Below the pieces are notes generated by a model. It did no database searches, had not been told where the DNA came from, and saw only the letters and a list, made by a program, of their open reading frames with translations. Both the position numbers and the translations under genes were made by a program. Below are positions 1 to 64,000 of a DNA stretch of 64,000 nucleotides, in pieces. Every line of letters begins with the position of its first letter. Position 1 is the first letter of the stretch. Origin of the DNA: Terriglobia bacterium (lineage in GTDB: Bacteria; Acidobacteriota; Terriglobia; 20CM-2-55-15); contig CBDCFM010000015.1 of NCBI GenBank assembly GCA_965216035.1, forward strand, positions 117,786-181,785, read 5' to 3'.

Positions 1-250
1 TTCAATCGGCGAACTCGAACAACAGATGGCGGCGAACCCGCAGTCCGCAATCCTCGGTCAGCAACCGGGCATGCATTCCGCTGACGGTTCCGCAGCAAGC
101 GGTCTGACTCCTGGGCAGGAACTCCTGCCGCTCCCGTCGTCCAACAAAGTCGATTTGATCCAGTCCCGAATCATCGAGCATGCGAGACGTGATCCCGAAA
201 CTGTCGCCCGCCTGGTACGTGTGTGGCTTAACGAGGAAAGGCAGGCGTGA
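1..250 (+). CDS. fliF: FliF (MS-ring protein), C-terminal end, 5' partial
   Basis: Frame 2 is open from the window edge. The tail DLIQSRIIEHARRDPETVARLVRVWLNEE resembles the conserved FliF C-terminus. Its stop overlaps the fliG GTG start, and synteny is fliF-fliG-fliH-fliI. Confidence 0.75.
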   Translation, partial: SIGELEQQMAANPQSAILGQQPGMHSADGSAASGLTPGQELLPLPSSNKVDLIQSRIIEHARRDPETVARLVRVWLNEERQA

Positions 251-1242
251 GCGACGCAAAAACCGCAGCAACGATGTTGGTACTGGTGGGCGAAGACGTG
301 GCCTCCAGCATCATGAAATATCTCAATGAATCGGAAATCGAGCAACTGTCCAAAGAGATATCCAACGTTGGTCTGATTTCTGCGGAAAAGGCCGAAACCA
401 ATGCGGAAGAGCTCTACGAGTTGTTGGTAGCCAACCGTTTTGTGTCCGAGGGAGGTGTTGAGTATGCCCGCAAGGTCATCTTAAAAACACTGGGTGCGGG
501 TTCGGCAGCGCGTATCATCGACCGGCTTTCGTCAAGTTACACCAGTTCCACTACGTTTCAGTCCATCGACAGGGTCAATCCGCTACAGCTCTCACAGTTC
601 ATCCAGCATGAACACCCGCAAACCATCGCTCTGATACTGGCGCATCTCCCTCCCCGCGCTGGCGCCGCGCTGATGGCGTCGCTTCCAGAGGAAATTCAGG
701 CAGAGGCCGCGGTACGCATGTCCAATCTCGCTGAGATTTCTCCCGACGTCATCGGTTCCATCGCTACGGTTTTAGAAGAAAAGCTCAAACCGGTCGGCAA
801 TTACGGTGACGGTGCAGGTCTAGGGGGTATCCGTGCGGTTGCCGAAATGTTCAACCGGTTGGATCGACGAATGAGCCGAACGGTCCTCGAGCAAATTGAC
901 AGCGAACAACCTGAGATTGCGAATTCTATCCGCCAGCTGATGTTCATTTTCGACGACATCAGCGCTCTCGACGACACTGCCATGCGGGAAATCCTGCAGC
1001 GCGTGGACAAGAAAACGATTTCACAGGCTCTTAAGGGTACGTTGCCCGAGTTACAGAATCAGTTCTTCCGAAACATGTCCCAGCGTGCTGTCGAGATGTT
1101 GAAAGAAGAGATGGACATCATGGGACCGATCAAGGCCCTGGACGTCAGTGCCGCGCAGGCGGTCGTTGTCGAAATCGTTCGTCAGCTCGAAGAAGAAGGA
1201 GTCATTGGGGTCGGTGGCGAGGCCGAGGAATATGTCGTCTAG
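247..1242 (+). CDS. fliG: FliG flagellar motor switch protein
   Basis: 331 aa with a GTG start overlapping the fliF stop. Typical FliG C-terminal motifs are present (LMFIFDDI, ALKG...FFRNMSQRA...LKEEM...GP). It lies between fliF and fliH. Confidence 0.95.
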   Translation: MSDAKTAATMLVLVGEDVASSIMKYLNESEIEQLSKEISNVGLISAEKAETNAEELYELLVANRFVSEGGVEYARKVILKTLGAGSAARIIDRLSSSYTSSTTFQSIDRVNPLQLSQFIQHEHPQTIALILAHLPPRAGAALMASLPEEIQAEAAVRMSNLAEISPDVIGSIATVLEEKLKPVGNYGDGAGLGGIRAVAEMFNRLDRRMSRTVLEQIDSEQPEIANSIRQLMFIFDDISALDDTAMREILQRVDKKTISQALKGTLPELQNQFFRNMSQRAVEMLKEEMDIMGPIKALDVSAAQAVVVEIVRQLEEEGVIGVGGEAEEYVV

Positions 1243-1813
1243 AATCATTCGGGGCGGGAAAAGCAATAAGACGTCCCGCATCAACACCCTGGGTGGGGAT
1301 TCTTTGCCGGGTCTGCCCCAAAGCCACATTATGGGGGTCGAGAAGCAGGCTTTCGAGAGGGGTTATCAAGAAGGTAACGAGATCGGGAAACAGATGGGCG
1401 AGCAGATGATGGAGACGGCCGTTAAGAGGTACGATCAGACCATCGTGGATATGGCGGTATCTCACAAGAAGCTCGTCGAATCGATGGAAAGGGAAACGGT
1501 TCGGCTCTCGCTGGCGATTGCCAAGAGCATCCTTGGACGGGCGGTGTCCACGGACCCTGACGTCGTCACCGTGCTGGTGTCGCTGGCTCTGAAACGGCTT
1601 CAGGGGCACCACGAGATCGTTCTCAAGGTCAGCCCCGATGATTTTGAAAGAGTTCGAAGCGGCATCGAGAACATCGACTCCGCGGTCCGTGTCGAGCAGG
1701 TTTCGTCTCTTGAGCGGGGCGACTTCATTCTAGATTCCAGCAAGACCCATTTTGACGGGCGGATGATGAGCCGGCTGGACCACATTGGTCGCGAGCTGCT
1801 GGACGAAGCGTAG
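1232..1813 (+). CDS. fliH: FliH (flagellar export ATPase regulator/stator)
   Basis: ATG at 1232 overlaps the fliG stop; the 1148 start in the ORF track would run inside fliG. The C-terminal region (LSLAIAKSILGRAVSTDPDVV...VLKVSPDD) is FliH/T3SS-stator-like, and the gene sits directly upstream of fliI. Confidence 0.8.
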   Translation: MSSRIIRGGKSNKTSRINTLGGDSLPGLPQSHIMGVEKQAFERGYQEGNEIGKQMGEQMMETAVKRYDQTIVDMAVSHKKLVESMERETVRLSLAIAKSILGRAVSTDPDVVTVLVSLALKRLQGHHEIVLKVSPDDFERVRSGIENIDSAVRVEQVSSLERGDFILDSSKTHFDGRMMSRLDHIGRELLDEA

Positions 1814-1818
1814 GCTCT

Positions 1819-3162
1819 GTGAGTCCGACATCTACACGATTCCCAGCTGCACTCGACCTGGGGGCCCCCCATGATCGACTCGGGGGTCTGGATTCACTGA
1901 TCGAGTTCGGCGTGATCGAGAAGGTCGTCGGCAACTCGATCGAATCCCATGGGCCGAACGTAACGACCGGATCCGTGTGCTGGACCAAAATCGGGGACCG
2001 CAGAGTACCACTGGAAGTCATTGGATTTAGCGAAGGCCGGATTGTCACGATGCCGCTGGGAAAACCCGATGGTATCAAGCAGGGAGATTCGGTTTATGCT
2101 TCCGGTCAAATGGCGACGATCGGTGTCGGTGAGCAATTGTTGGGCCGCGTGCTCGATGGTCTGGGCCGCCCGATCGACGACCGTCCTCTGTCCGATACGC
2201 TGGAGCGCCAGAGCCTCTATGCGGAACCTTCCAATCCGCTGACCCGCGATCCAATTCGACAGACGATCCAGACGGGTGTCCGATCGATCGACGGCATGCT
2301 TACGTGCGGACTCGGGCAGAGGGTCGGAATCTTCGGAGGCAGCGGGGTCGGCAAGAGCACGCTTCTCAGTATGATCGCGCGGTACACCAGTGCGGATTTG
2401 AACGTCATCGCAATGGTTGAGGAGCGCGGCCGTGAAGTGCGCGAATTCCTCGAGAACGACCTCGGTCAAGAGGGGTTAAAGCGATCTGTCGTATTTGTTG
2501 CGACCTCTGATCAGCCAGCTCTGGTACGTATCCGTGCTGCCTTTGCAGCGACTGCAGCTGCCGAGTACTTTCAGGAGCAAGGGAAGAACGTTCTCCTGAT
2601 GATGGACTCGGTGACACGGTTCGCAATGGCGCAACGAGAGGTTGGCTTGGCTGCTGGTGAACCACCGTCAACCAAAGGCTATCCCCCATCAGTATTTTCA
2701 CTTCTTCCGAGATTGCTCGAACGTGCCGGCAACTTCGACAGAGGTAGCATCACTGCTTTCTACACGGTGCTGGTCGAAGGCGACGACATGAACGATCCGA
2801 TCGCGGATTCGGTGCGGGCCATCCTGGACGGCCACATCGTTCTGGACAGGGATCTCGGTTCCCGAGGGCACTTCCCCGCGATCGATGTCCTGTCCAGCAA
2901 CAGCCGACTGATGATGCAGATGATCCCTCCCGATCATCAGAAATCAGTGAACGAGATTCGAGACCTGATGGGAAGCTATAAAAATGCAGAAGACCTGATC
3001 CAGATCGGTGCGTATAAGAAGGGCACTGACGTACGGGTTGATACCGCCGTAGAACGCCGCGATTCGATCAACCGTTTTCTGCAACAACACGCAGAAGAAC
3101 CCTCTGGAATGGATGTGACCCGGGAGCAACTGATCCAACTTGCCGCCCTCGAATCGACTTAA
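1819..3162 (+). CDS. fliI: FliI flagellum-specific ATPase
   Basis: 447 aa with Walker A GGSGVGKST and Walker B LLMMDSVTR. The overall layout is that of an F1/T3SS ATPase. Confidence 0.95.
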   Translation: MSPTSTRFPAALDLGAPHDRLGGLDSLIEFGVIEKVVGNSIESHGPNVTTGSVCWTKIGDRRVPLEVIGFSEGRIVTMPLGKPDGIKQGDSVYASGQMATIGVGEQLLGRVLDGLGRPIDDRPLSDTLERQSLYAEPSNPLTRDPIRQTIQTGVRSIDGMLTCGLGQRVGIFGGSGVGKSTLLSMIARYTSADLNVIAMVEERGREVREFLENDLGQEGLKRSVVFVATSDQPALVRIRAAFAATAAAEYFQEQGKNVLLMMDSVTRFAMAQREVGLAAGEPPSTKGYPPSVFSLLPRLLERAGNFDRGSITAFYTVLVEGDDMNDPIADSVRAILDGHIVLDRDLGSRGHFPAIDVLSSNSRLMMQMIPPDHQKSVNEIRDLMGSYKNAEDLIQIGAYKKGTDVRVDTAVERRDSINRFLQQHAEEPSGMDVTREQLIQLAALEST

Positions 3163-3167
3163 GACGC

Positions 3168-4492
3168 TGTGAACGGCCGGGAACATCATTGACAGAATAG
3201 TCCAGGCACATCCTTTACAGTTTGTACCTCTTTCTCATTCTATTCCCCAAAGCATCTTGAATGGTAAAGGTCCGTTCGTCCATTTGTCCGAGACGAACGG
3301 TGCCGAAGTAGACATCCCAGACGCCGTCGTCGACTTCCTCGAGTCCGACGTACTCACCTTCAAGGGTGTTGGGTGATTGGAACACGATGGGCCGACCACC
3401 GGAATCCCCCGTTCCGACTGACCAGCCGCGTTTCGAAATGAGACGGATACTCGATGGGAGGCAGGCCCAACGGAAACTCCCGTGAAGAGGTTTGATAGCG
3501 GGAGTCGGGCGTTTCCTGGTCCAGCGCCTCATGGGGACGCACAGTGTTGAATTCCTCAACAAAACGATTGAACCGGAATTGCTGAGCCCGCATCGTGGCC
3601 GCTGGCGGCCGAGTGGTCTCTTGTTTCAAGGTTTTGTGCATGCGTTCGTGTCGGCCGTTTTGATCTGGCCGGCCGGGCTGAATCAATTCGGGGAAGATTC
3701 CGAGGCGGATCCACCAGACCGATAGCCGGCTCAGTCGCCCGATGGCCGTGGTGGCGAACGGCGGCCCGTTATCGGTCCGGATGATTGCAGGGAGACCGAA
3801 GTTCCGGAAGACACTCTTGAATACGGACTTCGCGCGAACATGATTAGTCGAGTAGAGGCCCTTACATGCGAGCAGATACCGGGTGCAACCGTCGGTGATC
3901 GTCAACGGATAGCAATAGATGCCATCCCCAGTTTTAAACTCGCCTTTATAGTCCGCACACCAGACATCATTGGACCGATCCATTGAAGTCACGGGCTTGC
4001 CCGGATGACCCGGATAGGTGCGTCTCCGCTTCTTCTCCACAAGCCCATGACGTTTCAGCAGTTCCGAGATCGTCGATCGGGCGGGCCAGTCGACCTCGGG
4101 ATGCCGGGTATTCAAGATCTTAAGAAGCTTCTTGGCCCCCCAGTGAGGATGTTTGCGGCGCAGATCGATCACCCGCCGCACCACATCGTCTGACGTCCGA
4201 TGCGGGCAGCCGACAGGACGACGGGAACGCTCCTCCAATCCGGATTGGCCATTCTCCAAGAATCTGTCAATCCACTTATATCCGGTGGGCCGGCTCACCC
4301 CGTAGCGCGCACACAGTTCGACGATCGAGAAAGATCGAGTAAGATAATCGGCAATAAATAATCGTTTTTGATCCATGGTCGTTGATTGATCCCAGGGCAT
4401 ATGAAGTCCTCCACGGAGGACTTCATCGTGATCGATCTGTAAACCATGTACCCGGACAGATATGTAAACGATGTACCCGGACCGTACCCTGT
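3168..4492 (-). mobile_element. IS481-family insertion sequence between fliI and fliJ
   Basis: About 50-bp imperfect terminal inverted repeats (3168-3220 vs 4437-4492) carry reiterated GTACATNGTTTACA-like motifs and enclose a single DDE transposase gene. The element starts 6 nt after the fliI stop. Ends are approximate. Confidence 0.7.
3215..4400 (-). pseudogene. IS481-family DDE transposase, apparent frameshift near 3385
   Basis: Starts MPWDQSTTMDQKRLFIADYL with a GGAGGA RBS. It has an N-terminal HTH and an rve-type core (DYKGEF...TDNGPPF...PGRPDQNGRHERMHKTLK). The conserved tail LEGEYVGLEEVDDGVWDVYFG lies in another frame (ORF 3215-3562), so 1 nt is gained or lost around 3380-3388. Confidence 0.8.
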
Positions 4493-4577
4493 AACCAATT
4501 GGGGACAGGCCTGTGCACCACTTCGTAGTTGAGCCGAACCACTCAGCTGTGGCACGGCTCTGCCCCCATTGTTTGTA

Positions 4578-4852
4578 TAGCAGCCCGTGGCAGAAGTCTC
4601 GAGGGCCGCGCGCAGGGGTCTTCGGGTTGCAGGCGCGAAGTGAGGAGTGGAACGATGTCTTTTCATCGTGACCGACGAGGGACAAAGCCTGTGGCCCGAA
4701 CCCCCCTGCGCCCAAAGGGTTACGGCGAAACGGGGCCGTCTTCGTTGTCGCCAACTCCTTGCAATGAAAGAGCATTACAGCGTCGTCGCCTCCTAGAATC
4801 CGGCCCCGCTTGGCCGTAACGCGGCCCTCGAGACTTCTGCCACGGGCTGCTA
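4578..4852. repeat. MITE-like element: perfect 33-bp terminal inverted repeats flanking a 209-bp core
   Basis: TAGCAGCCCGTGGCAGAAGTCTCGAGGGCCGCG (4578-4610) is the exact reverse complement of 4820-4852. The outermost TA on each side could be a TA target duplication. No coding capacity is seen inside. Confidence 0.5.
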
Positions 4853-4871
4853 GGCCACGACGGCTGAACGA

Positions 4872-5346
4872 ATGGGAATGACAGAAGCACGGAAACGCCT
4901 AGAACGGCTCAGCCGGATCCTCAAGGTGCGCCAGATCGCTGTCCGACGAAGCCGAGGGGCGAACCCGCGAGTGCGAGTTTCGGATCCGGGGCTTCGAGGA
5001 ACGGCGTGACTCGGAAGAGAGTAGAATCCGCCAGACAATGGAAGAATTTCCCCATGCAGACGGACAGACGGGGCTCGGTCTGCAACGATGGGAACAGGTG
5101 ATCCAGACGGGCCGAAATTGTCTGACCAGAATCCGACAAGATATTGAAGAAACAAGGGCTAAGCGGGACGAACACCGCGCGCAGTGGAGAGAGGCCCTGC
5201 GTGAGTACAAGACGGTCGAAAAGCTTCGGGAACGCCAATTGCAAGAAGTGTCGCAGAACGAAAGGATCTTGATGCAGAAAATGACCGATGAAGCATCGAT
5301 TTCGTCACACTGGCGGAAAACTGGAAACGATCCTGAAAGTCAATAG
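4872..5346 (+). pseudogene. fliJ: FliJ export chaperone, apparent +1 frameshift near 4943
   Basis: ATG 4872 gives MGMTEARKRLERLSRILKVRQIAV in frame 0. The coiled-coil continuation (L)SDEAEGRTRECEFRIRGFEERR...TVEKLRERQLQEV is in frame 1, open from 4903 with no start until 5038. Combined length is about 158 aa, typical for FliJ, and the position is fliI-fliJ-fliK. Confidence 0.6.
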
Positions 5347-7172
5347 TGGAAGACTTAAGGCAACTCAACGTCCCGTCGGCGGTCGAATCCGTTGTCAGGG
5401 CGACGCCTGCCAAGGGCCCGAAGACGGATTCCGACAGCGCTTCGTTCGAGGCGCTGCTTGCCGAGACCGGGGTGGAGACTGCGACAGCTTATGGCAAAAC
5501 GTTTCCTGAAACCCTATCCCAGCCCGCGCCTGCAACTCCAGCTACTACGGCGCTGATTCCGTCCAGTGATGAGGTTGCTGTGGTGGTTTTGGATGCGCCT
5601 CAGAGTTCGGTTTCGAGCGTTGGTTCTGTCGAACCCGGCGACTTGACGCATTTTGACCTGGCCGAAGAGGTGGCCTCCCGATCTCTAGATTCCTCGATTG
5701 CTCGCCTGCGGGCGCCGGGTGGTCCGAATGTGGAACCGGGGCCTTTATCGGGAACCGCTGAAGACTTTGTGGAGGCTTTGGGTGCTCGCAATCCCGAGAC
5801 ACGTGGGTGGACACCATCAGCAGGGGAGAGCGGGCCCGTCGAAGTTACTTCGACAAGCGGCGCCACGAAGTCCCCAGCAGTCGTCCATATGGGGGTGTCG
5901 AATCCCGTTGTCGGGCCTGTTGGAGGGAAATCGCTTGAATCCCTGGATCTGGCAAGCGTCGGTGTCAATCGGATGGAGGTTGCTGGTGAAGACTCTGCAG
6001 AGGCATTGGTCCCGCGGAATCTGGAGACCGGTGGGCGGATACGATCGGCAGATTCGCCAAGCTCTGGAGTCCGTCGGATGGAGGTCGCTGGTGAAGACTT
6101 AGTCGAGGCATCGGGATCGCGGAATCTGGAGATCGGTGGGGAGACACGATTGGCACGGGAAAGAGGGGCCGCCGGCGTTACTTCGAAAAGCGTCGCCCCG
6201 ACGTCTCCATCAGTAATGCGCCCAGGGGTGTCGAATCCCGTTGTCCCGTCCAGCGATGGGAAATCGCTCGAGTCCTTGGATCTGGCAAGCTTCGGAGTCA
6301 ATCGGATGGTCGTAACCGCTGAAGGCCGTTCAGCATCCGATGCAACGGCTAGACCGCAGACTGCGGTCGTTTCATCGGAAGCTGTCGTGTCCACGAACCC
6401 GCGGCGTGAACCCACGCCTGCGACAGAGGGCCATCACCCCCTGGCCGGTCTTGCCGGGCGTTTCCCCGCTGGCAGGGAGAGTGCCTCAGTGTCTGATAGC
6501 GTCAATAGCCACACGGCGACTACCCAGGCCCACCGACCTGAGGCCGCGATTCCCTCTGGCGCCGTTCTCGAATCGAAGATCACGTCAACCTACATAGTGA
6601 ACGGACGGGAGATCCGTCCGACGACCGCGGAGGATTCAAAAGGGATGACGTCGGATGGTTCCCTCAACACGGTCGAGACACGATCGACCCGTTCCTTTGT
6701 TCAGATGACAAGCGAGATCCCGGCTGAGACGGGTGGGTCAGCCTCTCACACTGAAGCCCAACTGGCCCGACCGGCCCAGCCGGTAAAGCCTATCAACCTG
6801 CCGAAGTTCTCTCTTGATCCTGCGCGGCGGGTAACCATGATGGTTGGGGAGGCCGACGCAGGTGTGCGTGTTCAGTTGAGTGAGAATCGAGGCGCAATAG
6901 CCGTTCGATTCGATGCCCCGGCACTCATTCGTGCCGGTCTGGAAGCATCCATCCACAACCTTCTGGAATCGTTCACCCGCGAGCAAGTCCCGCTTTCCGG
7001 TGTCCAGTTCTCGGGACGTTTCGATACCGGAACGGATTCGGACCAACGGCATCGGGATGACGGACGCGGTTTCGGGCATGCCGCATCGGCTGTGACCGAG
7101 ATTGAAGACCGCGACTTCATGACCGAGTTCGAAGCCTCCGACACCGACTCCGTCGTCAGTCTCACTGCCTAG
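5346..7172 (+). CDS. fliK: FliK hook-length control protein
   Basis: 608 aa with a GTG start overlapping the fliJ stop. It is Pro/Ser/Ala-rich with an internal 333-bp duplication. The C-terminal Flg_hook-type domain reads MMVGEADAGVRVQLSENRGAIAVRFDAP... Confidence 0.85.
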   Translation: MEDLRQLNVPSAVESVVRATPAKGPKTDSDSASFEALLAETGVETATAYGKTFPETLSQPAPATPATTALIPSSDEVAVVVLDAPQSSVSSVGSVEPGDLTHFDLAEEVASRSLDSSIARLRAPGGPNVEPGPLSGTAEDFVEALGARNPETRGWTPSAGESGPVEVTSTSGATKSPAVVHMGVSNPVVGPVGGKSLESLDLASVGVNRMEVAGEDSAEALVPRNLETGGRIRSADSPSSGVRRMEVAGEDLVEASGSRNLEIGGETRLARERGAAGVTSKSVAPTSPSVMRPGVSNPVVPSSDGKSLESLDLASFGVNRMVVTAEGRSASDATARPQTAVVSSEAVVSTNPRREPTPATEGHHPLAGLAGRFPAGRESASVSDSVNSHTATTQAHRPEAAIPSGAVLESKITSTYIVNGREIRPTTAEDSKGMTSDGSLNTVETRSTRSFVQMTSEIPAETGGSASHTEAQLARPAQPVKPINLPKFSLDPARRVTMMVGEADAGVRVQLSENRGAIAVRFDAPALIRAGLEASIHNLLESFTREQVPLSGVQFSGRFDTGTDSDQRHRDDGRGFGHAASAVTEIEDRDFMTEFEASDTDSVVSLTA

Positions 7173-7184
7173 GTAGGATTTTAC

Positions 7185-7493
7185 TCACACGTTGTTACCA
7201 CAGGGCCCAGGACGTTTCGCCGCAAAGTCATAAGGTGTAAACGGTTCTTCCCGCCAAACCATCATGAATTTCGAATGGCATTGTTGCCAAGCCTGACCGC
7301 CCTGGCCCGACTCTGCCGGGGCAGGCCTTGCTTCTTTCTTTTCGTCTTTGCAACCCTGCGTCAATGCACCTTTGCGTTTCAATTGTTTTCCTGTCGCGGC
7401 CTGAAATAGGCTACCACCGGGTGATGAGGTGTATCGGCAAGACAGAGAGCCCACATAAGCAAAAAGTGCCAGGCGGAGAAAAGTTTCATCCAA
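7185..7493 (-). CDS. hypothetical small protein, antisense to the flagellar operon (frame uncertain)
   Basis: 102-aa ORF with a TTG start. A signal-peptide-like MKLFSAWHFLLMWALCLA starts at ATG 7490 in a different frame and stops after 36 codons. This may be another frame-disrupted small secreted protein or non-coding. Confidence 0.25.
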   Translation of the reverse strand: MDETFLRLALFAYVGSLSCRYTSSPGGSLFQAATGKQLKRKGALTQGCKDEKKEARPAPAESGQGGQAWQQCHSKFMMVWREEPFTPYDFAAKRPGPCGNNV

Positions 7494-7595
7494 AAGCTCG
7501 TGTCTGCATGTTGAATATGTCTTTATTTTAAACTACTTACGCGCAAGAACCGTTCGGTCCGAAGCGTGCTTATAGTGGTGTCAAGGAGCAAGATC

Positions 7596-7895
7596 ATGAT
7601 TGAGAATATTACACCCCCATCCCTGACCGAGCAGGGTCCGCAAAGTACAACGTCAAAGGCCGAGGAGCAGAAGTCGCAGTTTCTGCTGTTGCTCGTCGCT
7701 CAACTGGAATCGCAGGACCCTCTCAATCCGATGGACGGTACGGAGTTTGTAGCTCAGCTGGCGCAGTTCAGCAGCCTCGAAGAATTAATCAATATCCGGG
7801 AAGTGATGGAAGACGTCCAGCAGGCCCTGGGGCAGATTGACGCAAGCGCGGGTCCAGATTCGACAGAATCGGGTGCTGCGGAAGTTTTTGCTTAA
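7596..7895 (+). CDS. flgD: FlgD hook assembly/capping protein (short form)
   Basis: An AAGGAG RBS lies upstream of ATG 7596. The conserved FlgD N-terminal motif FLLLLVAQLESQDPLNPMDGTEFVAQLAQFSSLEE is present, and the gene is directly upstream of flgE. Confidence 0.8.
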   Translation: MIENITPPSLTEQGPQSTTSKAEEQKSQFLLLLVAQLESQDPLNPMDGTEFVAQLAQFSSLEELINIREVMEDVQQALGQIDASAGPDSTESGAAEVFA

Positions 7896-7931
7896 ACGAG
7901 AAATCAACTGATGGGAATTCAGGAGAATTAA

Positions 7932-9281
7932 ATGTCATTTACGACCTTTTCGACCGCCCTGTCTGGGCTTCAAAGCAACACTGTGGGATTGAACGCTGTC
8001 GGTAACAACCTCGCAAACCTGAATACTGTTGCATACAAGGCGACCAACATCACGTTCCAGGACGTGCTTGGAGAATCGATTACAGGTGCCGATGGTAACG
8101 GCGCCAACATTGGATTGGGCGTGCAGCTCGGCCGCGTGTCATCGGTATTTAACCAGGGCGGTCTGGAAACGACGAACAGCCCAACGGACGTTGCAATTCA
8201 GGGAACAGGTTTCTTCGTGGTCAGCGATGGCACTGCACAGCTCTACACGCGGGCGGGCAACTTCCACGTCGATGCTGAAGGCAAACTGGTGACGCCGACT
8301 GGACACAAAGTCCAGGGTTTCCCCAGGGATCCGATCACAGGGATTATAGATACCAACAGTGAGCTCGCTGACATCACGATCCTGACCAAATCCGGAAATT
8401 CAAAAGCAACATCAGAGTTTGAGCTGGCCCTCAATCTGGATGGGGGCGCCGCGGTCGGCGAAACTTTTTCAACGGCGACCCCAATTTTCGATCCCCTGGG
8501 TCAATCCCACCTGGCTACTCTTGAATTCGTCAAGACGGCGGTGACCGCGACAGACGCGACCTGGTCCTTCGACATCACTATCCCTGAAACAGACCTGATA
8601 GGTATCCCCGCGACCAGTACGAATAGGTTCAGCTTGCTTACCGGAGCGGTCGCCACGACACCGCCGGCAGCCGGGTCCCTGGTCTTCGACAGCAACGGCA
8701 CTCTGATATCGGTCTACACGGGGGCGGCGCCCAGTCCGCTGCCGCCGGTCGCTGATCTGCCCGTTCCGCCGCCCGCCGTGACGATACCGTCGTTCTCGAA
8801 CAGTGGGACACTGAATCCATCGGGCACGGTGTGGAAGTTGGTCTCGGCCAGTGGCGACCCCAACGCGACTGGGTTGGCGTCAGCCAGTAACATATCGTTC
8901 AGCCACCAGGACGGCGTCGCTCCCGGAGACATGAAAACATTGTCGATTCTGCCGGATGGGGCGGTCGCCGGTCTCTTCAGCAACGGAGTCACCTTGGAAG
9001 TGGCCAAGATCGCCATTGCTCAGTTCAACAACCAAGACGGTTTGACGCAGCAAGGTAACGGCCTCTTCGCCGAGTCGACGGCATTGGGATCGCTCTTGTT
9101 GGGAATCCCGGGACAGGGCGGCTGTGGCCGACTGGTGGGAGGTGCACTGGAGCTGTCGAACGTCGATCTGGCCAACGAGTTCACGAAGATCATCACCTAC
9201 CAGCGGGGTTATCAGGCGAACGCACGGATGATCAGTTCCACTGACGAGATTCTGCAGGAAACGATGAATTTGAATCGATAA
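7932..9281 (+). CDS. flgE: FlgE flagellar hook protein
   Basis: 449 aa. The N-terminus is MSFTTFSTALSGLQSNTVGLNAVGNNLANLNT. The C-terminus is LELSNVDLANEFTKIITYQRGYQANARMIS. Both are canonical flagellar rod/hook termini. Confidence 0.95.
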   Translation: MSFTTFSTALSGLQSNTVGLNAVGNNLANLNTVAYKATNITFQDVLGESITGADGNGANIGLGVQLGRVSSVFNQGGLETTNSPTDVAIQGTGFFVVSDGTAQLYTRAGNFHVDAEGKLVTPTGHKVQGFPRDPITGIIDTNSELADITILTKSGNSKATSEFELALNLDGGAAVGETFSTATPIFDPLGQSHLATLEFVKTAVTATDATWSFDITIPETDLIGIPATSTNRFSLLTGAVATTPPAAGSLVFDSNGTLISVYTGAAPSPLPPVADLPVPPPAVTIPSFSNSGTLNPSGTVWKLVSASGDPNATGLASASNISFSHQDGVAPGDMKTLSILPDGAVAGLFSNGVTLEVAKIAIAQFNNQDGLTQQGNGLFAESTALGSLLLGIPGQGGCGRLVGGALELSNVDLANEFTKIITYQRGYQANARMISSTDEILQETMNLNR

Positions 9282-9294
9282 CAGGAAGTGACGC

Positions 9295-9337
9295 GTGACA
9301 AGTGACACGTCGGATTGCTTGGTGTGTCACTTGTCAC
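9295..9337 (+). terminator. Perfect 14-bp stem hairpin 14 nt after the flgE stop (terminator/attenuator or operator)
   Basis: GTGACAAGTGACAC (9295-9308) pairs with GTGTCACTTGTCAC (9324-9337) across a 15-nt loop. No U-tract follows. A third TGTCACTTGTCAC copy lies at 9381-9393. Confidence 0.35.
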
Positions 9338-9423
9338 CGACCACTCGACGTCCTCGGCTCCAACAAGTGTCGCCGCTGTTTGTCACTTGTCACTTCAGAA
9401 GGGAATTGCTACCGTCGAAAGCC

Positions 9424-9642
9424 ATGATTGAAGATAACGCTCCCTCATCTGAGGAACTGGAATACTTAAGGGCAGCCATACACGACCTGAACAATCGGGT
9501 CGGCGTGATACTGACGTCGTCAGAACTGTTGAAGCTGGACGCTGCTGAAGGCCAGGTAAAAGCCCGTTACGAGGTGATCGAGCAGAAGGCGTTGGAGGCT
9601 CGGGAAATTCTTCGAGGGATGTCACATCGCTATTTCGACTGA
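9424..9642 (+). CDS. small HisKA-like (phospho-acceptor helix only) protein
   Basis: 72 aa starting MIEDNAP. It contains an H-box-like LRAAIHDLNNRVGVILTSSELL but has no ATPase or sensor domain. The 9295 start in the ORF track runs through the hairpin repeats. Confidence 0.4.
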   Translation: MIEDNAPSSEELEYLRAAIHDLNNRVGVILTSSELLKLDAAEGQVKARYEVIEQKALEAREILRGMSHRYFD

Positions 9643-9744
9643 CCGGCCTTCGTCGGCCTTGACCCCGGTTACCGCTCACGCCATTAGTTGTAGGTGCCGA
9701 TGGCCGCTTGACCGGACGCCAGCCACGACACGTCAATAGTCCAT

Positions 9745-9915
9745 AGCGGCGACACTGGTGGAGCCGTCAACGGTCACACTCGCTGGAGCCGCCAACGGTC
9801 ACACTCGTGGAGCCGCCAATGGTCCCGCCAAGGGTGTAGCGGCGACACTGGCTGGAGCCGCCAACGGTCACACTCGTGGAGCCGCCAATGGTCCCGCCAA
9901 TGGTCCCGCCAATAG
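9745..9915. repeat. intergenic tandem/nested direct repeats
   Basis: AGCGGCGACACTGG...TGGAGCCGCCAACGGTCACACTCGTGGAGCCGCCAATGGTCCCGCCAA recurs with a 93-bp offset (9745 and 9838). Shorter units, about 24 bp (TGGAGCCGNCAACGGTCACACTCG) and 12 bp (AATGGTCCCGCC), are nested inside. Confidence 0.7.
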
Positions 9916-10128
9916 CCTTGCCAGTGGGTCAAGCCCTTGGCGCGTTCTGAGGTTTGTTGACGGTTTGGATGTCGGACCGGTGTCGGTCCGGTTCTGTAGT
10001 TTGGACTTGAAAGTCCCGTAACCTTCCTATTACCAGCATTTTGCTGGTCCGATCCAATGCGCCTGTGAACCTTGGAACATCGCGTGCATTTCCGTGTGCA
10101 CGGTAAACCAGATTCACGGAGGCATTTT

Positions 10129-10683
10129 GTGTCAGACGAAGAACAAGTTGTAGCTGGAGCATCCGAACCGTCTTCGGGCAGAGCAAAGGGTTTCGCACCA
10201 TTGGTCGCAAAGGCATTGGCGCTTGTGATTCTTGTTCTTGCGGCAAGCGCGGGCGGTGGTGTGGTGTCCTGGGTTCTCCTCAGTCGAAGCGGTGTCATCT
10301 CGGGAGCGGGGGCCGAAGATCATCCCGGCGTTGATGGCGAAGCCGCTGCCCTGCGTGAGCTCATGGAAAACGGAGCCGTCATCCCAATGGAACCCTTCGT
10401 TGTAAACCTTGCGGATACGGATTTTCCCCGCTACCTCAGGGTGAGTGTCAGTTTGATGGTGGACGACAAGACGATGGTGGAAGAAGTCTTCGAGAACACT
10501 GCGGTCCTGTCAAAGTCCCGCGACATCATCTTGCAGATGCTCAGCCGGCAAACGTCGGAAGAGATCCTTGGCGAAGAAGGAAAAAATCATCTTCGCGCTG
10601 AAATCCTCGAGAGCCTCGAACCCTATTTCCACGAACCTAAAGTTGTTGATGTCATGTTCACAGAGTTCGTTATTCAGTTATGA
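10129..10683 (+). CDS. fliL: FliL flagellar basal-body-associated protein
   Basis: GTG 10129 is preceded by GGAGG. It has one TM helix (LALVILVLAASAGGGVV) and a FliL domain (MEPFVVNLAD...YLRVSVSLMV...ILQMLS...EGKNHLRAEI...VDVMFTEFVIQ). Confidence 0.85.
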   Translation: MSDEEQVVAGASEPSSGRAKGFAPLVAKALALVILVLAASAGGGVVSWVLLSRSGVISGAGAEDHPGVDGEAAALRELMENGAVIPMEPFVVNLADTDFPRYLRVSVSLMVDDKTMVEEVFENTAVLSKSRDIILQMLSRQTSEEILGEEGKNHLRAEILESLEPYFHEPKVVDVMFTEFVIQL

Positions 10684-11045
10684 CCGACCAGGATCTTGCC
10701 CAGATTCCAGGTGGGGGACTTGCAGCCCCAGAGGTTCCCGAAGCCCCTTCGGCAGCCACAGCGCCTTTGGCGCCGCCGGTCGCCACCCGAACGCCTGCAA
10801 TGCCCAATTCGAACCCCTTGAAGGCGTTCGCGGACGTGCCGTTTCGGCTGACGATTGAGATCGGGCGGTTGCGGGTGTCGCTTAAGGCGCTTGCAGGACT
10901 CAAGCTGGGCAAGGTTTTCCGTATTGGCAAGCCGGCTGGAGAGCCCTTCGAAATCTGCGCAAACGGGCAACCCGTTGCGCGAGGTGAAGTCGTTGCCGTC
11001 GAGGACAGCGCGGGAGTCAGAATCACAGAAATCACCCCGCTGTGA
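10680..11045 (+). CDS. fliN: FliN flagellar motor switch protein
   Basis: ATGA overlap with fliL. The C-terminal SpoA/FliN domain reads VPFRLTIEIGRLRVSLKALAGLKLGKVFRIGKPAGEPFEICANGQPVARGEVVAVED. Confidence 0.9.
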   Translation: MTDQDLAQIPGGGLAAPEVPEAPSAATAPLAPPVATRTPAMPNSNPLKAFADVPFRLTIEIGRLRVSLKALAGLKLGKVFRIGKPAGEPFEICANGQPVARGEVVAVEDSAGVRITEITPL

Positions 11046-11055
11046 GTGTGAAGTA

Positions 11056-11292
11056 ATGCTTTACATAGAAGTCATAGGAGCACTCGTTCTGATTGCCGGA
11101 GTGATGATCTTTGGTTTGAAATTCCTCAAGAAATATGTGCCATCGATGGCTGGTCCGACCAGTATGGCCGTAATCGAACAGCTTCATCTCGGCGATCGTT
11201 GCCGTGTCATGGTCGTTAAAGTTCGCGACGACGAGCTCCTCCTTGGAGTGACTCGAGAAGCTGTTTCTATTCTCGAAAAACTTCCTAAATGA
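11056..11292 (+). CDS. fliO: FliO-like small membrane protein
   Basis: 78 aa with a single N-terminal TM helix. It lies between fliN and fliP and has an ATGA overlap with the fliP start. Confidence 0.6.
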   Translation: MLYIEVIGALVLIAGVMIFGLKFLKKYVPSMAGPTSMAVIEQLHLGDRCRVMVVKVRDDELLLGVTREAVSILEKLPK

Positions 11293-11528
11293 ATTTTCTC
11301 CCTCCACCCTTTTTCCTGGTGCTCCTGCAGACGACGCCCAATATCAGCATCGATGTAAGCGGCGGCGACGGTCAAATTCAGATGAATCTGCCCGTGCAGA
11401 TGCTGATCCTGCTCACGCTCCTGACTTTTCTGCCGTCGATCATCATCTCGCTCTCGTCATTCACACGAATCATCATCGTTTTCCATTTTCTCCGCCAGAC
11501 CCTTGGAACCCAGGAAGCTCCTTCGAAT
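11289..11528 (+). pseudogene. fliP: fliP 5' fragment, truncated by IS5-family copy A
   Basis: The sequence ...LTLLTFLPSIIISLSSFTRIIIVFHFLRQTLGTQEAPSN is the conserved FliP N-terminal third. It stops exactly at the IS end (11529). The rest of fliP, fliQ, fliR, flhB and flhA are not in this window. Confidence 0.85.
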
Positions 11529-12633
11529 CGACCTTGTTGCATGGATCATCCCGAAGGATGTCTTATCATTGTGTTTTTCAACACCGGGGATAACTTAGAT
11601 GCCACATAAGTTCAACGCAGCCCGACGACACAAGTTTGATAAGGCACAGTACCGGGTGATCAACTGGGCGGAATATAACGAGAGCCTGCGCCAGCGGGGT
11701 GATCTGACGATCTGGGTCAGTGATGAGGCTCAAAGTGTGTGGCGCGCGCCGCGCCGCACGTCACGGGGTGGCCAGCGGAGATACTCGGATTTGGCGATCG
11801 AGACATGCCTGACGCTGCGCACGGCGTATCGGCTTGGGTTGCGACAAACGCAGGGGCTGATGGGTTCCATTGGCACGCTCATGGGGCTGGATATACGGGT
11901 GCCGGATTACTCCACACTGTCGCGTCGCGCAAACGGCTTGAGCATCGCTCAGGTGATGAGGCAAGCCGGGTCTGTGCCTGTCCATCTGGTGGTGGACAGT
12001 ATCGGCCTCAAGATCTTCGGAGAAGGAGAATGGCTTGCGCAGAAGCATAAAACCAGGGGAATACGCCGCCGCTGGCGCAAACTCCACCTCGGACTGGACC
12101 TCCATAGCGGTGCGATTGTTTGCGCCAATCTGACTCACGATGACGTTGGAGACAGCACCGCCTTACCCGGGCTCCTGGATCAACTCGATGCCCCTGTCAC
12201 GGGCTTTCTGGCGGACGGCGCCTATGATGGAGCGTCCACACGGGATCTGCTGAGGGAACGGTATGGGGAGACCCTGGATGTGGTTATACCGCCTCCAAAG
12301 AACGCAGTGACCCGACCGCAATCAGCGCGGGATCCAACCGTTCGGGATCGCCATATTGCCGAGATCCGCAGCAACGGCCGCATGGCCTGGCAAGTGGCCA
12401 CAGGGTACAACCCGCGCAGCCGGATAGAAACGCAGATCGGCCGGTGGAAGAGCGTCATCGGCCCCAGACTCAGATCCCGCAGCTTCTCCAGGCAGATCAC
12501 GGAGATCCAGGTCGGCCAGAAAGTCCTGAACACAATGACCGCACTCGGACGGCCTGTGTTCGAACGTATCGCCTGACGCTACCGCTTGGGAAAGGGCGAA
12601 TTCCATCTCCGCCCCGATCTATGCAACAACGCT
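11529..12633 (+). mobile_element. IS5-family insertion sequence, copy A
   Basis: About 1.1 kb. Terminal inverted repeats have the core TTGTTGCATGGATC (11534-11547) and its reverse complement, with one mismatch in this copy, ending at 12629. It carries a single 325-aa transposase. It is near-identical to 28145-29249. Confidence 0.9.
11599..12576 (+). CDS. IS5-family DDE transposase
   Basis: The N-terminus MPHKFNAARRHKFDKAQYRVINWAEYNESLRQRGDLTIW is typical of IS5-family transposases. It differs from copy B by two amino acids (I134T, P274L). Confidence 0.9.
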   Translation: MPHKFNAARRHKFDKAQYRVINWAEYNESLRQRGDLTIWVSDEAQSVWRAPRRTSRGGQRRYSDLAIETCLTLRTAYRLGLRQTQGLMGSIGTLMGLDIRVPDYSTLSRRANGLSIAQVMRQAGSVPVHLVVDSIGLKIFGEGEWLAQKHKTRGIRRRWRKLHLGLDLHSGAIVCANLTHDDVGDSTALPGLLDQLDAPVTGFLADGAYDGASTRDLLRERYGETLDVVIPPPKNAVTRPQSARDPTVRDRHIAEIRSNGRMAWQVATGYNPRSRIETQIGRWKSVIGPRLRSRSFSRQITEIQVGQKVLNTMTALGRPVFERIA

Positions 12634-13434
12634 CATCTGGATGTGCTCCCGGCAATCCCGGATGATCGCGGTTGGCTTGTTGCCCTCGGCGTGCCAAAGG
12701 AGTGGGCGGAGACTGCAATCTTACTGACCGACCGCAAGACCTGGAGCGAGCCCTACTCAGAGTGGCCGCGAAGCAATCCAAAGGGATACATTGCCTGGTT
12801 CAAGGACCGCATGCGTGTGAGCCTCAAAGAGGCCAAGCAACTCCGGGCGATGGAAATACACGCAGAGGTGGAGGAAATCGAAGACTTCGACGTCCGCACC
12901 CCGCTTCAGCGGCTTATCCAGATCCTCAAGCGCCACCGAGACGTGCGCTTCAACGACGATGAAGATAAGCCGATCTCGATCATCATCACCACGCTCGCCG
13001 CACAGGCTTACAACAACGAAAGCGACCTCGCGGATGCCGTGCTGGACGTGGTACCTCGCATGCGCGCTTACATCGAGAATCGAGACGGCGCATGGTGGGT
13101 GCCGAATCCCGTGAACCCGGAGGAGAACTTCGCCGACAAGTGGACAGAAACACCGCGCAAGGCAGAGCTGTTCTTCGAATGGCTCAGTGTACTAGAGCAG
13201 GAGTACACCGAGCTCCTAACGGACCAAGGATTTGCGAATATCGGAGACTATCTGCACGAAGCCTTTGGCAAACGTGACGCCGAAGCCGTGATGGAAAAGC
13301 ACTCCAATAAGAAGCCTCTCCAGGAAAGTGCAGCCGCAGTTGCGCCAATAGTACTCGCGCCGCGTAAATCCGAGCGCCCAACAACTCCGGTGATCGAGCT
13401 TCCGTCGCGACCAAGTAAGCCATGGAGCCCCTGA
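12634..13434 (+). pseudogene. 3' remnant of an OAS/CD-NTase-fold (SMODS-like) nucleotidyltransferase
   Basis: Reading resumes at the IS end with (H)LDVLPAIPDD..., an OAS-like 'DVLPA' strand carrying the third catalytic Asp. A C-terminal helical region of about 260 aa follows. The N-terminal GS/DxD part is missing. The first 16 codons of ORF 12586-13434 are IS sequence. Confidence 0.55.
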
Positions 13435-13440
13435 CCCATC

Positions 13441-14181
13441 GTGGATGAAGGAGTCGAACAATTCGTGATCGATCAGGTAACCGAGGCGCAGGCCCGGCAC
13501 CCACACCTGGAGCTTCTTCGCCACCCGTCGGGTCTGCTCCTGATACGCGGTCGTGTCGGCTTTTCGATAGAGTACGCATCCCACACGGTTTCAGATCATT
13601 ACCTCTTGGATTTGTGGATACTAAAGGACTATCCCGCTTCACCCCCTTTCGTTTTCGAGACGGAAGGAAGAATCCAAAAAGACTTTGGTCACTTCATGGC
13701 GGCAGGCAACTTTTGCCTTGGGGCCCCTGTCGAGGTTCGCCTAAGATTCGCGGTCCATAAGAACCTACTCTGCTTCATAGAGGATCAAGTCATCCCCTAC
13801 CTCTTCGCCTACAGCTACAAGAGAGATTACGGAAAGCTGCCCTTTGGTGACCTTCGGCATGGGTCACACGGATTGCTCCAGTACTACATGGATTTCTTCG
13901 AAACCTCTCACGTTGGAGCAATGAAGCTGCTGAAGTGCTTAGCGGATGATTGTGCTCCGCCGTTCATGGCGTGTCCGTGTGGTGGTGGACGCAGGCTACG
14001 GGACTGTCACGGCGAGAAACTTGCTGAGCTTCGCCCCCATCTACTGCCCAAGGAGTTCGAAACAGAGTTACGAGAAATGATCCGACTTGCGCGGGCAGAA
14101 GGGATCCGATTTCCGGAAAAGAAGGTTATGCCTAAGCAGATGTGGAAACAGTGGCGGAAGAGAATCAAGCGGACACGATAA
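13441..14181 (+). CDS. E2 (UBC)-like protein with C-terminal SEC-C zinc motif
   Basis: GTG start 6 nt after the upstream stop. An E2-like core reads DYPASPPFVFETEG...HFMAAGNFCLG, with a candidate catalytic Cys. The SEC-C motif is CPCGGGRRLRDCHG, followed by a basic tail. Confidence 0.55.
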   Translation: MDEGVEQFVIDQVTEAQARHPHLELLRHPSGLLLIRGRVGFSIEYASHTVSDHYLLDLWILKDYPASPPFVFETEGRIQKDFGHFMAAGNFCLGAPVEVRLRFAVHKNLLCFIEDQVIPYLFAYSYKRDYGKLPFGDLRHGSHGLLQYYMDFFETSHVGAMKLLKCLADDCAPPFMACPCGGGRRLRDCHGEKLAELRPHLLPKEFETELREMIRLARAEGIRFPEKKVMPKQMWKQWRKRIKRTR

Positions 14182-14811
14182 TCTGTGCGCGGGGGCAGTC
14201 CGTCGGTTGCCGCTGCCCGGCAGAAAATCGTAAAGCAGCTCGGCAATGTTTCCGACGACTTGCGCCTCGCCTAGCGGCAGCATCTTTCAACACCTTGACA
14301 AAAACGGGCGTGAGTAACGCCAGTGAGTGGGCTCACACTGTTAGCGCAACGGCTATTGCTGTGCACACCACTCAGAATATCCGTGAACGATAGGCTGCCA
14401 CGGAACCACAGAGACCGCAATAGTCCCTTGACAACCGGGCACCAGGGATGGCCGGGTCTGGCTGATTCATGCAGCCTGAAGGGTCCGACGAGCACACCGA
14501 ATCAAGACGAGTTCCAGCTTCCCGACCAGTTCGAGCAGCCCTCGTAGTGATTCGTGGCGGAGGATCGGGAGGCGGCCCGTGCGCTGTATAGAGTTCGGTT
14601 TCTATCAACAGATCCTTGGGCTCGCGGATACCTACTACTAGGTCTGAAGCTCTCGTTCATTTGTGCTGTGGCGCAGGGTTTGAGCGGTAGCACAGCCAGG
14701 AATCTGCCCCAGTGGTGTCCCGGTGTGTGGGAGACGGAACACACGTGAAGCGAGACGACGGGCCTGAAACCGGCTGAGATTGTCCGGCCCGAGCCGAGGA
14801 CGCCGGACGCC

Positions 14812-15048
14812 ATGCTGCTGCGCCCCTTCCAGATGCTCGACCAGGTCAACGCGATGGTAGTAGCCTGCGAGGCCGATCCGGAGCTCGGTTTCATGGGCCG
14901 GATGCTCGCACTGTGCCGCTTGCTACGGATGAATCCAGGCAATGAGCGGTACCAATACATCCGGCGGAACGGGGCGTTCAGGCTGGTGATGACCGCAGGC
15001 TACCGGTACAAGCTGACTTTCGGGAACCTTCCGCGTGTCTTGCTGGAC
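14812..15048 (+). pseudogene. internal fragment of a RepA-like (ICE/plasmid replication initiator) gene
   Basis: LDQVNAMVVACEADPELGFMGRMLALCRLLRMNPGNERYQYIRRNGAFRLVMTAGYRYKLTFGNLPRVLL aligns by eye with residues of the repA at 30122-30738 (LDQVNQLVEASEADPEIGFMTRLMALCSLPRTNPGDRIRYTRQNGPYTLVMTAGGKSKLPFGNLPRLLL). Similarity stops at about 15048. Confidence 0.6.
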
Positions 15049-15068
15049 CGGCGCGACCAGCATCCACA

Positions 15069-16313
15069 TCAACCGTTCAGATGTGACCGTCGGCGTCTCG
15101 CCGTCTCGTACGGACCAGTCACGACCCGTAGAGCCGCCGTGACCAGGCCGGCCAGATCGCGGCGGCCGACCGCTTCGAGCCCAGCATCCGATCCCTGACG
15201 AAGCAAACTGATCGCTCCGGTCCAGCACGACGATTCGCTGGATTCGGCGTTGCCAGAGCCGCCTCGCGCACGAACGCCGTCGGATGCATGCGTCGCGATC
15301 CACTTCTCGCATGACTCGGCCATCCACCTCTCAAGCCGATTGAAGCCAACCTCGGCCTGACGTACCAGATCATCCGGTGCAAGCTTCCTCAGTTTGCTCG
15401 CCCGTGTGTAGTTGTGCAGCGCGTTCCCAAAGGCCACGAACCGCTCCAGTGTGAGCCCCTTGACGAATCGGCGCCGGTACGTTTCGGCGTCGGGGTGCCG
15501 GCTCAGAATCAGGGCGATCTGCCTAGGTTCGCGGGTTCCGAGGACGAAGCCCCAGGGCGTCTCGTCGGACGATCTCATACTGTTCCGTCTACTTGGCCTC
15601 GAATCGAGCACATCGGAACTTCTGGTCGACGCGGCGTGGCGATCGATGCGGAGGATCCTGTCAGCGGCATCCGGCCGCAGAGCCGGAACACCCGCCACCG
15701 CAGTGAACTCTGCCCAGATATCCGGCCATCGCGTAGCGTATACAGACGCAACGTACCCGGTCAGCTCCGGGTCTCGCCCAACTCGCTGCCAATCGGCCTT
15801 GGGCACATAGAACAGGTTGAGTGGGTGTACGTTCCGCACGAACCGCCGCGCCGCATTGGCCCGTGTCCACGACCGCCAATCGACATCGCCGTCCTTGGCA
15901 TCGAGAATGTGGGCTGCGTGCCAACCAGCGGTGTAGACGGTGTCGTACTTGGAGACCTCAAAAATATGGGTGGGTGTGGTCTTCACGAATTCGGCGAAGT
16001 TCTCACTGGAGACGTCGACTTCATGGAACATCCTCATGTGCCACCACCAAGCCGGGGAGTTATCGGACGGCAGCAACCGGGTTCCATCGAGGGTGCAGAC
16101 GCTCTTGCCCCGCGTCTGACCTCTGACCCTTCGCGTGATGAACAGCGCCCTAGCGCCAGCGATGTACCGCATCAGTTCCCGGTGATACTGGAGGATAGCC
16201 GGCTCGGGTGGCAGCAACGGGCGGAGCTGCTCTTCCACGAACTGGGCGAACGAAACCTCGAAGGGCGCGGGAGGCGCAGCGGGCATGCAGCGGGCTGGAG
16301 TTCTCAACTTCAT
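15069..16313 (-). CDS. hypothetical protein, 414 aa (possible His-Me/HNH-like motif)
   Basis: Long ORF with non-shadow-like composition in its N-terminal two thirds. GWHAAHILDAKDG...NVHPLNLFYVPK is reminiscent of AAHI...N..L HNH_2-type motifs (weak). It is divergent from the helicase operon across a 274-bp spacer. The start could be internal (MPAAPP). Confidence 0.55.
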   Translation of the reverse strand: MKLRTPARCMPAAPPAPFEVSFAQFVEEQLRPLLPPEPAILQYHRELMRYIAGARALFITRRVRGQTRGKSVCTLDGTRLLPSDNSPAWWWHMRMFHEVDVSSENFAEFVKTTPTHIFEVSKYDTVYTAGWHAAHILDAKDGDVDWRSWTRANAARRFVRNVHPLNLFYVPKADWQRVGRDPELTGYVASVYATRWPDIWAEFTAVAGVPALRPDAADRILRIDRHAASTRSSDVLDSRPSRRNSMRSSDETPWGFVLGTREPRQIALILSRHPDAETYRRRFVKGLTLERFVAFGNALHNYTRASKLRKLAPDDLVRQAEVGFNRLERWMAESCEKWIATHASDGVRARGGSGNAESSESSCWTGAISLLRQGSDAGLEAVGRRDLAGLVTAALRVVTGPYETARRRRSHLNG

Positions 16314-16587
16314 GACCGGGGAGCTGGTGGAAGAGAAGTCTGTACCTCCCCTGATTTCTTGGACAGGTAGAGTTGACCATAATCAAGCCGCATACCACAA
16401 CCGCACCGATCGTTCCAGCCGGATGTATCTGCGAACGGTTTCACAAGACCGAGCTCAAGAAGATCTATTATAAGATCCGTTTCGGCAAGAAACCCTACGG
16501 CAGGCTGGAGTCGGCCAGGGAGGAGTTCCTCTCCACAGAAACTGGCAATGCCTCTCCGGCTGTCATGGCGGACTGTCAGATGAAGTC

Positions 16588-19500
16588 GTGCATTTTATAG
16601 CTGAGAGCAGGGAGTCGCCGTTGAATGCTGAAGTGCCCATCCGCGAAGGGCAAGTTCTGACCGGTCCGCTGTTTAGCGAACCGATGCAAGTGGAGACAGT
16701 TCGGCCCAACGGTTTCGGCGTCTGGGTAGCGGGTCTCGTCGGGCAGCGCTCAGAGAGGTTCCGCCGGGTCACGCTGACGTCGGATGACATCTCGAACCTG
16801 AGTATCGCCGACTCTGCTCTCACCTACGATGGCGATGGGCGGCTTTTGCGGATCGCCCTCCAAGCTTATTCGCTCGGCATTGCCTACGAGTTCGACCCCT
16901 ATTTCGGGCTTTCCATCTCGCGTGTGGACCCGCTGCCGCACCAGCTTGAAGCGGTCTACGGGCACCTCCTCAAACTTCCCAGCGTGCGCTTCCTTCTGGC
17001 CGACGATGCGGGGGCGGGGAAGACCATCATGGCCGGTCTCCTGGTCCGCGAGCTCAAGCTGCGGGGCCTCATCGAGCGAGTGCTCGTTGTCTGTCCCGCC
17101 AACCTTTCGTTTCAGTGGCAGCGCGAGCTCAAGGAGAAGTTCGACGAGAAGTTTCTGGTGCTCAAGGGCAGCGACATCCGAGATCAATTTGGTGTCAATC
17201 AGTGGATGGAGCAGAAGCAGATCATCACCTCGCTTGATTTGGCCAAGCGCACGGAGATCTTGCCCGGACTACGGCAGGTCCACTGGGACTTGGTCATCGT
17301 GGACGAGGCACACCGGATGTCGGCGCGGGATGAGACCCACAAGAGCCAGCGGTACAAGCTTGGGGAACTGCTGCGCGACAGTAGCGATCACGTGCTGCTG
17401 CTGACTGCCACACCCCACAAGGGTGATCCGCAGAATTTCACGCTGTTTCTACAGCTGCTCGACAGGGACGCCTACGCCGACGTGAAGTCGATCCACGAGG
17501 CCATGGAACGGAGGCGGGCACCCTTCTACCTGCGTCGCACGAAGGAGGCGATGGTCTATTTCCCGGAGCGTGAGTCGGATGGAGGGTGGGCCGCGAAGCC
17601 TCTTTTCACCAAGCGCATCCCGCGCACTGCCGACTTCGCTATCGATGGTCCTGAGTTCGAGCTCTACCAGAAGATCACGCGGTTCGTGAAGCGACAGAGT
17701 GCTCGGGCCGCGGCGCAGGGCGACGATCCGCGGGCTCGGGCGGTCGGGTTTTTGATGTCGCTTTACCAGCGGCGTCTCGCCTCGAGTACCTACGCTATGC
17801 GGCGGTCGCTTGAGAATCGCGCAAAGCGACTGGATGCGGGCCTCAAGCGCGCTCAAGAGTTGGTACGGCAGGTGCCGCCGGACCTTCCCGACTGGGACGA
17901 ACTCGATGAGTTCGAGGACGCCGAGCGTGAGAGGCTAGAGAGAATGCTGGAGGCGATCACGTTGGCCGGCAACGCCGACCAGGTACGTGAAGAGATTGCC
18001 GAGCTTCTGGAGTTGGCCGAAGAGGCGAATGCCGTCGAGGGTGCGGGTACCGAGGCGAAACTCGGACATCTTCGGAAAATCATGCAAGACGAGGGATTTT
18101 TTGACCGTCCCGACCAGCGCTTACTGCTATTCACAGAGTTCAGGGACACCCTGGACTACCTGATGGAGCAATTGAAAACCTGGGGCTTCAGCGTCGGGTG
18201 CATCCATGGCGGCATGAAATCCGGCTCCCGCGATGAACTCGGGACTCGACTCTACACCGAACAGCAGTTCCGCGAGGGCGCCATCCAGGTTCTGGTGGCG
18301 ACGGAGGCGGCCGGTGAAGGCATCAACCTTCAGTGCTGTCACATCCTTTTTAACTACGACATTCCATGGAACCCGAACCGGCTCGAACAGCGCATGGGCC
18401 GCATCCATCGCTACGGTCAGCGGCACGACTGCCTGATCTTCAACTTCGTTGCCACCAACACTATCGAGGGCCGGGTGCTCGAACGCCTCTTGGACAAGCT
18501 CCAGGTAATCCGCGATGCGCTTGACGACGACGCGGTGTTCAACGTCGTGGGCGAGGTGTTGCCGGCTGCCCACGTCGAGCGCGTGCTCCGGGATTACTAC
18601 GCGGGCAAGTTGGGCGATGCCGATCTCGAGGAGCGGCTGTTGCGGGGCGTGGATGAGGGCCATTTCCGCGCCATTTGCCAGACGGCGCTAGAAGGCTTAG
18701 CCGCTAAGAAACTCAACCTCGACATGCTCATTGAGCGAAGGGCCCGGGCGCAGGAACGACGCGTTGTTCCCGAGACCATTACGCGATTTATCGTGGACTC
18801 CGCCCACGACGCGGGCTTCTCCTTGAAGCCGGTAAGCAAGCTGGCCCATACGTTTCAACCGGGTCGAACACCGTCTATCCTGAAGAAATACGAGCGGGAG
18901 TCAAACTGGAAACTCGCGGAGTTGGCGATCCGCTACCCACGCCTGTCGACGGACCGCGATACGGCCGCGGCGAACAGTCTTGAATGGGTGACTCCCGGGC
19001 ATCCGCTGTTCGAGGCTCTGCGCCGGCACAGCCTTGACACAGGGCAGGCCGCCTTCGCCAGGGGCGCCTGCTTCCATTCACTGGCGCACGAAGCTCCGGC
19101 GCGGCTCGATTTCTACCGTGCACGAGTCGTGGATGGCCTTGGCCAAGTCATCCACGAACGTCTATTCACCTTGGAACTGACGAACGACGGTTCCCCTAGC
19201 CTCCGCGAGCCGGATGTCCTCGGCGACATGAATCCCGGCGCGGTGTCCGATGATTTGCCGTCCGTAGCCACCCTCCCGGAGGCGACCACCTGGCTCAACG
19301 CGAACGCCCTGGTACCCTTCATCGAGGAGGTTCGTGCGGAGCGACTGGCTGAGGTGGAACGTATCGGCGAACACGTTGAGCTCTCCTTGACCGAGGTCCT
19401 ACTGCGGATCGATGAGGAAATCGGCCGCGCCGCAGACGAAGTGGCCAATGAGGTCACTGGTGCCGAGGGGCGTCTCGCGCAGGCCGAAAGCCGCCACGCG

Positions 19501-20061
19501 GAGGTGCTGGCGCGGCGGGAGCGGCGGCGCGAGGAGCTCAAGCGGCAGCGGGCGGTGACACTGCAGGGCGTCGAGCGGCTGGCAAGTGTGCTCATCTTGC
19601 CCCACCCAGAACGCAGCACGCTGGATGTCCATCGCCTGCGCCCGCACCCCGAAACTGAGATGACCGCCATGCGGGTGGTCATAGAATACGAGACCGCGCG
19701 GGGACGTAAGGTCTATGACGTCCATGAGAAGAACCTCGGCTACGACGTGACCAGCCTCGATCTGCAGTCAGGCGAGTTGCGCCTGATCGAAGTGAAGGGT
19801 CTTGCTGCCGCTACAGGAAGTATCCTGCTCACGCCAAACGAACGTCGCGTCGCCGAGGATCGTCCCGACTGCTTCTGGCTCTACGTGGTGACCAACTGCG
19901 CGAGCGCGCCTGAACTGCAGGAACCGATCAAAGACTCGGCTCGATTCCCCTGGCATGAAGTCACCAAGGTTCAGCACTACTGGCTGGACGTCAACGCCAT
20001 GACGCAGCCGATGGACATCCGGGACAACGCAGCCCCTGATCGGGGGAAGGAAACGCCATGA
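16588..20061 (+). CDS. SNF2-family helicase with C-terminal DUF3883-like PD-(D/E)xK domain
   Basis: Helicase motifs are LLADDAGAGKTIMAG (I), VIVDEAHRM (II), LLLTATPHKG (III) and NPNRLEQRMGRIHRYGQ (VI). The C-terminus GYDVTSLD...LRLIEVKG...ILLTPNE...FWLYVV resembles DUF3883. Confidence 0.9.
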   Translation: MHFIAESRESPLNAEVPIREGQVLTGPLFSEPMQVETVRPNGFGVWVAGLVGQRSERFRRVTLTSDDISNLSIADSALTYDGDGRLLRIALQAYSLGIAYEFDPYFGLSISRVDPLPHQLEAVYGHLLKLPSVRFLLADDAGAGKTIMAGLLVRELKLRGLIERVLVVCPANLSFQWQRELKEKFDEKFLVLKGSDIRDQFGVNQWMEQKQIITSLDLAKRTEILPGLRQVHWDLVIVDEAHRMSARDETHKSQRYKLGELLRDSSDHVLLLTATPHKGDPQNFTLFLQLLDRDAYADVKSIHEAMERRRAPFYLRRTKEAMVYFPERESDGGWAAKPLFTKRIPRTADFAIDGPEFELYQKITRFVKRQSARAAAQGDDPRARAVGFLMSLYQRRLASSTYAMRRSLENRAKRLDAGLKRAQELVRQVPPDLPDWDELDEFEDAERERLERMLEAITLAGNADQVREEIAELLELAEEANAVEGAGTEAKLGHLRKIMQDEGFFDRPDQRLLLFTEFRDTLDYLMEQLKTWGFSVGCIHGGMKSGSRDELGTRLYTEQQFREGAIQVLVATEAAGEGINLQCCHILFNYDIPWNPNRLEQRMGRIHRYGQRHDCLIFNFVATNTIEGRVLERLLDKLQVIRDALDDDAVFNVVGEVLPAAHVERVLRDYYAGKLGDADLEERLLRGVDEGHFRAICQTALEGLAAKKLNLDMLIERRARAQERRVVPETITRFIVDSAHDAGFSLKPVSKLAHTFQPGRTPSILKKYERESNWKLAELAIRYPRLSTDRDTAAANSLEWVTPGHPLFEALRRHSLDTGQAAFARGACFHSLAHEAPARLDFYRARVVDGLGQVIHERLFTLELTNDGSPSLREPDVLGDMNPGAVSDDLPSVATLPEATTWLNANALVPFIEEVRAERLAEVERIGEHVELSLTEVLLRIDEEIGRAADEVANEVTGAEGRLAQAESRHAEVLARRERRREELKRQRAVTLQGVERLASVLILPHPERSTLDVHRLRPHPETEMTAMRVVIEYETARGRKVYDVHEKNLGYDVTSLDLQSGELRLIEVKGLAAATGSILLTPNERRVAEDRPDCFWLYVVTNCASAPELQEPIKDSARFPWHEVTKVQHYWLDVNAMTQPMDIRDNAAPDRGKETP

Positions 20062-21305
20062 CGCCGCCGACCGAGAAATCTGCGGTGCTTGAGGAGCAGT
20101 ACCAATCGGTCGTCGACGATGTGACCGGGCTTATCGACGCGGCCCGACGCTCGGCGGCCCGCTCCGTGAACGCCGTCATGACTGCCGCCTACTGGCTCGT
20201 CGGACGGTACATTGTGGAGTTCGAGCAGGCGGGCGAGGACCGAGCCGAATACCGGGCAGCGCTCATTGAAAGGCTGGCGTCAGATTTGACGAAGCGGTTC
20301 GGTCGAGGGTTCTCTCGCCAGAACATTTGGCAGATGCGCCTGTTCTACCAGACGTATCCCCCTCAGCGAATTCTCCAGACACCGTCTGGAGAATCAGAAT
20401 TGATCCCGTCAAGCCCAAGACCGGAAACCGCGTCTGCAGAATCCTCGCTGGCCGACATCACTTCACGCTTTCCACTGCCGTGGTCCGCCTATGTGCGATT
20501 GCTCTCGGTCAAGAACTTGCGTGCCCGCCAGTTCTACGAGACCGAGGCCCTGCGCGGCGGTTGGTCGGTACGCCAAATCGACCGGCAGATCGACTCCCAG
20601 TTCTACGAGCGCACGGCTCTCTCGAAGAATAAGGCCGCTATGTTGACCCGGGGCGGGAAGGCACGGGCTGAAGACGCTGTGCTTCCCGAGGAGGAAATCA
20701 AAGACCCGTATGTCCTCGAATTTCTGGACCTCAAGGATGAGTACTCCGAGAGCGATCTCGAAGAAGCGCTGATCCGGTGCCTGGAAACCTTCCTCCTGGA
20801 ACTCGGCGGGGACTTCTGCTTCATGGGAAGGCAAAGGCGCCTCCGCATCGGTAATGAATGGTATCGGGTGGATCTACTGTTTTTTCACCGGCGTCTGCGA
20901 TGCCTGGTGGTCGTCGACTTGAAGATTGGCAGATTCACGCACGCCGACGCCGGACAGATGCACCTCTATCTGAACTACGCGCGGGAGCACTGGGTCCATG
21001 AGGATGAAAACCCGCCTGTCGGGCTGATTCTCTGCTCCCAGAAAGATGAGGCCGTTGCTCGATATGCTCTTGAAGGGCTACCGAACAAAGTGATGACCGC
21101 GGAGTATCGAACTACGCTGCCGGACGAGGAAGTTCTGGCCGCGGAAATTGAGAGGACACGGCAGGCAATAAACTTACGCGCCTGGCCTCTCAAGGCCGGC
21201 GTGGGGATCTCACGCGCCAAAGTGACGGCTGGGAGTCCCAAACAAAGGGCAAAGACCATGACGAAAAGGGAACGTGGCGACAGCGGGAAGGACGGACGTA
21301 AATGA
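20058..21305 (+). CDS. DUF1016/YhcG-type PDDEXK nuclease
   Basis: ATGA overlap with the helicase stop. The N-terminal region reads SVNAVMTAAYWLVGRYIVEFEQ...GFSRQNIWQMRLFY. The C-terminal nuclease core reads LEEALIRCLETFLLELGGDFCFMGRQRRLRIGNEWYRVDLLFFHRRLRCLVVVDLKIG. Both are typical of YhcG-like proteins. Confidence 0.85.
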   Translation: MTPPTEKSAVLEEQYQSVVDDVTGLIDAARRSAARSVNAVMTAAYWLVGRYIVEFEQAGEDRAEYRAALIERLASDLTKRFGRGFSRQNIWQMRLFYQTYPPQRILQTPSGESELIPSSPRPETASAESSLADITSRFPLPWSAYVRLLSVKNLRARQFYETEALRGGWSVRQIDRQIDSQFYERTALSKNKAAMLTRGGKARAEDAVLPEEEIKDPYVLEFLDLKDEYSESDLEEALIRCLETFLLELGGDFCFMGRQRRLRIGNEWYRVDLLFFHRRLRCLVVVDLKIGRFTHADAGQMHLYLNYAREHWVHEDENPPVGLILCSQKDEAVARYALEGLPNKVMTAEYRTTLPDEEVLAAEIERTRQAINLRAWPLKAGVGISRAKVTAGSPKQRAKTMTKRERGDSGKDGRK

Positions 21306-21402
21306 TGCGGATCAAGCATCATCATCCTGGATGGAGATCCACGACGCGACGAGTCCGGTTGGGCCATCCACACGCTCGCTCCCTCGCGCAGGTGGAAATC
21401 CC

Positions 21403-24381
21403 ATGATTCCAAAGGAATGCAAGCGACTGGCTGAGGTGGACTTTCCGATAGCGGAGGTCTCTAAGCACGCAGTGCGGGAAAAGCCGATCCGTCACGGGCA
21501 TCCGTCGACGTTGCATCTATGGTGGGCGCGGCGGCCGCTGGCCTCGTCGCGGGCGGTGTTGATGGCGTTGCTGCTACCCGACCCGTGCGACGAGCACTGC
21601 CCGGAAGCGTTCAAGCGGAAAGCCCGCGAGATTCTCCTCGGCATGGATGGGCGGCCGCGCGGATGGACGGAGACTATCGTGCCGAACGAGGGATTGCGGC
21701 AGATCATCCTGAAGTTCATTGCCAATTTCGCCAACTGGGACAATGCCGGGAAACGTGCCTATCTCGATACGGGCCGTGCGCTCGTGAAGGCGGCGTACGG
21801 GAAGGAGTTGCCCCTGGTCGTGGACCCGTTTGCGGGGGGCGGCTCGATCCCGCTCGAAGCGCTACGGCTCGGTTGCGAAACGTTCGCTAGCGACCTCAAC
21901 CCGGTGGCGTGCTTAATTTTGAAGGTGATGCTGGAGGATATCCCGCGACACGGGCCGGAGTTGGCAGAGGAATTGCGTGAGGTCGGCGACAAGATCAAGG
22001 GGGAAGCTGAGCGAGAGTTGACAGATTTCTATCCGAAAGACCCAGACGGCGCGACCCCGATCGCCTATCTCTGGGCGCGCACTGTGTACTGCGAAGCGCC
22101 GAAATGTGGGGCCGAAATTCCACTGATGCGGTCGTTTTGGCTGTGTAAGAAAGAGAAGCGTAAGCGGGCGCTTCGGCGCCGGGTGACGCGGTCCCAAGGA
22201 AAACCGACGCAGGTCGAATTCGAGGTTTTCGAGCCGAAGGCAGACACCGAGGTGCATGGCGGCACGGTGACCCGGGCGAAGGCGAGCTGCGTTTGTTGCG
22301 CTGTGGTGCTGCCGCCGGAGAGAGTGCGGTCGCAACTCGCGGCCCAGCGCGGCGGCGCGGACGTTATTTTCGACGCGGAGGGACGGCGGACAGGGGGAGC
22401 GCGACTGACCGCGGTGGTGACGCTCCGCCCGACACAGGCAGGGCGACACTACCGGCTGCCAACAGACGCGGACTACGCGGCGGTGTGGAAGGCGCAAACA
22501 CGGGCGTCCGAGATACTTGCGGAGTGGGAACGCGGAGGCGAACAGGAGCTCTGTCCGGTGCCGGACGAGCCAACACCCGCTGGCGGAGGCTCTGGGGCCG
22601 GCCGAGCTTTCAGCGTGCGGCGCTACGGCATGCTCCAGTGGGGCGACCTGTTCACAGCACGGCAGAAAGTGGCCTTGATTGGACTCCTCGGACTCATACA
22701 AAGGGCGAAGATCGTCGGCACAAAACAGATGCTCGCCTGCGCATTCAGCCGCGTAACAATGAGCGATATGTCTTGCACGCGATGGAACGCCGTAGCAGAA
22801 AAGATGCAACACACATTCGGCAGGCAAGCCCTACCTATGGTTTGGGACTTTGCCGAGGTCGTGGTTACTGCCGAAGCTCCTGGAAATTGGAAAAGCGGGT
22901 ATAGGCTCATTGGTGATGTCGTCGATGCAGCGTGCAACGAACAGGCTGGGCAAACTCAACTCGCCGATGCAACGGAACACCCTCTTCCCGATCAGACCGC
23001 AGGTGTCTGGTTCACCGACCCGCCCTACTACGATGCCGTTCCCTACGCGGACCTCTCCGACTTCTTCTTCGTCTGGCTGAAACGTGCGTTACCCGATCAC
23101 CAATTGCTGCGCGACCCGTTCGATCCAGACAACCCACTTTCACCGAAGACGGCCGAGGTCGTGCAGGACGAAACCAAGCAGTTCGCCGGCCGACCAAAGG
23201 ACCGCACGTGGTTCGAGGAAACGATGGCAGACGCCTTCACGGAGGGGCGCCGTGTGCTGCGCGAAGACGGCGTGGGTTCCGTTGTCTTCGCACATAAGAC
23301 GACCGAGGGTTGGGAGGCGCTGCTCTCCGGCATGATCCGCGGTGGTTGGACAATTACCGGCTCTTGGCCGATATCAACGGAGATGAAATCGCGACTACGT
23401 GCCCAAAAGTCCGCAGCCCTCGCCACCAGCGTCCATCTGATTTGTCGGCCGCGCCCGGACGACGCGCCAGTCGGCGATTGGGCCGAGGCCCTGCGCTCCT
23501 TGCCTGTCCGTGTTAGCGACTGGATGGAACACCTCCAGGGCGAAGGCGTCCGTGGCGCGGATCTGGTTTTTGCCTGCATTGGTCCCGCGCTCGAGATCTT
23601 CAGTCGCTACGGTGCGGTCGAAACTGCGGAAGGACGTAAGGTCGGTCTGCCCGAATACCTGGAAAAAGTCTGGGAAGTCGTTGGCCGCGCGGCGCTTGAG
23701 CAAGTACTCGGCACGGCGGAGGCACAAGCGCGCAACGGTCTAGCCGGAGCACTGGAGGAGGACGCCCGCCTGACCGCGCTCTTTCTATGGACCCTCCAGA
23801 GCACTGAGGTCTCAGATAAGAACGGCAAGAAGGAAGATGAGGAGGAGGAAGCGGTCTCCAAGACAGCGGCCAAGGGATTTGCTCTCCCCTTCGACGTCGT
23901 GCGCCGCTTCGCCCAACCGATGGGCATTGATCTCGATCTTTGGACCGACCGAATCATCGGCCAGAAAAAAGGCGTGGTGCGACTGCTGCCGGTGGCTGAG
24001 CGGACCAAGGCGCTTTTCGGCGAGAATGGCACCCAAGCCGCCGCCGACTGGATCGAGAGCGATCCGAATGCCAGCTTGCAACAGACGCTCTTTCCCGAAT
24101 TGAACGACGTGCCGAAGACAAGGCGCCGCCACAGAAAAAGGAACCTCCTCGACGGCGATGCCGAACTTCAGACAATCGATGCCACCGCACTGGACCGAGT
24201 ACACGCAGCCATGCTGTTACAGGCCAGTGGCCACGCCAACGCGCTACGGACACTGATCGGGGCCGAGCAGGATCGCGGCCCCGACTTTCTGCGGCTCGCT
24301 AACGCGCTTTCCGCCCTGTATCCGCGCGGCAGCCAGGAAAAGCGGTTGCTGGATGCCATGCTGTTGGCGGTACCCCGTTGA
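21403..24381 (+). CDS. DUF1156-type DNA methyltransferase (N6A/N4C class, DPPY)
   Basis: The likely start is ATG 21403 (MIPKECKRLAEVDFPIAEVS); the 21274 start overlaps the upstream gene. The DUF1156 N-terminus reads HGHPSTLHLWWARRPLASSRAV. The SAM motif is VVDPFAGGGSIPLEA and the catalytic motif is WFTDPPYYDAVPY. Confidence 0.9.
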   Translation: MIPKECKRLAEVDFPIAEVSKHAVREKPIRHGHPSTLHLWWARRPLASSRAVLMALLLPDPCDEHCPEAFKRKAREILLGMDGRPRGWTETIVPNEGLRQIILKFIANFANWDNAGKRAYLDTGRALVKAAYGKELPLVVDPFAGGGSIPLEALRLGCETFASDLNPVACLILKVMLEDIPRHGPELAEELREVGDKIKGEAERELTDFYPKDPDGATPIAYLWARTVYCEAPKCGAEIPLMRSFWLCKKEKRKRALRRRVTRSQGKPTQVEFEVFEPKADTEVHGGTVTRAKASCVCCAVVLPPERVRSQLAAQRGGADVIFDAEGRRTGGARLTAVVTLRPTQAGRHYRLPTDADYAAVWKAQTRASEILAEWERGGEQELCPVPDEPTPAGGGSGAGRAFSVRRYGMLQWGDLFTARQKVALIGLLGLIQRAKIVGTKQMLACAFSRVTMSDMSCTRWNAVAEKMQHTFGRQALPMVWDFAEVVVTAEAPGNWKSGYRLIGDVVDAACNEQAGQTQLADATEHPLPDQTAGVWFTDPPYYDAVPYADLSDFFFVWLKRALPDHQLLRDPFDPDNPLSPKTAEVVQDETKQFAGRPKDRTWFEETMADAFTEGRRVLREDGVGSVVFAHKTTEGWEALLSGMIRGGWTITGSWPISTEMKSRLRAQKSAALATSVHLICRPRPDDAPVGDWAEALRSLPVRVSDWMEHLQGEGVRGADLVFACIGPALEIFSRYGAVETAEGRKVGLPEYLEKVWEVVGRAALEQVLGTAEAQARNGLAGALEEDARLTALFLWTLQSTEVSDKNGKKEDEEEEAVSKTAAKGFALPFDVVRRFAQPMGIDLDLWTDRIIGQKKGVVRLLPVAERTKALFGENGTQAAADWIESDPNASLQQTLFPELNDVPKTRRRHRKRNLLDGDAELQTIDATALDRVHAAMLLQASGHANALRTLIGAEQDRGPDFLRLANALSALYPRGSQEKRLLDAMLLAVPR

Positions 24382-24385
24382 TGGC

Positions 24386-25351
24386 ATGACAAGCGAAAGC
24401 AACAAGCACGCAATCTGGCAAGTATCTGCCGGCCCCTCTGACCGGTCCTATGCGGATCAATTCTTGAACCACGGCGTCGCTCTGATCGGTCCTGGCGATC
24501 CTGGAGAGTGGCGTTCTGATCGGTCCGATGAGGACTTTGAAGGCGGATTTGTCCGCAGGTTCGCCGACGAGATGCGCACGGGCGACGTGCTGCTACTTCG
24601 GACGGGCCTATCCACCATTCGTGCGGTTGGCCTGGTTGCATCCGAGTACCAGTACCTACGGCAGTTCGACGACGTGAATGGCTGGGACTTGCAGCACGGA
24701 CGACGTGTGCAATGGTGCCCGCTTCCCGATCCGTACGACTTCGGGGGACGGGTTTTTGGATCTCACCCCCCTCGGCTTTCGCGTATCCAGGTACCGAGCC
24801 TTATCGAGTATGCGAATCGCTTTGTTCGATCGCCGCCGACGGACTGGCAAACCAGGACTTTGCCGAGCCTGCCGGAGGAGGAAGCGGAACTCGACGCACT
24901 ACCGGTCGAGTTGCAAGAGATTGTTGCTCAAGTCCATGACCTCTCGAAACTCTACTGGGATGTGGATTCTTTCGGGGAGCGACCCATGGAGGACGAGTTG
25001 GTTGTGCACTACATCGTTCCTCTCCTGCGCGCCTTGGGTTGGCCCGTCGAGAGGATTGCCGTGAAGTGGCGCAATATCGACGTGTGTGTGTTCTCCGGGC
25101 TGCCGAGAATCCCGGAAAACTGTCACTGCGTGATCGAAGCAAAAAGATTAGGCGCGGGCGTTGAAGGCGCGCTCGAACAGGCCATCGGATATGTAGAGGC
25201 CCTCGGCGTACCGTGCGACGTGGTCGTTACCGATGGCATACGATACCGAATGTACGATGCCAGCAAGGGTTTTGCGCCTGTAGCTTATGCAAATCTTGCA
25301 CGCTTGAAACAATCGTCTAGGGAACTGTTCGCACGTATGCAAAGACCGTAA
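24386..25351 (+). CDS. two-domain protein: N-terminal small beta-barrel (PUA/EVE-like?) + C-terminal HSDR_N-like PD-(D/E)xK
   Basis: ATG 24386 lies 5 nt after the methylase stop. The C-terminus VHYIVPLLRALGWPVERIAVKWRNIDVCVF...CVIEAKRLGAGVEGALEQAIGY...VVVTDGIRYRMY matches the type I HsdR N-terminal nuclease-fold pattern (D...E.K). The N-terminal call is inference only. Confidence 0.7.
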   Translation: MTSESNKHAIWQVSAGPSDRSYADQFLNHGVALIGPGDPGEWRSDRSDEDFEGGFVRRFADEMRTGDVLLLRTGLSTIRAVGLVASEYQYLRQFDDVNGWDLQHGRRVQWCPLPDPYDFGGRVFGSHPPRLSRIQVPSLIEYANRFVRSPPTDWQTRTLPSLPEEEAELDALPVELQEIVAQVHDLSKLYWDVDSFGERPMEDELVVHYIVPLLRALGWPVERIAVKWRNIDVCVFSGLPRIPENCHCVIEAKRLGAGVEGALEQAIGYVEALGVPCDVVVTDGIRYRMYDASKGFAPVAYANLARLKQSSRELFARMQRP

Positions 25352-25363
25352 CCGGAGGAAACA

Positions 25364-28144
25364 GTGGAACCTTGGTACAAAGTTGTGACGCCTCGCAAGG
25401 AAGTGCGGGAAGGCCGCTCGTTCAGCCCGGATGAGTTTGCGATCGCCCTAGAACAGATACTCGCTAAGACGGCACCCGAGGACTACAGCGATCCAGCTCG
25501 GTTCTTTTCGCGCACCTGCTTTACGCGGGCGTTGAAGGAGCATGCCGGCATGGTCCTTCGGCGACTTTCCGGAAATACCGAAAACACGGCGCCAGTCCTC
25601 ACTTTGATCACCCAATTCGGCGGTGGTAAGACGCACACACTCACCTCACTCTACCATCTCGCCAATGCCGGCCCGGAGGCCTCCAGGTTCCCCGGCGTTG
25701 CCGATCTCCTAAACACGGGAGGGATGACGGAAGCTCCCTCCGCCCATGTTGGAGTGTTCGTCGGTAACGCCTGGGACCCGGCACCGGGGCGGGAGACTCC
25801 CTGGATCGATCTGGCTTACCAGCTGGCTGGCGAGCAGGGCGTCGCTGCGCTTGGCCCTGCCGCGCGGACCACGCCGCCGGGAACTACTTCTCTGGCCAAA
25901 TTGTTTGCTGCCGCGGAGGCACCGGTATTGTTGCTGTTCGATGAAGTCCTGAACTTCGTGAACCGTCATCGTGGCATGGCCGAAAGCTTTCACGCCTTCC
26001 TTCAGAATCTGACCGTCGCCGTCACCGGAACCACTCGGGCTGCAGCGGTCATCAGCCTTCCCCGCAGCCAGGTTGAAATGACCGATTGGGATCAGCAGTG
26101 GCAGGACCGAATCACCAAGGTGGTCCGCCGAGTCGCACGCGACCTGATCGCCAATGACGAATCCGAAATCAGCGAGGTCGTCCGCCGGCGCCTGTTCGAG
26201 GATCTCGGCAACGTGCGGATTCGTAAGAGAGTCGCCAAGACCTACGCAGATTGGTGCTTTGAACGGACCGCCCGCCTGCCCTCCGAATGGCTGGCGGTTG
26301 ACACTGTGACGACGGAGTCTAAAGCGAGGGAGTTTCTGAGAAGCCGGTTCGAGGCGTGCTACCCCTTCCATCCTGCGACTCTCTCGGTGTTTCAACGGAA
26401 GTGGCGGGCGCTCCCCCAGTTTCAACAAACCCGTGGGGCGTTGGCCCTGCTGGCACAATGGATTTCCTGGGCAGCTCGCGAGCATTTTCAGAAAGCGCGA
26501 ACAGAGCCGCTGATCACGTTAGGTTCGGCGCCGTTGGACGTGCCCGAGTTCCGCGCCGTGGTCCTTGGTCAATTGGGCGCGGCGCGGCTCGACGTGGCCA
26601 TCGATGCTGACATCGCCGGGCCAATGGCGCATTCCAAAGCCCTGGATGCGGACACCACGGGACCTCTCCGCGAGATTCACCGCCGTGTGGGTACCGCCAT
26701 CCTGTTCGAATCCTCCGGTGGACAAGTGGACAAAGTGGCTCACCTGCCCGAATTGCGTTTCGCAATCGGCGAGCCTGAGGTCGATACGGCCACCATCGAT
26801 AGCGCCGCGACCAGCTTGGAAGCGTCCGGATTCTTCATTCGGAAGGTTGGGACGGACGGCTATCGCATCCACCACCAAGCGACATTGAAGAAAGTTGTCA
26901 GCGATCGGCGGGCATCGCTCGATGAGGAAACGGAGATCAAACCGGCGGCCCGCAAGCTGGTCGAGGGCGAGTTCAGACGCGGCACAGCCCTGCCGATAGT
27001 TTTCTTCCCGCAGGACAGCACCGCAGTCCAGGACTCGCCACGTCTTGTGCTCATCGTCCTCGACCCCGATTTGGAATGGATGGATAGCAACCAAGTGATC
27101 GAGCACGTTGGCCATTGGACGAAGCAACGGGGCAATTCGCCTCGGCTATACCCGGGGTCGCTGGTCTGGTGTGCGAGGAAACCGGGGAGGGAGCTTCGCG
27201 AGAAGGTTGAATTGTGGCTCGCCTGGCAGCGCGTGGCACACGAGATGGCCGAGGGCGTCCTCGGCACAGAATACGACCGCGCAGATCGCTCGGAGGTTCA
27301 TACCCGTGTCCGGGATGCAGAGGAATCCGCTAAGGACGAAGTGTGGGCAAGCTATCGCTTCGTCGCGCTTGCGGCGACTGAAGAGAAACATGGTCTCAAG
27401 ATCATTGATCTTGGAGCCGGCCACTCCAGCTCAAACGAAACGCTTTGCGGACGGATCATCTCCACGCTGAGAGCCGCGGCACTGCTCAACGAGACCGTGG
27501 GTGCTGGCTACATTGACCGGCATTGGCCGCCTGCGTTTAAGAACACTGCGACCTGGCCGCTGACGAGTCTGCGGCAGAGCTTTCTGAATGGCGCATTGAC
27601 GCGGCTGATTGATCCTGACCTAATTCTTCGGCGGCAGATCGTTGAGTTTGTGGCGCGAGGAGACTTTGGACTGGCGTACGGCCCCAAGGACGATGGTGGA
27701 TTCGAACGGTTGTGGTATGCGGAGCCGATCCGTGACGAAGAGGTGGCGTTTGAGACGAACGTCTTCTTACTGACCAAGACCAGGGTCGAGCAACTCCGGG
27801 AAATCGGAGATCCAGATCACCCGGAATGGAAGCCGGCGCCAAGACCAAGCCCCACTCCTAAACCGGAGCCAGGCCCCGATCCGATTCCGAGCGATCAGAA
27901 AACAACACTGCGACTTGCTGGTGCCGTACCTCCCGAAGTCTGGAACCGTCTAGGAACCAAAATGTTGCCCAAGTTGCGATCCGGAAACGATCTCAGAGTG
28001 GGTGTCGAGTTCTCAGTGAGCGTCAGCTCGGAGTTTGCTCAGAACATGGAGATTGAGTTGCGGCAGATTCTGGATGATCTCGGGCTGGGCGACTGTGTCC
28101 GTGTCGAACGATCTGCGAGCAACGAATCTAAACGTGACAAATGA
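25364..28144 (+). CDS. DUF499-type AAA/P-loop ATPase
   Basis: GTG start with a GGAGGA RBS. Walker A is TQFGGGKTHTLTSL and Walker B is VLLLFDEVLNF. A long C-terminal region typical of DUF499 follows. The stop TGA (28142-28144) abuts the IS5 copy B end. Confidence 0.85.
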   Translation: MEPWYKVVTPRKEVREGRSFSPDEFAIALEQILAKTAPEDYSDPARFFSRTCFTRALKEHAGMVLRRLSGNTENTAPVLTLITQFGGGKTHTLTSLYHLANAGPEASRFPGVADLLNTGGMTEAPSAHVGVFVGNAWDPAPGRETPWIDLAYQLAGEQGVAALGPAARTTPPGTTSLAKLFAAAEAPVLLLFDEVLNFVNRHRGMAESFHAFLQNLTVAVTGTTRAAAVISLPRSQVEMTDWDQQWQDRITKVVRRVARDLIANDESEISEVVRRRLFEDLGNVRIRKRVAKTYADWCFERTARLPSEWLAVDTVTTESKAREFLRSRFEACYPFHPATLSVFQRKWRALPQFQQTRGALALLAQWISWAAREHFQKARTEPLITLGSAPLDVPEFRAVVLGQLGAARLDVAIDADIAGPMAHSKALDADTTGPLREIHRRVGTAILFESSGGQVDKVAHLPELRFAIGEPEVDTATIDSAATSLEASGFFIRKVGTDGYRIHHQATLKKVVSDRRASLDEETEIKPAARKLVEGEFRRGTALPIVFFPQDSTAVQDSPRLVLIVLDPDLEWMDSNQVIEHVGHWTKQRGNSPRLYPGSLVWCARKPGRELREKVELWLAWQRVAHEMAEGVLGTEYDRADRSEVHTRVRDAEESAKDEVWASYRFVALAATEEKHGLKIIDLGAGHSSSNETLCGRIISTLRAAALLNETVGAGYIDRHWPPAFKNTATWPLTSLRQSFLNGALTRLIDPDLILRRQIVEFVARGDFGLAYGPKDDGGFERLWYAEPIRDEEVAFETNVFLLTKTRVEQLREIGDPDHPEWKPAPRPSPTPKPEPGPDPIPSDQKTTLRLAGAVPPEVWNRLGTKMLPKLRSGNDLRVGVEFSVSVSSEFAQNMEIELRQILDDLGLGDCVRVERSASNESKRDK

Positions 28145-29249
28145 CGACCTTGTTGCATGGATCATCCCGAAGGATGTCTTATCATTGTGTTTTTCAACAC
28201 CTGGGATAACTTAGATGCCACATAAGTTCAACGCAGCCCGACGGCACAAGTTTGATAAGGCACAGTACCGGGTGATCAACTGGGCGGAATATAACGAGAG
28301 CCTGCGCCAGCGGGGTGATCTGACGATCTGGGTCAGTGATGAGGCTCAAAGTGTGTGGCGCGCGCCGCGCCGCACGTCACGGGGTGGCCAGCGGAGATAC
28401 TCGGATTTGGCGATCGAGACATGCCTGACGCTGCGCACGGCGTATCGGCTTGGGTTGCGACAAACGCAGGGGCTGATGGGTTCCATTGGCACGCTCATGG
28501 GGCTGGATATACGGGTGCCGGATTACTCCACACTGTCGCGTCGCGCAAACGGCTTGAGCATCGCTCAGGTGATGAGGCAAGCCGGGTCTGTGCCTGTCCA
28601 TCTGGTGGTGGACAGTACCGGCCTCAAGATCTTCGGAGAAGGAGAATGGCTTGCGCAGAAGCATAAAACCAGGGGAATACGCCGCCGCTGGCGCAAACTC
28701 CACCTCGGACTGGACCTCCATAGCGGTGCGATTGTTTGCGCCAATCTGACTCACGATGACGTTGGAGACAGCACCGCCTTACCCGGGCTCCTGGATCAAC
28801 TCGATGCCCCTGTCACGGGCTTTCTGGCGGACGGCGCCTATGATGGAGCGTCCACACGGGATCTGCTGAGGGAACGGTATGGGGAGACCCTGGATGTGGT
28901 TATACCGCCGCCAAAGAACGCAGTGACCCGACCGCAATCAGCGCGGGATCCAACCGTTCGGGATCGCCATATTGCCGAGATCCGCAGCAACGGCCGCATG
29001 GCCTGGCAAGTGGCCACAGGGTACAACCTGCGCAGCCGGATAGAAACGCAGATCGGCCGGTGGAAGAGCGTCATCGGCCCCAGACTCAGATCCCGCAGCT
29101 TCTCCAGGCAGATCACGGAGATCCAGGTCGGCCAGAAAGTCCTGAACACAATGACCGCACTCGGACGGCCTGTGTTCGAACGTATCGCCTGACGCTACCG
29201 CTTGGGAAAGGGCGAATTCCATCTCCGCCCCGATCCATGCAACAACGCT
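28145..29249 (+). mobile_element. IS5-family insertion sequence, copy B
   Basis: Same orientation and ends as copy A (TTGTTGCATGGATC at 28150; ATGCAACAA ends 29245), with only a handful of substitutions. No matching target-site duplication appears at any of the four junctions. Confidence 0.9.
28215..29192 (+). CDS. IS5-family DDE transposase
   Basis: 325 aa with 2 aa differences from the copy at 11599-12576. Confidence 0.9.
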   Translation: MPHKFNAARRHKFDKAQYRVINWAEYNESLRQRGDLTIWVSDEAQSVWRAPRRTSRGGQRRYSDLAIETCLTLRTAYRLGLRQTQGLMGSIGTLMGLDIRVPDYSTLSRRANGLSIAQVMRQAGSVPVHLVVDSTGLKIFGEGEWLAQKHKTRGIRRRWRKLHLGLDLHSGAIVCANLTHDDVGDSTALPGLLDQLDAPVTGFLADGAYDGASTRDLLRERYGETLDVVIPPPKNAVTRPQSARDPTVRDRHIAEIRSNGRMAWQVATGYNLRSRIETQIGRWKSVIGPRLRSRSFSRQITEIQVGQKVLNTMTALGRPVFERIA

Positions 29250-30121
29250 ATGTCGAGCGGTACCGGGGTAGGGTCGAGCACTGGCGCGGTGGCCCGCAGG
29301 CAACTCCTTGGCTGTGTCCGGCGTTTCCACCTTCGTGCCCGTTTAGGATTCGCCGTGGCTCCGTTTCCAGTGCCCGCCACGTCGCACGCAGCATGCGGAT
29401 TTCCCGCACTACGCGCTCCTGCACACTTCGTCTCAAGGGTTATGAGACCTATCGATGAGGAAGCCGCTGAACAGAGTGGCCGTAAATGGGTCACCCGGTA
29501 CGCCACCGCTTCCTGTCGAAGACTCGGCCAGGCGCCGAGACCCTTCAGCCTTCACCTTGAGGTATAGCCGTCGCCTCAGGTCTTGCAGATTGCCGGGTGC
29601 GTTTATCAGTTCACCCCTGCCTCCCATCATTGGCTTCGACCTCATGTGCAGCAAGGTCCCTTCGCTCCACGGGCGTTACCCCGCTTCATCGCTACTACGA
29701 ACCTGGCCGCCACCGTTTCGCCTTCGGGCGACTTCCCGGTTGTGCCGGTTATACGACCGAGCTGCTCCACCGATTTCTCGATGGGACGAGGACGGTTTCT
29801 CCAGTTGCTCAGCCTGTCCTTGTCGTCGTGCCGTCTCTACCACCCCGCCGGAGCGACATGTCTCATCAGTCAGTCTGCGACACATCGTACGGCCTTCACC
29901 CTCAGCCAACGGGCTCGGCCTCCGGAATCTAATCTGACGAGGCTACCTCTGAGTTCACTCACGTTACGGCCCGACGACTCGCTCACCATCCTGAAGATGG
30001 CTTTGTCAGTCCGCTTCATCCGTTTCGTTTCCTCCACGGATGGGACTCTGGCTACAGGGTTCTGACTTTTACCCCGGCGGGTCTAGCTCCCACTGAACAG
30101 ACCAGCCTTCGCTGGACGCAC
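29250..30121 (-). mobile_element. group II intron, 5' portion (domain I-IV region with degenerate start of the RT ORF), truncated by IS5 copy B
   Basis: The minus strand begins GTGCG at 30121, exactly where repA similarity ends. About 600 nt follow with no credible ORF. A short ORF then carries a maturase-like N-terminus (NLQDLRRRLYLKVKAE...GGVPGD) that quickly degenerates. The element ends abruptly at the IS. Confidence 0.55.
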
Positions 30122-30738
30122 TGGCCGATGATCTCCTCGAAGAATTTCTCACCCAGTTCAATCTTGCTTGCCCAGAGCACGGGATCGTCGGGTCGCCGTG
30201 GGTTCCACCAGAGTTCGGTGCGGTCGGCGATCGGCGAGTTCACGGTGGCTTTGCCCCGCGTGTCCTCGTAGATCAGGGAGACATAGGCGTTGAAGAGCCG
30301 GTCCATCTGATTGCGGAGCCGCGTCTGAACGCCGCCGCGGCCTCCGCTGTTGTGGTAGATACCCAGCTTGCGCATGAACTCGGCCAGTGAACGACCTAGA
30401 ACTAGATCGCGGCTCTGGGTGCGCACCGCTTCGGTGCACACCCAGGCCAGTAAGAGTCGCGGCAGGTTGCCGAAGGGGAGTTTGCTTTTTCCACCGGCAG
30501 TCATAACCAGCGTGTACGGGCCGTTTTGACGAGTGTAACGAATCCGATCGCCAGGATTGGTGCGGGGCAGGCTGCACAGCGCCATCAGACGCGTCATGAA
30601 GCCTATTTCCGGGTCCGCTTCACTGGCCTCGACAAGCTGGTTCACCTGATCGAGGCGGGTGTAGTGGTGCCGCGCTTGTGGCGTCACGAGAGAGAGTGCA
30701 GCTTTTGATTTATCGTTCATGTCCTCGTAGGGCTCCAT
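30122..30738 (-). pseudogene. repA: repA-like replication initiator, 5' exon (interrupted by group II intron)
   Basis: The sequence MEPYEDMNDKSKAALSLVTPQ...GNLPRLLLAWVCTEAVRTQSRDLVLGRSLAEFMRKLG...WASKIELGEKFFEEIIG is RepA/RPA-family like. The coding sense is lost at the GTGCG intron boundary, just before where I expect, from memory of this family (no consensus checked), an HPVPLD-type segment. The 3' exon is not in the window. Confidence 0.7.
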
Positions 30739-30880
30739 ATCCTTATCATGTTTTACCGACCAGATCGGGGCCGTTAACCAGAGATTCTTTGCCGCGTTGT
30801 ATGCGCGAACGAGTAAAGAAGCATCGCCCTGATAATCCCGGCCCGCCTCTGTTGCATCGTCCTGGCAGCGTTGTCGGGCA

Positions 30881-31865
30881 TCACCGCACCTGTGCCCGTT
30901 TGAGTTGGGGGTCGGCGAACACAACGGGCCTGTAGTGCCAGCGCCGCTTTGCGGCGTCGTAATCGCTCACGTGGAGGGCTTCTTCGACGTACCGCTTCCC
31001 CTCGCGCCGCGTCATGTGAATCACCATGGAGATCCCGTCCACGACGCCCCTGCAGGTGACTTCCCACGGCAAGTCCGTCTCGCCTTGCATGGCGCAAGTC
31101 GCCAGCCGGGACAGGGCTGACTCGGCATTGTTGGCGTGGATCGTGGTCAGGCTCCCGCCGTGCCCGGTGTTGAGCGCCTGCAGGAGATCGGCGGCCTCGC
31201 CGCCCCGGACTTCCCCGACCACAATGTGGTCGGGCCGGTGGCGCAAGCGCGTGCCTGACGAGGTCGCGGATCGTCACCGATTCGCCGTCGATCCCCCGCG
31301 CCTCGAAGCGGACACAGTTTTTCCGGTCGATCCGGAGTTCCAGGGTGTCCTCGATGGAAACAATGCGGTCGTCGGCGGGGAGCAGCTCGACCAGGGCATT
31401 GAGCAGCGTGGTCTTACCCGAGCCGGTCCCGCCCGACACCAGGATATTTCGCCGACCCAGGAGCGCGGCCCGCGCCGCGTCCAGCACTTCTTGAGGCAGT
31501 GAGCCGAAGCGCACGAGATCCTCGGGCGAATAGCTCCGCTTGCCGAAGCGCCGGATGGTGATGGCAACATGCGGCGCGGCCGGGGGCACACAGATCGCCA
31601 CGCGGGACCCATCGTCCAGGCGGGCATCGAGGATCGGCGCGGTGGCCGGATCGAGGCCCAGGGGCCGCGCGATCTGAATGGCCGCCCGTTCCAGCGCGGC
31701 CTCATCGAGGCCGGGCGCGGGATGGGGCCGGATTTCACCGCGGCTTTCGATCCAGACGTTACGAGGTCCGTTAATCATGATCTCGCTGACGTCCTCATCT
31801 TCGAGGACCGATTCCAGCCCCGGCAGGAACGGGCGCAGATAGTCCATGCCGCGTTTGTCGCTCAT
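30881..31865 (-). pseudogene. virB11: VirB11/TrbB-type secretion ATPase, frameshift near 31245
   Basis: The N-terminal part (ORF 30774-31865) carries EIMINGPRNVWIE and Walker A VSGGTGSGKTTLLNAL. The conserved continuation RHRPDHIVVGEVRGGEAADLLQALNTGHGGSLTTIHAN lies in ORF 30881-31246, a different frame. Confidence 0.85.
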
Positions 31866-33937
31866 ATCTTCCCTGCCTCGACCGCGCGCCAGTAGGGCGT
31901 CGTTTCGGGAAGGTAGTAGGGTTTGAGATAAACCCGAACGGCACTGGTCGCGTGGGTGCCGTCATAGGGCAAGCAAATGGCCTGGCAATTGGGCAGCAAT
32001 CCAAACTCCCTCGGCTGAAACAAAGCCTCCCGCTGTTCCCGGAATGATTTACTCGTGCCTACTGAGCCCTTGGTTCCACCGGCCTTTCCAGAGAGCAGGG
32101 ACACCTGGGCCTGTTGTGCGGATTCGGTGACGGTCCAGCTCGGCTTGATCCTGGCCACCTGCCCGCAGAGTTTCGAGGCGATGTCGGCGCTCGCGTCGTC
32201 GCTGAGGGAGAGGAAGATCCGGGTGCGGAGCGTCTGCAAAAGCGCCCGCCAGGCTTCGGAGGTGCCCAACACGGATCGGAGCGAGGATATGGATTGGGTG
32301 GCGACGATGGGGATGACGCGGCACTGCCGGGTGAGGGCAAACGCCTTCTCGTCCCCCGAGGGGTCGTCCTCGCCGACTGAGGCGAAGGACTGGTACTCGT
32401 CGCAAATGAAAACGGCCGGCCGGAAATATTCGTCGGGCTCCTGTTTCATCCGTGCCGGCCGCCGGAGCAGGGTCTGGAGCCAGGCGTTTTTGAGGAACAC
32501 GCCGATGGCGCGGGCCAGCGCCGGATTCGAGCCGGCGGGCATGTTGAGGGCCAGAACTTTCCCTGTCTCGATCAGCTCGTCCAGGGGTGGAAGGTGCCGC
32601 CGCATCCTGGCCTTATCGGTCGGCGGCCGCCCGTCGGCGTTCTCGTCCTCCTTGCCGCCGTCTTCCCCCGACTCACGGGGTTTCCGTGCCGTGCCGTCCT
32701 CGTCCTTCACCGGCGGGGCCTTCGGACAGAAAATGGCGGCGACATCCGCCATGTCGAACAGGGACAGGAAACTGGAGATTCCCTCGACACACGAGGTCCG
32801 CAATTTCGGGTCCAGCTTCATCCAGTCTTGCTCGTACCAGGTGTTAACGCTTTCTAGCCGTGCCCCTAATTCATCGGTGTCGGTGTGGGCCTTCACGGCC
32901 CGGCTGCTGTAGATCGCACCTTGCGCGTTCAACCACTTCGCGGCGGCTCCCCTCCATGGGGTTTGGTATTCCCCGCCGGGAAGTTCGACCCAGGGGCCGA
33001 GCGCAAGTAAATCCTCTTCACGCTTGGCCCACTCATCAGCCGAAACCACGATCGCTCCATTCGCTTGTGTCTCCACGACAATCGCCGCCTCCCCGATCTT
33101 TTGTTTGAACAGCTCGGGGTTGATCGCGCATCGGTAGACATCCCGCAAGGTGACCCAACGGTCGGGAAAGATCCGGTGCAGCTCGATAATCCACTTCACC
33201 AGGTTCGTGTAGGCTTGCTGCCAGAACGGGTCTTTCCCCTTGCCGAACAACTGATTCAGGAGCGACGACACGGTATAGGCCAGTGAGTAGGAATCGAGCC
33301 AGTGGGCGGCCAAGGGATTCCACTGCCATTTCCCGCCCATGCCAAGCTCCATGTAATCGTCTTCCCGGCCGGCGACTTTCAGAATCTCCCGGATGTCGTA
33401 GCAGAAATCCCCTTTGACTTCGAGGATCAGGGCGGCCGCCCGGCGCTCCGGATTCGTGGCTTGCCAGCCGAGCAATTGCCGGGCAAACGGGTGCATGCAA
33501 GCCGCGGTCTTCCCGGACCCGACCGCCCCGAAGATAGCGATTCCGGTATAGAGGCCGCGCTCCGGGATCACGAGCCACTCCGGGTTCGGCACCTCCCGCG
33601 CCTCGACCGGGTGATGCGTCTCCCCGACGACGATGGCCGGGTTCTCATCCGTGTCGGCAACCGGCCACGGCGGCAGCCCGCCCTTGCCCTGTGTCTTCGT
33701 TGGAGCCGCCTCGAACCAGACCCGCCATACGCCGGAAAAGAGCGTCACACCGATCACCACCATGACACCGGGCATGGCGGCATACCAGCCATGCGCGAGC
33801 CAGAGAAGCACGGGCGCATCGAGGGCCATCAGCGCCACAACGGGGTTCTCCGATCCGGCCGGAAATGGACTGGAAATATAGCGCGCGATCGAGGCGTCAA
33901 GCGCCACGAAGAAGAGGAAAACATGACTCCATTTCAT
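31862..33937 (-). CDS. virD4: type IV coupling protein (VirD4/TraG/TraD family)
   Basis: 691 aa with two N-terminal TM helices. Walker A is IFGAVGSGKTAAC and the Walker B-like motif is VFICDEYQSF. It has an ATGA overlap with the virB11 start. Confidence 0.8.
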   Translation of the reverse strand: MKWSHVFLFFVALDASIARYISSPFPAGSENPVVALMALDAPVLLWLAHGWYAAMPGVMVVIGVTLFSGVWRVWFEAAPTKTQGKGGLPPWPVADTDENPAIVVGETHHPVEAREVPNPEWLVIPERGLYTGIAIFGAVGSGKTAACMHPFARQLLGWQATNPERRAAALILEVKGDFCYDIREILKVAGREDDYMELGMGGKWQWNPLAAHWLDSYSLAYTVSSLLNQLFGKGKDPFWQQAYTNLVKWIIELHRIFPDRWVTLRDVYRCAINPELFKQKIGEAAIVVETQANGAIVVSADEWAKREEDLLALGPWVELPGGEYQTPWRGAAAKWLNAQGAIYSSRAVKAHTDTDELGARLESVNTWYEQDWMKLDPKLRTSCVEGISSFLSLFDMADVAAIFCPKAPPVKDEDGTARKPRESGEDGGKEDENADGRPPTDKARMRRHLPPLDELIETGKVLALNMPAGSNPALARAIGVFLKNAWLQTLLRRPARMKQEPDEYFRPAVFICDEYQSFASVGEDDPSGDEKAFALTRQCRVIPIVATQSISSLRSVLGTSEAWRALLQTLRTRIFLSLSDDASADIASKLCGQVARIKPSWTVTESAQQAQVSLLSGKAGGTKGSVGTSKSFREQREALFQPREFGLLPNCQAICLPYDGTHATSAVRVYLKPYYLPETTPYWRAVEAGKI

Positions 33938-33981
33938 GCCCGATCAGCCTCCGGAATCCGAGCCTTCCCGCAGGGATTATT

Positions 33982-34252
33982 GTGACGGGAGCGACCCCCA
34001 CCGGGGAGAGCGGCGACCGACACCCGAAATGCGCATTGAAAAGGGTGTCGCGCGCCGCACGAGGCACAAAAAAGTGGGGTCGCTCCCGTCACTCCCTCCC
34101 CCTCCCGACCGACGCTGAGCAGGGGTTTGTGCATTGAGCTAACCACAAGGAAACACGAATGATATGGGACATAGAAATGTGTGCATTGACCGTGTGCATT
34201 GACCCTCGTTTTCAATGCACACACCTGAGAGGCGTCGGATTTGTGCATTGAA
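33982..34252. promoter_or_regulatory. 17-bp perfect inverted repeat plus cluster of GTGCATTGA iterons (candidate oriT/operator)
   Basis: GTGACGGGAGCGACCCC (33982-33998) is the reverse complement of 34076-34092. GTGCATTGA occurs at 34129, 34181, 34194 and 34243, inverted at 34212-34223 (TCAATGCACACA), and in variant form GCGCATTGA at 34031. All lie in the 399-bp spacer upstream of the coupling-protein gene. Confidence 0.6.
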
Positions 34253-34336
34253 GGTCCAATTTCCGATGGCTTTGCCACCAGTTTTCGAGGCTGAATCAAG
34301 ACGCATATCCTTCCAACAAATGAGCCATCTGTGATC

Positions 34337-35305
34337 TCATGCTGGAGCTTGATAGAGGTTCACACCGTCGGGATAAATCCGTTCGGAGCGCCATATCTCG
34401 AACGTGTCGATCCGAATGTTGTACGGCAACGGTCTTGCTAGCATGTCCTTCAGTTCCCGGTAGCGCCGGACGGTTTGTTGCTGGCCCCCGTAGCGCGCGA
34501 AAACCTCGGAGTTGAAGGTGTCGATGCCTCGGGAGACCGTGTCCCGTTCCTTCTGTAATTCCGCCTCCCGATAGCTCCCTGCCTTGATGCCCTCCCGATC
34601 CCGTGCCCAACCGTTCAAAACAGACCGCGCCCGATTTTCGGCCTTGGAGTTGAGTGCGATGGCCGCCACATGAACCTGCATCCCGTGCTTGCGTATGCCA
34701 GCCCAAACATGCTCGTGTGACTGGCCCCAATGCCTCAGTTCCGTGATGGTGTCGTTCCCAGGATCGACATAGACAAACGTGACGGTCCTGCCCGCGGCAA
34801 TGGGCAATTTCAAGGGGAAATACCGGGTGAGAGTTCCGGCCGCTCCGGTATAGAGCCGCCTCGGCAGGCGGTCCTTCCTGATGTCGAGATGTTTGCAGAA
34901 CCAAACCTTCTCGGTTTCGGTGGGGAGCCATTCGAGCTCCGGGTGGTCGATCACGTAATCGAGCGACAGGAGCCGCCGGAGATAGACAGCGGGATCGGCG
35001 ATCCTGCGGTGCCGAACGTTGGGAATCCCCAGTTCCCGGTAGATGCTCTTGTGGGTGATCCGACAGGCCCGCGTGCGGTTCTTGGTGGTGATGACTGGAA
35101 TCTCCTCGTCCACGGCAAGTTTCAGGTTCACGAGGCTTTGAACGAAGCGCGCCGCGCGGAGGTGGTACGTGTTGAAATAATCGGAGTATTGAACGCGGGT
35201 GAACACACCGCTATGGAGACAGACCATCGCAACCCACTCGGCGTCTTGCTGGCTCCACCCGAACGGTTCAAGGTTTTTTTCGCGCTCTCTCAAATGAGCA
35301 ATCAT
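34337..35305 (-). CDS. hypothetical protein (possible wHTH / replication-relaxation-like)
   Basis: 322 aa with an ATGA overlap with the virB8 stop, so it is part of the transfer operon. No motif is recognised with confidence. Confidence 0.55.
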   Translation of the reverse strand: MIAHLREREKNLEPFGWSQQDAEWVAMVCLHSGVFTRVQYSDYFNTYHLRAARFVQSLVNLKLAVDEEIPVITTKNRTRACRITHKSIYRELGIPNVRHRRIADPAVYLRRLLSLDYVIDHPELEWLPTETEKVWFCKHLDIRKDRLPRRLYTGAAGTLTRYFPLKLPIAAGRTVTFVYVDPGNDTITELRHWGQSHEHVWAGIRKHGMQVHVAAIALNSKAENRARSVLNGWARDREGIKAGSYREAELQKERDTVSRGIDTFNSEVFARYGGQQQTVRRYRELKDMLARPLPYNIRIDTFEIWRSERIYPDGVNLYQAPA

Positions 35306-35979
35306 GGGGTTTCGGTGATGAGGGCTCTATCCGTTTCGAGGTATGTAACCTGGATGCCCATCGGGTTAAAAATGACCAGGTCGGCCGGTATGACCGGCAT
35401 GAAAACAAACTGCATCGTGGCCGTCCATTGTTCCCTGGAAACCTCGCGCTCCTGTTGGGTGCGGACAAGGACGAAGTCAGCGACCGCCCCGTGCGGCTCG
35501 GCCGGATTGGCCTGAATCCGAAGGATGACATTCTCGACCCGGAGTTCTTCCAGGGTGATGCCGGCGGCCAGCATGGCGATTTCCTCGTTGTTGGCGGTGA
35601 AGGCCGCGTTGGCGAGATCGGTGCTGAGGAAACGGAGGCTGCGCGGCCAGTATTGCTGGACTGTCGGCCGCCGCCGGCCGAAATGGTCATGGAGAAAGCG
35701 GTTGAGGAAATACTTGGTGGTGGGGTCGCGGGGATCGGCCTGGGCCTGGACCGTCTCATAGGCCAGGGCTTCGGCCCGGCCGACTTCATCCACCCGAACG
35801 ACAATCGGCCGCGGCGGCTCGACCGAAGACAGGCGCACCACGGCGATGGTCACGAATAAAAGCAGCACGCCGAGGACGATGGTGAACACGCGCAGGTGAC
35901 GGTTCGAGTGGATCGTCTCGCCCCATATCTCGGCGTATTGTTTTCCGGCGTCGGATGCGTTGTCTTTGGGTTTCGCCAC
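35302..35979 (-). CDS. virB8: VirB8/TrbF-like T4SS protein
   Basis: 225 aa with one N-terminal TM helix (VFTIVLGVLLLFVTIAVV). It has an NTF2-like periplasmic part ending ...IFNPMGIQVTYLE, which resembles the VirB8 NPLG motif. Confidence 0.7.
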   Translation of the reverse strand: MAKPKDNASDAGKQYAEIWGETIHSNRHLRVFTIVLGVLLLFVTIAVVRLSSVEPPRPIVVRVDEVGRAEALAYETVQAQADPRDPTTKYFLNRFLHDHFGRRRPTVQQYWPRSLRFLSTDLANAAFTANNEEIAMLAAGITLEELRVENVILRIQANPAEPHGAVADFVLVRTQQEREVSREQWTATMQFVFMPVIPADLVIFNPMGIQVTYLETDRALITETP

Positions 35980-35984
35980 GACGT

Positions 35985-36986
35985 TTATACTCCCTTGAAT
36001 TTAGAAAGGCTCTGCCCGGCCTGGCCGATCATGCCCATGATTCCCCCGCCCGCGCCGCCGCCGGTGATTTGTGAGGCGAGCTGGCCGATCATGAGTGAGG
36101 ACAGGAGCCCGGCAATGGTGAGAGGCACGATGCTTAAAAACCAGGCGGTGCTATGCCAGAGCATGTTTGTGTCGGGCGGTGGACCATTCACAATGGCATT
36201 CATCCAACCGATACTCGCCGCGAGGAACACCCGCATGAGCGCCGCCGCTATCGCGCCATAGAGGGTGTAGGTGAACATGCTCTTGAACCATCCCCAAAAC
36301 AGGAAGGCGAGGGGCTCGACCAGGAGGAAAGGAATGAAGAGCGGCCCGAGGATCACGAGGACGCCCAGGGCGAGCTGTGCCCATAGAACCTGGGCCATTG
36401 AAACGCCATAAATCACGACGAGGCACAGGAGAATGAACAAAAGAAATAGCTCGAAGATGATGGTGTGGATAAAGGACATGAGCAGGTAGGAGAGGTCGGT
36501 CAGGCCATTGATAAGCATGTCCATTATCCCGCCCCCTGTCCCCAGCTCCATCGACTGTGCGCGAGCGAAGAGATTTTGAGAAAGCCGCGAGAATGTGACA
36601 AGGAAATCCTCGCCGGTATTCTGAATCAAGATGAGTTGAAGCCACTGCCCACCGTCAGTGATGGCCTCTGTAAAAGAGCGGGTCGATCCGGGAAGCGGAT
36701 CGTGATAGAAGGTGAGCATTGCCCACGGAAACCAGAGAGCGATGACGACTCGAACAATGTCCCACGGACGCAAGTCGCCGGTAAAAGCGATCCGCAATCC
36801 GGTCCAGACAATGAGAATGGCGGCCAGGCGGCGCCACAGGTCCAGCCCCGCGGCGTGGACTTGCGGCGCGGCCGCAAGAATCACCTGATCCATGATGCCG
36901 GAAACAACGGTCGCGGGGTCCGGAGCCGCGGCCGGATCGGTCGGGATGGTGGGGACAAGCTGGAGCATCATCACGGGCGTCATCAT
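35985..36986 (-). CDS. virB6: VirB6/TrbL-like polytopic T4SS membrane protein
   Basis: The start MMTPVMMLQ (ATG 36986) overlaps the upstream stop (ATGA). There are at least 6 predicted TM helices and a Gly-rich tail GGGAGGGIMGMIGQAG. The longer N-terminus in the ORF track is read-through of the upstream gene's 3' end. Confidence 0.7.
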   Translation of the reverse strand: MMTPVMMLQLVPTIPTDPAAAPDPATVVSGIMDQVILAAAPQVHAAGLDLWRRLAAILIVWTGLRIAFTGDLRPWDIVRVVIALWFPWAMLTFYHDPLPGSTRSFTEAITDGGQWLQLILIQNTGEDFLVTFSRLSQNLFARAQSMELGTGGGIMDMLINGLTDLSYLLMSFIHTIIFELFLLFILLCLVVIYGVSMAQVLWAQLALGVLVILGPLFIPFLLVEPLAFLFWGWFKSMFTYTLYGAIAAALMRVFLAASIGWMNAIVNGPPPDTNMLWHSTAWFLSIVPLTIAGLLSSLMIGQLASQITGGGAGGGIMGMIGQAGQSLSKFKGV

Positions 36987-37933
36987 GGTCGTGAGTTCCC
37001 GCCCAGGCCGGCCGGGATCTGAAAGCCGCCATACATGGATTGGATTCTCTGATCGGCCGCCGCGGCTATGGCTGCCTGTTCCCCGGCCCACCGCGCTTCA
37101 AGAGCGGCCCGATCGGCCAGTCGGCGCGCCGCATACCCCCGCCGGAGTTCCTCTTGACGAAAACGAGCCGCCGCGTCTTGGGTTGCGGCGGCGGCGCGGC
37201 TGCGTCCAACTGAGATCAGGGTGCGGATTTCGGCGAGCGAGCCGAGAACATCGCCCTCGGTGAGCGCCGCCGACGAGCGGTTCGGCCCGCCGGTATCGGG
37301 GTCCGTATCCACCCGCTCCACGATGCGACCCAGGGCCGCGGTGGTGGCCTGGTGGACTGCGACCAGATCGGCCCCGGCGTCGGCCCTGGCCCCGGCATAT
37401 TCCAGGCTGCGATCGGCGTAGTCGCGCCGGCGCTGAAAAACGGCCACCGCTCGATCGGCGCTGCCCGGGTAGACGTTCCGAATATCGCCCTCGGTGACGG
37501 TGTCCGCGGCTTGCAACACGTTACGCCAGCTCCGACTGAACGACTCCCCGTTGGCGGTGAGGTCGCCGAGAGAAGTAACCATGTCGCCGGCCGGGCCGGT
37601 GAAATCGGAGTGCCAGTCGCGCGTGGTGTTGAGTAGATCGGTCGGAGCGGCAACAAGATCGGCGATGGGGTCTGCAATCGGACCCACCAAACCCTGCACG
37701 GAATCGGTGACGTGGGTGAGCTGGCTCCGGGCAGTCTGTAACTGTTCCACGAGCTGCCGAAGCCCCTCAAGCTGGTTGGCGATCATTGCCCGCTGATTGC
37801 CGTGCATTATGGGTCGTAGAACGAACCAGATAAGCAAGTCTTCGGGACTTGGAATGCCGAAGATGCCGAAGGCCGGGACCGCCACGGTCAGTGCAACCAG
37901 GAGTGTCCAGGTAATAACCCGTTTTTTCATCAT
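36983..37933 (-). CDS. TrbJ/VirB5-like secreted protein, paralogue 3
   Basis: Starts MMKKRVITWTLLVALTVAVPAFG (signal peptide) and is coiled-coil rich. Conserved blocks are shared with the two upstream genes (DWHSDFTGPAG, IRNVYPGSADRAVAVFQRRRDYADRS, QRIQSMYGGFQIPAGLGGN). Confidence 0.6.
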   Translation of the reverse strand: MMKKRVITWTLLVALTVAVPAFGIFGIPSPEDLLIWFVLRPIMHGNQRAMIANQLEGLRQLVEQLQTARSQLTHVTDSVQGLVGPIADPIADLVAAPTDLLNTTRDWHSDFTGPAGDMVTSLGDLTANGESFSRSWRNVLQAADTVTEGDIRNVYPGSADRAVAVFQRRRDYADRSLEYAGARADAGADLVAVHQATTAALGRIVERVDTDPDTGGPNRSSAALTEGDVLGSLAEIRTLISVGRSRAAAATQDAAARFRQEELRRGYAARRLADRAALEARWAGEQAAIAAAADQRIQSMYGGFQIPAGLGGNSRP

Positions 37934-37938
37934 GGTAT

Positions 37939-38829
37939 TTAGTTCCCGCCCAGGCCGGCCGGGATCTGAAAGCCGCCGTACATGGATTGGATTCTCTGAT
38001 CGGCCGCCGCGGCTATGGTCGCCCTCTCCTCGGCCCACCGCGCTTCAAGAGCGGCCCGATCGGCCAGTCGGCGCGAGGCGGCCTCTCGCCGCGCCACTTC
38101 CGCGTTATAGGCATCCGCGGCGGCGGCGGATGCTTCTATAGCTTCCATCTGTGCCAGTGCTGTAGTGAGCTGTCCTTGAGATAGATTGCCGGCAAGGATC
38201 GCTTGTTGGAGCGCCGTGTCGGAAACATTGTTTTGCCCCGCTACGGTGTCGATCTTGTCCTGGACCTCAACCGCAGTCGCCGCAAGTGAGGCCGCGGCAT
38301 CGGCGCGTGCATGTGCCAGGACAATGCTGCGATCGGCGTAGTCGCGCCGGCGCTGAAAGACGGCCACCGCTCGATCGGCGCTGCCCGGGTAGACGTTCCG
38401 AATATCGGCCTCGGTGACGGTGTCCGCCTCTTGCAACACGTCGCGCCAGCTCTCACTGAGCGATGTGCCGTCACTCAGTTCTGTCAGTGCCGTCACGAGG
38501 CTCCCGGCCGGGCCGGTGAAATCGGAATGCCAGTCGCGCGTGGTGTTGAGCAGGTCGGTGGGCACGGCAACGAGATCGGCGATGGGGTCTGTAATCGCGC
38601 CGATCTGTCCCAGAGCGGATTCTTTCAGATGCTCGAACTGCCCGGTGAGTTGGTCGATATGGGCCGTCATGCGTGTGAGGGCCGTAAGTTGATTAGTAAT
38701 CTGTGTGCCTTGGTTGGCGATCATCACGAGGTAGGCGGCCACGCCGCCATCTTGGGCGGTGACAGTCTCGAAACCCGCGCTCCCGATCAAGGCGACGATT
38801 GCAAAGAGGACAATGAGTGTTTTCTTCAT
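37939..38829 (-). CDS. TrbJ/VirB5-like secreted protein, paralogue 2
   Basis: Has the signal peptide MKKTLIVLFAIVALIGSAG and the same conserved blocks. The N-terminal half is divergent. Confidence 0.6.
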   Translation of the reverse strand: MKKTLIVLFAIVALIGSAGFETVTAQDGGVAAYLVMIANQGTQITNQLTALTRMTAHIDQLTGQFEHLKESALGQIGAITDPIADLVAVPTDLLNTTRDWHSDFTGPAGSLVTALTELSDGTSLSESWRDVLQEADTVTEADIRNVYPGSADRAVAVFQRRRDYADRSIVLAHARADAAASLAATAVEVQDKIDTVAGQNNVSDTALQQAILAGNLSQGQLTTALAQMEAIEASAAAADAYNAEVARREAASRRLADRAALEARWAEERATIAAAADQRIQSMYGGFQIPAGLGGN

Positions 38830-38860
38830 TGGGGATGCTCCTTGATGAATGTGGCGGTCG

Positions 38861-39715
38861 TTAGTTCCCGCCCAGGCCGGTCGGGATCTGAAAGCCGCCG
38901 TACATGGATTGGATTCTCTGATCGGCCGCCGCGGCTATGGTTGCCTGTTCCTCGGCCCATTGCGCTTCAAGAGCGGCACGATCGGCCAGCCGCCGCGCCT
39001 CGATCTGCCGCCTCGCCACTTCCGCGTTGTAGGCATCCGCCGCTTGAGCGGCTGCCTCGTGAGAGCGAAGGTTAGAAAGCGCGACGAGTAAGCGCGCCCG
39101 AGTGAGCGCGGCAGCCACTTGAGTTTCTGCAAGAGCCGTGCGGGTGACGCTGTTGCGTGCTTCAAGATCCGCAACAGCGGCCTGGGCCGCGTCCAAAGCA
39201 TCCGTAAGTGCGGTCGAGGCATCGGCCCGCGCATGTGCCAGGACGACGCTGCGATCGGCGTAGTCGCGCCGGCGCTGAAAGACGGCCACTGGCCGATCGG
39301 CGCTGCCCGGGTAGATGTTCCGAATATCGGCCTCTGAAACGGTATCCGCGGCTCCCAACACGTCGCGCCAGTTGGGAAGCGGCGCGGGGGTATTGAGCAG
39401 ATCGGTGGGCACGGCGAGTAACTGTTGGTAAGAATCCCTGAACGCGCCGATCATGTTGAGGGTGTCACAGACAACGGCGGCCTCGTTTATAGGGGTTGCT
39501 TCGGCGCCGGTTGCCATGCCCTGCGCTGAACAGTCGAGGCGGGTGAATTGAGTGAGCTGTGCCGTGTATTGAGTGACCCGATTGAGGATCTCCTGAAGCT
39601 GAGTGCCGATCTGGGTGGCTTGCAGATCCAGGTCGAACTGCGCGCTCGCGCGCGGTGGCATTGCAAGGACCACAGTGAGGGTGAGAGAGAAGGCGATCGC
39701 GTGTTTCATCGTCAT
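38861..39715 (-). CDS. TrbJ/VirB5-like secreted protein, paralogue 1
   Basis: Has the signal peptide MTMKHAIAFSLTLTVVLAMPPRASA. The ATGA overlap with the virB10 stop places it in the operon. It ends with the same tail ...QRIQSMYGGFQIPTGLGGN. Confidence 0.6.
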   Translation of the reverse strand: MTMKHAIAFSLTLTVVLAMPPRASAQFDLDLQATQIGTQLQEILNRVTQYTAQLTQFTRLDCSAQGMATGAEATPINEAAVVCDTLNMIGAFRDSYQQLLAVPTDLLNTPAPLPNWRDVLGAADTVSEADIRNIYPGSADRPVAVFQRRRDYADRSVVLAHARADASTALTDALDAAQAAVADLEARNSVTRTALAETQVAAALTRARLLVALSNLRSHEAAAQAADAYNAEVARRQIEARRLADRAALEAQWAEEQATIAAAADQRIQSMYGGFQIPTGLGGN

Positions 39716-41100
39716 TGGATTCCCCCAGTCGGCGGCGGTTCCGGCGGTACGAGGACATCGCCGGTGAACCAGATTCGCAAGCGGTGGCCCGCGCGAATCG
39801 TGATGGTGGGCAGGCGATTGAGGAAGCGGTCGAGAATCCGCACAGCAGTTTCCCCAAGCCCTTGACTGGCTCCGGCCTGGAAGCCCTGTTGGCCTCCGGC
39901 GTAGGGGTTTGAGCCGATCGCGGTCAGGCCGGAAAGGATGCCGACGGCGCCGGCCGCGGCGAACATCGAGAAATAATGCCGGTTGACTGCGTCCTTGAGC
40001 GCGCTTTCCCCAATCTGGTTGAGGCCGTTGAATTGGAGCGAGACGCTGCGGCCGTCGGGCCAGATGATGCGGTGGAAGGCAACGGCCAGCCGCTCCTGAT
40101 CGGCCCCGGAAACGGCCTGAACGCTGCCGACAACCCGCGCGCCACGGGGGATCAAGACCCGTTGGCGGTCAGCGGAATAGAAAGGGACCGATACGTTGGC
40201 GAGGACCGGACCGGGAAAGTCGCCGCTGAGCTGTGTGACAAGGACGGCCTCTAAAAACGATCCTTCATAAATACGGTCCCAACCGGCCGGATCGGAAGGC
40301 AGCCCGGCGACGGGAGTTTCGGTTTCAGGCTGCACGAGGGCAAGGGCAGGGGCCACACCGGCAGGGGCCGGGCCGCCCGCCGCCAGCGCGGGCTGCCCGG
40401 TAGCGGCCCGTTCCCGATCGTTGAGTTCGGTGAGCAATTCGAGAAAGTCTCCGGCCGTCGCAACGGCGTTTTCGGCGGTGACGGCGGGAAGGGCGGCCTG
40501 GGGAGTCTGGGCGGACCCTGTGCCAGCCTCGGAAAGTGCGTCCGGCACTTGCGCCCCCGCCGCTGCGGTAGCGTCCGCCCCCGTTTCGGAGTTCCGGTAG
40601 GACAGCACAAGCGGCCCGGTGCGCAGGGAGCGACGACGGCGCTCCATTTCCTCGAGCCGCAGTGTTTCCAGCAACACCGCCTCGGCCTCGGTGCGGGGCG
40701 CGTCGCCGCCGAAGGGGACAGGCTGATCGTCGGGAAGCAAGACCCCGCCGGGGTTTTGACCGGGGAGCGGCACGATGCTGGCTCCCAATAGGGCTGCATT
40801 CGATTCCTGTTCGCCCTGTAGCTGAGCTAACTGGCGCTCGGCCGCATCGGCCTGTAGCCGGAGCTGGGCGGCTTGCCGGCGCGCCTCGGCCTCGATCGCG
40901 GCCTGGGCGCGTTGTTGAAGGCCGAGGTCCGCGGCCTCGGGAACCGCGATTGCAGCATCCTGCGCACCGCCGCCGGTGAAAGTGTAGGTGAGTAGCATGG
41001 CGGCCAGGAGCAAGGACGTGGCCGCGATCCCGATTTTGGTAACGAGGCCGCCCGGCATCACACCGCCAGGCGGAATGGGAATCTTTTTCCATACACTCAT
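39712..41100 (-). CDS. virB10: VirB10/TrbI-like T4SS protein
   Basis: 462 aa with an N-terminal TM helix and a Pro/Ala-rich linker. The C-terminal barrel domain reads LIPRGARVVGSVQAV...AFHRIIWPDGRSVSL...TITIRAGHRLRIWFTGDV. Confidence 0.85.
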   Translation of the reverse strand: MSVWKKIPIPPGGVMPGGLVTKIGIAATSLLLAAMLLTYTFTGGGAQDAAIAVPEAADLGLQQRAQAAIEAEARRQAAQLRLQADAAERQLAQLQGEQESNAALLGASIVPLPGQNPGGVLLPDDQPVPFGGDAPRTEAEAVLLETLRLEEMERRRRSLRTGPLVLSYRNSETGADATAAAGAQVPDALSEAGTGSAQTPQAALPAVTAENAVATAGDFLELLTELNDRERAATGQPALAAGGPAPAGVAPALALVQPETETPVAGLPSDPAGWDRIYEGSFLEAVLVTQLSGDFPGPVLANVSVPFYSADRQRVLIPRGARVVGSVQAVSGADQERLAVAFHRIIWPDGRSVSLQFNGLNQIGESALKDAVNRHYFSMFAAAGAVGILSGLTAIGSNPYAGGQQGFQAGASQGLGETAVRILDRFLNRLPTITIRAGHRLRIWFTGDVLVPPEPPPTGGIQ

Positions 41101-41102
41101 GC

Positions 41103-41987
41103 TTAACGCTCCGGTTCGTAGCGCCAGATCGCCCGCCGCTCTCCAATTTGCAGCCAGCCTGAATTGAGGCGCCGCCGCACAATGAACAGGCCGTCTTCGG
41201 TGAGGTCATAGGCGACCAGCGACGGGTCACCGTCCACGGCTTCATACAGGGCCGGTGATTCCTGGGCGTGTGAGCGGAGATAGGTGAACTGCCCGTCGTG
41301 CCACATCGCTTCGACATTGAAGGGAGGCTCCTGTGCACGATCCGACAGGGTGTAAACAAAATGAAGCCGCGTGGGATAATCCGCCCGAAACTCCTCCACT
41401 GCCGCCTCGGCCGCGGCGCGGGCTTGGGCGGTCCGCGTGTCGGCTGCGATCTGGGCCGTGCGCGTCGTCTCCTGGGCTTGTTGGGCGAGTGCCTGATAGG
41501 CCGTGATTTCGGAACGGGCAACGAAGGCGGGGGCATGCGGTTCGGCCGCTATGAGTGCGTCGTCCTCGTCGGCCGGCGGCTCGATCCGGACCACCAGGTG
41601 CGGCTCCCCGCCCTCGGATGCGAGGAACGAATAGATCTGTCCGGACTCGCAAATCAGGGCGACGTTGGTTTCCACACCCGTTGCAATCGGTTTCAGGAAC
41701 GCCACATTCGCCGCGCCGGTCAGATGCCAGTATTCGGAATCTCCGACAACGAAATCGAGGATATTTTCGTTCTCCGGCAGGACGATGACGGTGGTATGGC
41801 GCACCTGGGTCTGAATGTCCACGAGTTGATCGACGCCGGGGATCGCCTCGATGCGCAGCATGGGGCCGCCATCCTGGCCGGTACTGACCGGAGGCTGTCC
41901 AAGCCACAGAAGCGCGGCAGTGATGACGGCCGCAAGCGTTGGAGCGCGCCGCCGCGTGAAAGGCCGTGTGAAAGCTCGATGAGTCAT
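41103..41987 (-). CDS. virB9: VirB9/TrbG-like T4SS protein
   Basis: Has a signal peptide and a CagX/VirB9 N-domain (VRHTTVIVLPENENILDFVVGDSEYWHL...FLKP...TNVALICESGQIYSF). Confidence 0.85.
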   Translation of the reverse strand: MTHRAFTRPFTRRRAPTLAAVITAALLWLGQPPVSTGQDGGPMLRIEAIPGVDQLVDIQTQVRHTTVIVLPENENILDFVVGDSEYWHLTGAANVAFLKPIATGVETNVALICESGQIYSFLASEGGEPHLVVRIEPPADEDDALIAAEPHAPAFVARSEITAYQALAQQAQETTRTAQIAADTRTAQARAAAEAAVEEFRADYPTRLHFVYTLSDRAQEPPFNVEAMWHDGQFTYLRSHAQESPALYEAVDGDPSLVAYDLTEDGLFIVRRRLNSGWLQIGERRAIWRYEPER

Positions 41988-41992
41988 AACGG

Positions 41993-44424
41993 TTAACTCC
42001 CTGCGCCCAATATTTCCAGGGCGCGTTGCAGTCCGTGTTCTTCGATCAGATGGGCGCGCCGTTCGGAATCACGGGGGTTGGACGTATAGAGCCAGTAACT
42101 GGCCCGATCGACTTCAAGCCGGAGGATCGCGGCCCCTGCGGCGCGCTTCAAATACAGTTCCATCTTTGGAACGAGAGATTGGATCGTGTCCATTTCGCTT
42201 GGATTGAGACGGAAGATCTCGCCGACCTTTTCGGGGAGATTCGGGTTCGCGAGGAAAATCTTGGTGGGCATGGATTCGAGCAACGCGGCCGCCTCGGGCG
42301 TACTTGTGACGTCGACGGCGCTCTGTGTCGCCATGATGAGGGCGGCGTTTTTCTTCCGCCAGGTCTTGGCGGCCTCGGCGAGATAGGACAGCACGGCCGG
42401 GTCCTTCAGATAGCGCCACGCCTCGTCGACCACCATGAGCTTGACGCGCGCAATTTCAGTGGGATCTTCAAGAGCGATCCGCAAGCGTTCGAGCAGGTAG
42501 AACATGGCGGCTTCGCAGAGGTCTTCATGTTCGGCCGCCCCGGCCAGGTCGATCACCTGCCAGTCGGCAAATTCCAGATCGTCGCCATCGGCCGGGTTAT
42601 CGAAATACCGGGCCCAGGTGCCCGCGCCGTGCCAGCGTCCCATCGCGGCCCACATGCTCTTGGGCAAGGACCGGACCAGCGAGCTGAGGTCGCGGCGGTC
42701 CGGAGAAAAGGCATAGAGATCTTCGATGCGATTGCGGATTTCAGTGGGATCGTCGCCGGAGGTTGTCATACCGCCGAGACGAAGCAATCGCGTGACCCAT
42801 CCGGTCAGGAATTGAAATGTGCGTTCCCCGGGAGGGAGGCTGAACGGGCGCAAGCGGAAGGAATTGCCCGATCGGCCGTCGTCGGGGGACAGTTCCAGGT
42901 AGCCCCCGCCGAGGAAGCGGGTGAGCGAGCGATAGCTGCCGCCCAGGTCGAGAATCAGGACGCGCGGGCGGTACTGCAACGCTTGAACGAGCAGGAAATT
43001 CAACGTGAAGCTCTTGCCCGCCCCGGTCGCCCCGAGGATCAGGGTGTGCCCGACATCGCCGGCAAAGAGGTCATAAAAGAAGGGCGTCTGCCAGTGCGTT
43101 TCGAGGGTGGTCATCGCCGACGCGTCCAGATGCGCGCACCGCTCGGTGCCGCGCGGCGGGCCGAACAGCGGCGCGATCGAGGCGGCGGCCCCGGCGGACA
43201 CCAGGACCTTGCGGAGTTGCCGGGAGCGGGGCTGGCCGGGCATCCGATTGAACCACTGCGCGAGTTGCCCATAGCCTTCCCGGATCAGTTTGGCGTCATG
43301 GGTTGCGAAGATGCGCCGGAGATCGCCGTCCAGGCGCTCGATGTCTGAAAGCTCGCCATGGAGCGCAATGGACAGGCTGATGTCGCCATAGGCAATGCCA
43401 TCGGTTTCCAGCTCGACCAGGGCTTTGGAGAGCCGATCCGACTCCGCGCTGGCCACGCTGTCCTCCATGGCCACGGCGCTGCCTTCGGTTTCCTGAACGT
43501 GCGCCATCATCGAGTACCGCTGCGAAAAGTAGTGCTTGCGCGCGGAGTTGATCTTCTTGCGGCCCGCCTCGGTCGTGTAGGGCCGCCATTCCAGCGACAC
43601 CGTCATGCGGGCGTTCAAACGGTACAGGTCGTTGAGCATGTTGGCGCGCGCCGCGCCCGGTGGCGAGAGCAGGGAATAGAGGATGGCGGGCTCCCCATCG
43701 AGGCGCAGGAAGCGCCGCTCGGCATCCAGCTCAGATACGGCGAGGCTCCAGTTCAATCCGGCCCCGACCGACCCATCCCAGGGCAAGCCCCGGGCCGGTT
43801 GACCAGCTCACTCAAGAAACGGCCTCCGTCGGGGCCGTTCAACAGCGTGATCTGGGTCAGGTCCGAGACGAGCTTCGAACCCGCATCCACAAGCTGCCGG
43901 AACCGCGAGGCCGCCGTCTCGATCTCGTCGTAAATGTAGACGGCCTCATGGGGCGCGCGCTGGCGGGCGAGCCAGGCCCGCGCGGTGTTGAGCCACCACG
44001 GCCCTCGGCCATCGGTGGCGGTGGCCTGTTGCAATCCCGGATCGTGACACCAGACCAGATATGCCTGGACGTCCTGCAATCGTTCGCTAAGGAATGCCTT
44101 GCGCCGCCGGCGCGCGATGGCCGACACGCTATCGCCGTGATCGGATTCCTCGTCGGGAAGAACAACCGGCCGCCGGAGCAGATAGAAATGGAGCCGGCCG
44201 CCGGGCTCGACATTGGAGAGCAGACGGGTCCAGCGTTCCAGCACCGCATCGAGCGCCTCGGGGGTGCGGCCATCGAGGGGGCTGGGGGTGATGCGGCCGA
44301 CGCATAACAACTGGCCATCCCGGGTCAGACAGGTCCGGCCGTCTTTGAGATAACTCCACCAGGGCAACTCTTCGGCCAGCGCTCCGGCCGCATCGTATTC
44401 GGTACGTTCACCAACAAGATTCAT
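41993..44424 (-). pseudogene. virB4: VirB4/TrbE T4SS ATPase, frameshift near 43790
   Basis: The N-terminal 223-aa ORF (43753-44424) has a CagE/TrbE/VirB N-domain. The 597-aa ORF (41993-43786) has Walker A ILGATGAGKSF and Walker B LMVVDEAW. The two frames meet at a CCCC/GGG run (43788-43794). Confidence 0.85.
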
Positions 44425-44732
44425 TCATGCAGTCCTTTCAGGATCACGCGCCAGGGCTCGGCGATCCACTTGCCAGGGTCGTAACGCGCCTTGAAACGGG
44501 TCGACGCCTTGAGGATCGCGAGCATGTTGGGGTCCTGTTTCCAGGCGAGATAACCCGCACCCCACAGCGCACCGAAGACCACCAACGCCGTGACGATGGC
44601 ATTCAAGGCGTTCCACAGGGCGAGCGCGAGCGTGGCGCTCAGAATGAACCACGTGCGCTCGACCCCCATGATGGTGAGCGGGCGGCTCAGACTTCGGTAA
44701 CACGGCCAGAGCCGCTTTCCTTGCCGCGCCAT
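44421..44732 (-). CDS. virB3: VirB3/TrbD-like protein
   Basis: 103 aa starting MARQGKRLWPCYRSLSRPLTIMGVERTWFIL..., with two TM helices. It overlaps the virB2 stop (TGATG) and the virB4 start (ATGA). Confidence 0.7.
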   Translation of the reverse strand: MARQGKRLWPCYRSLSRPLTIMGVERTWFILSATLALALWNALNAIVTALVVFGALWGAGYLAWKQDPNMLAILKASTRFKARYDPGKWIAEPWRVILKGLHE

Positions 44733-45025
44733 CAGGGAAACAGCCAGCCCATGAAATTGACCGCGCCCACGGCCATGCCGACGCCGAAGATGATCCCGGC
44801 CATCGCCTTCTTGCTGCCGCCCTCGCCGAAGGCGAACATCAGGCCGCCGCAGACAATGCTGATCAGCGCGAGCCCGCGCGCGATCGGCCCGGTAAATGCG
44901 TTCTGCAGAACCGTGATGGCCTCGAGCCAGGGGCTCTGCGCCCAGACCGTGACCGGAGCGCATAGCACAATCGCTACTGCCAATAAGGCACGGTGTTGCC
45001 ATGGGTTGTTTCGAAACAGAGTCAT
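44732..45025 (-). CDS. virB2: VirB2/TrbC pilin-like protein
   Basis: Starts MTLFRNNPWQHRALLAVAIVLCAPVTVWAQ (leader). The pilin core is FTGPIARGLALISIVCGGLMFAFGEGGSKKAMAGIIFGVGMAVGAVNFMGWLF. Confidence 0.75.
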   Translation of the reverse strand: MTLFRNNPWQHRALLAVAIVLCAPVTVWAQSPWLEAITVLQNAFTGPIARGLALISIVCGGLMFAFGEGGSKKAMAGIIFGVGMAVGAVNFMGWLFP

Positions 45026-45047
45026 CGTGGACCTCCATGTGCGTTTG

Positions 45048-45365
45048 TTAATCGGGATACACACCGGCATCGCTCCGTTCGAGGGCATGTTGCAGGTCCG
45101 CATCCCCTGAGCCGCGGCGGATGCCGCGCTCTACCAGATCGACCCGCCGCCCCAGATCGGCCAGGCCCAGCACACGCGCCAGCGCGTAGAAGACGACAAC
45201 GCTGGTGACGAGCAACGCGGCCGCATGCAGGGCGAGTTCCCACCCATACGTGCGAAGGATCGTGCCCCACCAGGGCGAGAGAAAGTCGAGCCGCGGCCCG
45301 GCTAAAAGAACAGACAGCTCGGCCCACGCCGCCGTGATGCCGACGCCAAAGAAGATGGGTTTCAT
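45048..45365 (-). CDS. hypothetical small membrane protein
   Basis: 105 aa with 2-3 hydrophobic helices. It has an ATGA overlap with the upstream gene's stop. Confidence 0.45.
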   Translation of the reverse strand: MKPIFFGVGITAAWAELSVLLAGPRLDFLSPWWGTILRTYGWELALHAAALLVTSVVVFYALARVLGLADLGRRVDLVERGIRRGSGDADLQHALERSDAGVYPD

Positions 45366-46273
45366 AGTTCGATAACTCCCTTGTCCTGCTGTGCTCGAGG
45401 GCGGCCCCCACCGTCACGACTGCTCGAGCTGGCCAGTTTCCCGGCATTGTCGATGAGCGACTGAGCGCGGTCGCTCCCGTTGCCGTGCATGCGGAACCCC
45501 GCCGCGGCCTTGGCCGCGATGTCAGCGGCGCGGTAGTTGCCGGAGACGACTTCGATGTTGACGTGGCTTCGGGTGAGGCCATCGGGTTCGAGAAATTCCA
45601 GCTGCGCGTCGGGATACTGCACCTGGCCGTTCCGGATGGGAAGGTGCAACGCTTCGGCGGCCTCGAAGCGCGCGCGGTCGGCGGCCTCCCGGCCGCCCTG
45701 TTGTCGCGCGGCCTCCGAGCGGCTATTGATCGCCGCTTTCAGTTCCGCGTCAGTGCGGACCCGCCGAAGCGTTGCGCCGCGCTCTTCGATGCGCGCCTGT
45801 TCGGCTCGCGCGGCGCGGTAGATGGCGACATCGTGTCCCATATCGCGCGACTTCGACCCGGCACCATCCCAGGCTCGCTGTTGCGGGTCCATTCCCCAGA
45901 AAAGGTCCTGCGTCCGGGCTTCGCGGGCTCCGGCGGTGGTGGGGGACAGGACGCGGTATTTCCCGCCTTCCGGTCCCTCCAGAGTGCGTTCGGTGACCCA
46001 TCCATCAGCCTTCATCTGATCGAGGGCTTTCCGGGCCGCGTAGGGGTTGCCCCCGAAACGCTCCCGCACAATGTCGGCGACGGCGACAACGCGGTAATGA
46101 CTGACATCGGCGACGGCGGCATTTTTGCGCTCGGCGATGGTGTGCTTCTCCCGTAGCGGGTCGTGGTTCCGCCGATGCCCGGGGCGCTCCGGGACTCGCT
46201 CGGGCCGGCGCCCTCGTTCAGGCTCCGGCCGCCGGTCGAGAGAGGGTGTCTCCCGGATGTCAAAACGAGCCAT
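45362..46273 (-). CDS. hypothetical protein, possibly replication-relaxation family-like
   Basis: The start MARFDIRE (46273) lies 4 nt after the upstream stop. A wHTH-like segment (ARKALDQMKADGWVTERTLEGPEGGKYRVLSPTTAG) is followed by HDVAIY...YPDAQLEF...NIEVVSG. The assignment is weak. Confidence 0.4.
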   Translation of the reverse strand: MARFDIRETPSLDRRPEPERGRRPERVPERPGHRRNHDPLREKHTIAERKNAAVADVSHYRVVAVADIVRERFGGNPYAARKALDQMKADGWVTERTLEGPEGGKYRVLSPTTAGAREARTQDLFWGMDPQQRAWDGAGSKSRDMGHDVAIYRAARAEQARIEERGATLRRVRTDAELKAAINSRSEAARQQGGREAADRARFEAAEALHLPIRNGQVQYPDAQLEFLEPDGLTRSHVNIEVVSGNYRAADIAAKAAAGFRMHGNGSDRAQSLIDNAGKLASSSSRDGGGRPRAQQDKGVIEL

Positions 46274-46277
46274 GCGG

Positions 46278-46550
46278 TTATGCCTCCGTTCCCACCGCGG
46301 TCGTCTCGGCTCTGTCATCCTGCCGAAGCGCCGAGATCCGGGTGTGTGCGATGTCGGCGACCTTTGCCAGCAGCAAGAGGTCGTTGGGGCCGAAGCTGTG
46401 TGTCGTCTTCCACTGCTCACCTTCGCGGTAGAGGCGGGAAAAGACGACGTTGTAGCGGGGCGCTCCATCCTCGGCGGTATTCATCCATATCGTTGCCTTG
46501 ACGCGGCCAATGCGGATCTCATCGGCCGGTTTCGTGTCAGTCATGGGCAA
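46278..46550 (-). CDS. hypothetical 90-aa protein
   Basis: Compact ORF between ardC and the 303-aa gene, with non-shadow composition (IRIGRVKATIWMNTAEDGAPRYNVVFSRLYREGEQWKTTHSFG). Function unknown. Confidence 0.5.
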   Translation of the reverse strand: MPMTDTKPADEIRIGRVKATIWMNTAEDGAPRYNVVFSRLYREGEQWKTTHSFGPNDLLLLAKVADIAHTRISALRQDDRAETTAVGTEA

Positions 46551-46573
46551 AACACTCCTTTCTGTGAGTTCTG

Positions 46574-48778
46574 TTAACGGCTCAACTCGATCTCGGGCGC
46601 TTTCACAGCAACGGGCGTTGCCGGTTGGGGTTCGCGCGCCGCGGTCGGCGCGTCAATGGACCGTTCCTCCTTCGTCTTCCCGGTGGCAAGCGGCCCATCC
46701 TTGGCCTTCTCGATTTCAGCGGCGCGGGCGCGCTCGGGAGCGGCGCAGACATAGTCGGAGATGCGCCCGGCTTCGGCCGCCGCCTTGTAAATTTCCTGCG
46801 GGTCGTCCTTCAAGGCTTTGACCCACGAGGCCACATAAGCGGCGCCATGTTGCGGCTCGTATGCGACGCCCAGGCGCTCGGACGACATCATGGCGCTGAT
46901 TTCCGCCCTGAGTTCTTCCCGCGCATACGCCTGGGATCCGAAGCCGTCCGTGGTGCCTTGTTGAAGACTCTCCCGGTTCATGCGGCTCTTGTGGCCGGTA
47001 CTGTGGCCGACTTCATGGAGTGCGGTCTGGTAATAGGCTTCGGCGCTCTTGAATTGCGCTCGCTCGGGCAGCACGATGTGATCGCGGGCCATGTTGTAAT
47101 ACGCCCGGTCACCGTTCACCTCCCGGATCGTGACCCCGCTGGCCCGGATGACTTTTTCCACGTTCTGCTGCGCTTCCCATTGGGGAATTGCCACGCCTTT
47201 GCGCTCGGGGAGCTTGAGGCCCTCGGCTTGCTCGACGTTGAATACCGTGTAGTGCCTCTACGTTCCCCGCCTGTGCTTCTCCGCATCGCGGGCGTCGCGC
47301 TTTTCTTCGGCCCCTTCTCCGGGCGTCGTCGTTTCCTGGGTATCGCGCCGCTTGGGCGGTTTGTAAGCGAGGATGCGGGTGCCCTGTTCGCCTTTCCGGA
47401 CATGGCCGCCCGCTGCTGCGATCTGGCGGTAGGTGCCCCATCGATGGTCGTTGTAGCTGTTGGCTGTGCGCTGCACCATCAGCTCCAACGTATTCCCGCC
47501 CTGATACTGCTTTTCGGTCGAAAAGTTCTCAGGGATCCGGTTTTCGCCGCGCTTCCAGCTCTTTTGCCACGGCGCGGTGCCCGCCTCGATCTGCTGGGTG
47601 AGTTTGGCGGCAAAGTCATTGGTATATTCCTCTGCCGTTTTCCCACCCCGCCGGCCACCGCGTGGCTCCTTATGAACGGGCCCCTGCTGTTGTGCGCTAG
47701 CCGCGCGCAACACGGTCACGGTCGGGGTGGAATCGGGTGCGGGGGCCACGTCAATGGGTGTTCGGCCCTCCCGATCGGCGGTATTGGGATCGGCGCCGGC
47801 GTCAAGCAAACGCTGGGTCACGTCCGGGGAGCGATTACGGGCCGCATAGTGCAACGGCGTGGCCCCGTCTTTGTCTGCCGCGTTGGGATCGGCCTTGGCC
47901 TCGAGCAGATAGTGCACCGTTTCGGGCGAATCGGACTGGACGGCCAGGTGCAACGGCGTCCGCCCCTCCCGATCGGCGGTATTGGGATCGGCTCCGGCCT
48001 GGAGCAGTTTCCGGACGCCGAGAACCGATTCGTTTTCAGCGGCGCGATGCAATGGTGTCCGCCCCTCTGAATCGGCCGGATTGACAGCATTCTGAATCCG
48101 CTCGTACTCTTCCGGGCCTGTTCGCAAGCTGTGGGGAAGATTGTCCATGTCGCGAATTTCGTTGGAGTCGTTGGCTCTCTGCTCTTGCTCGTGTTCCCCT
48201 CTGGGGTCGTCCGTCGGAAGGTGTTGGATAGGGACGCGGCCCTCCTGATCCCGCGCCTCCAGGTTGGCCCCGGCTTCGAGTAGGCGGTGCACCATGTCTT
48301 GCCGCTCGGCGGCATAGGCTAAATGCAGCGGAGTCCGGCCTGTGTTATCCGGAAGGTTGGGATCGGCTCCATGCTTGAGAAGAATCTTCGCGCCCGCATC
48401 CGCACCTTTCCCGGCCGCCTCATGCAAAGGAGTGGAACCGCCTTTGTCTCGGGCGTTGACATCCGCCCCCGCCTCAATCAGGAGATCGGCGCGGCCCGGG
48501 GACGGTTGCCCCGCCGCGCGATGCAACGCAGTGGCGCCCGTGTCGTCTCGGGCGTTGACATCCGCCCCGGCGTCGATCAAGGCGCGGTGAACATCCAGGT
48601 CGGGATTCCGAATAGCGGCGCGATGCAATGGGGTCTCGCCCCGCCAATTCCGCAGGTTCGGATCGGCCCCCTGGTTGATGAGGTCGCGGACCTGATGTTC
48701 GGTTTCGGTCGCGGCCGCGCGATGCAATCGAGACGCGCCATCGAGGAGAGAATCAATGAAGTCTTTTCTTCGGCTCAT
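46574..48778 (-). pseudogene. ardC: ankyrin-repeat / ArdC (ssDNA-binding + zincin protease) fusion with in-frame TAG at 47258-47260
   Basis: About 9 ankyrin repeats (G.TPLH.AA...LL..GADPN) precede an ArdC N-domain (APWQKSWK...GGNTLELM...WGTYRQIAAAGGHVRKGEQG). The sequence then reads ...HRRGT-TAG-RHYTVFNVEQAEGLKLP... in the same frame. It continues into the metalloprotease domain (HEVGHSTGH). Confidence 0.8.
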
Positions 48779-48985
48779 CTAATCCGCCTCCGGCTCGTTC
48801 GGATCGGGCGGCCCGAAAAACTCCGCGTTGCTGACCACGTCCTCGGCAGTCGGAAAGAATCCGAACTGGGCGGCCAGCGCGTCGGACGCCTCGAACGCCT
48901 CGCCGCTGGCGAAGCATGCGTTGAATTCCTCCCGCGTCGTTGCAACCCGGACAGGTCTCACCCGGGGTTCGCTTCCGCTTTGCAT
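48779..48985 (-). CDS. hypothetical small acidic protein
   Basis: 68 aa from MQSGSEP. It abuts the ankyrin-ardC start. Support is weak. Confidence 0.3.
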   Translation of the reverse strand: MQSGSEPRVRPVRVATTREEFNACFASGEAFEASDALAAQFGFFPTAEDVVSNAEFFGPPDPNEPEAD

Positions 48986-49011
48986 GACTGCCCTCCTCTG
49001 TGTTGTCCTGA

Positions 49012-49980
49012 TCACGGATGAAAAACACGGGCCACGGTTTCCCACAGTGCTTCGACCGGAACAAGGATGCGTCCCAGGGCGATACCGATAAACAACACCC
49101 CGAGGACGAGCCACTTTTCGCGCTCGATGCGATGGCGTAAGGACACCGGGGCGAGGCGTGCGCACTGCAACGCCTGGATGTGTGTACGGAAATCCTTTTC
49201 GACTGCTTGAAACTCCCGCCGCAAGTTGGCCTTGAACTGTCCCATGTCCTCGCTTATGGATTGCACCAGGCTCTCCCAGAAGCGAGACTTGATCCGCTTG
49301 TATGCGAGCATCGCTTCTCTCATGTTGTTCGCGCCCTGGCTTTCCTCAATCGTGTGGTTGACCCGCTTTTGAACAGCGACCAGGGCGTGCGTCAGTTGCT
49401 GTATGGTCGCTTCGATGTTGCGTTCAAATTCCTCAATCTCAGCCGCTGTCTCCATCAGTAGAGCGTCCCGCCTGGCTCCAAATTCACGTGCGGCAAGGAC
49501 GGGGTTTTCGCCCCCTTCAATCGCGCGCTTTAGCACGTCTAAAATCTCTTCCTTCCGATCCGGTTCCTTCCCCGCCGGCCCCTGGCCTTCCTGTGAAGCG
49601 TCGGCCTGTTGAGGGACCGTGTCATCCGCGGGTACGTCTCGATCGGATTCCTTCCCCGCCGGTCCTGGGCTTTCCTGTGAAGCGTCGGCCTGTTGAGGGG
49701 CCGCGTCATCTGTGGGCACGTCACGATCGGATTCCTTCCCCGCCGGTCCTGGGCCTTCCTGTAAAGCGTCGGCCTGTCGAGGGACCGCGTCATCCGCGGG
49801 CACGTCACGATCGGATTCCTTCCCCGCCGGTCCTGGGCCTTCCTGTGAAGCGTCGGCCTGTCGAGGGACCGCGTCATCCGCGGGCACGCCGGGCATAACC
49901 TGATCGGTCGCATTGAATACGTCGGCAAGCTCGGCTGACTTGCGTCTCAGATGGGTGCCCCGCTCACTCATCGCATTCAA
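49012..49980 (-). CDS. hypothetical repeat protein with C-terminal TM helix
   Basis: Four 28-aa acidic repeats (DVPADDAVPRQADASQEGPGPAGKESDR) are followed by a coiled-coil region and a terminal hydrophobic helix (WLVLGVLFIGIALGRILV). Confidence 0.55.
   Translation of the reverse strand: MNAMSERGTHLRRKSAELADVFNATDQVMPGVPADDAVPRQADASQEGPGPAGKESDRDVPADDAVPRQADALQEGPGPAGKESDRDVPTDDAAPQQADASQESPGPAGKESDRDVPADDTVPQQADASQEGQGPAGKEPDRKEEILDVLKRAIEGGENPVLAAREFGARRDALLMETAAEIEEFERNIEATIQQLTHALVAVQKRVNHTIEESQGANNMREAMLAYKRIKSRFWESLVQSISEDMGQFKANLRREFQAVEKDFRTHIQALQCARLAPVSLRHRIEREKWLVLGVLFIGIALGRILVPVEALWETVARVFHP
49557..49892. repeat. 4 x 84-bp tandem repeat (in-frame, inside CDS 49012-49980)
   Basis: GATC(C)GG(A/T)TTCCTTCCCCGCCGG... 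recurs at 49557, 49641, 49725 and 49809, an exact 84-bp period. Confidence 0.8.
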
Positions 49981-50503
49981 CCTTGACCGCGGGCCGATTC
50001 CTCACCCGCCAAACGGTGGTCACATCCGCGACGGCCGGAAACAGGACGAAGCAGCGCCCATCGCTGTCTTTATCGGTCAGTGTCAGACCCCCGCTCCCGC
50101 GGTTGAGCCGGTCCAGGGTGTCCTCCTTGGCGGCGATCTGTTCGGCAACCTCCGCGCTCTTGGTCACTTGCCACCGGAATTGCTGTTCGGTCCAGGCAAT
50201 GCCGATCCATGCAGCGGCTACGATCCCGGCGAATATGAAAGCGCCGGAGAGAATGGCCCGGCCCCACACCCCAACGATGCCTTGCGCCTGGGTAATCCCC
50301 TCCCGGACGCTCTCCGCGTGTGATTCGCGAATCTCGTTTCCCAGGGAGTTGAATTTGCCTTTGATCGCCTTCAAGCCGGTTTCCAGTTCCTTGTCCATGA
50401 ATTGCAGCTCGGCGCTCACCGCGCCGCGATACTGTGAAAGCTGTTGGTGAACCTCCTGCGCGATCAGCCCTCGGAGTTCAGCGCGCAGTTGCTCGTCGTC
50501 CAT
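49964..50503 (-). CDS. hypothetical membrane protein translationally coupled to the relaxase (MobB-like position)
   Basis: The start MDDEQLRAEL (ATG 50503) overlaps the relaxase stop (TGATG). It has a central TM segment (AILSGAFIFAGIVAAAWIGIAW). Confidence 0.5.
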   Translation of the reverse strand: MDDEQLRAELRGLIAQEVHQQLSQYRGAVSAELQFMDKELETGLKAIKGKFNSLGNEIRESHAESVREGITQAQGIVGVWGRAILSGAFIFAGIVAAAWIGIAWTEQQFRWQVTKSAEVAEQIAAKEDTLDRLNRGSGGLTLTDKDSDGRCFVLFPAVADVTTVWRVRNRPAVKVECDE

Positions 50504-51513
50504 CACCGTTCGATCTCCCGGGCCGGTGACTCCCGCTCCATCCGCTTCCGCGCCCCCGGCCGCGGTCGGAGAGTCTCTCGAATCCATTGCACGCCGGCCT
50601 TCAGGCCCGCCGCCGGCCGCGTTCGAATCCTCTCCCACGCAACGCGCCGCCGCGCCGTACTGATTTCTGAGTCCAACGCCCGTATCTGCTGCTCCAGATC
50701 CCGGACCTCCGCTTCCGCGCACTCGACCTGGCTCCTGTGTTCGGCCAGTTCTGCTTGATCGGCGCGGTTTCTCCGCTCGATTGCCGCGGCCAACTCAACG
50801 ACCCTTGAGTGGCCGCCGCGCGCGGCCCGGTATCGCTCCGAGCCCAGGTGGATTCCGGGGATGCGGTCGAGCTCCGCCGCCCGAACCAGCTCCCCGCGCT
50901 CGAGGGCCTCGGCGCGTTGCGCCTCGAGACTGCGGTGGTCGATCCGCTCGGCCCGGCCCGCCGCCTCCAGCGCCCGGTTGGCCGCCCGCGCCCAGCCTCT
51001 GCGGGTGTTCTCCAGCCACTCCTTGCCGTGCAGCGAGCGGGTTTTCCGTGCCCCACCTTTCTCCGGCGCCTTCCGGTTGTAACGTTTGAACCATCGCTCG
51101 GCGTCGCGGTCATGACCATCGAGGGCGCGTTCGGAAATCATCAGGTGGACGTGGGGATTCTCCCCGCCGCCCCGGCGGAGGGCCATCGTGTAGGGCAACC
51201 GTTCCCCTCCGGTGAGTGCGTCGGCGAAGCTTCTGGCGAGGGTCCGCTGCTGGGCCGCGTTCAGTTCCTTCGGCAGCGCGCACTCCACTGCGACAAACAA
51301 CCGCCCGTTGACCCGTTCGTGTGCGTCCGCGGCGGCCCAATAGTGCCGGGGATCGTCTGCGGCCCACTCCGGCATGTGCCCGCTCTCGCTGTGAGCGAGC
51401 TCATTGCGGTCTGTCTCATCCTTCCCTTCCCGCACGATGTATTGGGCCCGGGCGCGGGCCGATTGCCCACCGTCACGGCTGCCGGTCTTCACATTCAGAT
51501 GATAGATAGCCAT
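50503..51513 (-). CDS. mobA: MobA/MobL-family (MOBQ-type) relaxase
   Basis: The N-terminus MAIYHLNVKTGSRDGGQSARARAQYIVREGK is the hallmark MobA/MobL start. A histidine triad region reads GGENPHVHLMIS. Confidence 0.9.
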   Translation of the reverse strand: MAIYHLNVKTGSRDGGQSARARAQYIVREGKDETDRNELAHSESGHMPEWAADDPRHYWAAADAHERVNGRLFVAVECALPKELNAAQQRTLARSFADALTGGERLPYTMALRRGGGENPHVHLMISERALDGHDRDAERWFKRYNRKAPEKGGARKTRSLHGKEWLENTRRGWARAANRALEAAGRAERIDHRSLEAQRAEALERGELVRAAELDRIPGIHLGSERYRAARGGHSRVVELAAAIERRNRADQAELAEHRSQVECAEAEVRDLEQQIRALDSEISTARRRVAWERIRTRPAAGLKAGVQWIRETLRPRPGARKRMERESPAREIER

Positions 51514-51704
51514 CGGGTTCCCTCTGCCCGGCCGGGTTCCTCATCGGCCATCAGCGTTCGATCTCCGTGTCCGGTATCTCTCGCCGAAGCAATGCGACCG
51601 CGCCCTCGACCGTTTGCTGCACTGCGCGTGCTCTCTTCGATGCGCTCACCGGAAACCGTCTTCGCGTCGTCTTCCCCGCGCTGCCAAAAGGACTTCTCCG
51701 CCAT
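51495..51704 (-). CDS. hypothetical small protein upstream of relaxase (accessory-protein position)
   Basis: The start MAEKSFW (ATG 51704) overlaps the upstream stop (TGATG). It runs 19 nt into the relaxase gene. No motif is recognised. Confidence 0.3.
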   Translation of the reverse strand: MAEKSFWQRGEDDAKTVSGERIEESTRSAANGRGRGRIASARDTGHGDRTLMADEEPGRAEGTRWLSII

Positions 51705-52393
51705 CACGCGCCTCCATTCCGGTGCGTGCAGCTCACTCCACGCCGCGGTGATCTCTTCCACGGCGCCCCCGTCCTCGACCATCCGGCCGGTCCGCTCTCG
51801 GGTTCCCGCGTCAGCTCGAGCTCGAGCCGACGGTTCAACGCTCCGAGAAATTGAGTCTCCGTCCGGGCCGGGACGCACTTCACCCGTTCGCTTCCTCTTT
51901 CTGGATCAGGGTTTTCGCCTCTTCGGGGAGCTTTCGCCTGGAAAATCGTGGCGTGTACGGCCGCAGATGATACAGGCGGGTTCAAATTCGGGTGGACGCC
52001 ATATCGAGCCTCCCCGGAGACGCTTCCCGGTCCGTTTATGGAGGGGAAAGGCTCCGGTGGGCCGATAGTGTCTGAATCGGAGGGGGCGGGGGAAGTATGA
52101 TCCGTCACGCGCCGGAGCCGGCGGCGTGCCCGGTAGACCCGGTTGTGGTCACGGTGATCGTCCCGTCCCTCCGGGCTTCGCTGGTGTTTCCGTCTGGCGG
52201 CCCGCTTTTGTAGCGTGCGCCTTCTCTGCCGGCAGCGGAGACTGCAGTATTTGTGGCCCCGGTAACAATGACGGCAGATCCAGAAGGCCCGACGGCAGTC
52301 GTCCCCCCGGCAAAACCGTTGGCGCAGTGGCTCTTCATGGGTCCCCATGGCGGCGTTTCCGGCGGGCCGGAACACCGCGACAGAGCATGGCAA
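51704..52393 (-). CDS. hypothetical Cys-rich (zinc-ribbon-like) basic protein
   Basis: CRGDDCRRAFWICRHCYRGHKYCSLRCRQRRR gives a C-x4-C...C-x2-C...C-x3-C pattern, followed by an Arg-rich tail. The C-terminal half is low complexity, so the true extent is uncertain. Confidence 0.4.
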   Translation of the reverse strand: MPCSVAVFRPAGNAAMGTHEEPLRQRFCRGDDCRRAFWICRHCYRGHKYCSLRCRQRRRTLQKRAARRKHQRSPEGRDDHRDHNRVYRARRRLRRVTDHTSPAPSDSDTIGPPEPFPSINGPGSVSGEARYGVHPNLNPPVSSAAVHATIFQAKAPRRGENPDPERGSERVKCVPARTETQFLGALNRRLELELTREPESGPAGWSRTGAPWKRSPRRGVSCTHRNGGA

Positions 52394-52628
52394 GCGGGAT
52401 CTTATCTACAGAGGATGGTCGGTGCGGTTCTTCGGCCCGGTGCAAAAAGCTCGATCGGCAACGGACGGTCGGGGTTTTCCCATACCGCCTTCGGCGCCGC
52501 CCCGCCAGAGCCTCGGCAAGCCTCGGCGCTGATGACGGCTCAATCCCTCACTGTCGGCGCTCATCACAGTGCCGTAGCGTCGATGGCGCCCTGTCTGTGC
52601 GTTGGCGCATGACCCCTGATGGGTGTCT

Positions 52629-55010
52629 TCACGGAATTGTTGGAGCCGTCGTCGGGGCCACGGACAGCTCAAGAGGTTGCCCGTCTTGCCCCGTGAACCG
52701 GATCACTCCGGACGCGCGCTGGCCCGTGGACCCGCTGAAGAGAATGAACTGAGTCGTCCAGCCGCCGGAATCCACAAAATGGGGGAAGAACAGGCCGGAT
52801 GAGCTTCGGGCCACGTTTTCATCCGGCGGTGGGGTCGTCGTGACCAGAATGTCCTCGCGGGGGTTGATCGCCAGCCGAAGTCCGACGGCGGCGATGTCGG
52901 GCGCCGCGGAGGCAATCCTGAGAATTCCCGAGAACGGGGTGGTCAAGGCGGGGAAGAATTCGTCGATGAATCGGGCCACATGGCCCGATGCGGGAATGCG
53001 GAGCGACGCGGTGGATCCGGTCGCGGTTCCGTCCAGGTCCGTCAATTCGAGCGCGACCATCGTGAGCGCATCCGACGTGTTGGTCAGGGCGATGCCGCTT
53101 CGGACCGAATGGGGCTGGTCGGGTGTGCCGCTCGCCTCGACGTACAGGCGGAAGGCGGTGCCGGCGGTGGATGCCGGGACACCGGCTTCGGACACGGTCG
53201 TGCCGTCTTTCTGGAACGTGAAGATACTGACCCCTGATGGCGCGGGCTGTCCGGGGCCGGGCACCGCGCGGACCGATCCGACCCGCAGTGGACCGGCGGG
53301 ATTGGCAGTCCGGAGGCGCGTCGCACTGCGTGGGGGAGTCGCATAGGAGAAGGTCGATCCGTTCCTTCCATCGGCGAGCGTCAGAGTCGCCGGTGCCGCA
53401 GCTTCCGTCTCGCTGCCGGGTCCGAAGAACTGAACGCTTCCACTGATGGGGGCATGGGTGGGGTTGACGAGGATGACCTGGGTCGTCCAGCCGCCGCCGG
53501 CCGCAAAATGCGGAAAGTAGACCGTGTCGGCCGGGCCGGCCGTGAGCGGTGTGACGGGAAGCGTCGTCATCAGGAACTCGGAGCGCTCATTGACGAACCC
53601 GCGCAGCGCGATGACGGCGACCGGGAGGTTGGATGTGAAGGTGAAGGTGCCCTCGGTCGCGCTGCCGCCGTTAAAGGGACCTTCGTCGAGAAATCGTGAG
53701 ATCTGTTCCCGGGGCCCCAGCGTGAAGGTGCCGTGTCCGGAGTCGATGCCGGCACTGTCGGTGAAGAAGAACGCGACCGTGGCGGGGGCGTCGTTGGGGT
53801 TGGCCAGGGCGAGGCCGGTGCGGACGGGCCCGTCGGTCTCGGCAAAGATCCGTCCCTCGAGAACTGGGGCAGCGGCCGGGACGCCGGCTTCAGAGACGAG
53901 AATCCCGTTCAGCCGGGAACTGAATATGGCGAGTCCGACCGGCGGTGTCATTGCAGGATCGGTCTCCACCTGCCCATATCCAACACGGAGCGCAGGCGAT
54001 GCGCCCTGGGAGGTGAGGGAAATCCCGCCCCGGTCGGGGACGGAAAACGGCAGGACGGAGGCCGGGCCGGCCAGTGTCAACCCTTCGCTTGGCTCGGACC
54101 ATCGGCCCGTGCCTTCCTCGTTGCGCGCCCGCACCTGCACCTGGTAGAGCGTGGCCGCCTCGAGCCCCGTCAGGGTGGCGGTCCGGCCTGTTCCTTCGTG
54201 CGGCGCATTGATGAAGAACCCGCTCGTTCCTTCCCGGTATTGCACGTCATAATCGGTAATGGGGGGGCCGGGATTCTCCGGTTCGGCCCATTCCACCGTC
54301 AGGCTGGTATCGAGCGCGAGGGTCAAACGCGGTGCATCCGGTGTCCCCGGACTCTCCCTGCCCGCGTCGATGACCCGCACGGCGAACGCCTGCTCCACGG
54401 TCCGGTCCCGCGAGAGCGGGCCGCTGGCCACGCGCACCACGACGATGTATTCGTTGTCCCCGGCCCCACTGGGCGGAGCGGTGCTGAGGACATCGGCGGG
54501 CGCCTCGAAGTTCGGCGGCTCCCGGAAGCTGAGCACTCCGGTATGCGCGACGATGGAGAAGCGGTCCCCGTCGGCGCCCCCGGCAATCGCATAGCTCCGG
54601 ATCGCATCTCCCGGGTCCGTATCGACCGCCTCGATGCGGGCCACCCGCGGCTGATTCTCTTCGACCTCGAACGGCCCCGGAGTCGTGATCACCGGATCCG
54701 TGTTGACCGTCGGCCTCGCGGGGGGGGCACCCCCACCGCCTCCTCCTCCCCCGCCTCCGCCACCACCACCCGTGATGACTGCGGGTGCCGCTATCGCTGT
54801 CTCCGTCGAGCCCTTGCCCAGAGCGTTAACTGCCCGCGCCTCGAAGACGTACTCCCGGCCGTTGATGAGGTTCTCGACAGTGACTCCACGCGCCCGGGCT
54901 GCTGCGTTTTCCCAGTCATTCCACTCCTCCCCTTCGGCCCGATACCGGTATTCGTAGCGGACGATCAGATCGCCGCCGGTGTCCGCCGGGGTATTCCAGT
55001 TCAGCGTCAC
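52629..55010 (-). pseudogene. surface protein segment C (FN3, poly-Gly, cadherin-like, FN3, repeated beta-rich tail modules)
   Basis: The FN3 starts (GNGQ)VTLNWNTPADTGG. A run of 14 Gly residues follows, then a cadherin-like domain (VEENQPRVARIEAVDTDPGDAIRSYAIAGGADGDRFSI). The tail holds three modules with the FPHF(A/V)xGGGWTTQ motif. The upstream frame is continuous except for TAA at 55047-55049. Confidence 0.7.
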
Positions 55011-55046
55011 CTGGCCGTTGCCGGCGTGCGCCCTCAGACCGATCGA

Positions 55047-57518
55047 TTAGATCGGCACCGTCACCCCCGGCGGCGCTATACGGACTTCCAGAGCCGCGGC
55101 CTCGTTCGCTTTGTTGCCCACGACTGATGTCACTGCGTTCGCGGGCACCGTGATCGTGAGCGTGTAATTGTGGGCCACCCCTTCGGTCCTCGGGGTCACG
55201 GTGGTGGTGAAGATCCGGTCATCTGTGGTCTGTAATGCCGCAAAGCTTGGGTTGCAGAAAACCGGGTTGTTTGCATTATCCGTGCAGGCAGGTTCCTGCT
55301 GCGTTTCAATATCGCTGCGGGTGAAGCCTCTCACCGTCTCGGAAAAGCTGAGCCGCACCGTAAAGGGGCCCGCCACCGGTGGCGGCAGGTCGGTTGCCAT
55401 CTGAACCGTCAGCAGCGTGATGGTCATCCCCTCGCCAGACTCGGACCAGTCGCTTCTCCCCTCGTCGTTGGTGGCCCGCACCTGCACTTGGTAGGAGGTG
55501 TTGCCGGTCAGCCCGCCGATGGCGGCGCTGGTGCCGGTGACGTTCTGCGGGCCGTTGGTGAAGCTCCCGGTGGTGCCCTCGCGGTATTGCAGGTTGTAGT
55601 TGTCGATGTCAGGGCCGGTGTTCGCCGACGCGGTCCAACTCACGTCCAGGCTCGTGGTGGATCCCGAGGTCGCCGACACCATGGGCGCCGCCGGTCGCCC
55701 CGGGGGCTCGTTCACGTCCGTGACGGTGATCGTCACCGTGATGGTGGCGGTGCCGCCGTTGCTGTCGTCGGCCTTGACGTCGACGGTATAGGTGGACTTG
55801 GCTTCGTGGTAGTAGGTCACGCCCGTCTTGGTGCGGAGCTGGGCGGAGCCGGAGGTCGTGGCGAGGTCGAAGGAGGCTTGATCGGTGCCTTCGAGGGTGT
55901 AGGACAGCGTGTCGGAGCCGGCGTCGGTGGCGGTCAGGACGGCGCCGACATCGGTGCGGGCGGGGCTGTTCTCGGCCACGTTGCGCGTGGTGCTCGTGGA
56001 GGGAAACGTCGGCGTCTCATTGTCTTTGATGGTCCCCGTGGCCTCCCCGTCACCGATGCGGGCGTTCGACGCGTTGCGCAGGGTTACCGTGAAGTCCTCG
56101 TCAGTCTCGCCGAGCGAGTCGTAGGCCACTGTCACGTCGATGGTCTTGGATGTATCGCCGGCGGCGAAGGTCAGGATGCCGGAAGCCGCAGTGTAGTCCG
56201 AACCCGCCAAGGCCGTGCCGTTGGAGGTCGCGTAGTTCACGGTCACCGTTTCGCCGCTTGCCACGTCCAGCGTTACCGTGAATTCAGCCGTGCCGTCACC
56301 TTCGTCCACTGTCACGTCATTGATCGAGAGTTCAGGCTGAGGACTATCGTTGCGTACCGAGCGGCTGAAGAATCCGGGCGCATTGTTGCCCCACACATCC
56401 TTGAGCGCGTCCGTGCCCGGCGCGTAGCCGACCGTTACCGCCTGCGCATCGCCCACCGAAGCGGAGAGCGTGAGCGTCACCGTCGCGCCGTCCACCGCGA
56501 CGCCCGACACGGTCCGCACCGCCGACTGCACCCGTACCGCGAAATCGGTCGCCGCTGGCACCGAGTGTTCGTCCAGGTGCTCCGCGACGCCGGCCTTCAG
56601 CTCGAAACGAAGCACCAGTTCCGTGCCATCCACCGCCGCGCCTTCGGCGCCGGCCACCAGCGCCGGCCCGGTCGTGTCCGCCTCCGAGTCCGTGGTGTAT
56701 GCCCCGTGGCGGATGTTCACGTCCCGGGCGCTCGTGTCCCGGATGGTCCCGTCGTTCAGCACCAGCCCGGCATTGGTCAACAAGGTGACGCCGCTACCGA
56801 CGTTTCCGGGAATTTTGATCGGGTCCTCGGTACCTGGCACGTCCGCCGGCACCGTCCAGGTGAACACCAGATCCCGGGTGCCCGATCCGCTCGCATAGGC
56901 GGCGTCCTGCCGCCCCTGATCACTGGCGTTGAACTTCAATTGGGGAGTACCGGAGGCCGTGTCCACCGTGACGGCTTGCGAGAAGGTCACCGTGAACGCG
57001 ACCTCTTCGCCCGCCCCATAGACCGGGTGCCCCGTCAGGGTTTCGGACACATCCGGCGTCGAGGTCACGTCGATGTCCGTGATCCACCGCGTCCTGACAT
57101 CCAACTCGGTAAACATCAGGGCGTGCGAACGGTCCGCATTCACCGTCGTGCCCTTGTTGCGTATGGTCCCTCGGTTGAGCTGCAGAGAGTCGGCCCCGAC
57201 CCGCAAGCCGTCCGATGAGTCGTCAACGTCGCTCGTCACCGGAAGCTTGAAGACGAGCACTCTGTCAGTGCTGACGCCCGCGTCGTAGTCGGCGTAAATG
57301 AAGTGATAGTGGCCAATGAGCTGAGTAATTTTGATCCTCGGCGTACCGGTCACCGCCACATCTTTGTCGAACCTCACGCGCACCTTGATTACGTTGCCGA
57401 GGCGGCACACCCCAATCCGGTGGCGTACTGGCGAACCGGATGCTCGATATCGCCGCCGGATCCGTGTCGTCGTCCTCGATGGTGCCGGTCGCCGTCTTCT
57501 CGGTGCCAAGCGCGGCAT
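55047..57518 (-). pseudogene. surface protein segment B (Calx-beta, cadherin-like, FN3)
   Basis: The Calx-beta domain reads DVTVDEGDGTAEFTVTLDVASGETVTVNYATSNGTALAGSDYTAASGILTFAAGDTSKTIDVTV...DEDFTVTL. The cadherin-like domain reads NVAENSPARTDVGAVLTATDAGSDTLSYTL...VTDVNEPP. An FN3 domain follows. The first ~35 codons of the ORF are out-of-frame read-through. Confidence 0.7.
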
Positions 57519-58326
57519 TCGACGACGGGTTCGACAGCGTCAGCGTGAAGGTCTCGTCGTCCTCGTCCACATTGTCGTTGCCTGTGGCAATGGAGATGGT
57601 GCCGGTGGTCTGCCCGGTGCTGATGGTCAGTGTCGCGCCGTTTGTCGGCGCCGTGTAGTCCGCCCCGTCTGGATCGGTGCTGTTCGCTGTGGCTGTGCCG
57701 TCCGTGGTGGCGTATTCCACCGTCACGTCGGACGCCGACGCCGGGTCGAGCGTCACGGTGAACTCGACGGGATTGCCCTCGGTGGCGCGAGCGTCGGCGA
57801 TGGTAAGAGTCGGCGTGCCGTCGTTGTCGGTGAGGGTCCCGGTGCCGCTTTCATCGAGGCCGGTCTGGAAGTCGATGAAGATGCGCCCGCTGCCTTCATG
57901 ATGGCCAGCGACGCTGTGGGTGTCATCGTCCGTCGTGTCGATGTCGATGCCCTTGAGGGTGAGCTTGATCTCCTTGCTGGAATCGGCATCCTCCGTGCAC
58001 AGGACTCTCTCCCCGGTTCCAGGGGTTTCGCTGCAGACGGCGGTTTGCTGGGCCTCTGTATTCCTGGCGCCGATAATCAACACGGCGGCCAGGCACAGGA
58101 CGGCTATTGAGATCCGCGCACATCGCGTACCCAGGCGGAACGCCGGGATGAAGAAAGCGAGATTCAGTACAAACCTTCCATAACTCAAGAGCCGCAAGAT
58201 CCTCTGTGGGGTTGCCGGCTTATTGCTCCGCTCGGCCCCCAGGGCGCAACCGTGCTTGAACGCGGCCTGCCGCCCATCGGGCCGGCGCACTGTGGCAGCG
58301 GTCGGTGGCGCCGGAGAGGTCCACAC
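57265..58326 (-). pseudogene. surface protein segment A (signal/anchor region + Calx-beta)
   Basis: A hydrophobic leader (RISIAVLCLAAVLIIGARNTEAQ) precedes a Calx-beta domain (IADARATEGNPVEFTVTLDPASASDVTVEYATTDGTA...DYTAP...DDETFTLTL). The frame switches to segment B at a CCCC run near 57410-57413. Confidence 0.65.
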
Positions 58327-58614
58327 CTTGAAAGGTTTCTTTCCGTTAGCCGTAAAAGCTTAGTGTTTTCAATGCCTTCCAGTCACTACCAGGATTGGCA
58401 GGATTTGAAGAAATGTGGCAGTTTTTTGAGAAAAAGAAGGGGGCAAGCATCCGGACTGCCGACCGAACGCGGCGACCGACAGTACCCACCGCACCCCAAC
58501 CCCGTTGGATGCGGTGTTGCGGATGGTGGAATTGAACCATGTTGCCAAAAAGCTTTCTGCGGGCTGATTCACTGGCGCCGGGGTACGCCGACCGTCCTCA
58601 TGGCGCGGGGCATC

Positions 58615-59097
58615 CTAATGTTCCACCGGCACGACGGGCAGTGTCGTAAAGATGCGGTTGATGAGATCATTGACCGCCGGGTCAAAAATCGTTGAGATAT
58701 TGAAACCGTTCTGTTGTCCGGGCGTCGGCGCGCGGAACCCGCTGCTCACGCTGGCCCGCATGAAGGCGTAGCGGGCGGAGAGTTTCCCGTTGATCGTTGG
58801 GCCGAAGTCGCCGAAGTGCTCGAAGCGCACCGCGCCGCCGAGCCTCCATCGGTCGTCGACATCGTTGAATTCGAGGTCGGCATAGGTGGCGACGTTCCCC
58901 CGCCCCCAGGTGCCCGCGGCCTCAACCTGCAGGTCGTCGGGCGACAGGTTCATGGCCCGGATTTCCTCGACCGGCATGTCGAGGGCGCGGCTCAGCTCCG
59001 CGTACTGCGCGTCGGTGAGATCATCCTGTGCGATCGCCGGTATCGTCAGGGCAATGAGGATCAGCACGGTGGTGGCAACAACCCTGGATTGGATCAT
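58615..59097 (-). CDS. signal peptide + TonB-dependent-receptor barrel fragment (gene remnant or small chimeric ORF)
   Basis: An AAGGAGG RBS lies before ATG 59097 and the leader is MIQSRVVATTVLILIALTIPAIAQ. The segment LGGAVRFEHFGDFGPTINGKLSARYAF...SSGFRAPTPGQQ parallels residues of the adjacent full receptor (VGGAVRFEHFDLFGATTNGKLSGRYRF...GSGFRAPTVGQQ). Confidence 0.5.
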   Translation of the reverse strand: MIQSRVVATTVLILIALTIPAIAQDDLTDAQYAELSRALDMPVEEIRAMNLSPDDLQVEAAGTWGRGNVATYADLEFNDVDDRWRLGGAVRFEHFGDFGPTINGKLSARYAFMRASVSSGFRAPTPGQQNGFNISTIFDPAVNDLINRIFTTLPVVPVEH

Positions 59098-59385
59098 ATG
59101 AAAGTTCCTCCTTAAATTATGGTTATGTCTTCCGCCGATGCCGTCATCTGTCTTGCCCATACGCCGAACTGTAGAGCCCGTGTCGGGTCCGTGTTGATGA
59201 CACTGTATGGGAAACTGCGAGTGCGGGCGCCTGAGAGGAACCCATGCGACGGTCCTTATGCGGCCCAACACGGTTAACGTGACAATGCCATCCGAACAGT
59301 GTTGTAGAAAAGATCCTTTGTACACGCACCTCCGTTCGCTGATCGCGAAGCAAATTCGAGCGGACTTCATGGGCCAGGTATTCGG

Positions 59386-62358
59386 TCATCGTGTGCCCAG
59401 GCCCGTGCCGAAGGAATAACTGAGCCGGGCATAGTAGTAGGCGCCGTTGAAGCCCCACGGCGTGAACGGGCTGTAGGGCATGCCGAAGAAACGCATGGTG
59501 ATCGGCGCACCTCCGATGTCGGTGAAGGCGGTCTTATACTCGTCCGAGAATGTGTTGAAGACGTTCTGTCCGCCGAGTGCCAGCGTGACCCTTTCGGCGA
59601 GTGCCAGGGAAACCTCGAGATCGACAATCGGCTTGCCACCGAAGACGGGGGCGGCCTCGCCCCGCCCGAGTAACTTTGCGTCCCAGGAGTCTATCCATGA
59701 TCCGTAGTAGTTCAGGCGGCCGAGGATACTCGCCCGGCCGGCGCGCTGTGTGACACTGACGTTCCAGCGGGTGTCCGGCACGTAATGCTCCAGGGCGACG
59801 ATGTCGCCTTCACCGAGCAGGGCCGTCTCACCCGTCACCTCGGTATCGGTGTAGTTGTAGACGGCGCTGAACACCGTATTCCCGCCGAGGGCAGGCGGCG
59901 TCCAGGTCGAAACCAGGTCGATCCCCCGTGTTCGGGTTGAAAAATCGTTCGTGAAGAAGTTAAACGAGGTCAGGGTGCTGGCGCCCTGGACGCCCGCCCT
60001 TTCGACCTGGGCGGCCTCGTCCGCTGTGAGGGTGAAGTCCCGCGTCAGCGTGAGGCGGTCATCGACGTCGATGTGAAAGTAGTCGGCGGTGAGGGTGAAC
60101 GCCCCGGTATCGATGATCATGCCAATGGTGTAGTTGACCGATGTCTCCGGCTTGAGTGCCTGTCCGCCCTTCAGCATCGCCACCGCGGAGTTCGACTGAA
60201 TGGTGCCTCTATCGACCAGATTCCCGTTCGCGTCGAGCGTGGTCTGTACGTTCTGCGCATATTGCTGCCCGACCGTCGGTGCGCGAAACCCACTGCCCAC
60301 ACTGCCGCGCAGGGCGACGGCAGGAGCGAACCGGTAGCGGCCGGAGAGCTTCCCGTTCGTCGTGGCGCCGAAGAGATCGAAGTGCTCGAACCGGACGGCA
60401 CCGCCGACGGTCCATGCACCATCCAGGTCGCCTAGCTCAAGGTCTCCGTAGACCGCGCGGCTGTTGCGGCTCCACCCTCCCGACCACGCCTGGCTGAAAC
60501 CGGGAAAGCCGTTGGACCCGGATGTGAAGCCCTGGCTCGCATAGGGGCCTATTGCGTACGATGCCCGGTCACCTTCCCCGATCTCAAACCGCTCATGACG
60601 CCACTCGGTACCCGCGGCGATGTTTAACCGGTCAGTAGCGGCATAGGAAACGTCGAAGTTGAAGCCCAGTTCTGCCTGCCGTAAGAGGCCGGGGTCGAAT
60701 TCGGTCGGGCTCTCCAGCCCGAGCGAGGCGTTGACCGTGTCCCGCAGGAAGAAATCAGTCTGATGGGCTCCGTAGCTGGTGCTCACATCCCAGGTGAGGC
60801 CGGCCGTCGTGAATCCACGCAGACCGGCGACCACCGACCCGTCGGTCACTGTGCCGCTGAACCCTGGCGTGAAGCCACCCGGAAACCGCTGTGCAAAGGC
60901 AAAGCAGTTCTGGTTCTGGTTCAGCCGGTCGAGGGCCGATGGATCCGGCACACTGTCGACGATCGGAACCGCGGGGCAGTCTGCGGAACCCTGCCCTCCC
61001 GCCTGGATCCGGTCGCCGACCCGCAGTCGCTCGCCGTCGCCAAAGAGCGCATTATCGGTGGGGTTCCGATAGAAGAAGTTTCCCCTCACCTTCCGCCCGG
61101 CGTAGTTGGTGTGGCCGTAGAACTGCAGGCCGTTCGCGACCAGGTGGCCGAAGTTACCGAAAAACTTGAAGTTGTCGTCGACATCGGGCGCACCCCATGG
61201 CTGTGCCGGGCTAGCGACGGAGAGGTTGCCGGCGGCGATGAGTCCCGCTGCGTCGGCACGCTGAATGCTGACGTCAGTCCGATTCGTGTTGCCGTACTCA
61301 AGGCTCAAGTTGGCGAATCCGGCCGGGCCGATCGGCAACCCAACATTGCCGGCGAAGGTGTAGCTGCCGCCCCCTTCCTTGCCGTAGCTGCCGCTGTTGA
61401 TCTCGAAGCGGCCGCCCGAGTTGGCGTCCTTGAGCTGAAAGTTCATCACACCGGCGATGGCGTCCGAGCCGTACTGGGCCGACGCGCCATCACGCAGTAC
61501 CTCGACCTGCCGTAGCGCGATTGATGGGATGGTCGATATGTCCGGGCCGTGATTGCCGACCGTCGGTCCGAACTGCCAGGCGATGACTGACGAACGGTGG
61601 CGCCGCTTGCCGTTCACCAGGACCAGCGTGTGCTCCGGTGACAGGTTTCTCAGGCTCGCTGGCCGGACAATCGTCGCCGCATCGGCGATCGGGTGCACGG
61701 AGACGTTGTAGGAGGGAATGACTGTCCGTAACTGATCGCTCAGGTCGGTGTTGCCTTGACTAATGATTTCTTGGGGCGAGATGGCATCAACCGGCACCGT
61801 CGACTCGGTCGCCGACCGTGGCGCCGCACGCGTCCCAACCGTGATAGCCGTGGCGACCACGCCAATCTCAAGTGTAAAGTTCCGTAGGACCTGTTGGCCC
61901 GCATTCAGTGCGACATTGCTATCGATTCCAGTTTCAAAGCCGGCCAACTCCGCTGTGAGCGTGTAGAGCCCGGGTTGCAGCATGAACGCGTACTCGCCGA
62001 GCTGGTTCGTCAGACTCCGCGTGGCCATCCCGGTGCCGTTATGGGTCGCCGTGACTTCTGCGCCGGGAATTAATGCTCCGGTGATGTCGGTCACGGTTCC
62101 ACTCATTGTGGCATTCCCTTGGGCAAACGTGGCGGTGGATAAACCCAACAGCAATGGAACGCCCGCCACGATGACCGCCAAAAGTCCTCGAATAGCTTTC
62201 CGGATGGTAGCTATCCTCTCTGTACCGCCCCTGATTTCATGGGGATGTGTTGCAATTTTCGAAAAACAGCAAGAGAACGACGGGTCGGGTCGACCAGACT
62301 CCGCCTGATGTGGCCACCCCGAACAGCGTGTTGATGCACTGAATCTGTCACTGAACAT
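59386..62358 (-). CDS. TonB-dependent receptor with N-terminal carboxypeptidase-regulatory-like domain
   Basis: The CarboxypepD_reg-like domain reads MSGTVTDITGALIPGAEVTATHNGTG...YTLTAELAGF. The plug reads VPVDAISPQEI...LRNLSPEHTLVLVNGKRR, followed by a long beta-barrel. It ends ...YYARLSYSF plus 7 extra residues. The true start is probably internal and non-ATG, near the leader RGLLAVIVAGVPLLLGLSTATFAQ. Confidence 0.88.
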   Translation of the reverse strand: MFSDRFSASTRCSGWPHQAESGRPDPSFSCCFSKIATHPHEIRGGTERIATIRKAIRGLLAVIVAGVPLLLGLSTATFAQGNATMSGTVTDITGALIPGAEVTATHNGTGMATRSLTNQLGEYAFMLQPGLYTLTAELAGFETGIDSNVALNAGQQVLRNFTLEIGVVATAITVGTRAAPRSATESTVPVDAISPQEIISQGNTDLSDQLRTVIPSYNVSVHPIADAATIVRPASLRNLSPEHTLVLVNGKRRHRSSVIAWQFGPTVGNHGPDISTIPSIALRQVEVLRDGASAQYGSDAIAGVMNFQLKDANSGGRFEINSGSYGKEGGGSYTFAGNVGLPIGPAGFANLSLEYGNTNRTDVSIQRADAAGLIAAGNLSVASPAQPWGAPDVDDNFKFFGNFGHLVANGLQFYGHTNYAGRKVRGNFFYRNPTDNALFGDGERLRVGDRIQAGGQGSADCPAVPIVDSVPDPSALDRLNQNQNCFAFAQRFPGGFTPGFSGTVTDGSVVAGLRGFTTAGLTWDVSTSYGAHQTDFFLRDTVNASLGLESPTEFDPGLLRQAELGFNFDVSYAATDRLNIAAGTEWRHERFEIGEGDRASYAIGPYASQGFTSGSNGFPGFSQAWSGGWSRNSRAVYGDLELGDLDGAWTVGGAVRFEHFDLFGATTNGKLSGRYRFAPAVALRGSVGSGFRAPTVGQQYAQNVQTTLDANGNLVDRGTIQSNSAVAMLKGGQALKPETSVNYTIGMIIDTGAFTLTADYFHIDVDDRLTLTRDFTLTADEAAQVERAGVQGASTLTSFNFFTNDFSTRTRGIDLVSTWTPPALGGNTVFSAVYNYTDTEVTGETALLGEGDIVALEHYVPDTRWNVSVTQRAGRASILGRLNYYGSWIDSWDAKLLGRGEAAPVFGGKPIVDLEVSLALAERVTLALGGQNVFNTFSDEYKTAFTDIGGAPITMRFFGMPYSPFTPWGFNGAYYYARLSYSFGTGLGTR

Positions 62359-62447
62359 CGGAACGACTCCCCCGCAGCGCCTGCCCTTTCCGGCTCCGTC
62401 CCGGGCGAGCCCGATATCGATTGGAGCCGATGAGCGATGGCTGCTGA

Positions 62448-62903
62448 CTAGAAGATGCGGTCGAGAAGGGTCGCGCTCAGTTCCTGCGCCCGCGCGATTT
62501 GGTCTGGGGTCATGCGCGTCCCGAGATTATTTTTACTCTCGATGGCCGATTCGTGCCCTTGCTCGGCGGCAAGATTCAACCAGGCATAGCCAAGCACATA
62601 ATCCTCCGGGAGACCATCACCGGTGCCGTACATGAGGCCGATGATGTATTGGGCATCGGCGTTCCCCTGCTCGGCGGCCAGGCGGTACCACCGCACGGCC
62701 TCGGCATCGTCCTTGAGGACGCCTTCGCCATCACGGTACATGAGTCCGAGGGCGAACTGTGCCCTGGCGTCACCCTGCTCGGCGGCGAGACGGGTTGCAG
62801 TGATCAAGTCCGGGGCCTGCCCGATCGCCCAAGGCGCGATTAGCGTCAAGGCCAGCACGGAGACGGCAAGTGTCGTTCGTATGCTTGTTGGCCGCTGTTC
62901 CAT
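62448..62903 (-). CDS. Sel1-repeat (SLR/TPR-like) secreted protein
   Basis: Has a signal peptide and three Sel1 repeats (AEQGDARAQFALGLMYRDGEGVLKDDAEAVRWYRLAAEQGNADAQYIIGLMYGTGDG...). Confidence 0.85.
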   Translation of the reverse strand: MEQRPTSIRTTLAVSVLALTLIAPWAIGQAPDLITATRLAAEQGDARAQFALGLMYRDGEGVLKDDAEAVRWYRLAAEQGNADAQYIIGLMYGTGDGLPEDYVLGYAWLNLAAEQGHESAIESKNNLGTRMTPDQIARAQELSATLLDRIF

Positions 62904-63032
62904 TTCAACCTCCGATCCGCGTCACTGGGGAGTGGATTGATGCTTGATGAATCCTTCCGTCGCCACCTTGAGTCTGGCTATGCGCCATAACCCATTATCG
63001 CCAAGTCCCTTCGCTGTCTGCACCAGAACCCC

Positions 63033-64000
63033 TCATGGTTGTGGGCTCAGAACCAGCGGTTGTCCGGACGCGTCGATGAAACTCAGGGTTCCGGACGAGG
63101 CTTGCCCGGCTGTTCCGCTGAACAGGATGAACTGTGTGGACCAACCCCCTGAGTCCACGATGTGGGGGAAAAACGTCTCCGCCGTGGTTGAAGGTCCCGT
63201 TTCGTTCGATGGTGGGGTTGTCGTCATCTTGATTTCCCCCTTTTCGTTGACCCGTAATCTCAGCCCAACAATGGCGACTTCGGCCGTGGAGGTGACCCGG
63301 ACCACCCCGGAAAAGTTGCCCCGCAGTGAAAATATCTCGTCGAGGAAACGGGCAATCTGACCCGAGGGTGGAAGCGCCAGGGTCTCTGGTCGAAGCGCCA
63401 GCGTTCCATTTGGACTGGTCACCTCCAGGGTCACCGTATTCGCTGTGTCTCCCGTGTTGGCGATGGCCAGTCCGCTCCGGATCGAGCCGGTTTGGCCTGC
63501 CATCCCGGACGCTTCGACATAGACACGGAATGCCGACCCTTTGGGCAAGGCAGGCACTCCGGCTTCTGAAACGGTCTTTCCACCGGAGGCAAAAGAAAAG
63601 ACGACCAGACCCGAGGGGGCATCGTTTCTGCTGCTGGGAATAGCTCTCACCGAACCGGTGGCTACTCCGCCGGGAGGGTTTGCGGTGGTGAATCTCTTGA
63701 CGCTACGGGGAGGAATCGAATAAGCGAAGTTCGACCCTGTCCGACCATCATCCAGCGTCAGGATCACGGGCGCGGCCGCCGCCGTGTCGCTCCCCTTTCC
63801 CAGGAACGCAACCGCTCCCGTAATCGTCCGATCCGTTGGATTCACAAGAACGACCTGCGTCGCCCACCCGCTACCATCGGCAAAATGTGGAAAGTAGACC
63901 GCATCCGAAGCGGCCACCGACAGGGGCGCGACCGGGAGAGTCGTCATCAGGAACTCGCCGGCCTCGTTGGTGAATCCCCGAAGTGCGACGACAGCAATAG
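63033..64000 (-). CDS. secreted beta-rich repeat protein, paralogous to the adhesin tail; 5' partial (continues past window end)
   Basis: The frame is open to position 64000 (..IAVVALRGFTNEAGEFLMTTLPV..). It has the same module order and motifs as 52629-53900 (YFPHFADGSGWATQVVLVNPT..., VSEAGVPA, FFPHIVDSGGWSTQFILFSG). Confidence 0.7.
   Translation of the reverse strand, partial: IAVVALRGFTNEAGEFLMTTLPVAPLSVAASDAVYFPHFADGSGWATQVVLVNPTDRTITGAVAFLGKGSDTAAAAPVILTLDDGRTGSNFAYSIPPRSVKRFTTANPPGGVATGSVRAIPSSRNDAPSGLVVFSFASGGKTVSEAGVPALPKGSAFRVYVEASGMAGQTGSIRSGLAIANTGDTANTVTLEVTSPNGTLALRPETLALPPSGQIARFLDEIFSLRGNFSGVVRVTSTAEVAIVGLRLRVNEKGEIKMTTTPPSNETGPSTTAETFFPHIVDSGGWSTQFILFSGTAGQASSGTLSFIDASGQPLVLSPQP

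What the first reader, a model, noticed from the sequence alone, without database searches (positions are those of the whole stretch)
16588..28144. Expanded helicase-methylase-ATPase (Hma-type) cluster with two extra nuclease-fold genes: best candidate for an uncharacterised defence system
Seen: five same-strand ORFs are packed with an ATGA overlap (20058-20061), a 97-nt gap, a 4-nt gap and a 12-nt gap. (a) The SNF2 helicase has motifs GAGKT, DEAH and QRMGRIHRYGQ, plus a C-terminal DUF3883-like PD-(D/E)xK module (GYDVTS...LIEVKG). (b) A DUF1016/YhcG PDDEXK nuclease follows. (c) The DUF1156 methyltransferase has FAGGGS and DPPY motifs. (d) A 321-aa protein carries an HSDR_N-like PD-(D/E)xK C-terminus. 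(e) The DUF499 ATPase has GGGKTH and LLLFDEV motifs. Established: the helicase + DUF1156 + DUF499 triad is a recurrent R-M-like association in defence islands. I believe it is what PADLOC calls Hma, but I cannot verify the name here, and as far as I know its mechanism is unresolved. Inference: two additional nuclease-fold genes sit between the core genes, one translationally coupled to the helicase. This suggests an expanded subtype with up to three separate PD-(D/E)xK modules and a possible modified-base reader. The whole cluster is bracketed by IS copies next to other defence debris.
Basis: partly seen in the sequence, partly recalled or inferred. Interest (0 to 1): 0.85.

Follow-up and report, generated by a model that had tools for sequence, protein, structure and literature searches.

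The report
Hma defence operon with embedded nucleases
This is an intact copy of a known helicase-methylase-ATPase anti-phage system (Hma, also called a Type-1 BREX-related system) with two extra nuclease genes between its core genes, which is a documented habit of these systems; the mildly new part is that one passenger is an uncharacterised protein combining a modified-base-reader fold with a nuclease.

Summary
HMM searches identify HmaA, HmaB and HmaC (PADLOC E = 3e-168, 5e-112, 3e-91). They also identify a DUF1016/YhcG nuclease (PADLOC candidate PDC-S02). The 321-aa protein belongs to Pfam DUF8426.

The reading as a new "expanded subtype" is only partly right. Gene embedding in Hma is already published: about 63-66% of Hma loci carry embedded genes.

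DUF1016 is facultative. It occupies the hmaA-hmaB slot in 10 of 51 related loci.

DUF8426 has an EVE/YTH-like reader fold joined to a PD-(D/E)xK nuclease, a described design for Type IV restriction enzymes. Its 80 closest genomic relatives all sit in Hma loci, usually directly upstream of hmaC. However, 6 of 7 close HmaC relatives that I looked up lack it, including one whose HmaC is 94% identical to that of a carrier. Its distant relatives are stand-alone genes.

Both extras are therefore best read as embedded second-layer nucleases, not core subunits. The locus is a new member of a known kind. DUF8426 is a reasonable untested defence candidate that is absent from PADLOC-DB v2.

The parts
16588..20061 (+). 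hmaA: SNF2-family helicase with a C-terminal NOV_C/DUF3883 PD-(D/E)xK nuclease. It is the predicted effector.
   Evidence: PADLOC HmaA 2.7e-168 over residues 62-1102. Pfam SNF2-rel_dom, Helicase_C and NOV_C at 1024-1110. Motifs GAGKT142, DEAH239, QRMGRIHRYGQ601, GYDV1051 and EVKG1068. Homologues are 63-89% identical across many phyla.
20058..21305 (+). Embedded gene 1: DUF1016/YhcG PD-(D/E)xK nuclease (PADLOC candidate PDC-S02). Its start overlaps the hmaA stop (ATGA).
   Evidence: Pfam DUF1016_N 1.9e-41 and YhcG_C 3.8e-57. PADLOC PDC-S02 1.1e-135. Overlap shown. Found in the same hmaA-hmaB slot in 10 of 51 related loci, in L004, and in 6 full ORFs by PADLOC.
21403..24381 (+). hmaB: DUF1156 N6-adenine-type DNA methyltransferase with a variable central region, the likely target-recognition domain.
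   Evidence: PADLOC HmaB 4.6e-112. Pfam DUF1156 1.5e-21. FAGGGS143 and DPPY539. Conservation drops to 0.44-0.52 over residues about 361-520 among 30 homologues. Homologues align from residue 1 of the ATG-21403 start.
24386..25351 (+). Embedded gene 2: DUF8426 protein. The N-terminal half has an EVE/YTH-like (PUA superfamily) fold and the C-terminal half is an HsdR_N-like PD-(D/E)xK nuclease. It is a predicted modification-dependent endonuclease.
   Evidence: Pfam PF28530 is precomputed for this protein and its homologues. The AF2 model has pLDDT 85.3. Foldseek matches VcaM4I, the EVE proteins PH1033 and Atu2648, and YTH domains, at E 4e-4 to 4e-2 and probability 0.9-1.0. Invariant residues E202/E204, D232, E251-x-K253 and Q265. 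Sub-threshold HSDR_N hits in 7 of 10 family members.
25364..28144 (+). hmaC: DUF499 ORC/Cdc6-like AAA+ ATPase. It is full length and starts at a GTG preceded by GGAGGA.
   Evidence: PADLOC HmaC 2.6e-91. Pfam DUF499. GGGKTH86 and LLLFDEV189. Homologues of 913-938 aa align to residues 1-917 or 1-926. Start context.
28145..29249 (+). Right copy of an IS5-family insertion sequence (transposase 28215-29192). It begins at the base after the hmaC stop codon.
   Evidence: Alignment of the two copies. Pfam DDE_Tnp_1_5 and DDE_Tnp_1. Repeat family D4.
11529..12633 (+). Left copy of the same IS (transposase 11599-12576), in direct orientation and about 99% identical. It truncates a CBASS cyclase gene.
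12634..14181 (+). CBASS remnant: a 5'-truncated CD-NTase (reading frame up to 13434) followed by an E2 (Cap2-like) gene at 13441-14181.
   Evidence: PADLOC Cyclase 6.5e-79, matching only profile positions 129-360 of 388, and E2 1.5e-63. NCBIfam cGAS 2.5e-13.

Best explanation
The segment is one operon that encodes a complete Hma (Type-1 BREX-related) restriction-modification-like system, with two single-gene nuclease cassettes embedded in its inter-gene slots.

Core system (inferred from the families, and from published work on homologues):
- HmaB methylates adenines at a motif set by its variable central domain, and so marks host DNA.
- HmaC is an ORC/Cdc6-like AAA+ ATPase that acts as sensor and scaffold on DNA.
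- HmaA translocates along unmarked DNA and nicks or cuts it with its C-terminal PD-(D/E)xK domain.

Cassette 1 is a DUF1016/YhcG nuclease in the hmaA-hmaB slot (PADLOC candidate PDC-S02).

Cassette 2 is DUF8426 in the hmaB-hmaC slot. It is a modular enzyme with an EVE/YTH-like pocket that reads a modified base, joined to a PD-(D/E)xK nuclease. That is the Type IV, modification-dependent design.

The two passengers are co-transcribed with Hma and most likely act on their own as a second layer. DUF8426 would catch phages whose hypermodified DNA escapes methylation-based discrimination. BrxU/GmrSD plays this role inside BREX, and HEC-05/06 do so inside Hma.

What has been shown, by others and on homologues: HmaA defence and nickase activity, and the autonomy of several Hma-embedded genes. 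Everything about this particular locus is inference.
For: 1. Identity of the core. All three PADLOC Hma models, Pfam SNF2+NOV_C, DUF1156 and DUF499, and all catalytic motifs are present. All five ORFs are full length against homologues. Promoter-like and terminator-like sites inside the operon are no more frequent than in shuffled sequence, and the junctions are tight or overlapping.

2. Embedding is the published norm for Hma, and embedded genes tested alone were protective (bioRxiv 10.1101/2024.01.29.577857; PMC11232893; PMC12839542).

3. The slots are hot spots in this same clade. In the 80 loci keyed on the 321-aa protein, hmaA-hmaB holds more than 300 nt in 41 of 51 and hmaB-DUF8426 holds more than 300 nt in 26 of 74. 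The contents are HEC-01A/B, PDC-S02 and AriA/GajA/Old-like ATPases.

4. DUF1016 is facultative: 10 of 51 loci.

5. DUF8426 is exchangeable.
- 6 of 7 HmaC homologues at 77-82% identity that I looked up lack it. They carry DUF433+DUF5615 or AAA_15/21(+DUF4276) cassettes instead.
- The HmaC of one locus without it (P0383, L172) is 94% identical to that of a carrier (L022).
- L022 and L172 lie at the same chromosomal site. Their hmaA genes are 95.5% identical at nucleotide level and their hmaC genes 91%, but the slot contents differ.

6. The DUF8426 family can stand alone. Eighty relatives at 30-38% identity have no Hma genes nearby and no conserved neighbour at all, with 122 Pfam families among 146 neighbours.

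7. Architecture. EVE/YTH-like fold plus invariant E..D..ExK..Q residues. EVE-PD(D/E)XK fusions are described as putative Type IV enzymes (PMC7641849), and PUA-superfamily sensors joined to PD-DExK nucleases are described as the modular plan of modification-dependent enzymes (PMC12191111).
Against: - The Hma-linked DUF8426 lineage was found only in Hma loci (80 of 80), mostly 12-25 nt upstream of hmaC (64 of 77 within 100 nt).
- Its divergence tracks that of HmaA and HmaC (Mantel r = 0.86 and 0.87, against 0.93 for HmaA versus HmaC). A freely mobile stand-alone gene would be expected in other contexts too.
- Only one of the five AF2 models was confident. The other four had mean pLDDT 41-56.
- The EVE/YTH match rests on fold alone, with target-normalised TM 0.5-0.6. 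No Pfam EVE or YTH HMM hit was found.
- No experiment exists for this locus, for DUF8426 or for PDC-S02.
- The methylated motif and the base read by the pocket are unknown.
Confidence: 0.65

Rival explanations
1. DUF8426 of this lineage is an accessory subunit of Hma rather than an autonomous enzyme. Its YTH/EVE-like pocket would read the methylation state of DNA, for example the m6A written by HmaB. It would thereby help the HmaC/HmaA machinery tell self from non-self, or add a cut.
For: - The lineage occurs only in Hma loci, and almost always directly upstream of hmaC.
- It co-diverges with HmaA and HmaC (r = 0.86-0.87).
- The best fold matches include m6A-reading YTH domains, and the gene sits next to a DPPY adenine methylase.
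- Stand-alone EVE proteins were already noted beside the COG1743/DUF499/SNF2-nuclease operons of archaea, and were proposed to discriminate modified DNA for that system (PMC7641849).
- A cyanobacterial Hma carries an HsdR_N-like nuclease in the same position after hmaB.
Against: - It is absent from 6 of 7 close HmaC relatives that I looked up, and from a locus whose HmaC is 94% identical to a carrier's. Unrelated cassettes take its place.
- Distant family members are solitary genes.
- Co-divergence is also expected if a passenger is simply inherited with its host operon.
- Fold search cannot tell m6A specificity from 5mC, 5hmC or other specificities.
Confidence: 0.2
2. Both extra nucleases are 'auxiliary or backup effectors' that work through the Hma complex, as in the multi-layered model of Rakesh and Krishnan. 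They would compensate for or reinforce the HmaA nuclease rather than sense anything themselves.
For: - PD-(D/E)xK nucleases are the most common auxiliary effectors next to or inside BREX and BREX-related loci (PMC12839542).
- DUF1016 overlaps the hmaA stop codon.
- 5' remnants of DUF1016 persist directly after hmaA in L022 and L173.
Against: - HmaA here keeps its own intact nuclease motif, so nothing needs compensating.
- Both genes are dispensable in close relatives.
- DUF8426 has its own sensor-like domain.
Confidence: 0.1
3. The cluster is an inactive leftover of a defence island that is being eroded by IS elements, like the adjacent CBASS remnant.
For: Two IS copies bracket the segment. 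One of them truncates the CBASS cyclase, and the other abuts the hmaC stop codon.
Against: - All five ORFs are intact, full length and retain every catalytic motif.
- The IS lies after the stop codon, not inside hmaC.
- No further hma fragments occur elsewhere in the window.
Confidence: 0.05

Closest known systems
Hma system (PADLOC; Payne et al. 2021, PMC8565338) with embedded genes (Payne et al. 2024, bioRxiv 10.1101/2024.01.29.577857)
   Same: The three core proteins match (HMM hits), on the same strand. Each slot holds no more than three embedded genes. Related loci carry the published HEC-01 and PDC-S02 passengers.
   Different: This clade is far from the Hma of cultured plasmid hosts: the nearest plasmid HmaC is only 34.6% identical. 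Its DUF8426 passenger is not among the PADLOC-DB v2 models.
Type-1 DUF499-centred BREX-related (BR) system (Rakesh and Krishnan 2026, PMC12839542)
   Same: DUF499 ATPase, DUF1156 N6-methyltransferase, and SNF2 helicase with a C-terminal active PD-(D/E)xK domain. No PglZ and no DUF3780. Auxiliary PD-(D/E)xK nucleases lie inside the locus.
   Different: HmaC has no N-terminal HEPN fusion. The main text of that paper does not describe an EVE-like reader fused to a nuclease as a recurrent Type-1 passenger.
Halomonas meridiana Hma (Liu et al. 2024, PMC11232893)
   Same: HmaA has SNF2 and NOV_C domains. Defence genes are inserted between hma genes.
   Different: The passengers there are Septu and an AAA_21 pair. 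Only hmaA was shown to act, alone and against T4, and no HmaB effect was seen. Nothing has been tested for the present clade.
EVE-PD(D/E)XK putative Type IV restriction endonucleases (Bell, Wolf and Koonin 2020, PMC7641849); VcaM4I (PDB 6yex)
   Same: A PUA-superfamily reader domain fused to an endonuclease. VcaM4I is the top structural match.
   Different: VcaM4I carries an HNH nuclease, not a PD-(D/E)xK one. DUF8426 gives no hit to the Pfam EVE model. One DUF8426 lineage lives only inside Hma operons. In archaeal DUF499 operons the reported partner was a stand-alone EVE protein.
BREX with embedded BrxU/GmrSD (cited)
   Same: A methylation-based system that targets unmodified DNA carries an embedded enzyme that targets modified DNA.
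   Different: The host system and the enzyme family both differ. The analogy is functional inference only.

Membership tests
Hma (PADLOC definition) | HmaA, HmaB and HmaC each match their HMM | tested here: met
   E = 2.7e-168, 4.6e-112 and 2.6e-91.
Hma (PADLOC definition) | All hma genes lie on one strand, each occurs once, none is a pseudogene, and at most three genes sit between neighbouring hma genes | tested here: met
   One gene in each slot, all on the + strand, all full length. The rule is quoted.
Hma (PADLOC definition) | Anti-phage activity | not testable with these tools
   Shown only for Halomonas HmaA (PMC11232893).
Type-1 BREX-related system | DUF499 AAA+ ATPase present, with no PglZ (Type-3) and no DUF3780 or HKD-helicase (Type-2) | tested here: met
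   Pfam finds DUF499 only. None of the five proteins hits PglZ, DUF3780 or PLD.
Type-1 BREX-related system | SNF2 helicase with a C-terminal active PD-(D/E)xK nuclease | tested here: met
   NOV_C at 1024-1110. D1053 and E1068-V-K1070.
Type-1 BREX-related system | N6-methyltransferase with an N-terminal DUF1156 domain | tested here: met
   DUF1156 maps to residues 14-69 when counted from the ATG at 21403. FAGGGS and DPPY are present.
DUF1016/YhcG (PADLOC PDC-S02) | DUF1016_N and YhcG_C domains score above the Pfam cut-offs | tested here: met
   141.8 and 193 bits, against cut-offs of about 33. PDC-S02 1.1e-135.
Pfam DUF8426 (PF28530) | Match to the family model | tested here: met
   The assignment is precomputed for the window's own protein and all listed homologues. 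The model is not in the local Pfam copy.
Type IV (modification-dependent) endonuclease, EVE-PD(D/E)XK class | PUA-superfamily (EVE/YTH) reader domain | tested here: inconclusive
   The fold matches PH1033, Atu2648, YTH domains and VcaM4I at probability 0.9-1.0. There is no sequence hit to EVE or YTH models, and only one of five AF2 models was confident.
Type IV (modification-dependent) endonuclease, EVE-PD(D/E)XK class | Intact PD-(D/E)xK catalytic residues | tested here: met
   E202/E204, D232, E251-x-K253 and Q265 are invariant in 40 sequences and kept in relatives at 30% identity. HSDR_N hits are below threshold.
Type IV (modification-dependent) endonuclease, EVE-PD(D/E)XK class | Cleavage depends on a modified base, and no cognate methylase is needed | not testable with these tools
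   Distant relatives have no conserved neighbour. That fits the feature but does not prove it.
Fourth core gene of Hma (hypothetical 'expanded subtype') | Present in all close relatives of the system | tested here: not met
   Only 1 of 7 HmaC relatives I looked up carries it. At least 24 of the 120 closest HmaC clusters share a contig with a listed DUF8426 hit, or are otherwise known carriers. An HmaC 94% identical to a carrier's lacks it.

The most novel reading that the evidence does not exclude
The Hma-resident DUF8426 lineage is not just a passenger. It would be a dedicated reader-nuclease that senses the adenine methylation written by HmaB, or its absence or hemi-methylated state, through a YTH/EVE-like pocket. 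That would make this clade a four-part system in which writing, reading and cutting of one mark are carried out by separate proteins.
Probability: 0.12. Interest if true: 0.65.

Novelty: new member of a known kind. Interest (0 to 1): 0.35.

Why it matters
The locus adds no new kind of system. It is a clean, intact example of Hma/Type-1 BR with embedded genes, a system whose mechanism is still unresolved.

Its practical value is DUF8426. This is a family of hundreds of 50%-identity clusters with a reader-plus-nuclease design. It is not in PADLOC-DB v2, and no paper in the searched library mentions it by name.

One lineage of the family is confined to the slot directly upstream of hmaC in an Hma clade that has spread across at least 15 phylum-level lineages, judged from record titles, with 60-90% protein identity. 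Testing it would do one of two things. It could add a new Type IV restriction family useful for detecting modified DNA. Less probably, it could reveal a methyl-mark reader working with Hma.

One cultured carrier exists for such tests: Desulfoferrobacter suflitae DRH4 (L068).

Tried and rejected
1. DUF8426 as a fourth core gene of an Hma subtype. I held this view after the census keyed on the 321-aa protein: 80 of 80 loci in Hma and co-divergence r = 0.87. I dropped it after the sample keyed on HmaC.

2. Truncation of hmaC by the adjacent IS. Rejected, because homologues of 913-938 aa align to the end of the protein and the IS begins after the stop codon.

3. Sequence search of the PDB with the DUF8426 profile. 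It returned only spurious designed repeat proteins.

4. A metagenome scan with a 49-sequence alignment of distant relatives. I repeated it with 14 sequences.

5. Context look-ups of two distant representatives. Both gave contigs too short to be useful.

6. A scan of viral contigs for HmaC. It found nothing.

7. The plasmid collection. It holds no close relative of this clade, the best HmaC being 34.6% identical, so it gave outgroups only.

8. Homology between the DUF8426 C-terminal half and the HsdR_N-like gene that follows hmaB in Planktothrix. The similarity is at motif level only: BLASTP E = 0.002 and hhalign probability 9%. I do not claim it.

9. Target-site duplications or a composite-transposon signature for the two IS copies. 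Nothing convincing appears in the flanks.
Full report
**Observation**

The window holds five co-directional ORFs at 16588-20061, 20058-21305, 21403-24381, 24386-25351 and 25364-28144. There is an ATGA overlap at 20058-20061, followed by gaps of 97, 4 and 12 nt. Every quoted motif is present at the stated proteins. Promoter-like and terminator-like sites inside the segment are no more frequent than in shuffled sequence. This fits a single operon.

**Identity of the genes**

- Pfam finds SNF2-rel_dom, Helicase_C and NOV_C (DUF3883) in protein 1.
- It finds DUF1016_N and YhcG_C in protein 2, DUF1156 in protein 3 and DUF499 in protein 5.
- The PADLOC models give HmaA 2.7e-168, HmaB 4.6e-112, HmaC 2.6e-91 and PDC-S02 1.1e-135.
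- NCBIfam gives only sub-cut-off matches to the related DISARM DrmD and the 'anti-phage-associated' DUF1156 and DUF499 families.
- Protein 4 (321 aa) has no hit in these local libraries, but the protein collection assigns it to Pfam PF28530/DUF8426.

**What is already known**

- Hma was defined by PADLOC in 2021 (PMC8565338).
- Halomonas HmaA alone protects E. coli against T4, and needs both its helicase and its NOV_C nickase (PMC11232893).
- Rakesh and Krishnan (PMC12839542) re-describe these loci as Type-1 DUF499-centred BREX-related systems. They also catalogue auxiliary nucleases, mostly PD-(D/E)xK, inside such loci.
- Payne et al. (bioRxiv 10.1101/2024.01.29.577857) showed that 62.7% of 1,485 Hma systems carry embedded genes. 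Most of the embedded candidates they tested (their 'HEC' genes) defend on their own.
- Bell et al. (PMC7641849) describe EVE-PD(D/E)XK fusions as putative Type IV enzymes. They also noted stand-alone EVE proteins beside archaeal DUF499 operons.

**The 321-aa protein**

The top 120 homologues are all at least 68% identical and about 321 aa long. An exhaustive search finds 767 clusters at the 50%-identity level with E up to 1e-3, including full-length relatives down to about 30% identity.

An AF2 model built from a 40-sequence alignment reached pLDDT 85.3, although only one of the five models was confident.

Foldseek against the PDB matches the N-terminal half to several reader folds:
- the modification-dependent endonuclease VcaM4I;
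- the EVE proteins PH1033 and Atu2648;
- many m6A-binding YTH domains.

These matches have probability 0.9-1.0 and target-normalised TM 0.5-0.6.

The C-terminal half carries invariant E202/E204, D232, E251-x-K253 and Q265. These are retained in distant relatives. HSDR_N hits are below threshold but recur in 7 of 10 members.

The protein is therefore built like a modification-dependent endonuclease.

**Census keyed on the 321-aa protein**

The 80 best loci among GTDB species genomes come from at least 15 phylum-level lineages by their record titles (Alphaproteobacteria to Patescibacteria, plus one Bathyarchaeia MAG). The protein there is 58-82% identical to the window's.

- Wherever the contig allows, hmaC follows it (77 loci) and hmaB coding sequence precedes it (74 loci).
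- The gap to hmaC is 100 nt or less in 64 of 77 loci (median 17).
- The gap from the hmaB end is 100 nt or less in 45 of 74 loci (median 13).
- The hmaA-hmaB interval exceeds 300 nt in 41 of 51 loci.
- DUF1016 lies between hmaA and hmaB in 10 of those 51 loci. Two of these are remnants.
- ORFs in the slots match HEC-01A/B, PDC-S02 and AriA/GajA/Old-like ATPases.
- Pairwise distances of DUF8426 correlate with those of HmaA and HmaC (Mantel r = 0.86 and 0.87). HmaA against HmaC gives 0.93, and HmaB against the others gives 0.53-0.59.
- HmaB is variable mainly over residues about 361-520.

**Census keyed on HmaC**

The 120 closest HmaC clusters are 77-100% identical to the window's. I looked up seven of them.

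- Only one (P0369, L174) has DUF8426 upstream of hmaC.
- The others hold DUF433+DUF5615 or AAA_15/21 with or without DUF4276.
- This sample leans towards loci not already known to carry the gene.
- Matching contig lengths, and adding loci known, gives a lower bound of 24 carriers among 120. Of the 11 loci I could resolve, 5 carry it.
- One HmaC from a locus without DUF8426 is 94% identical to that of carrier L022.
- L022 and L172 share flanks. Their hmaA genes are 95.5% identical at nucleotide level and their hmaC genes 91%, yet the slot contents differ.
- L022 has a duplicated hmaB 3' fragment directly before the gene. Similar hmaB 3' remnants lie in the slots of L039, L169-L171 and L177.

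These remnants look like recombination footprints of cassette exchange.

**Distant relatives**

Eighty metagenomic loci encoding relatives 30-38% identical to the window protein contain no hmaA, hmaB or hmaC. They have no recurrent neighbour at all, and 146 neighbouring ORFs hit 122 different Pfam families. The family at large therefore consists of solitary genes.

**Synthesis**

The cluster is a bona fide, intact Hma/Type-1 BR system. DUF1016 is a facultative passenger of the hmaA-hmaB slot. DUF8426 is a long-resident, Hma-specific passenger of the slot in front of hmaC. It is exchangeable with other cassettes, and it derives from a family of stand-alone reader-nucleases.

The most economical mechanism is layered defence. 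Hma attacks DNA that lacks the HmaB mark, and DUF8426 attacks DNA that carries a foreign modification. The role of DUF1016 is unknown beyond its nuclease fold.

The alternative, that this DUF8426 lineage has become functionally tied to Hma (for example by reading m6A), is not excluded. It is weakened by the gene's absence from near-identical systems.

**Surroundings**

- Two direct IS5-family copies of 1105 bp, about 99% identical, lie at 11529-12633 and 28145-29249.
- The left copy cuts a CBASS cyclase, which is followed by an E2 gene. The right copy starts at the base after the hmaC stop.
- Downstream are RepA_C, VirB11-like, VirD4-like, VirB8 and VirB6 genes. Upstream are flagellar genes.
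- No close relative of this Hma clade is found in the plasmid collection (best HmaC 34.6% identical) or in viral contigs.

**Verdict**

This is a new member of a known kind, of moderate to low interest. DUF8426 is a concrete, testable candidate.

Noticed in passing
window 11529-12633 and 28145-29249: Two direct copies of a 1105-bp IS5-family element, about 99% identical, bracket 15.5 kb that holds the CBASS remnant, three unassigned ORFs and the Hma operon. The right copy starts exactly one base after the hmaC stop codon. I saw no clear target-site duplications, so whether this is a composite transposon or two separate insertions remains open.
   Followed up: partly
window 12586-14181: CBASS remnant. 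A CD-NTase lacks about its first 128 profile positions, cut by the left IS. It is followed by an apparently intact E2 (Cap2-like) gene. No effector gene was recognised.
   Followed up: partly
L022 9788-9990; L039 11013-11135; L169 5384-5554; L170 2986-3156; L171 5037-5171; L177 5219-5353: Short duplicated copies of the hmaB 3' end (the last 45-70 codons) lie inside the hmaB-hmaC slot, next to embedded cassettes. They look like footprints of cassette exchange by recombination at the end of hmaB. The window itself has none.
   Followed up: partly
L022 3434-3769; L173 3321-3656; L039 4308-4907: 5' fragments of a DUF1016 gene (the first 112-194 codons) persist directly after hmaA in loci where other genes now fill the slot. 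This suggests that DUF1016 was an earlier occupant that has been replaced.
   Followed up: no
L005-L084: This Hma clade is unusually conserved across very distant hosts. Minimum pairwise identity is 63% for HmaA and 54% for HmaC over at least 15 phylum-level lineages (judged from record titles) and one archaeal MAG. That implies recent and wide horizontal spread. Nearly all carriers are uncultured MAGs; the one isolate is Desulfoferrobacter suflitae DRH4 (L068).
   Followed up: partly
window 22483-22962 (HmaB residues about 361-520): The least conserved stretch of HmaB among 30 homologues (column conservation 0.44-0.52, against 0.8-0.9 elsewhere) lies between motif I (FAGGGS) and motif IV (DPPY). 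A swappable target-recognition domain would look like this. It also explains the weaker co-divergence of HmaB with the other genes.
   Followed up: partly
L087 8122-8742 (Planktothrix agardhii plasmid p3); L086 4124-4741 (Calothrix plasmid): Distant cyanobacterial Hma loci carry a roughly 205-aa HsdR_N/DUF450-like 'type I restriction endonuclease'. In Planktothrix it lies directly after hmaB. It shares only motif-level similarity (D..EAK..Q..Y..TxG) with the DUF8426 C-terminal half.
   Followed up: partly
window 14502-16370: The ORFs between the CBASS remnant and hmaA have no hit in Pfam, PADLOC or NCBIfam. They are 14502-14960 on the - strand (152 aa) and 15069-16313 on the - strand (414 aa), the latter overlapped by a 318-aa + strand ORF.
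   Followed up: no
window 36983-39715: Three tandem copies of a roughly 920-nt unit, 76-86% identical, correspond to three consecutive - strand paralogous ORFs inside the type IV secretion gene block.
   Followed up: no
window 49556-49888, 5759-6333 and 47700-48006: An 84-nt tandem repeat with about 4 units at 89-91% identity. A 242-nt direct repeat spaced 333 nt apart lies inside an unassigned 608-aa ORF (5346-7172). A 109-nt repeat is spaced 198 nt apart.
   Followed up: no
window 29455-37091: Directly downstream of the right IS lie RepA_C, VirB11-like ATPase, VirD4/TraG-like coupling protein, VirB8 and VirB6/TrbL genes. The defence island therefore abuts a conjugative plasmid-like or ICE module, while flagellar genes lie upstream (7932-10683).
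   Followed up: no
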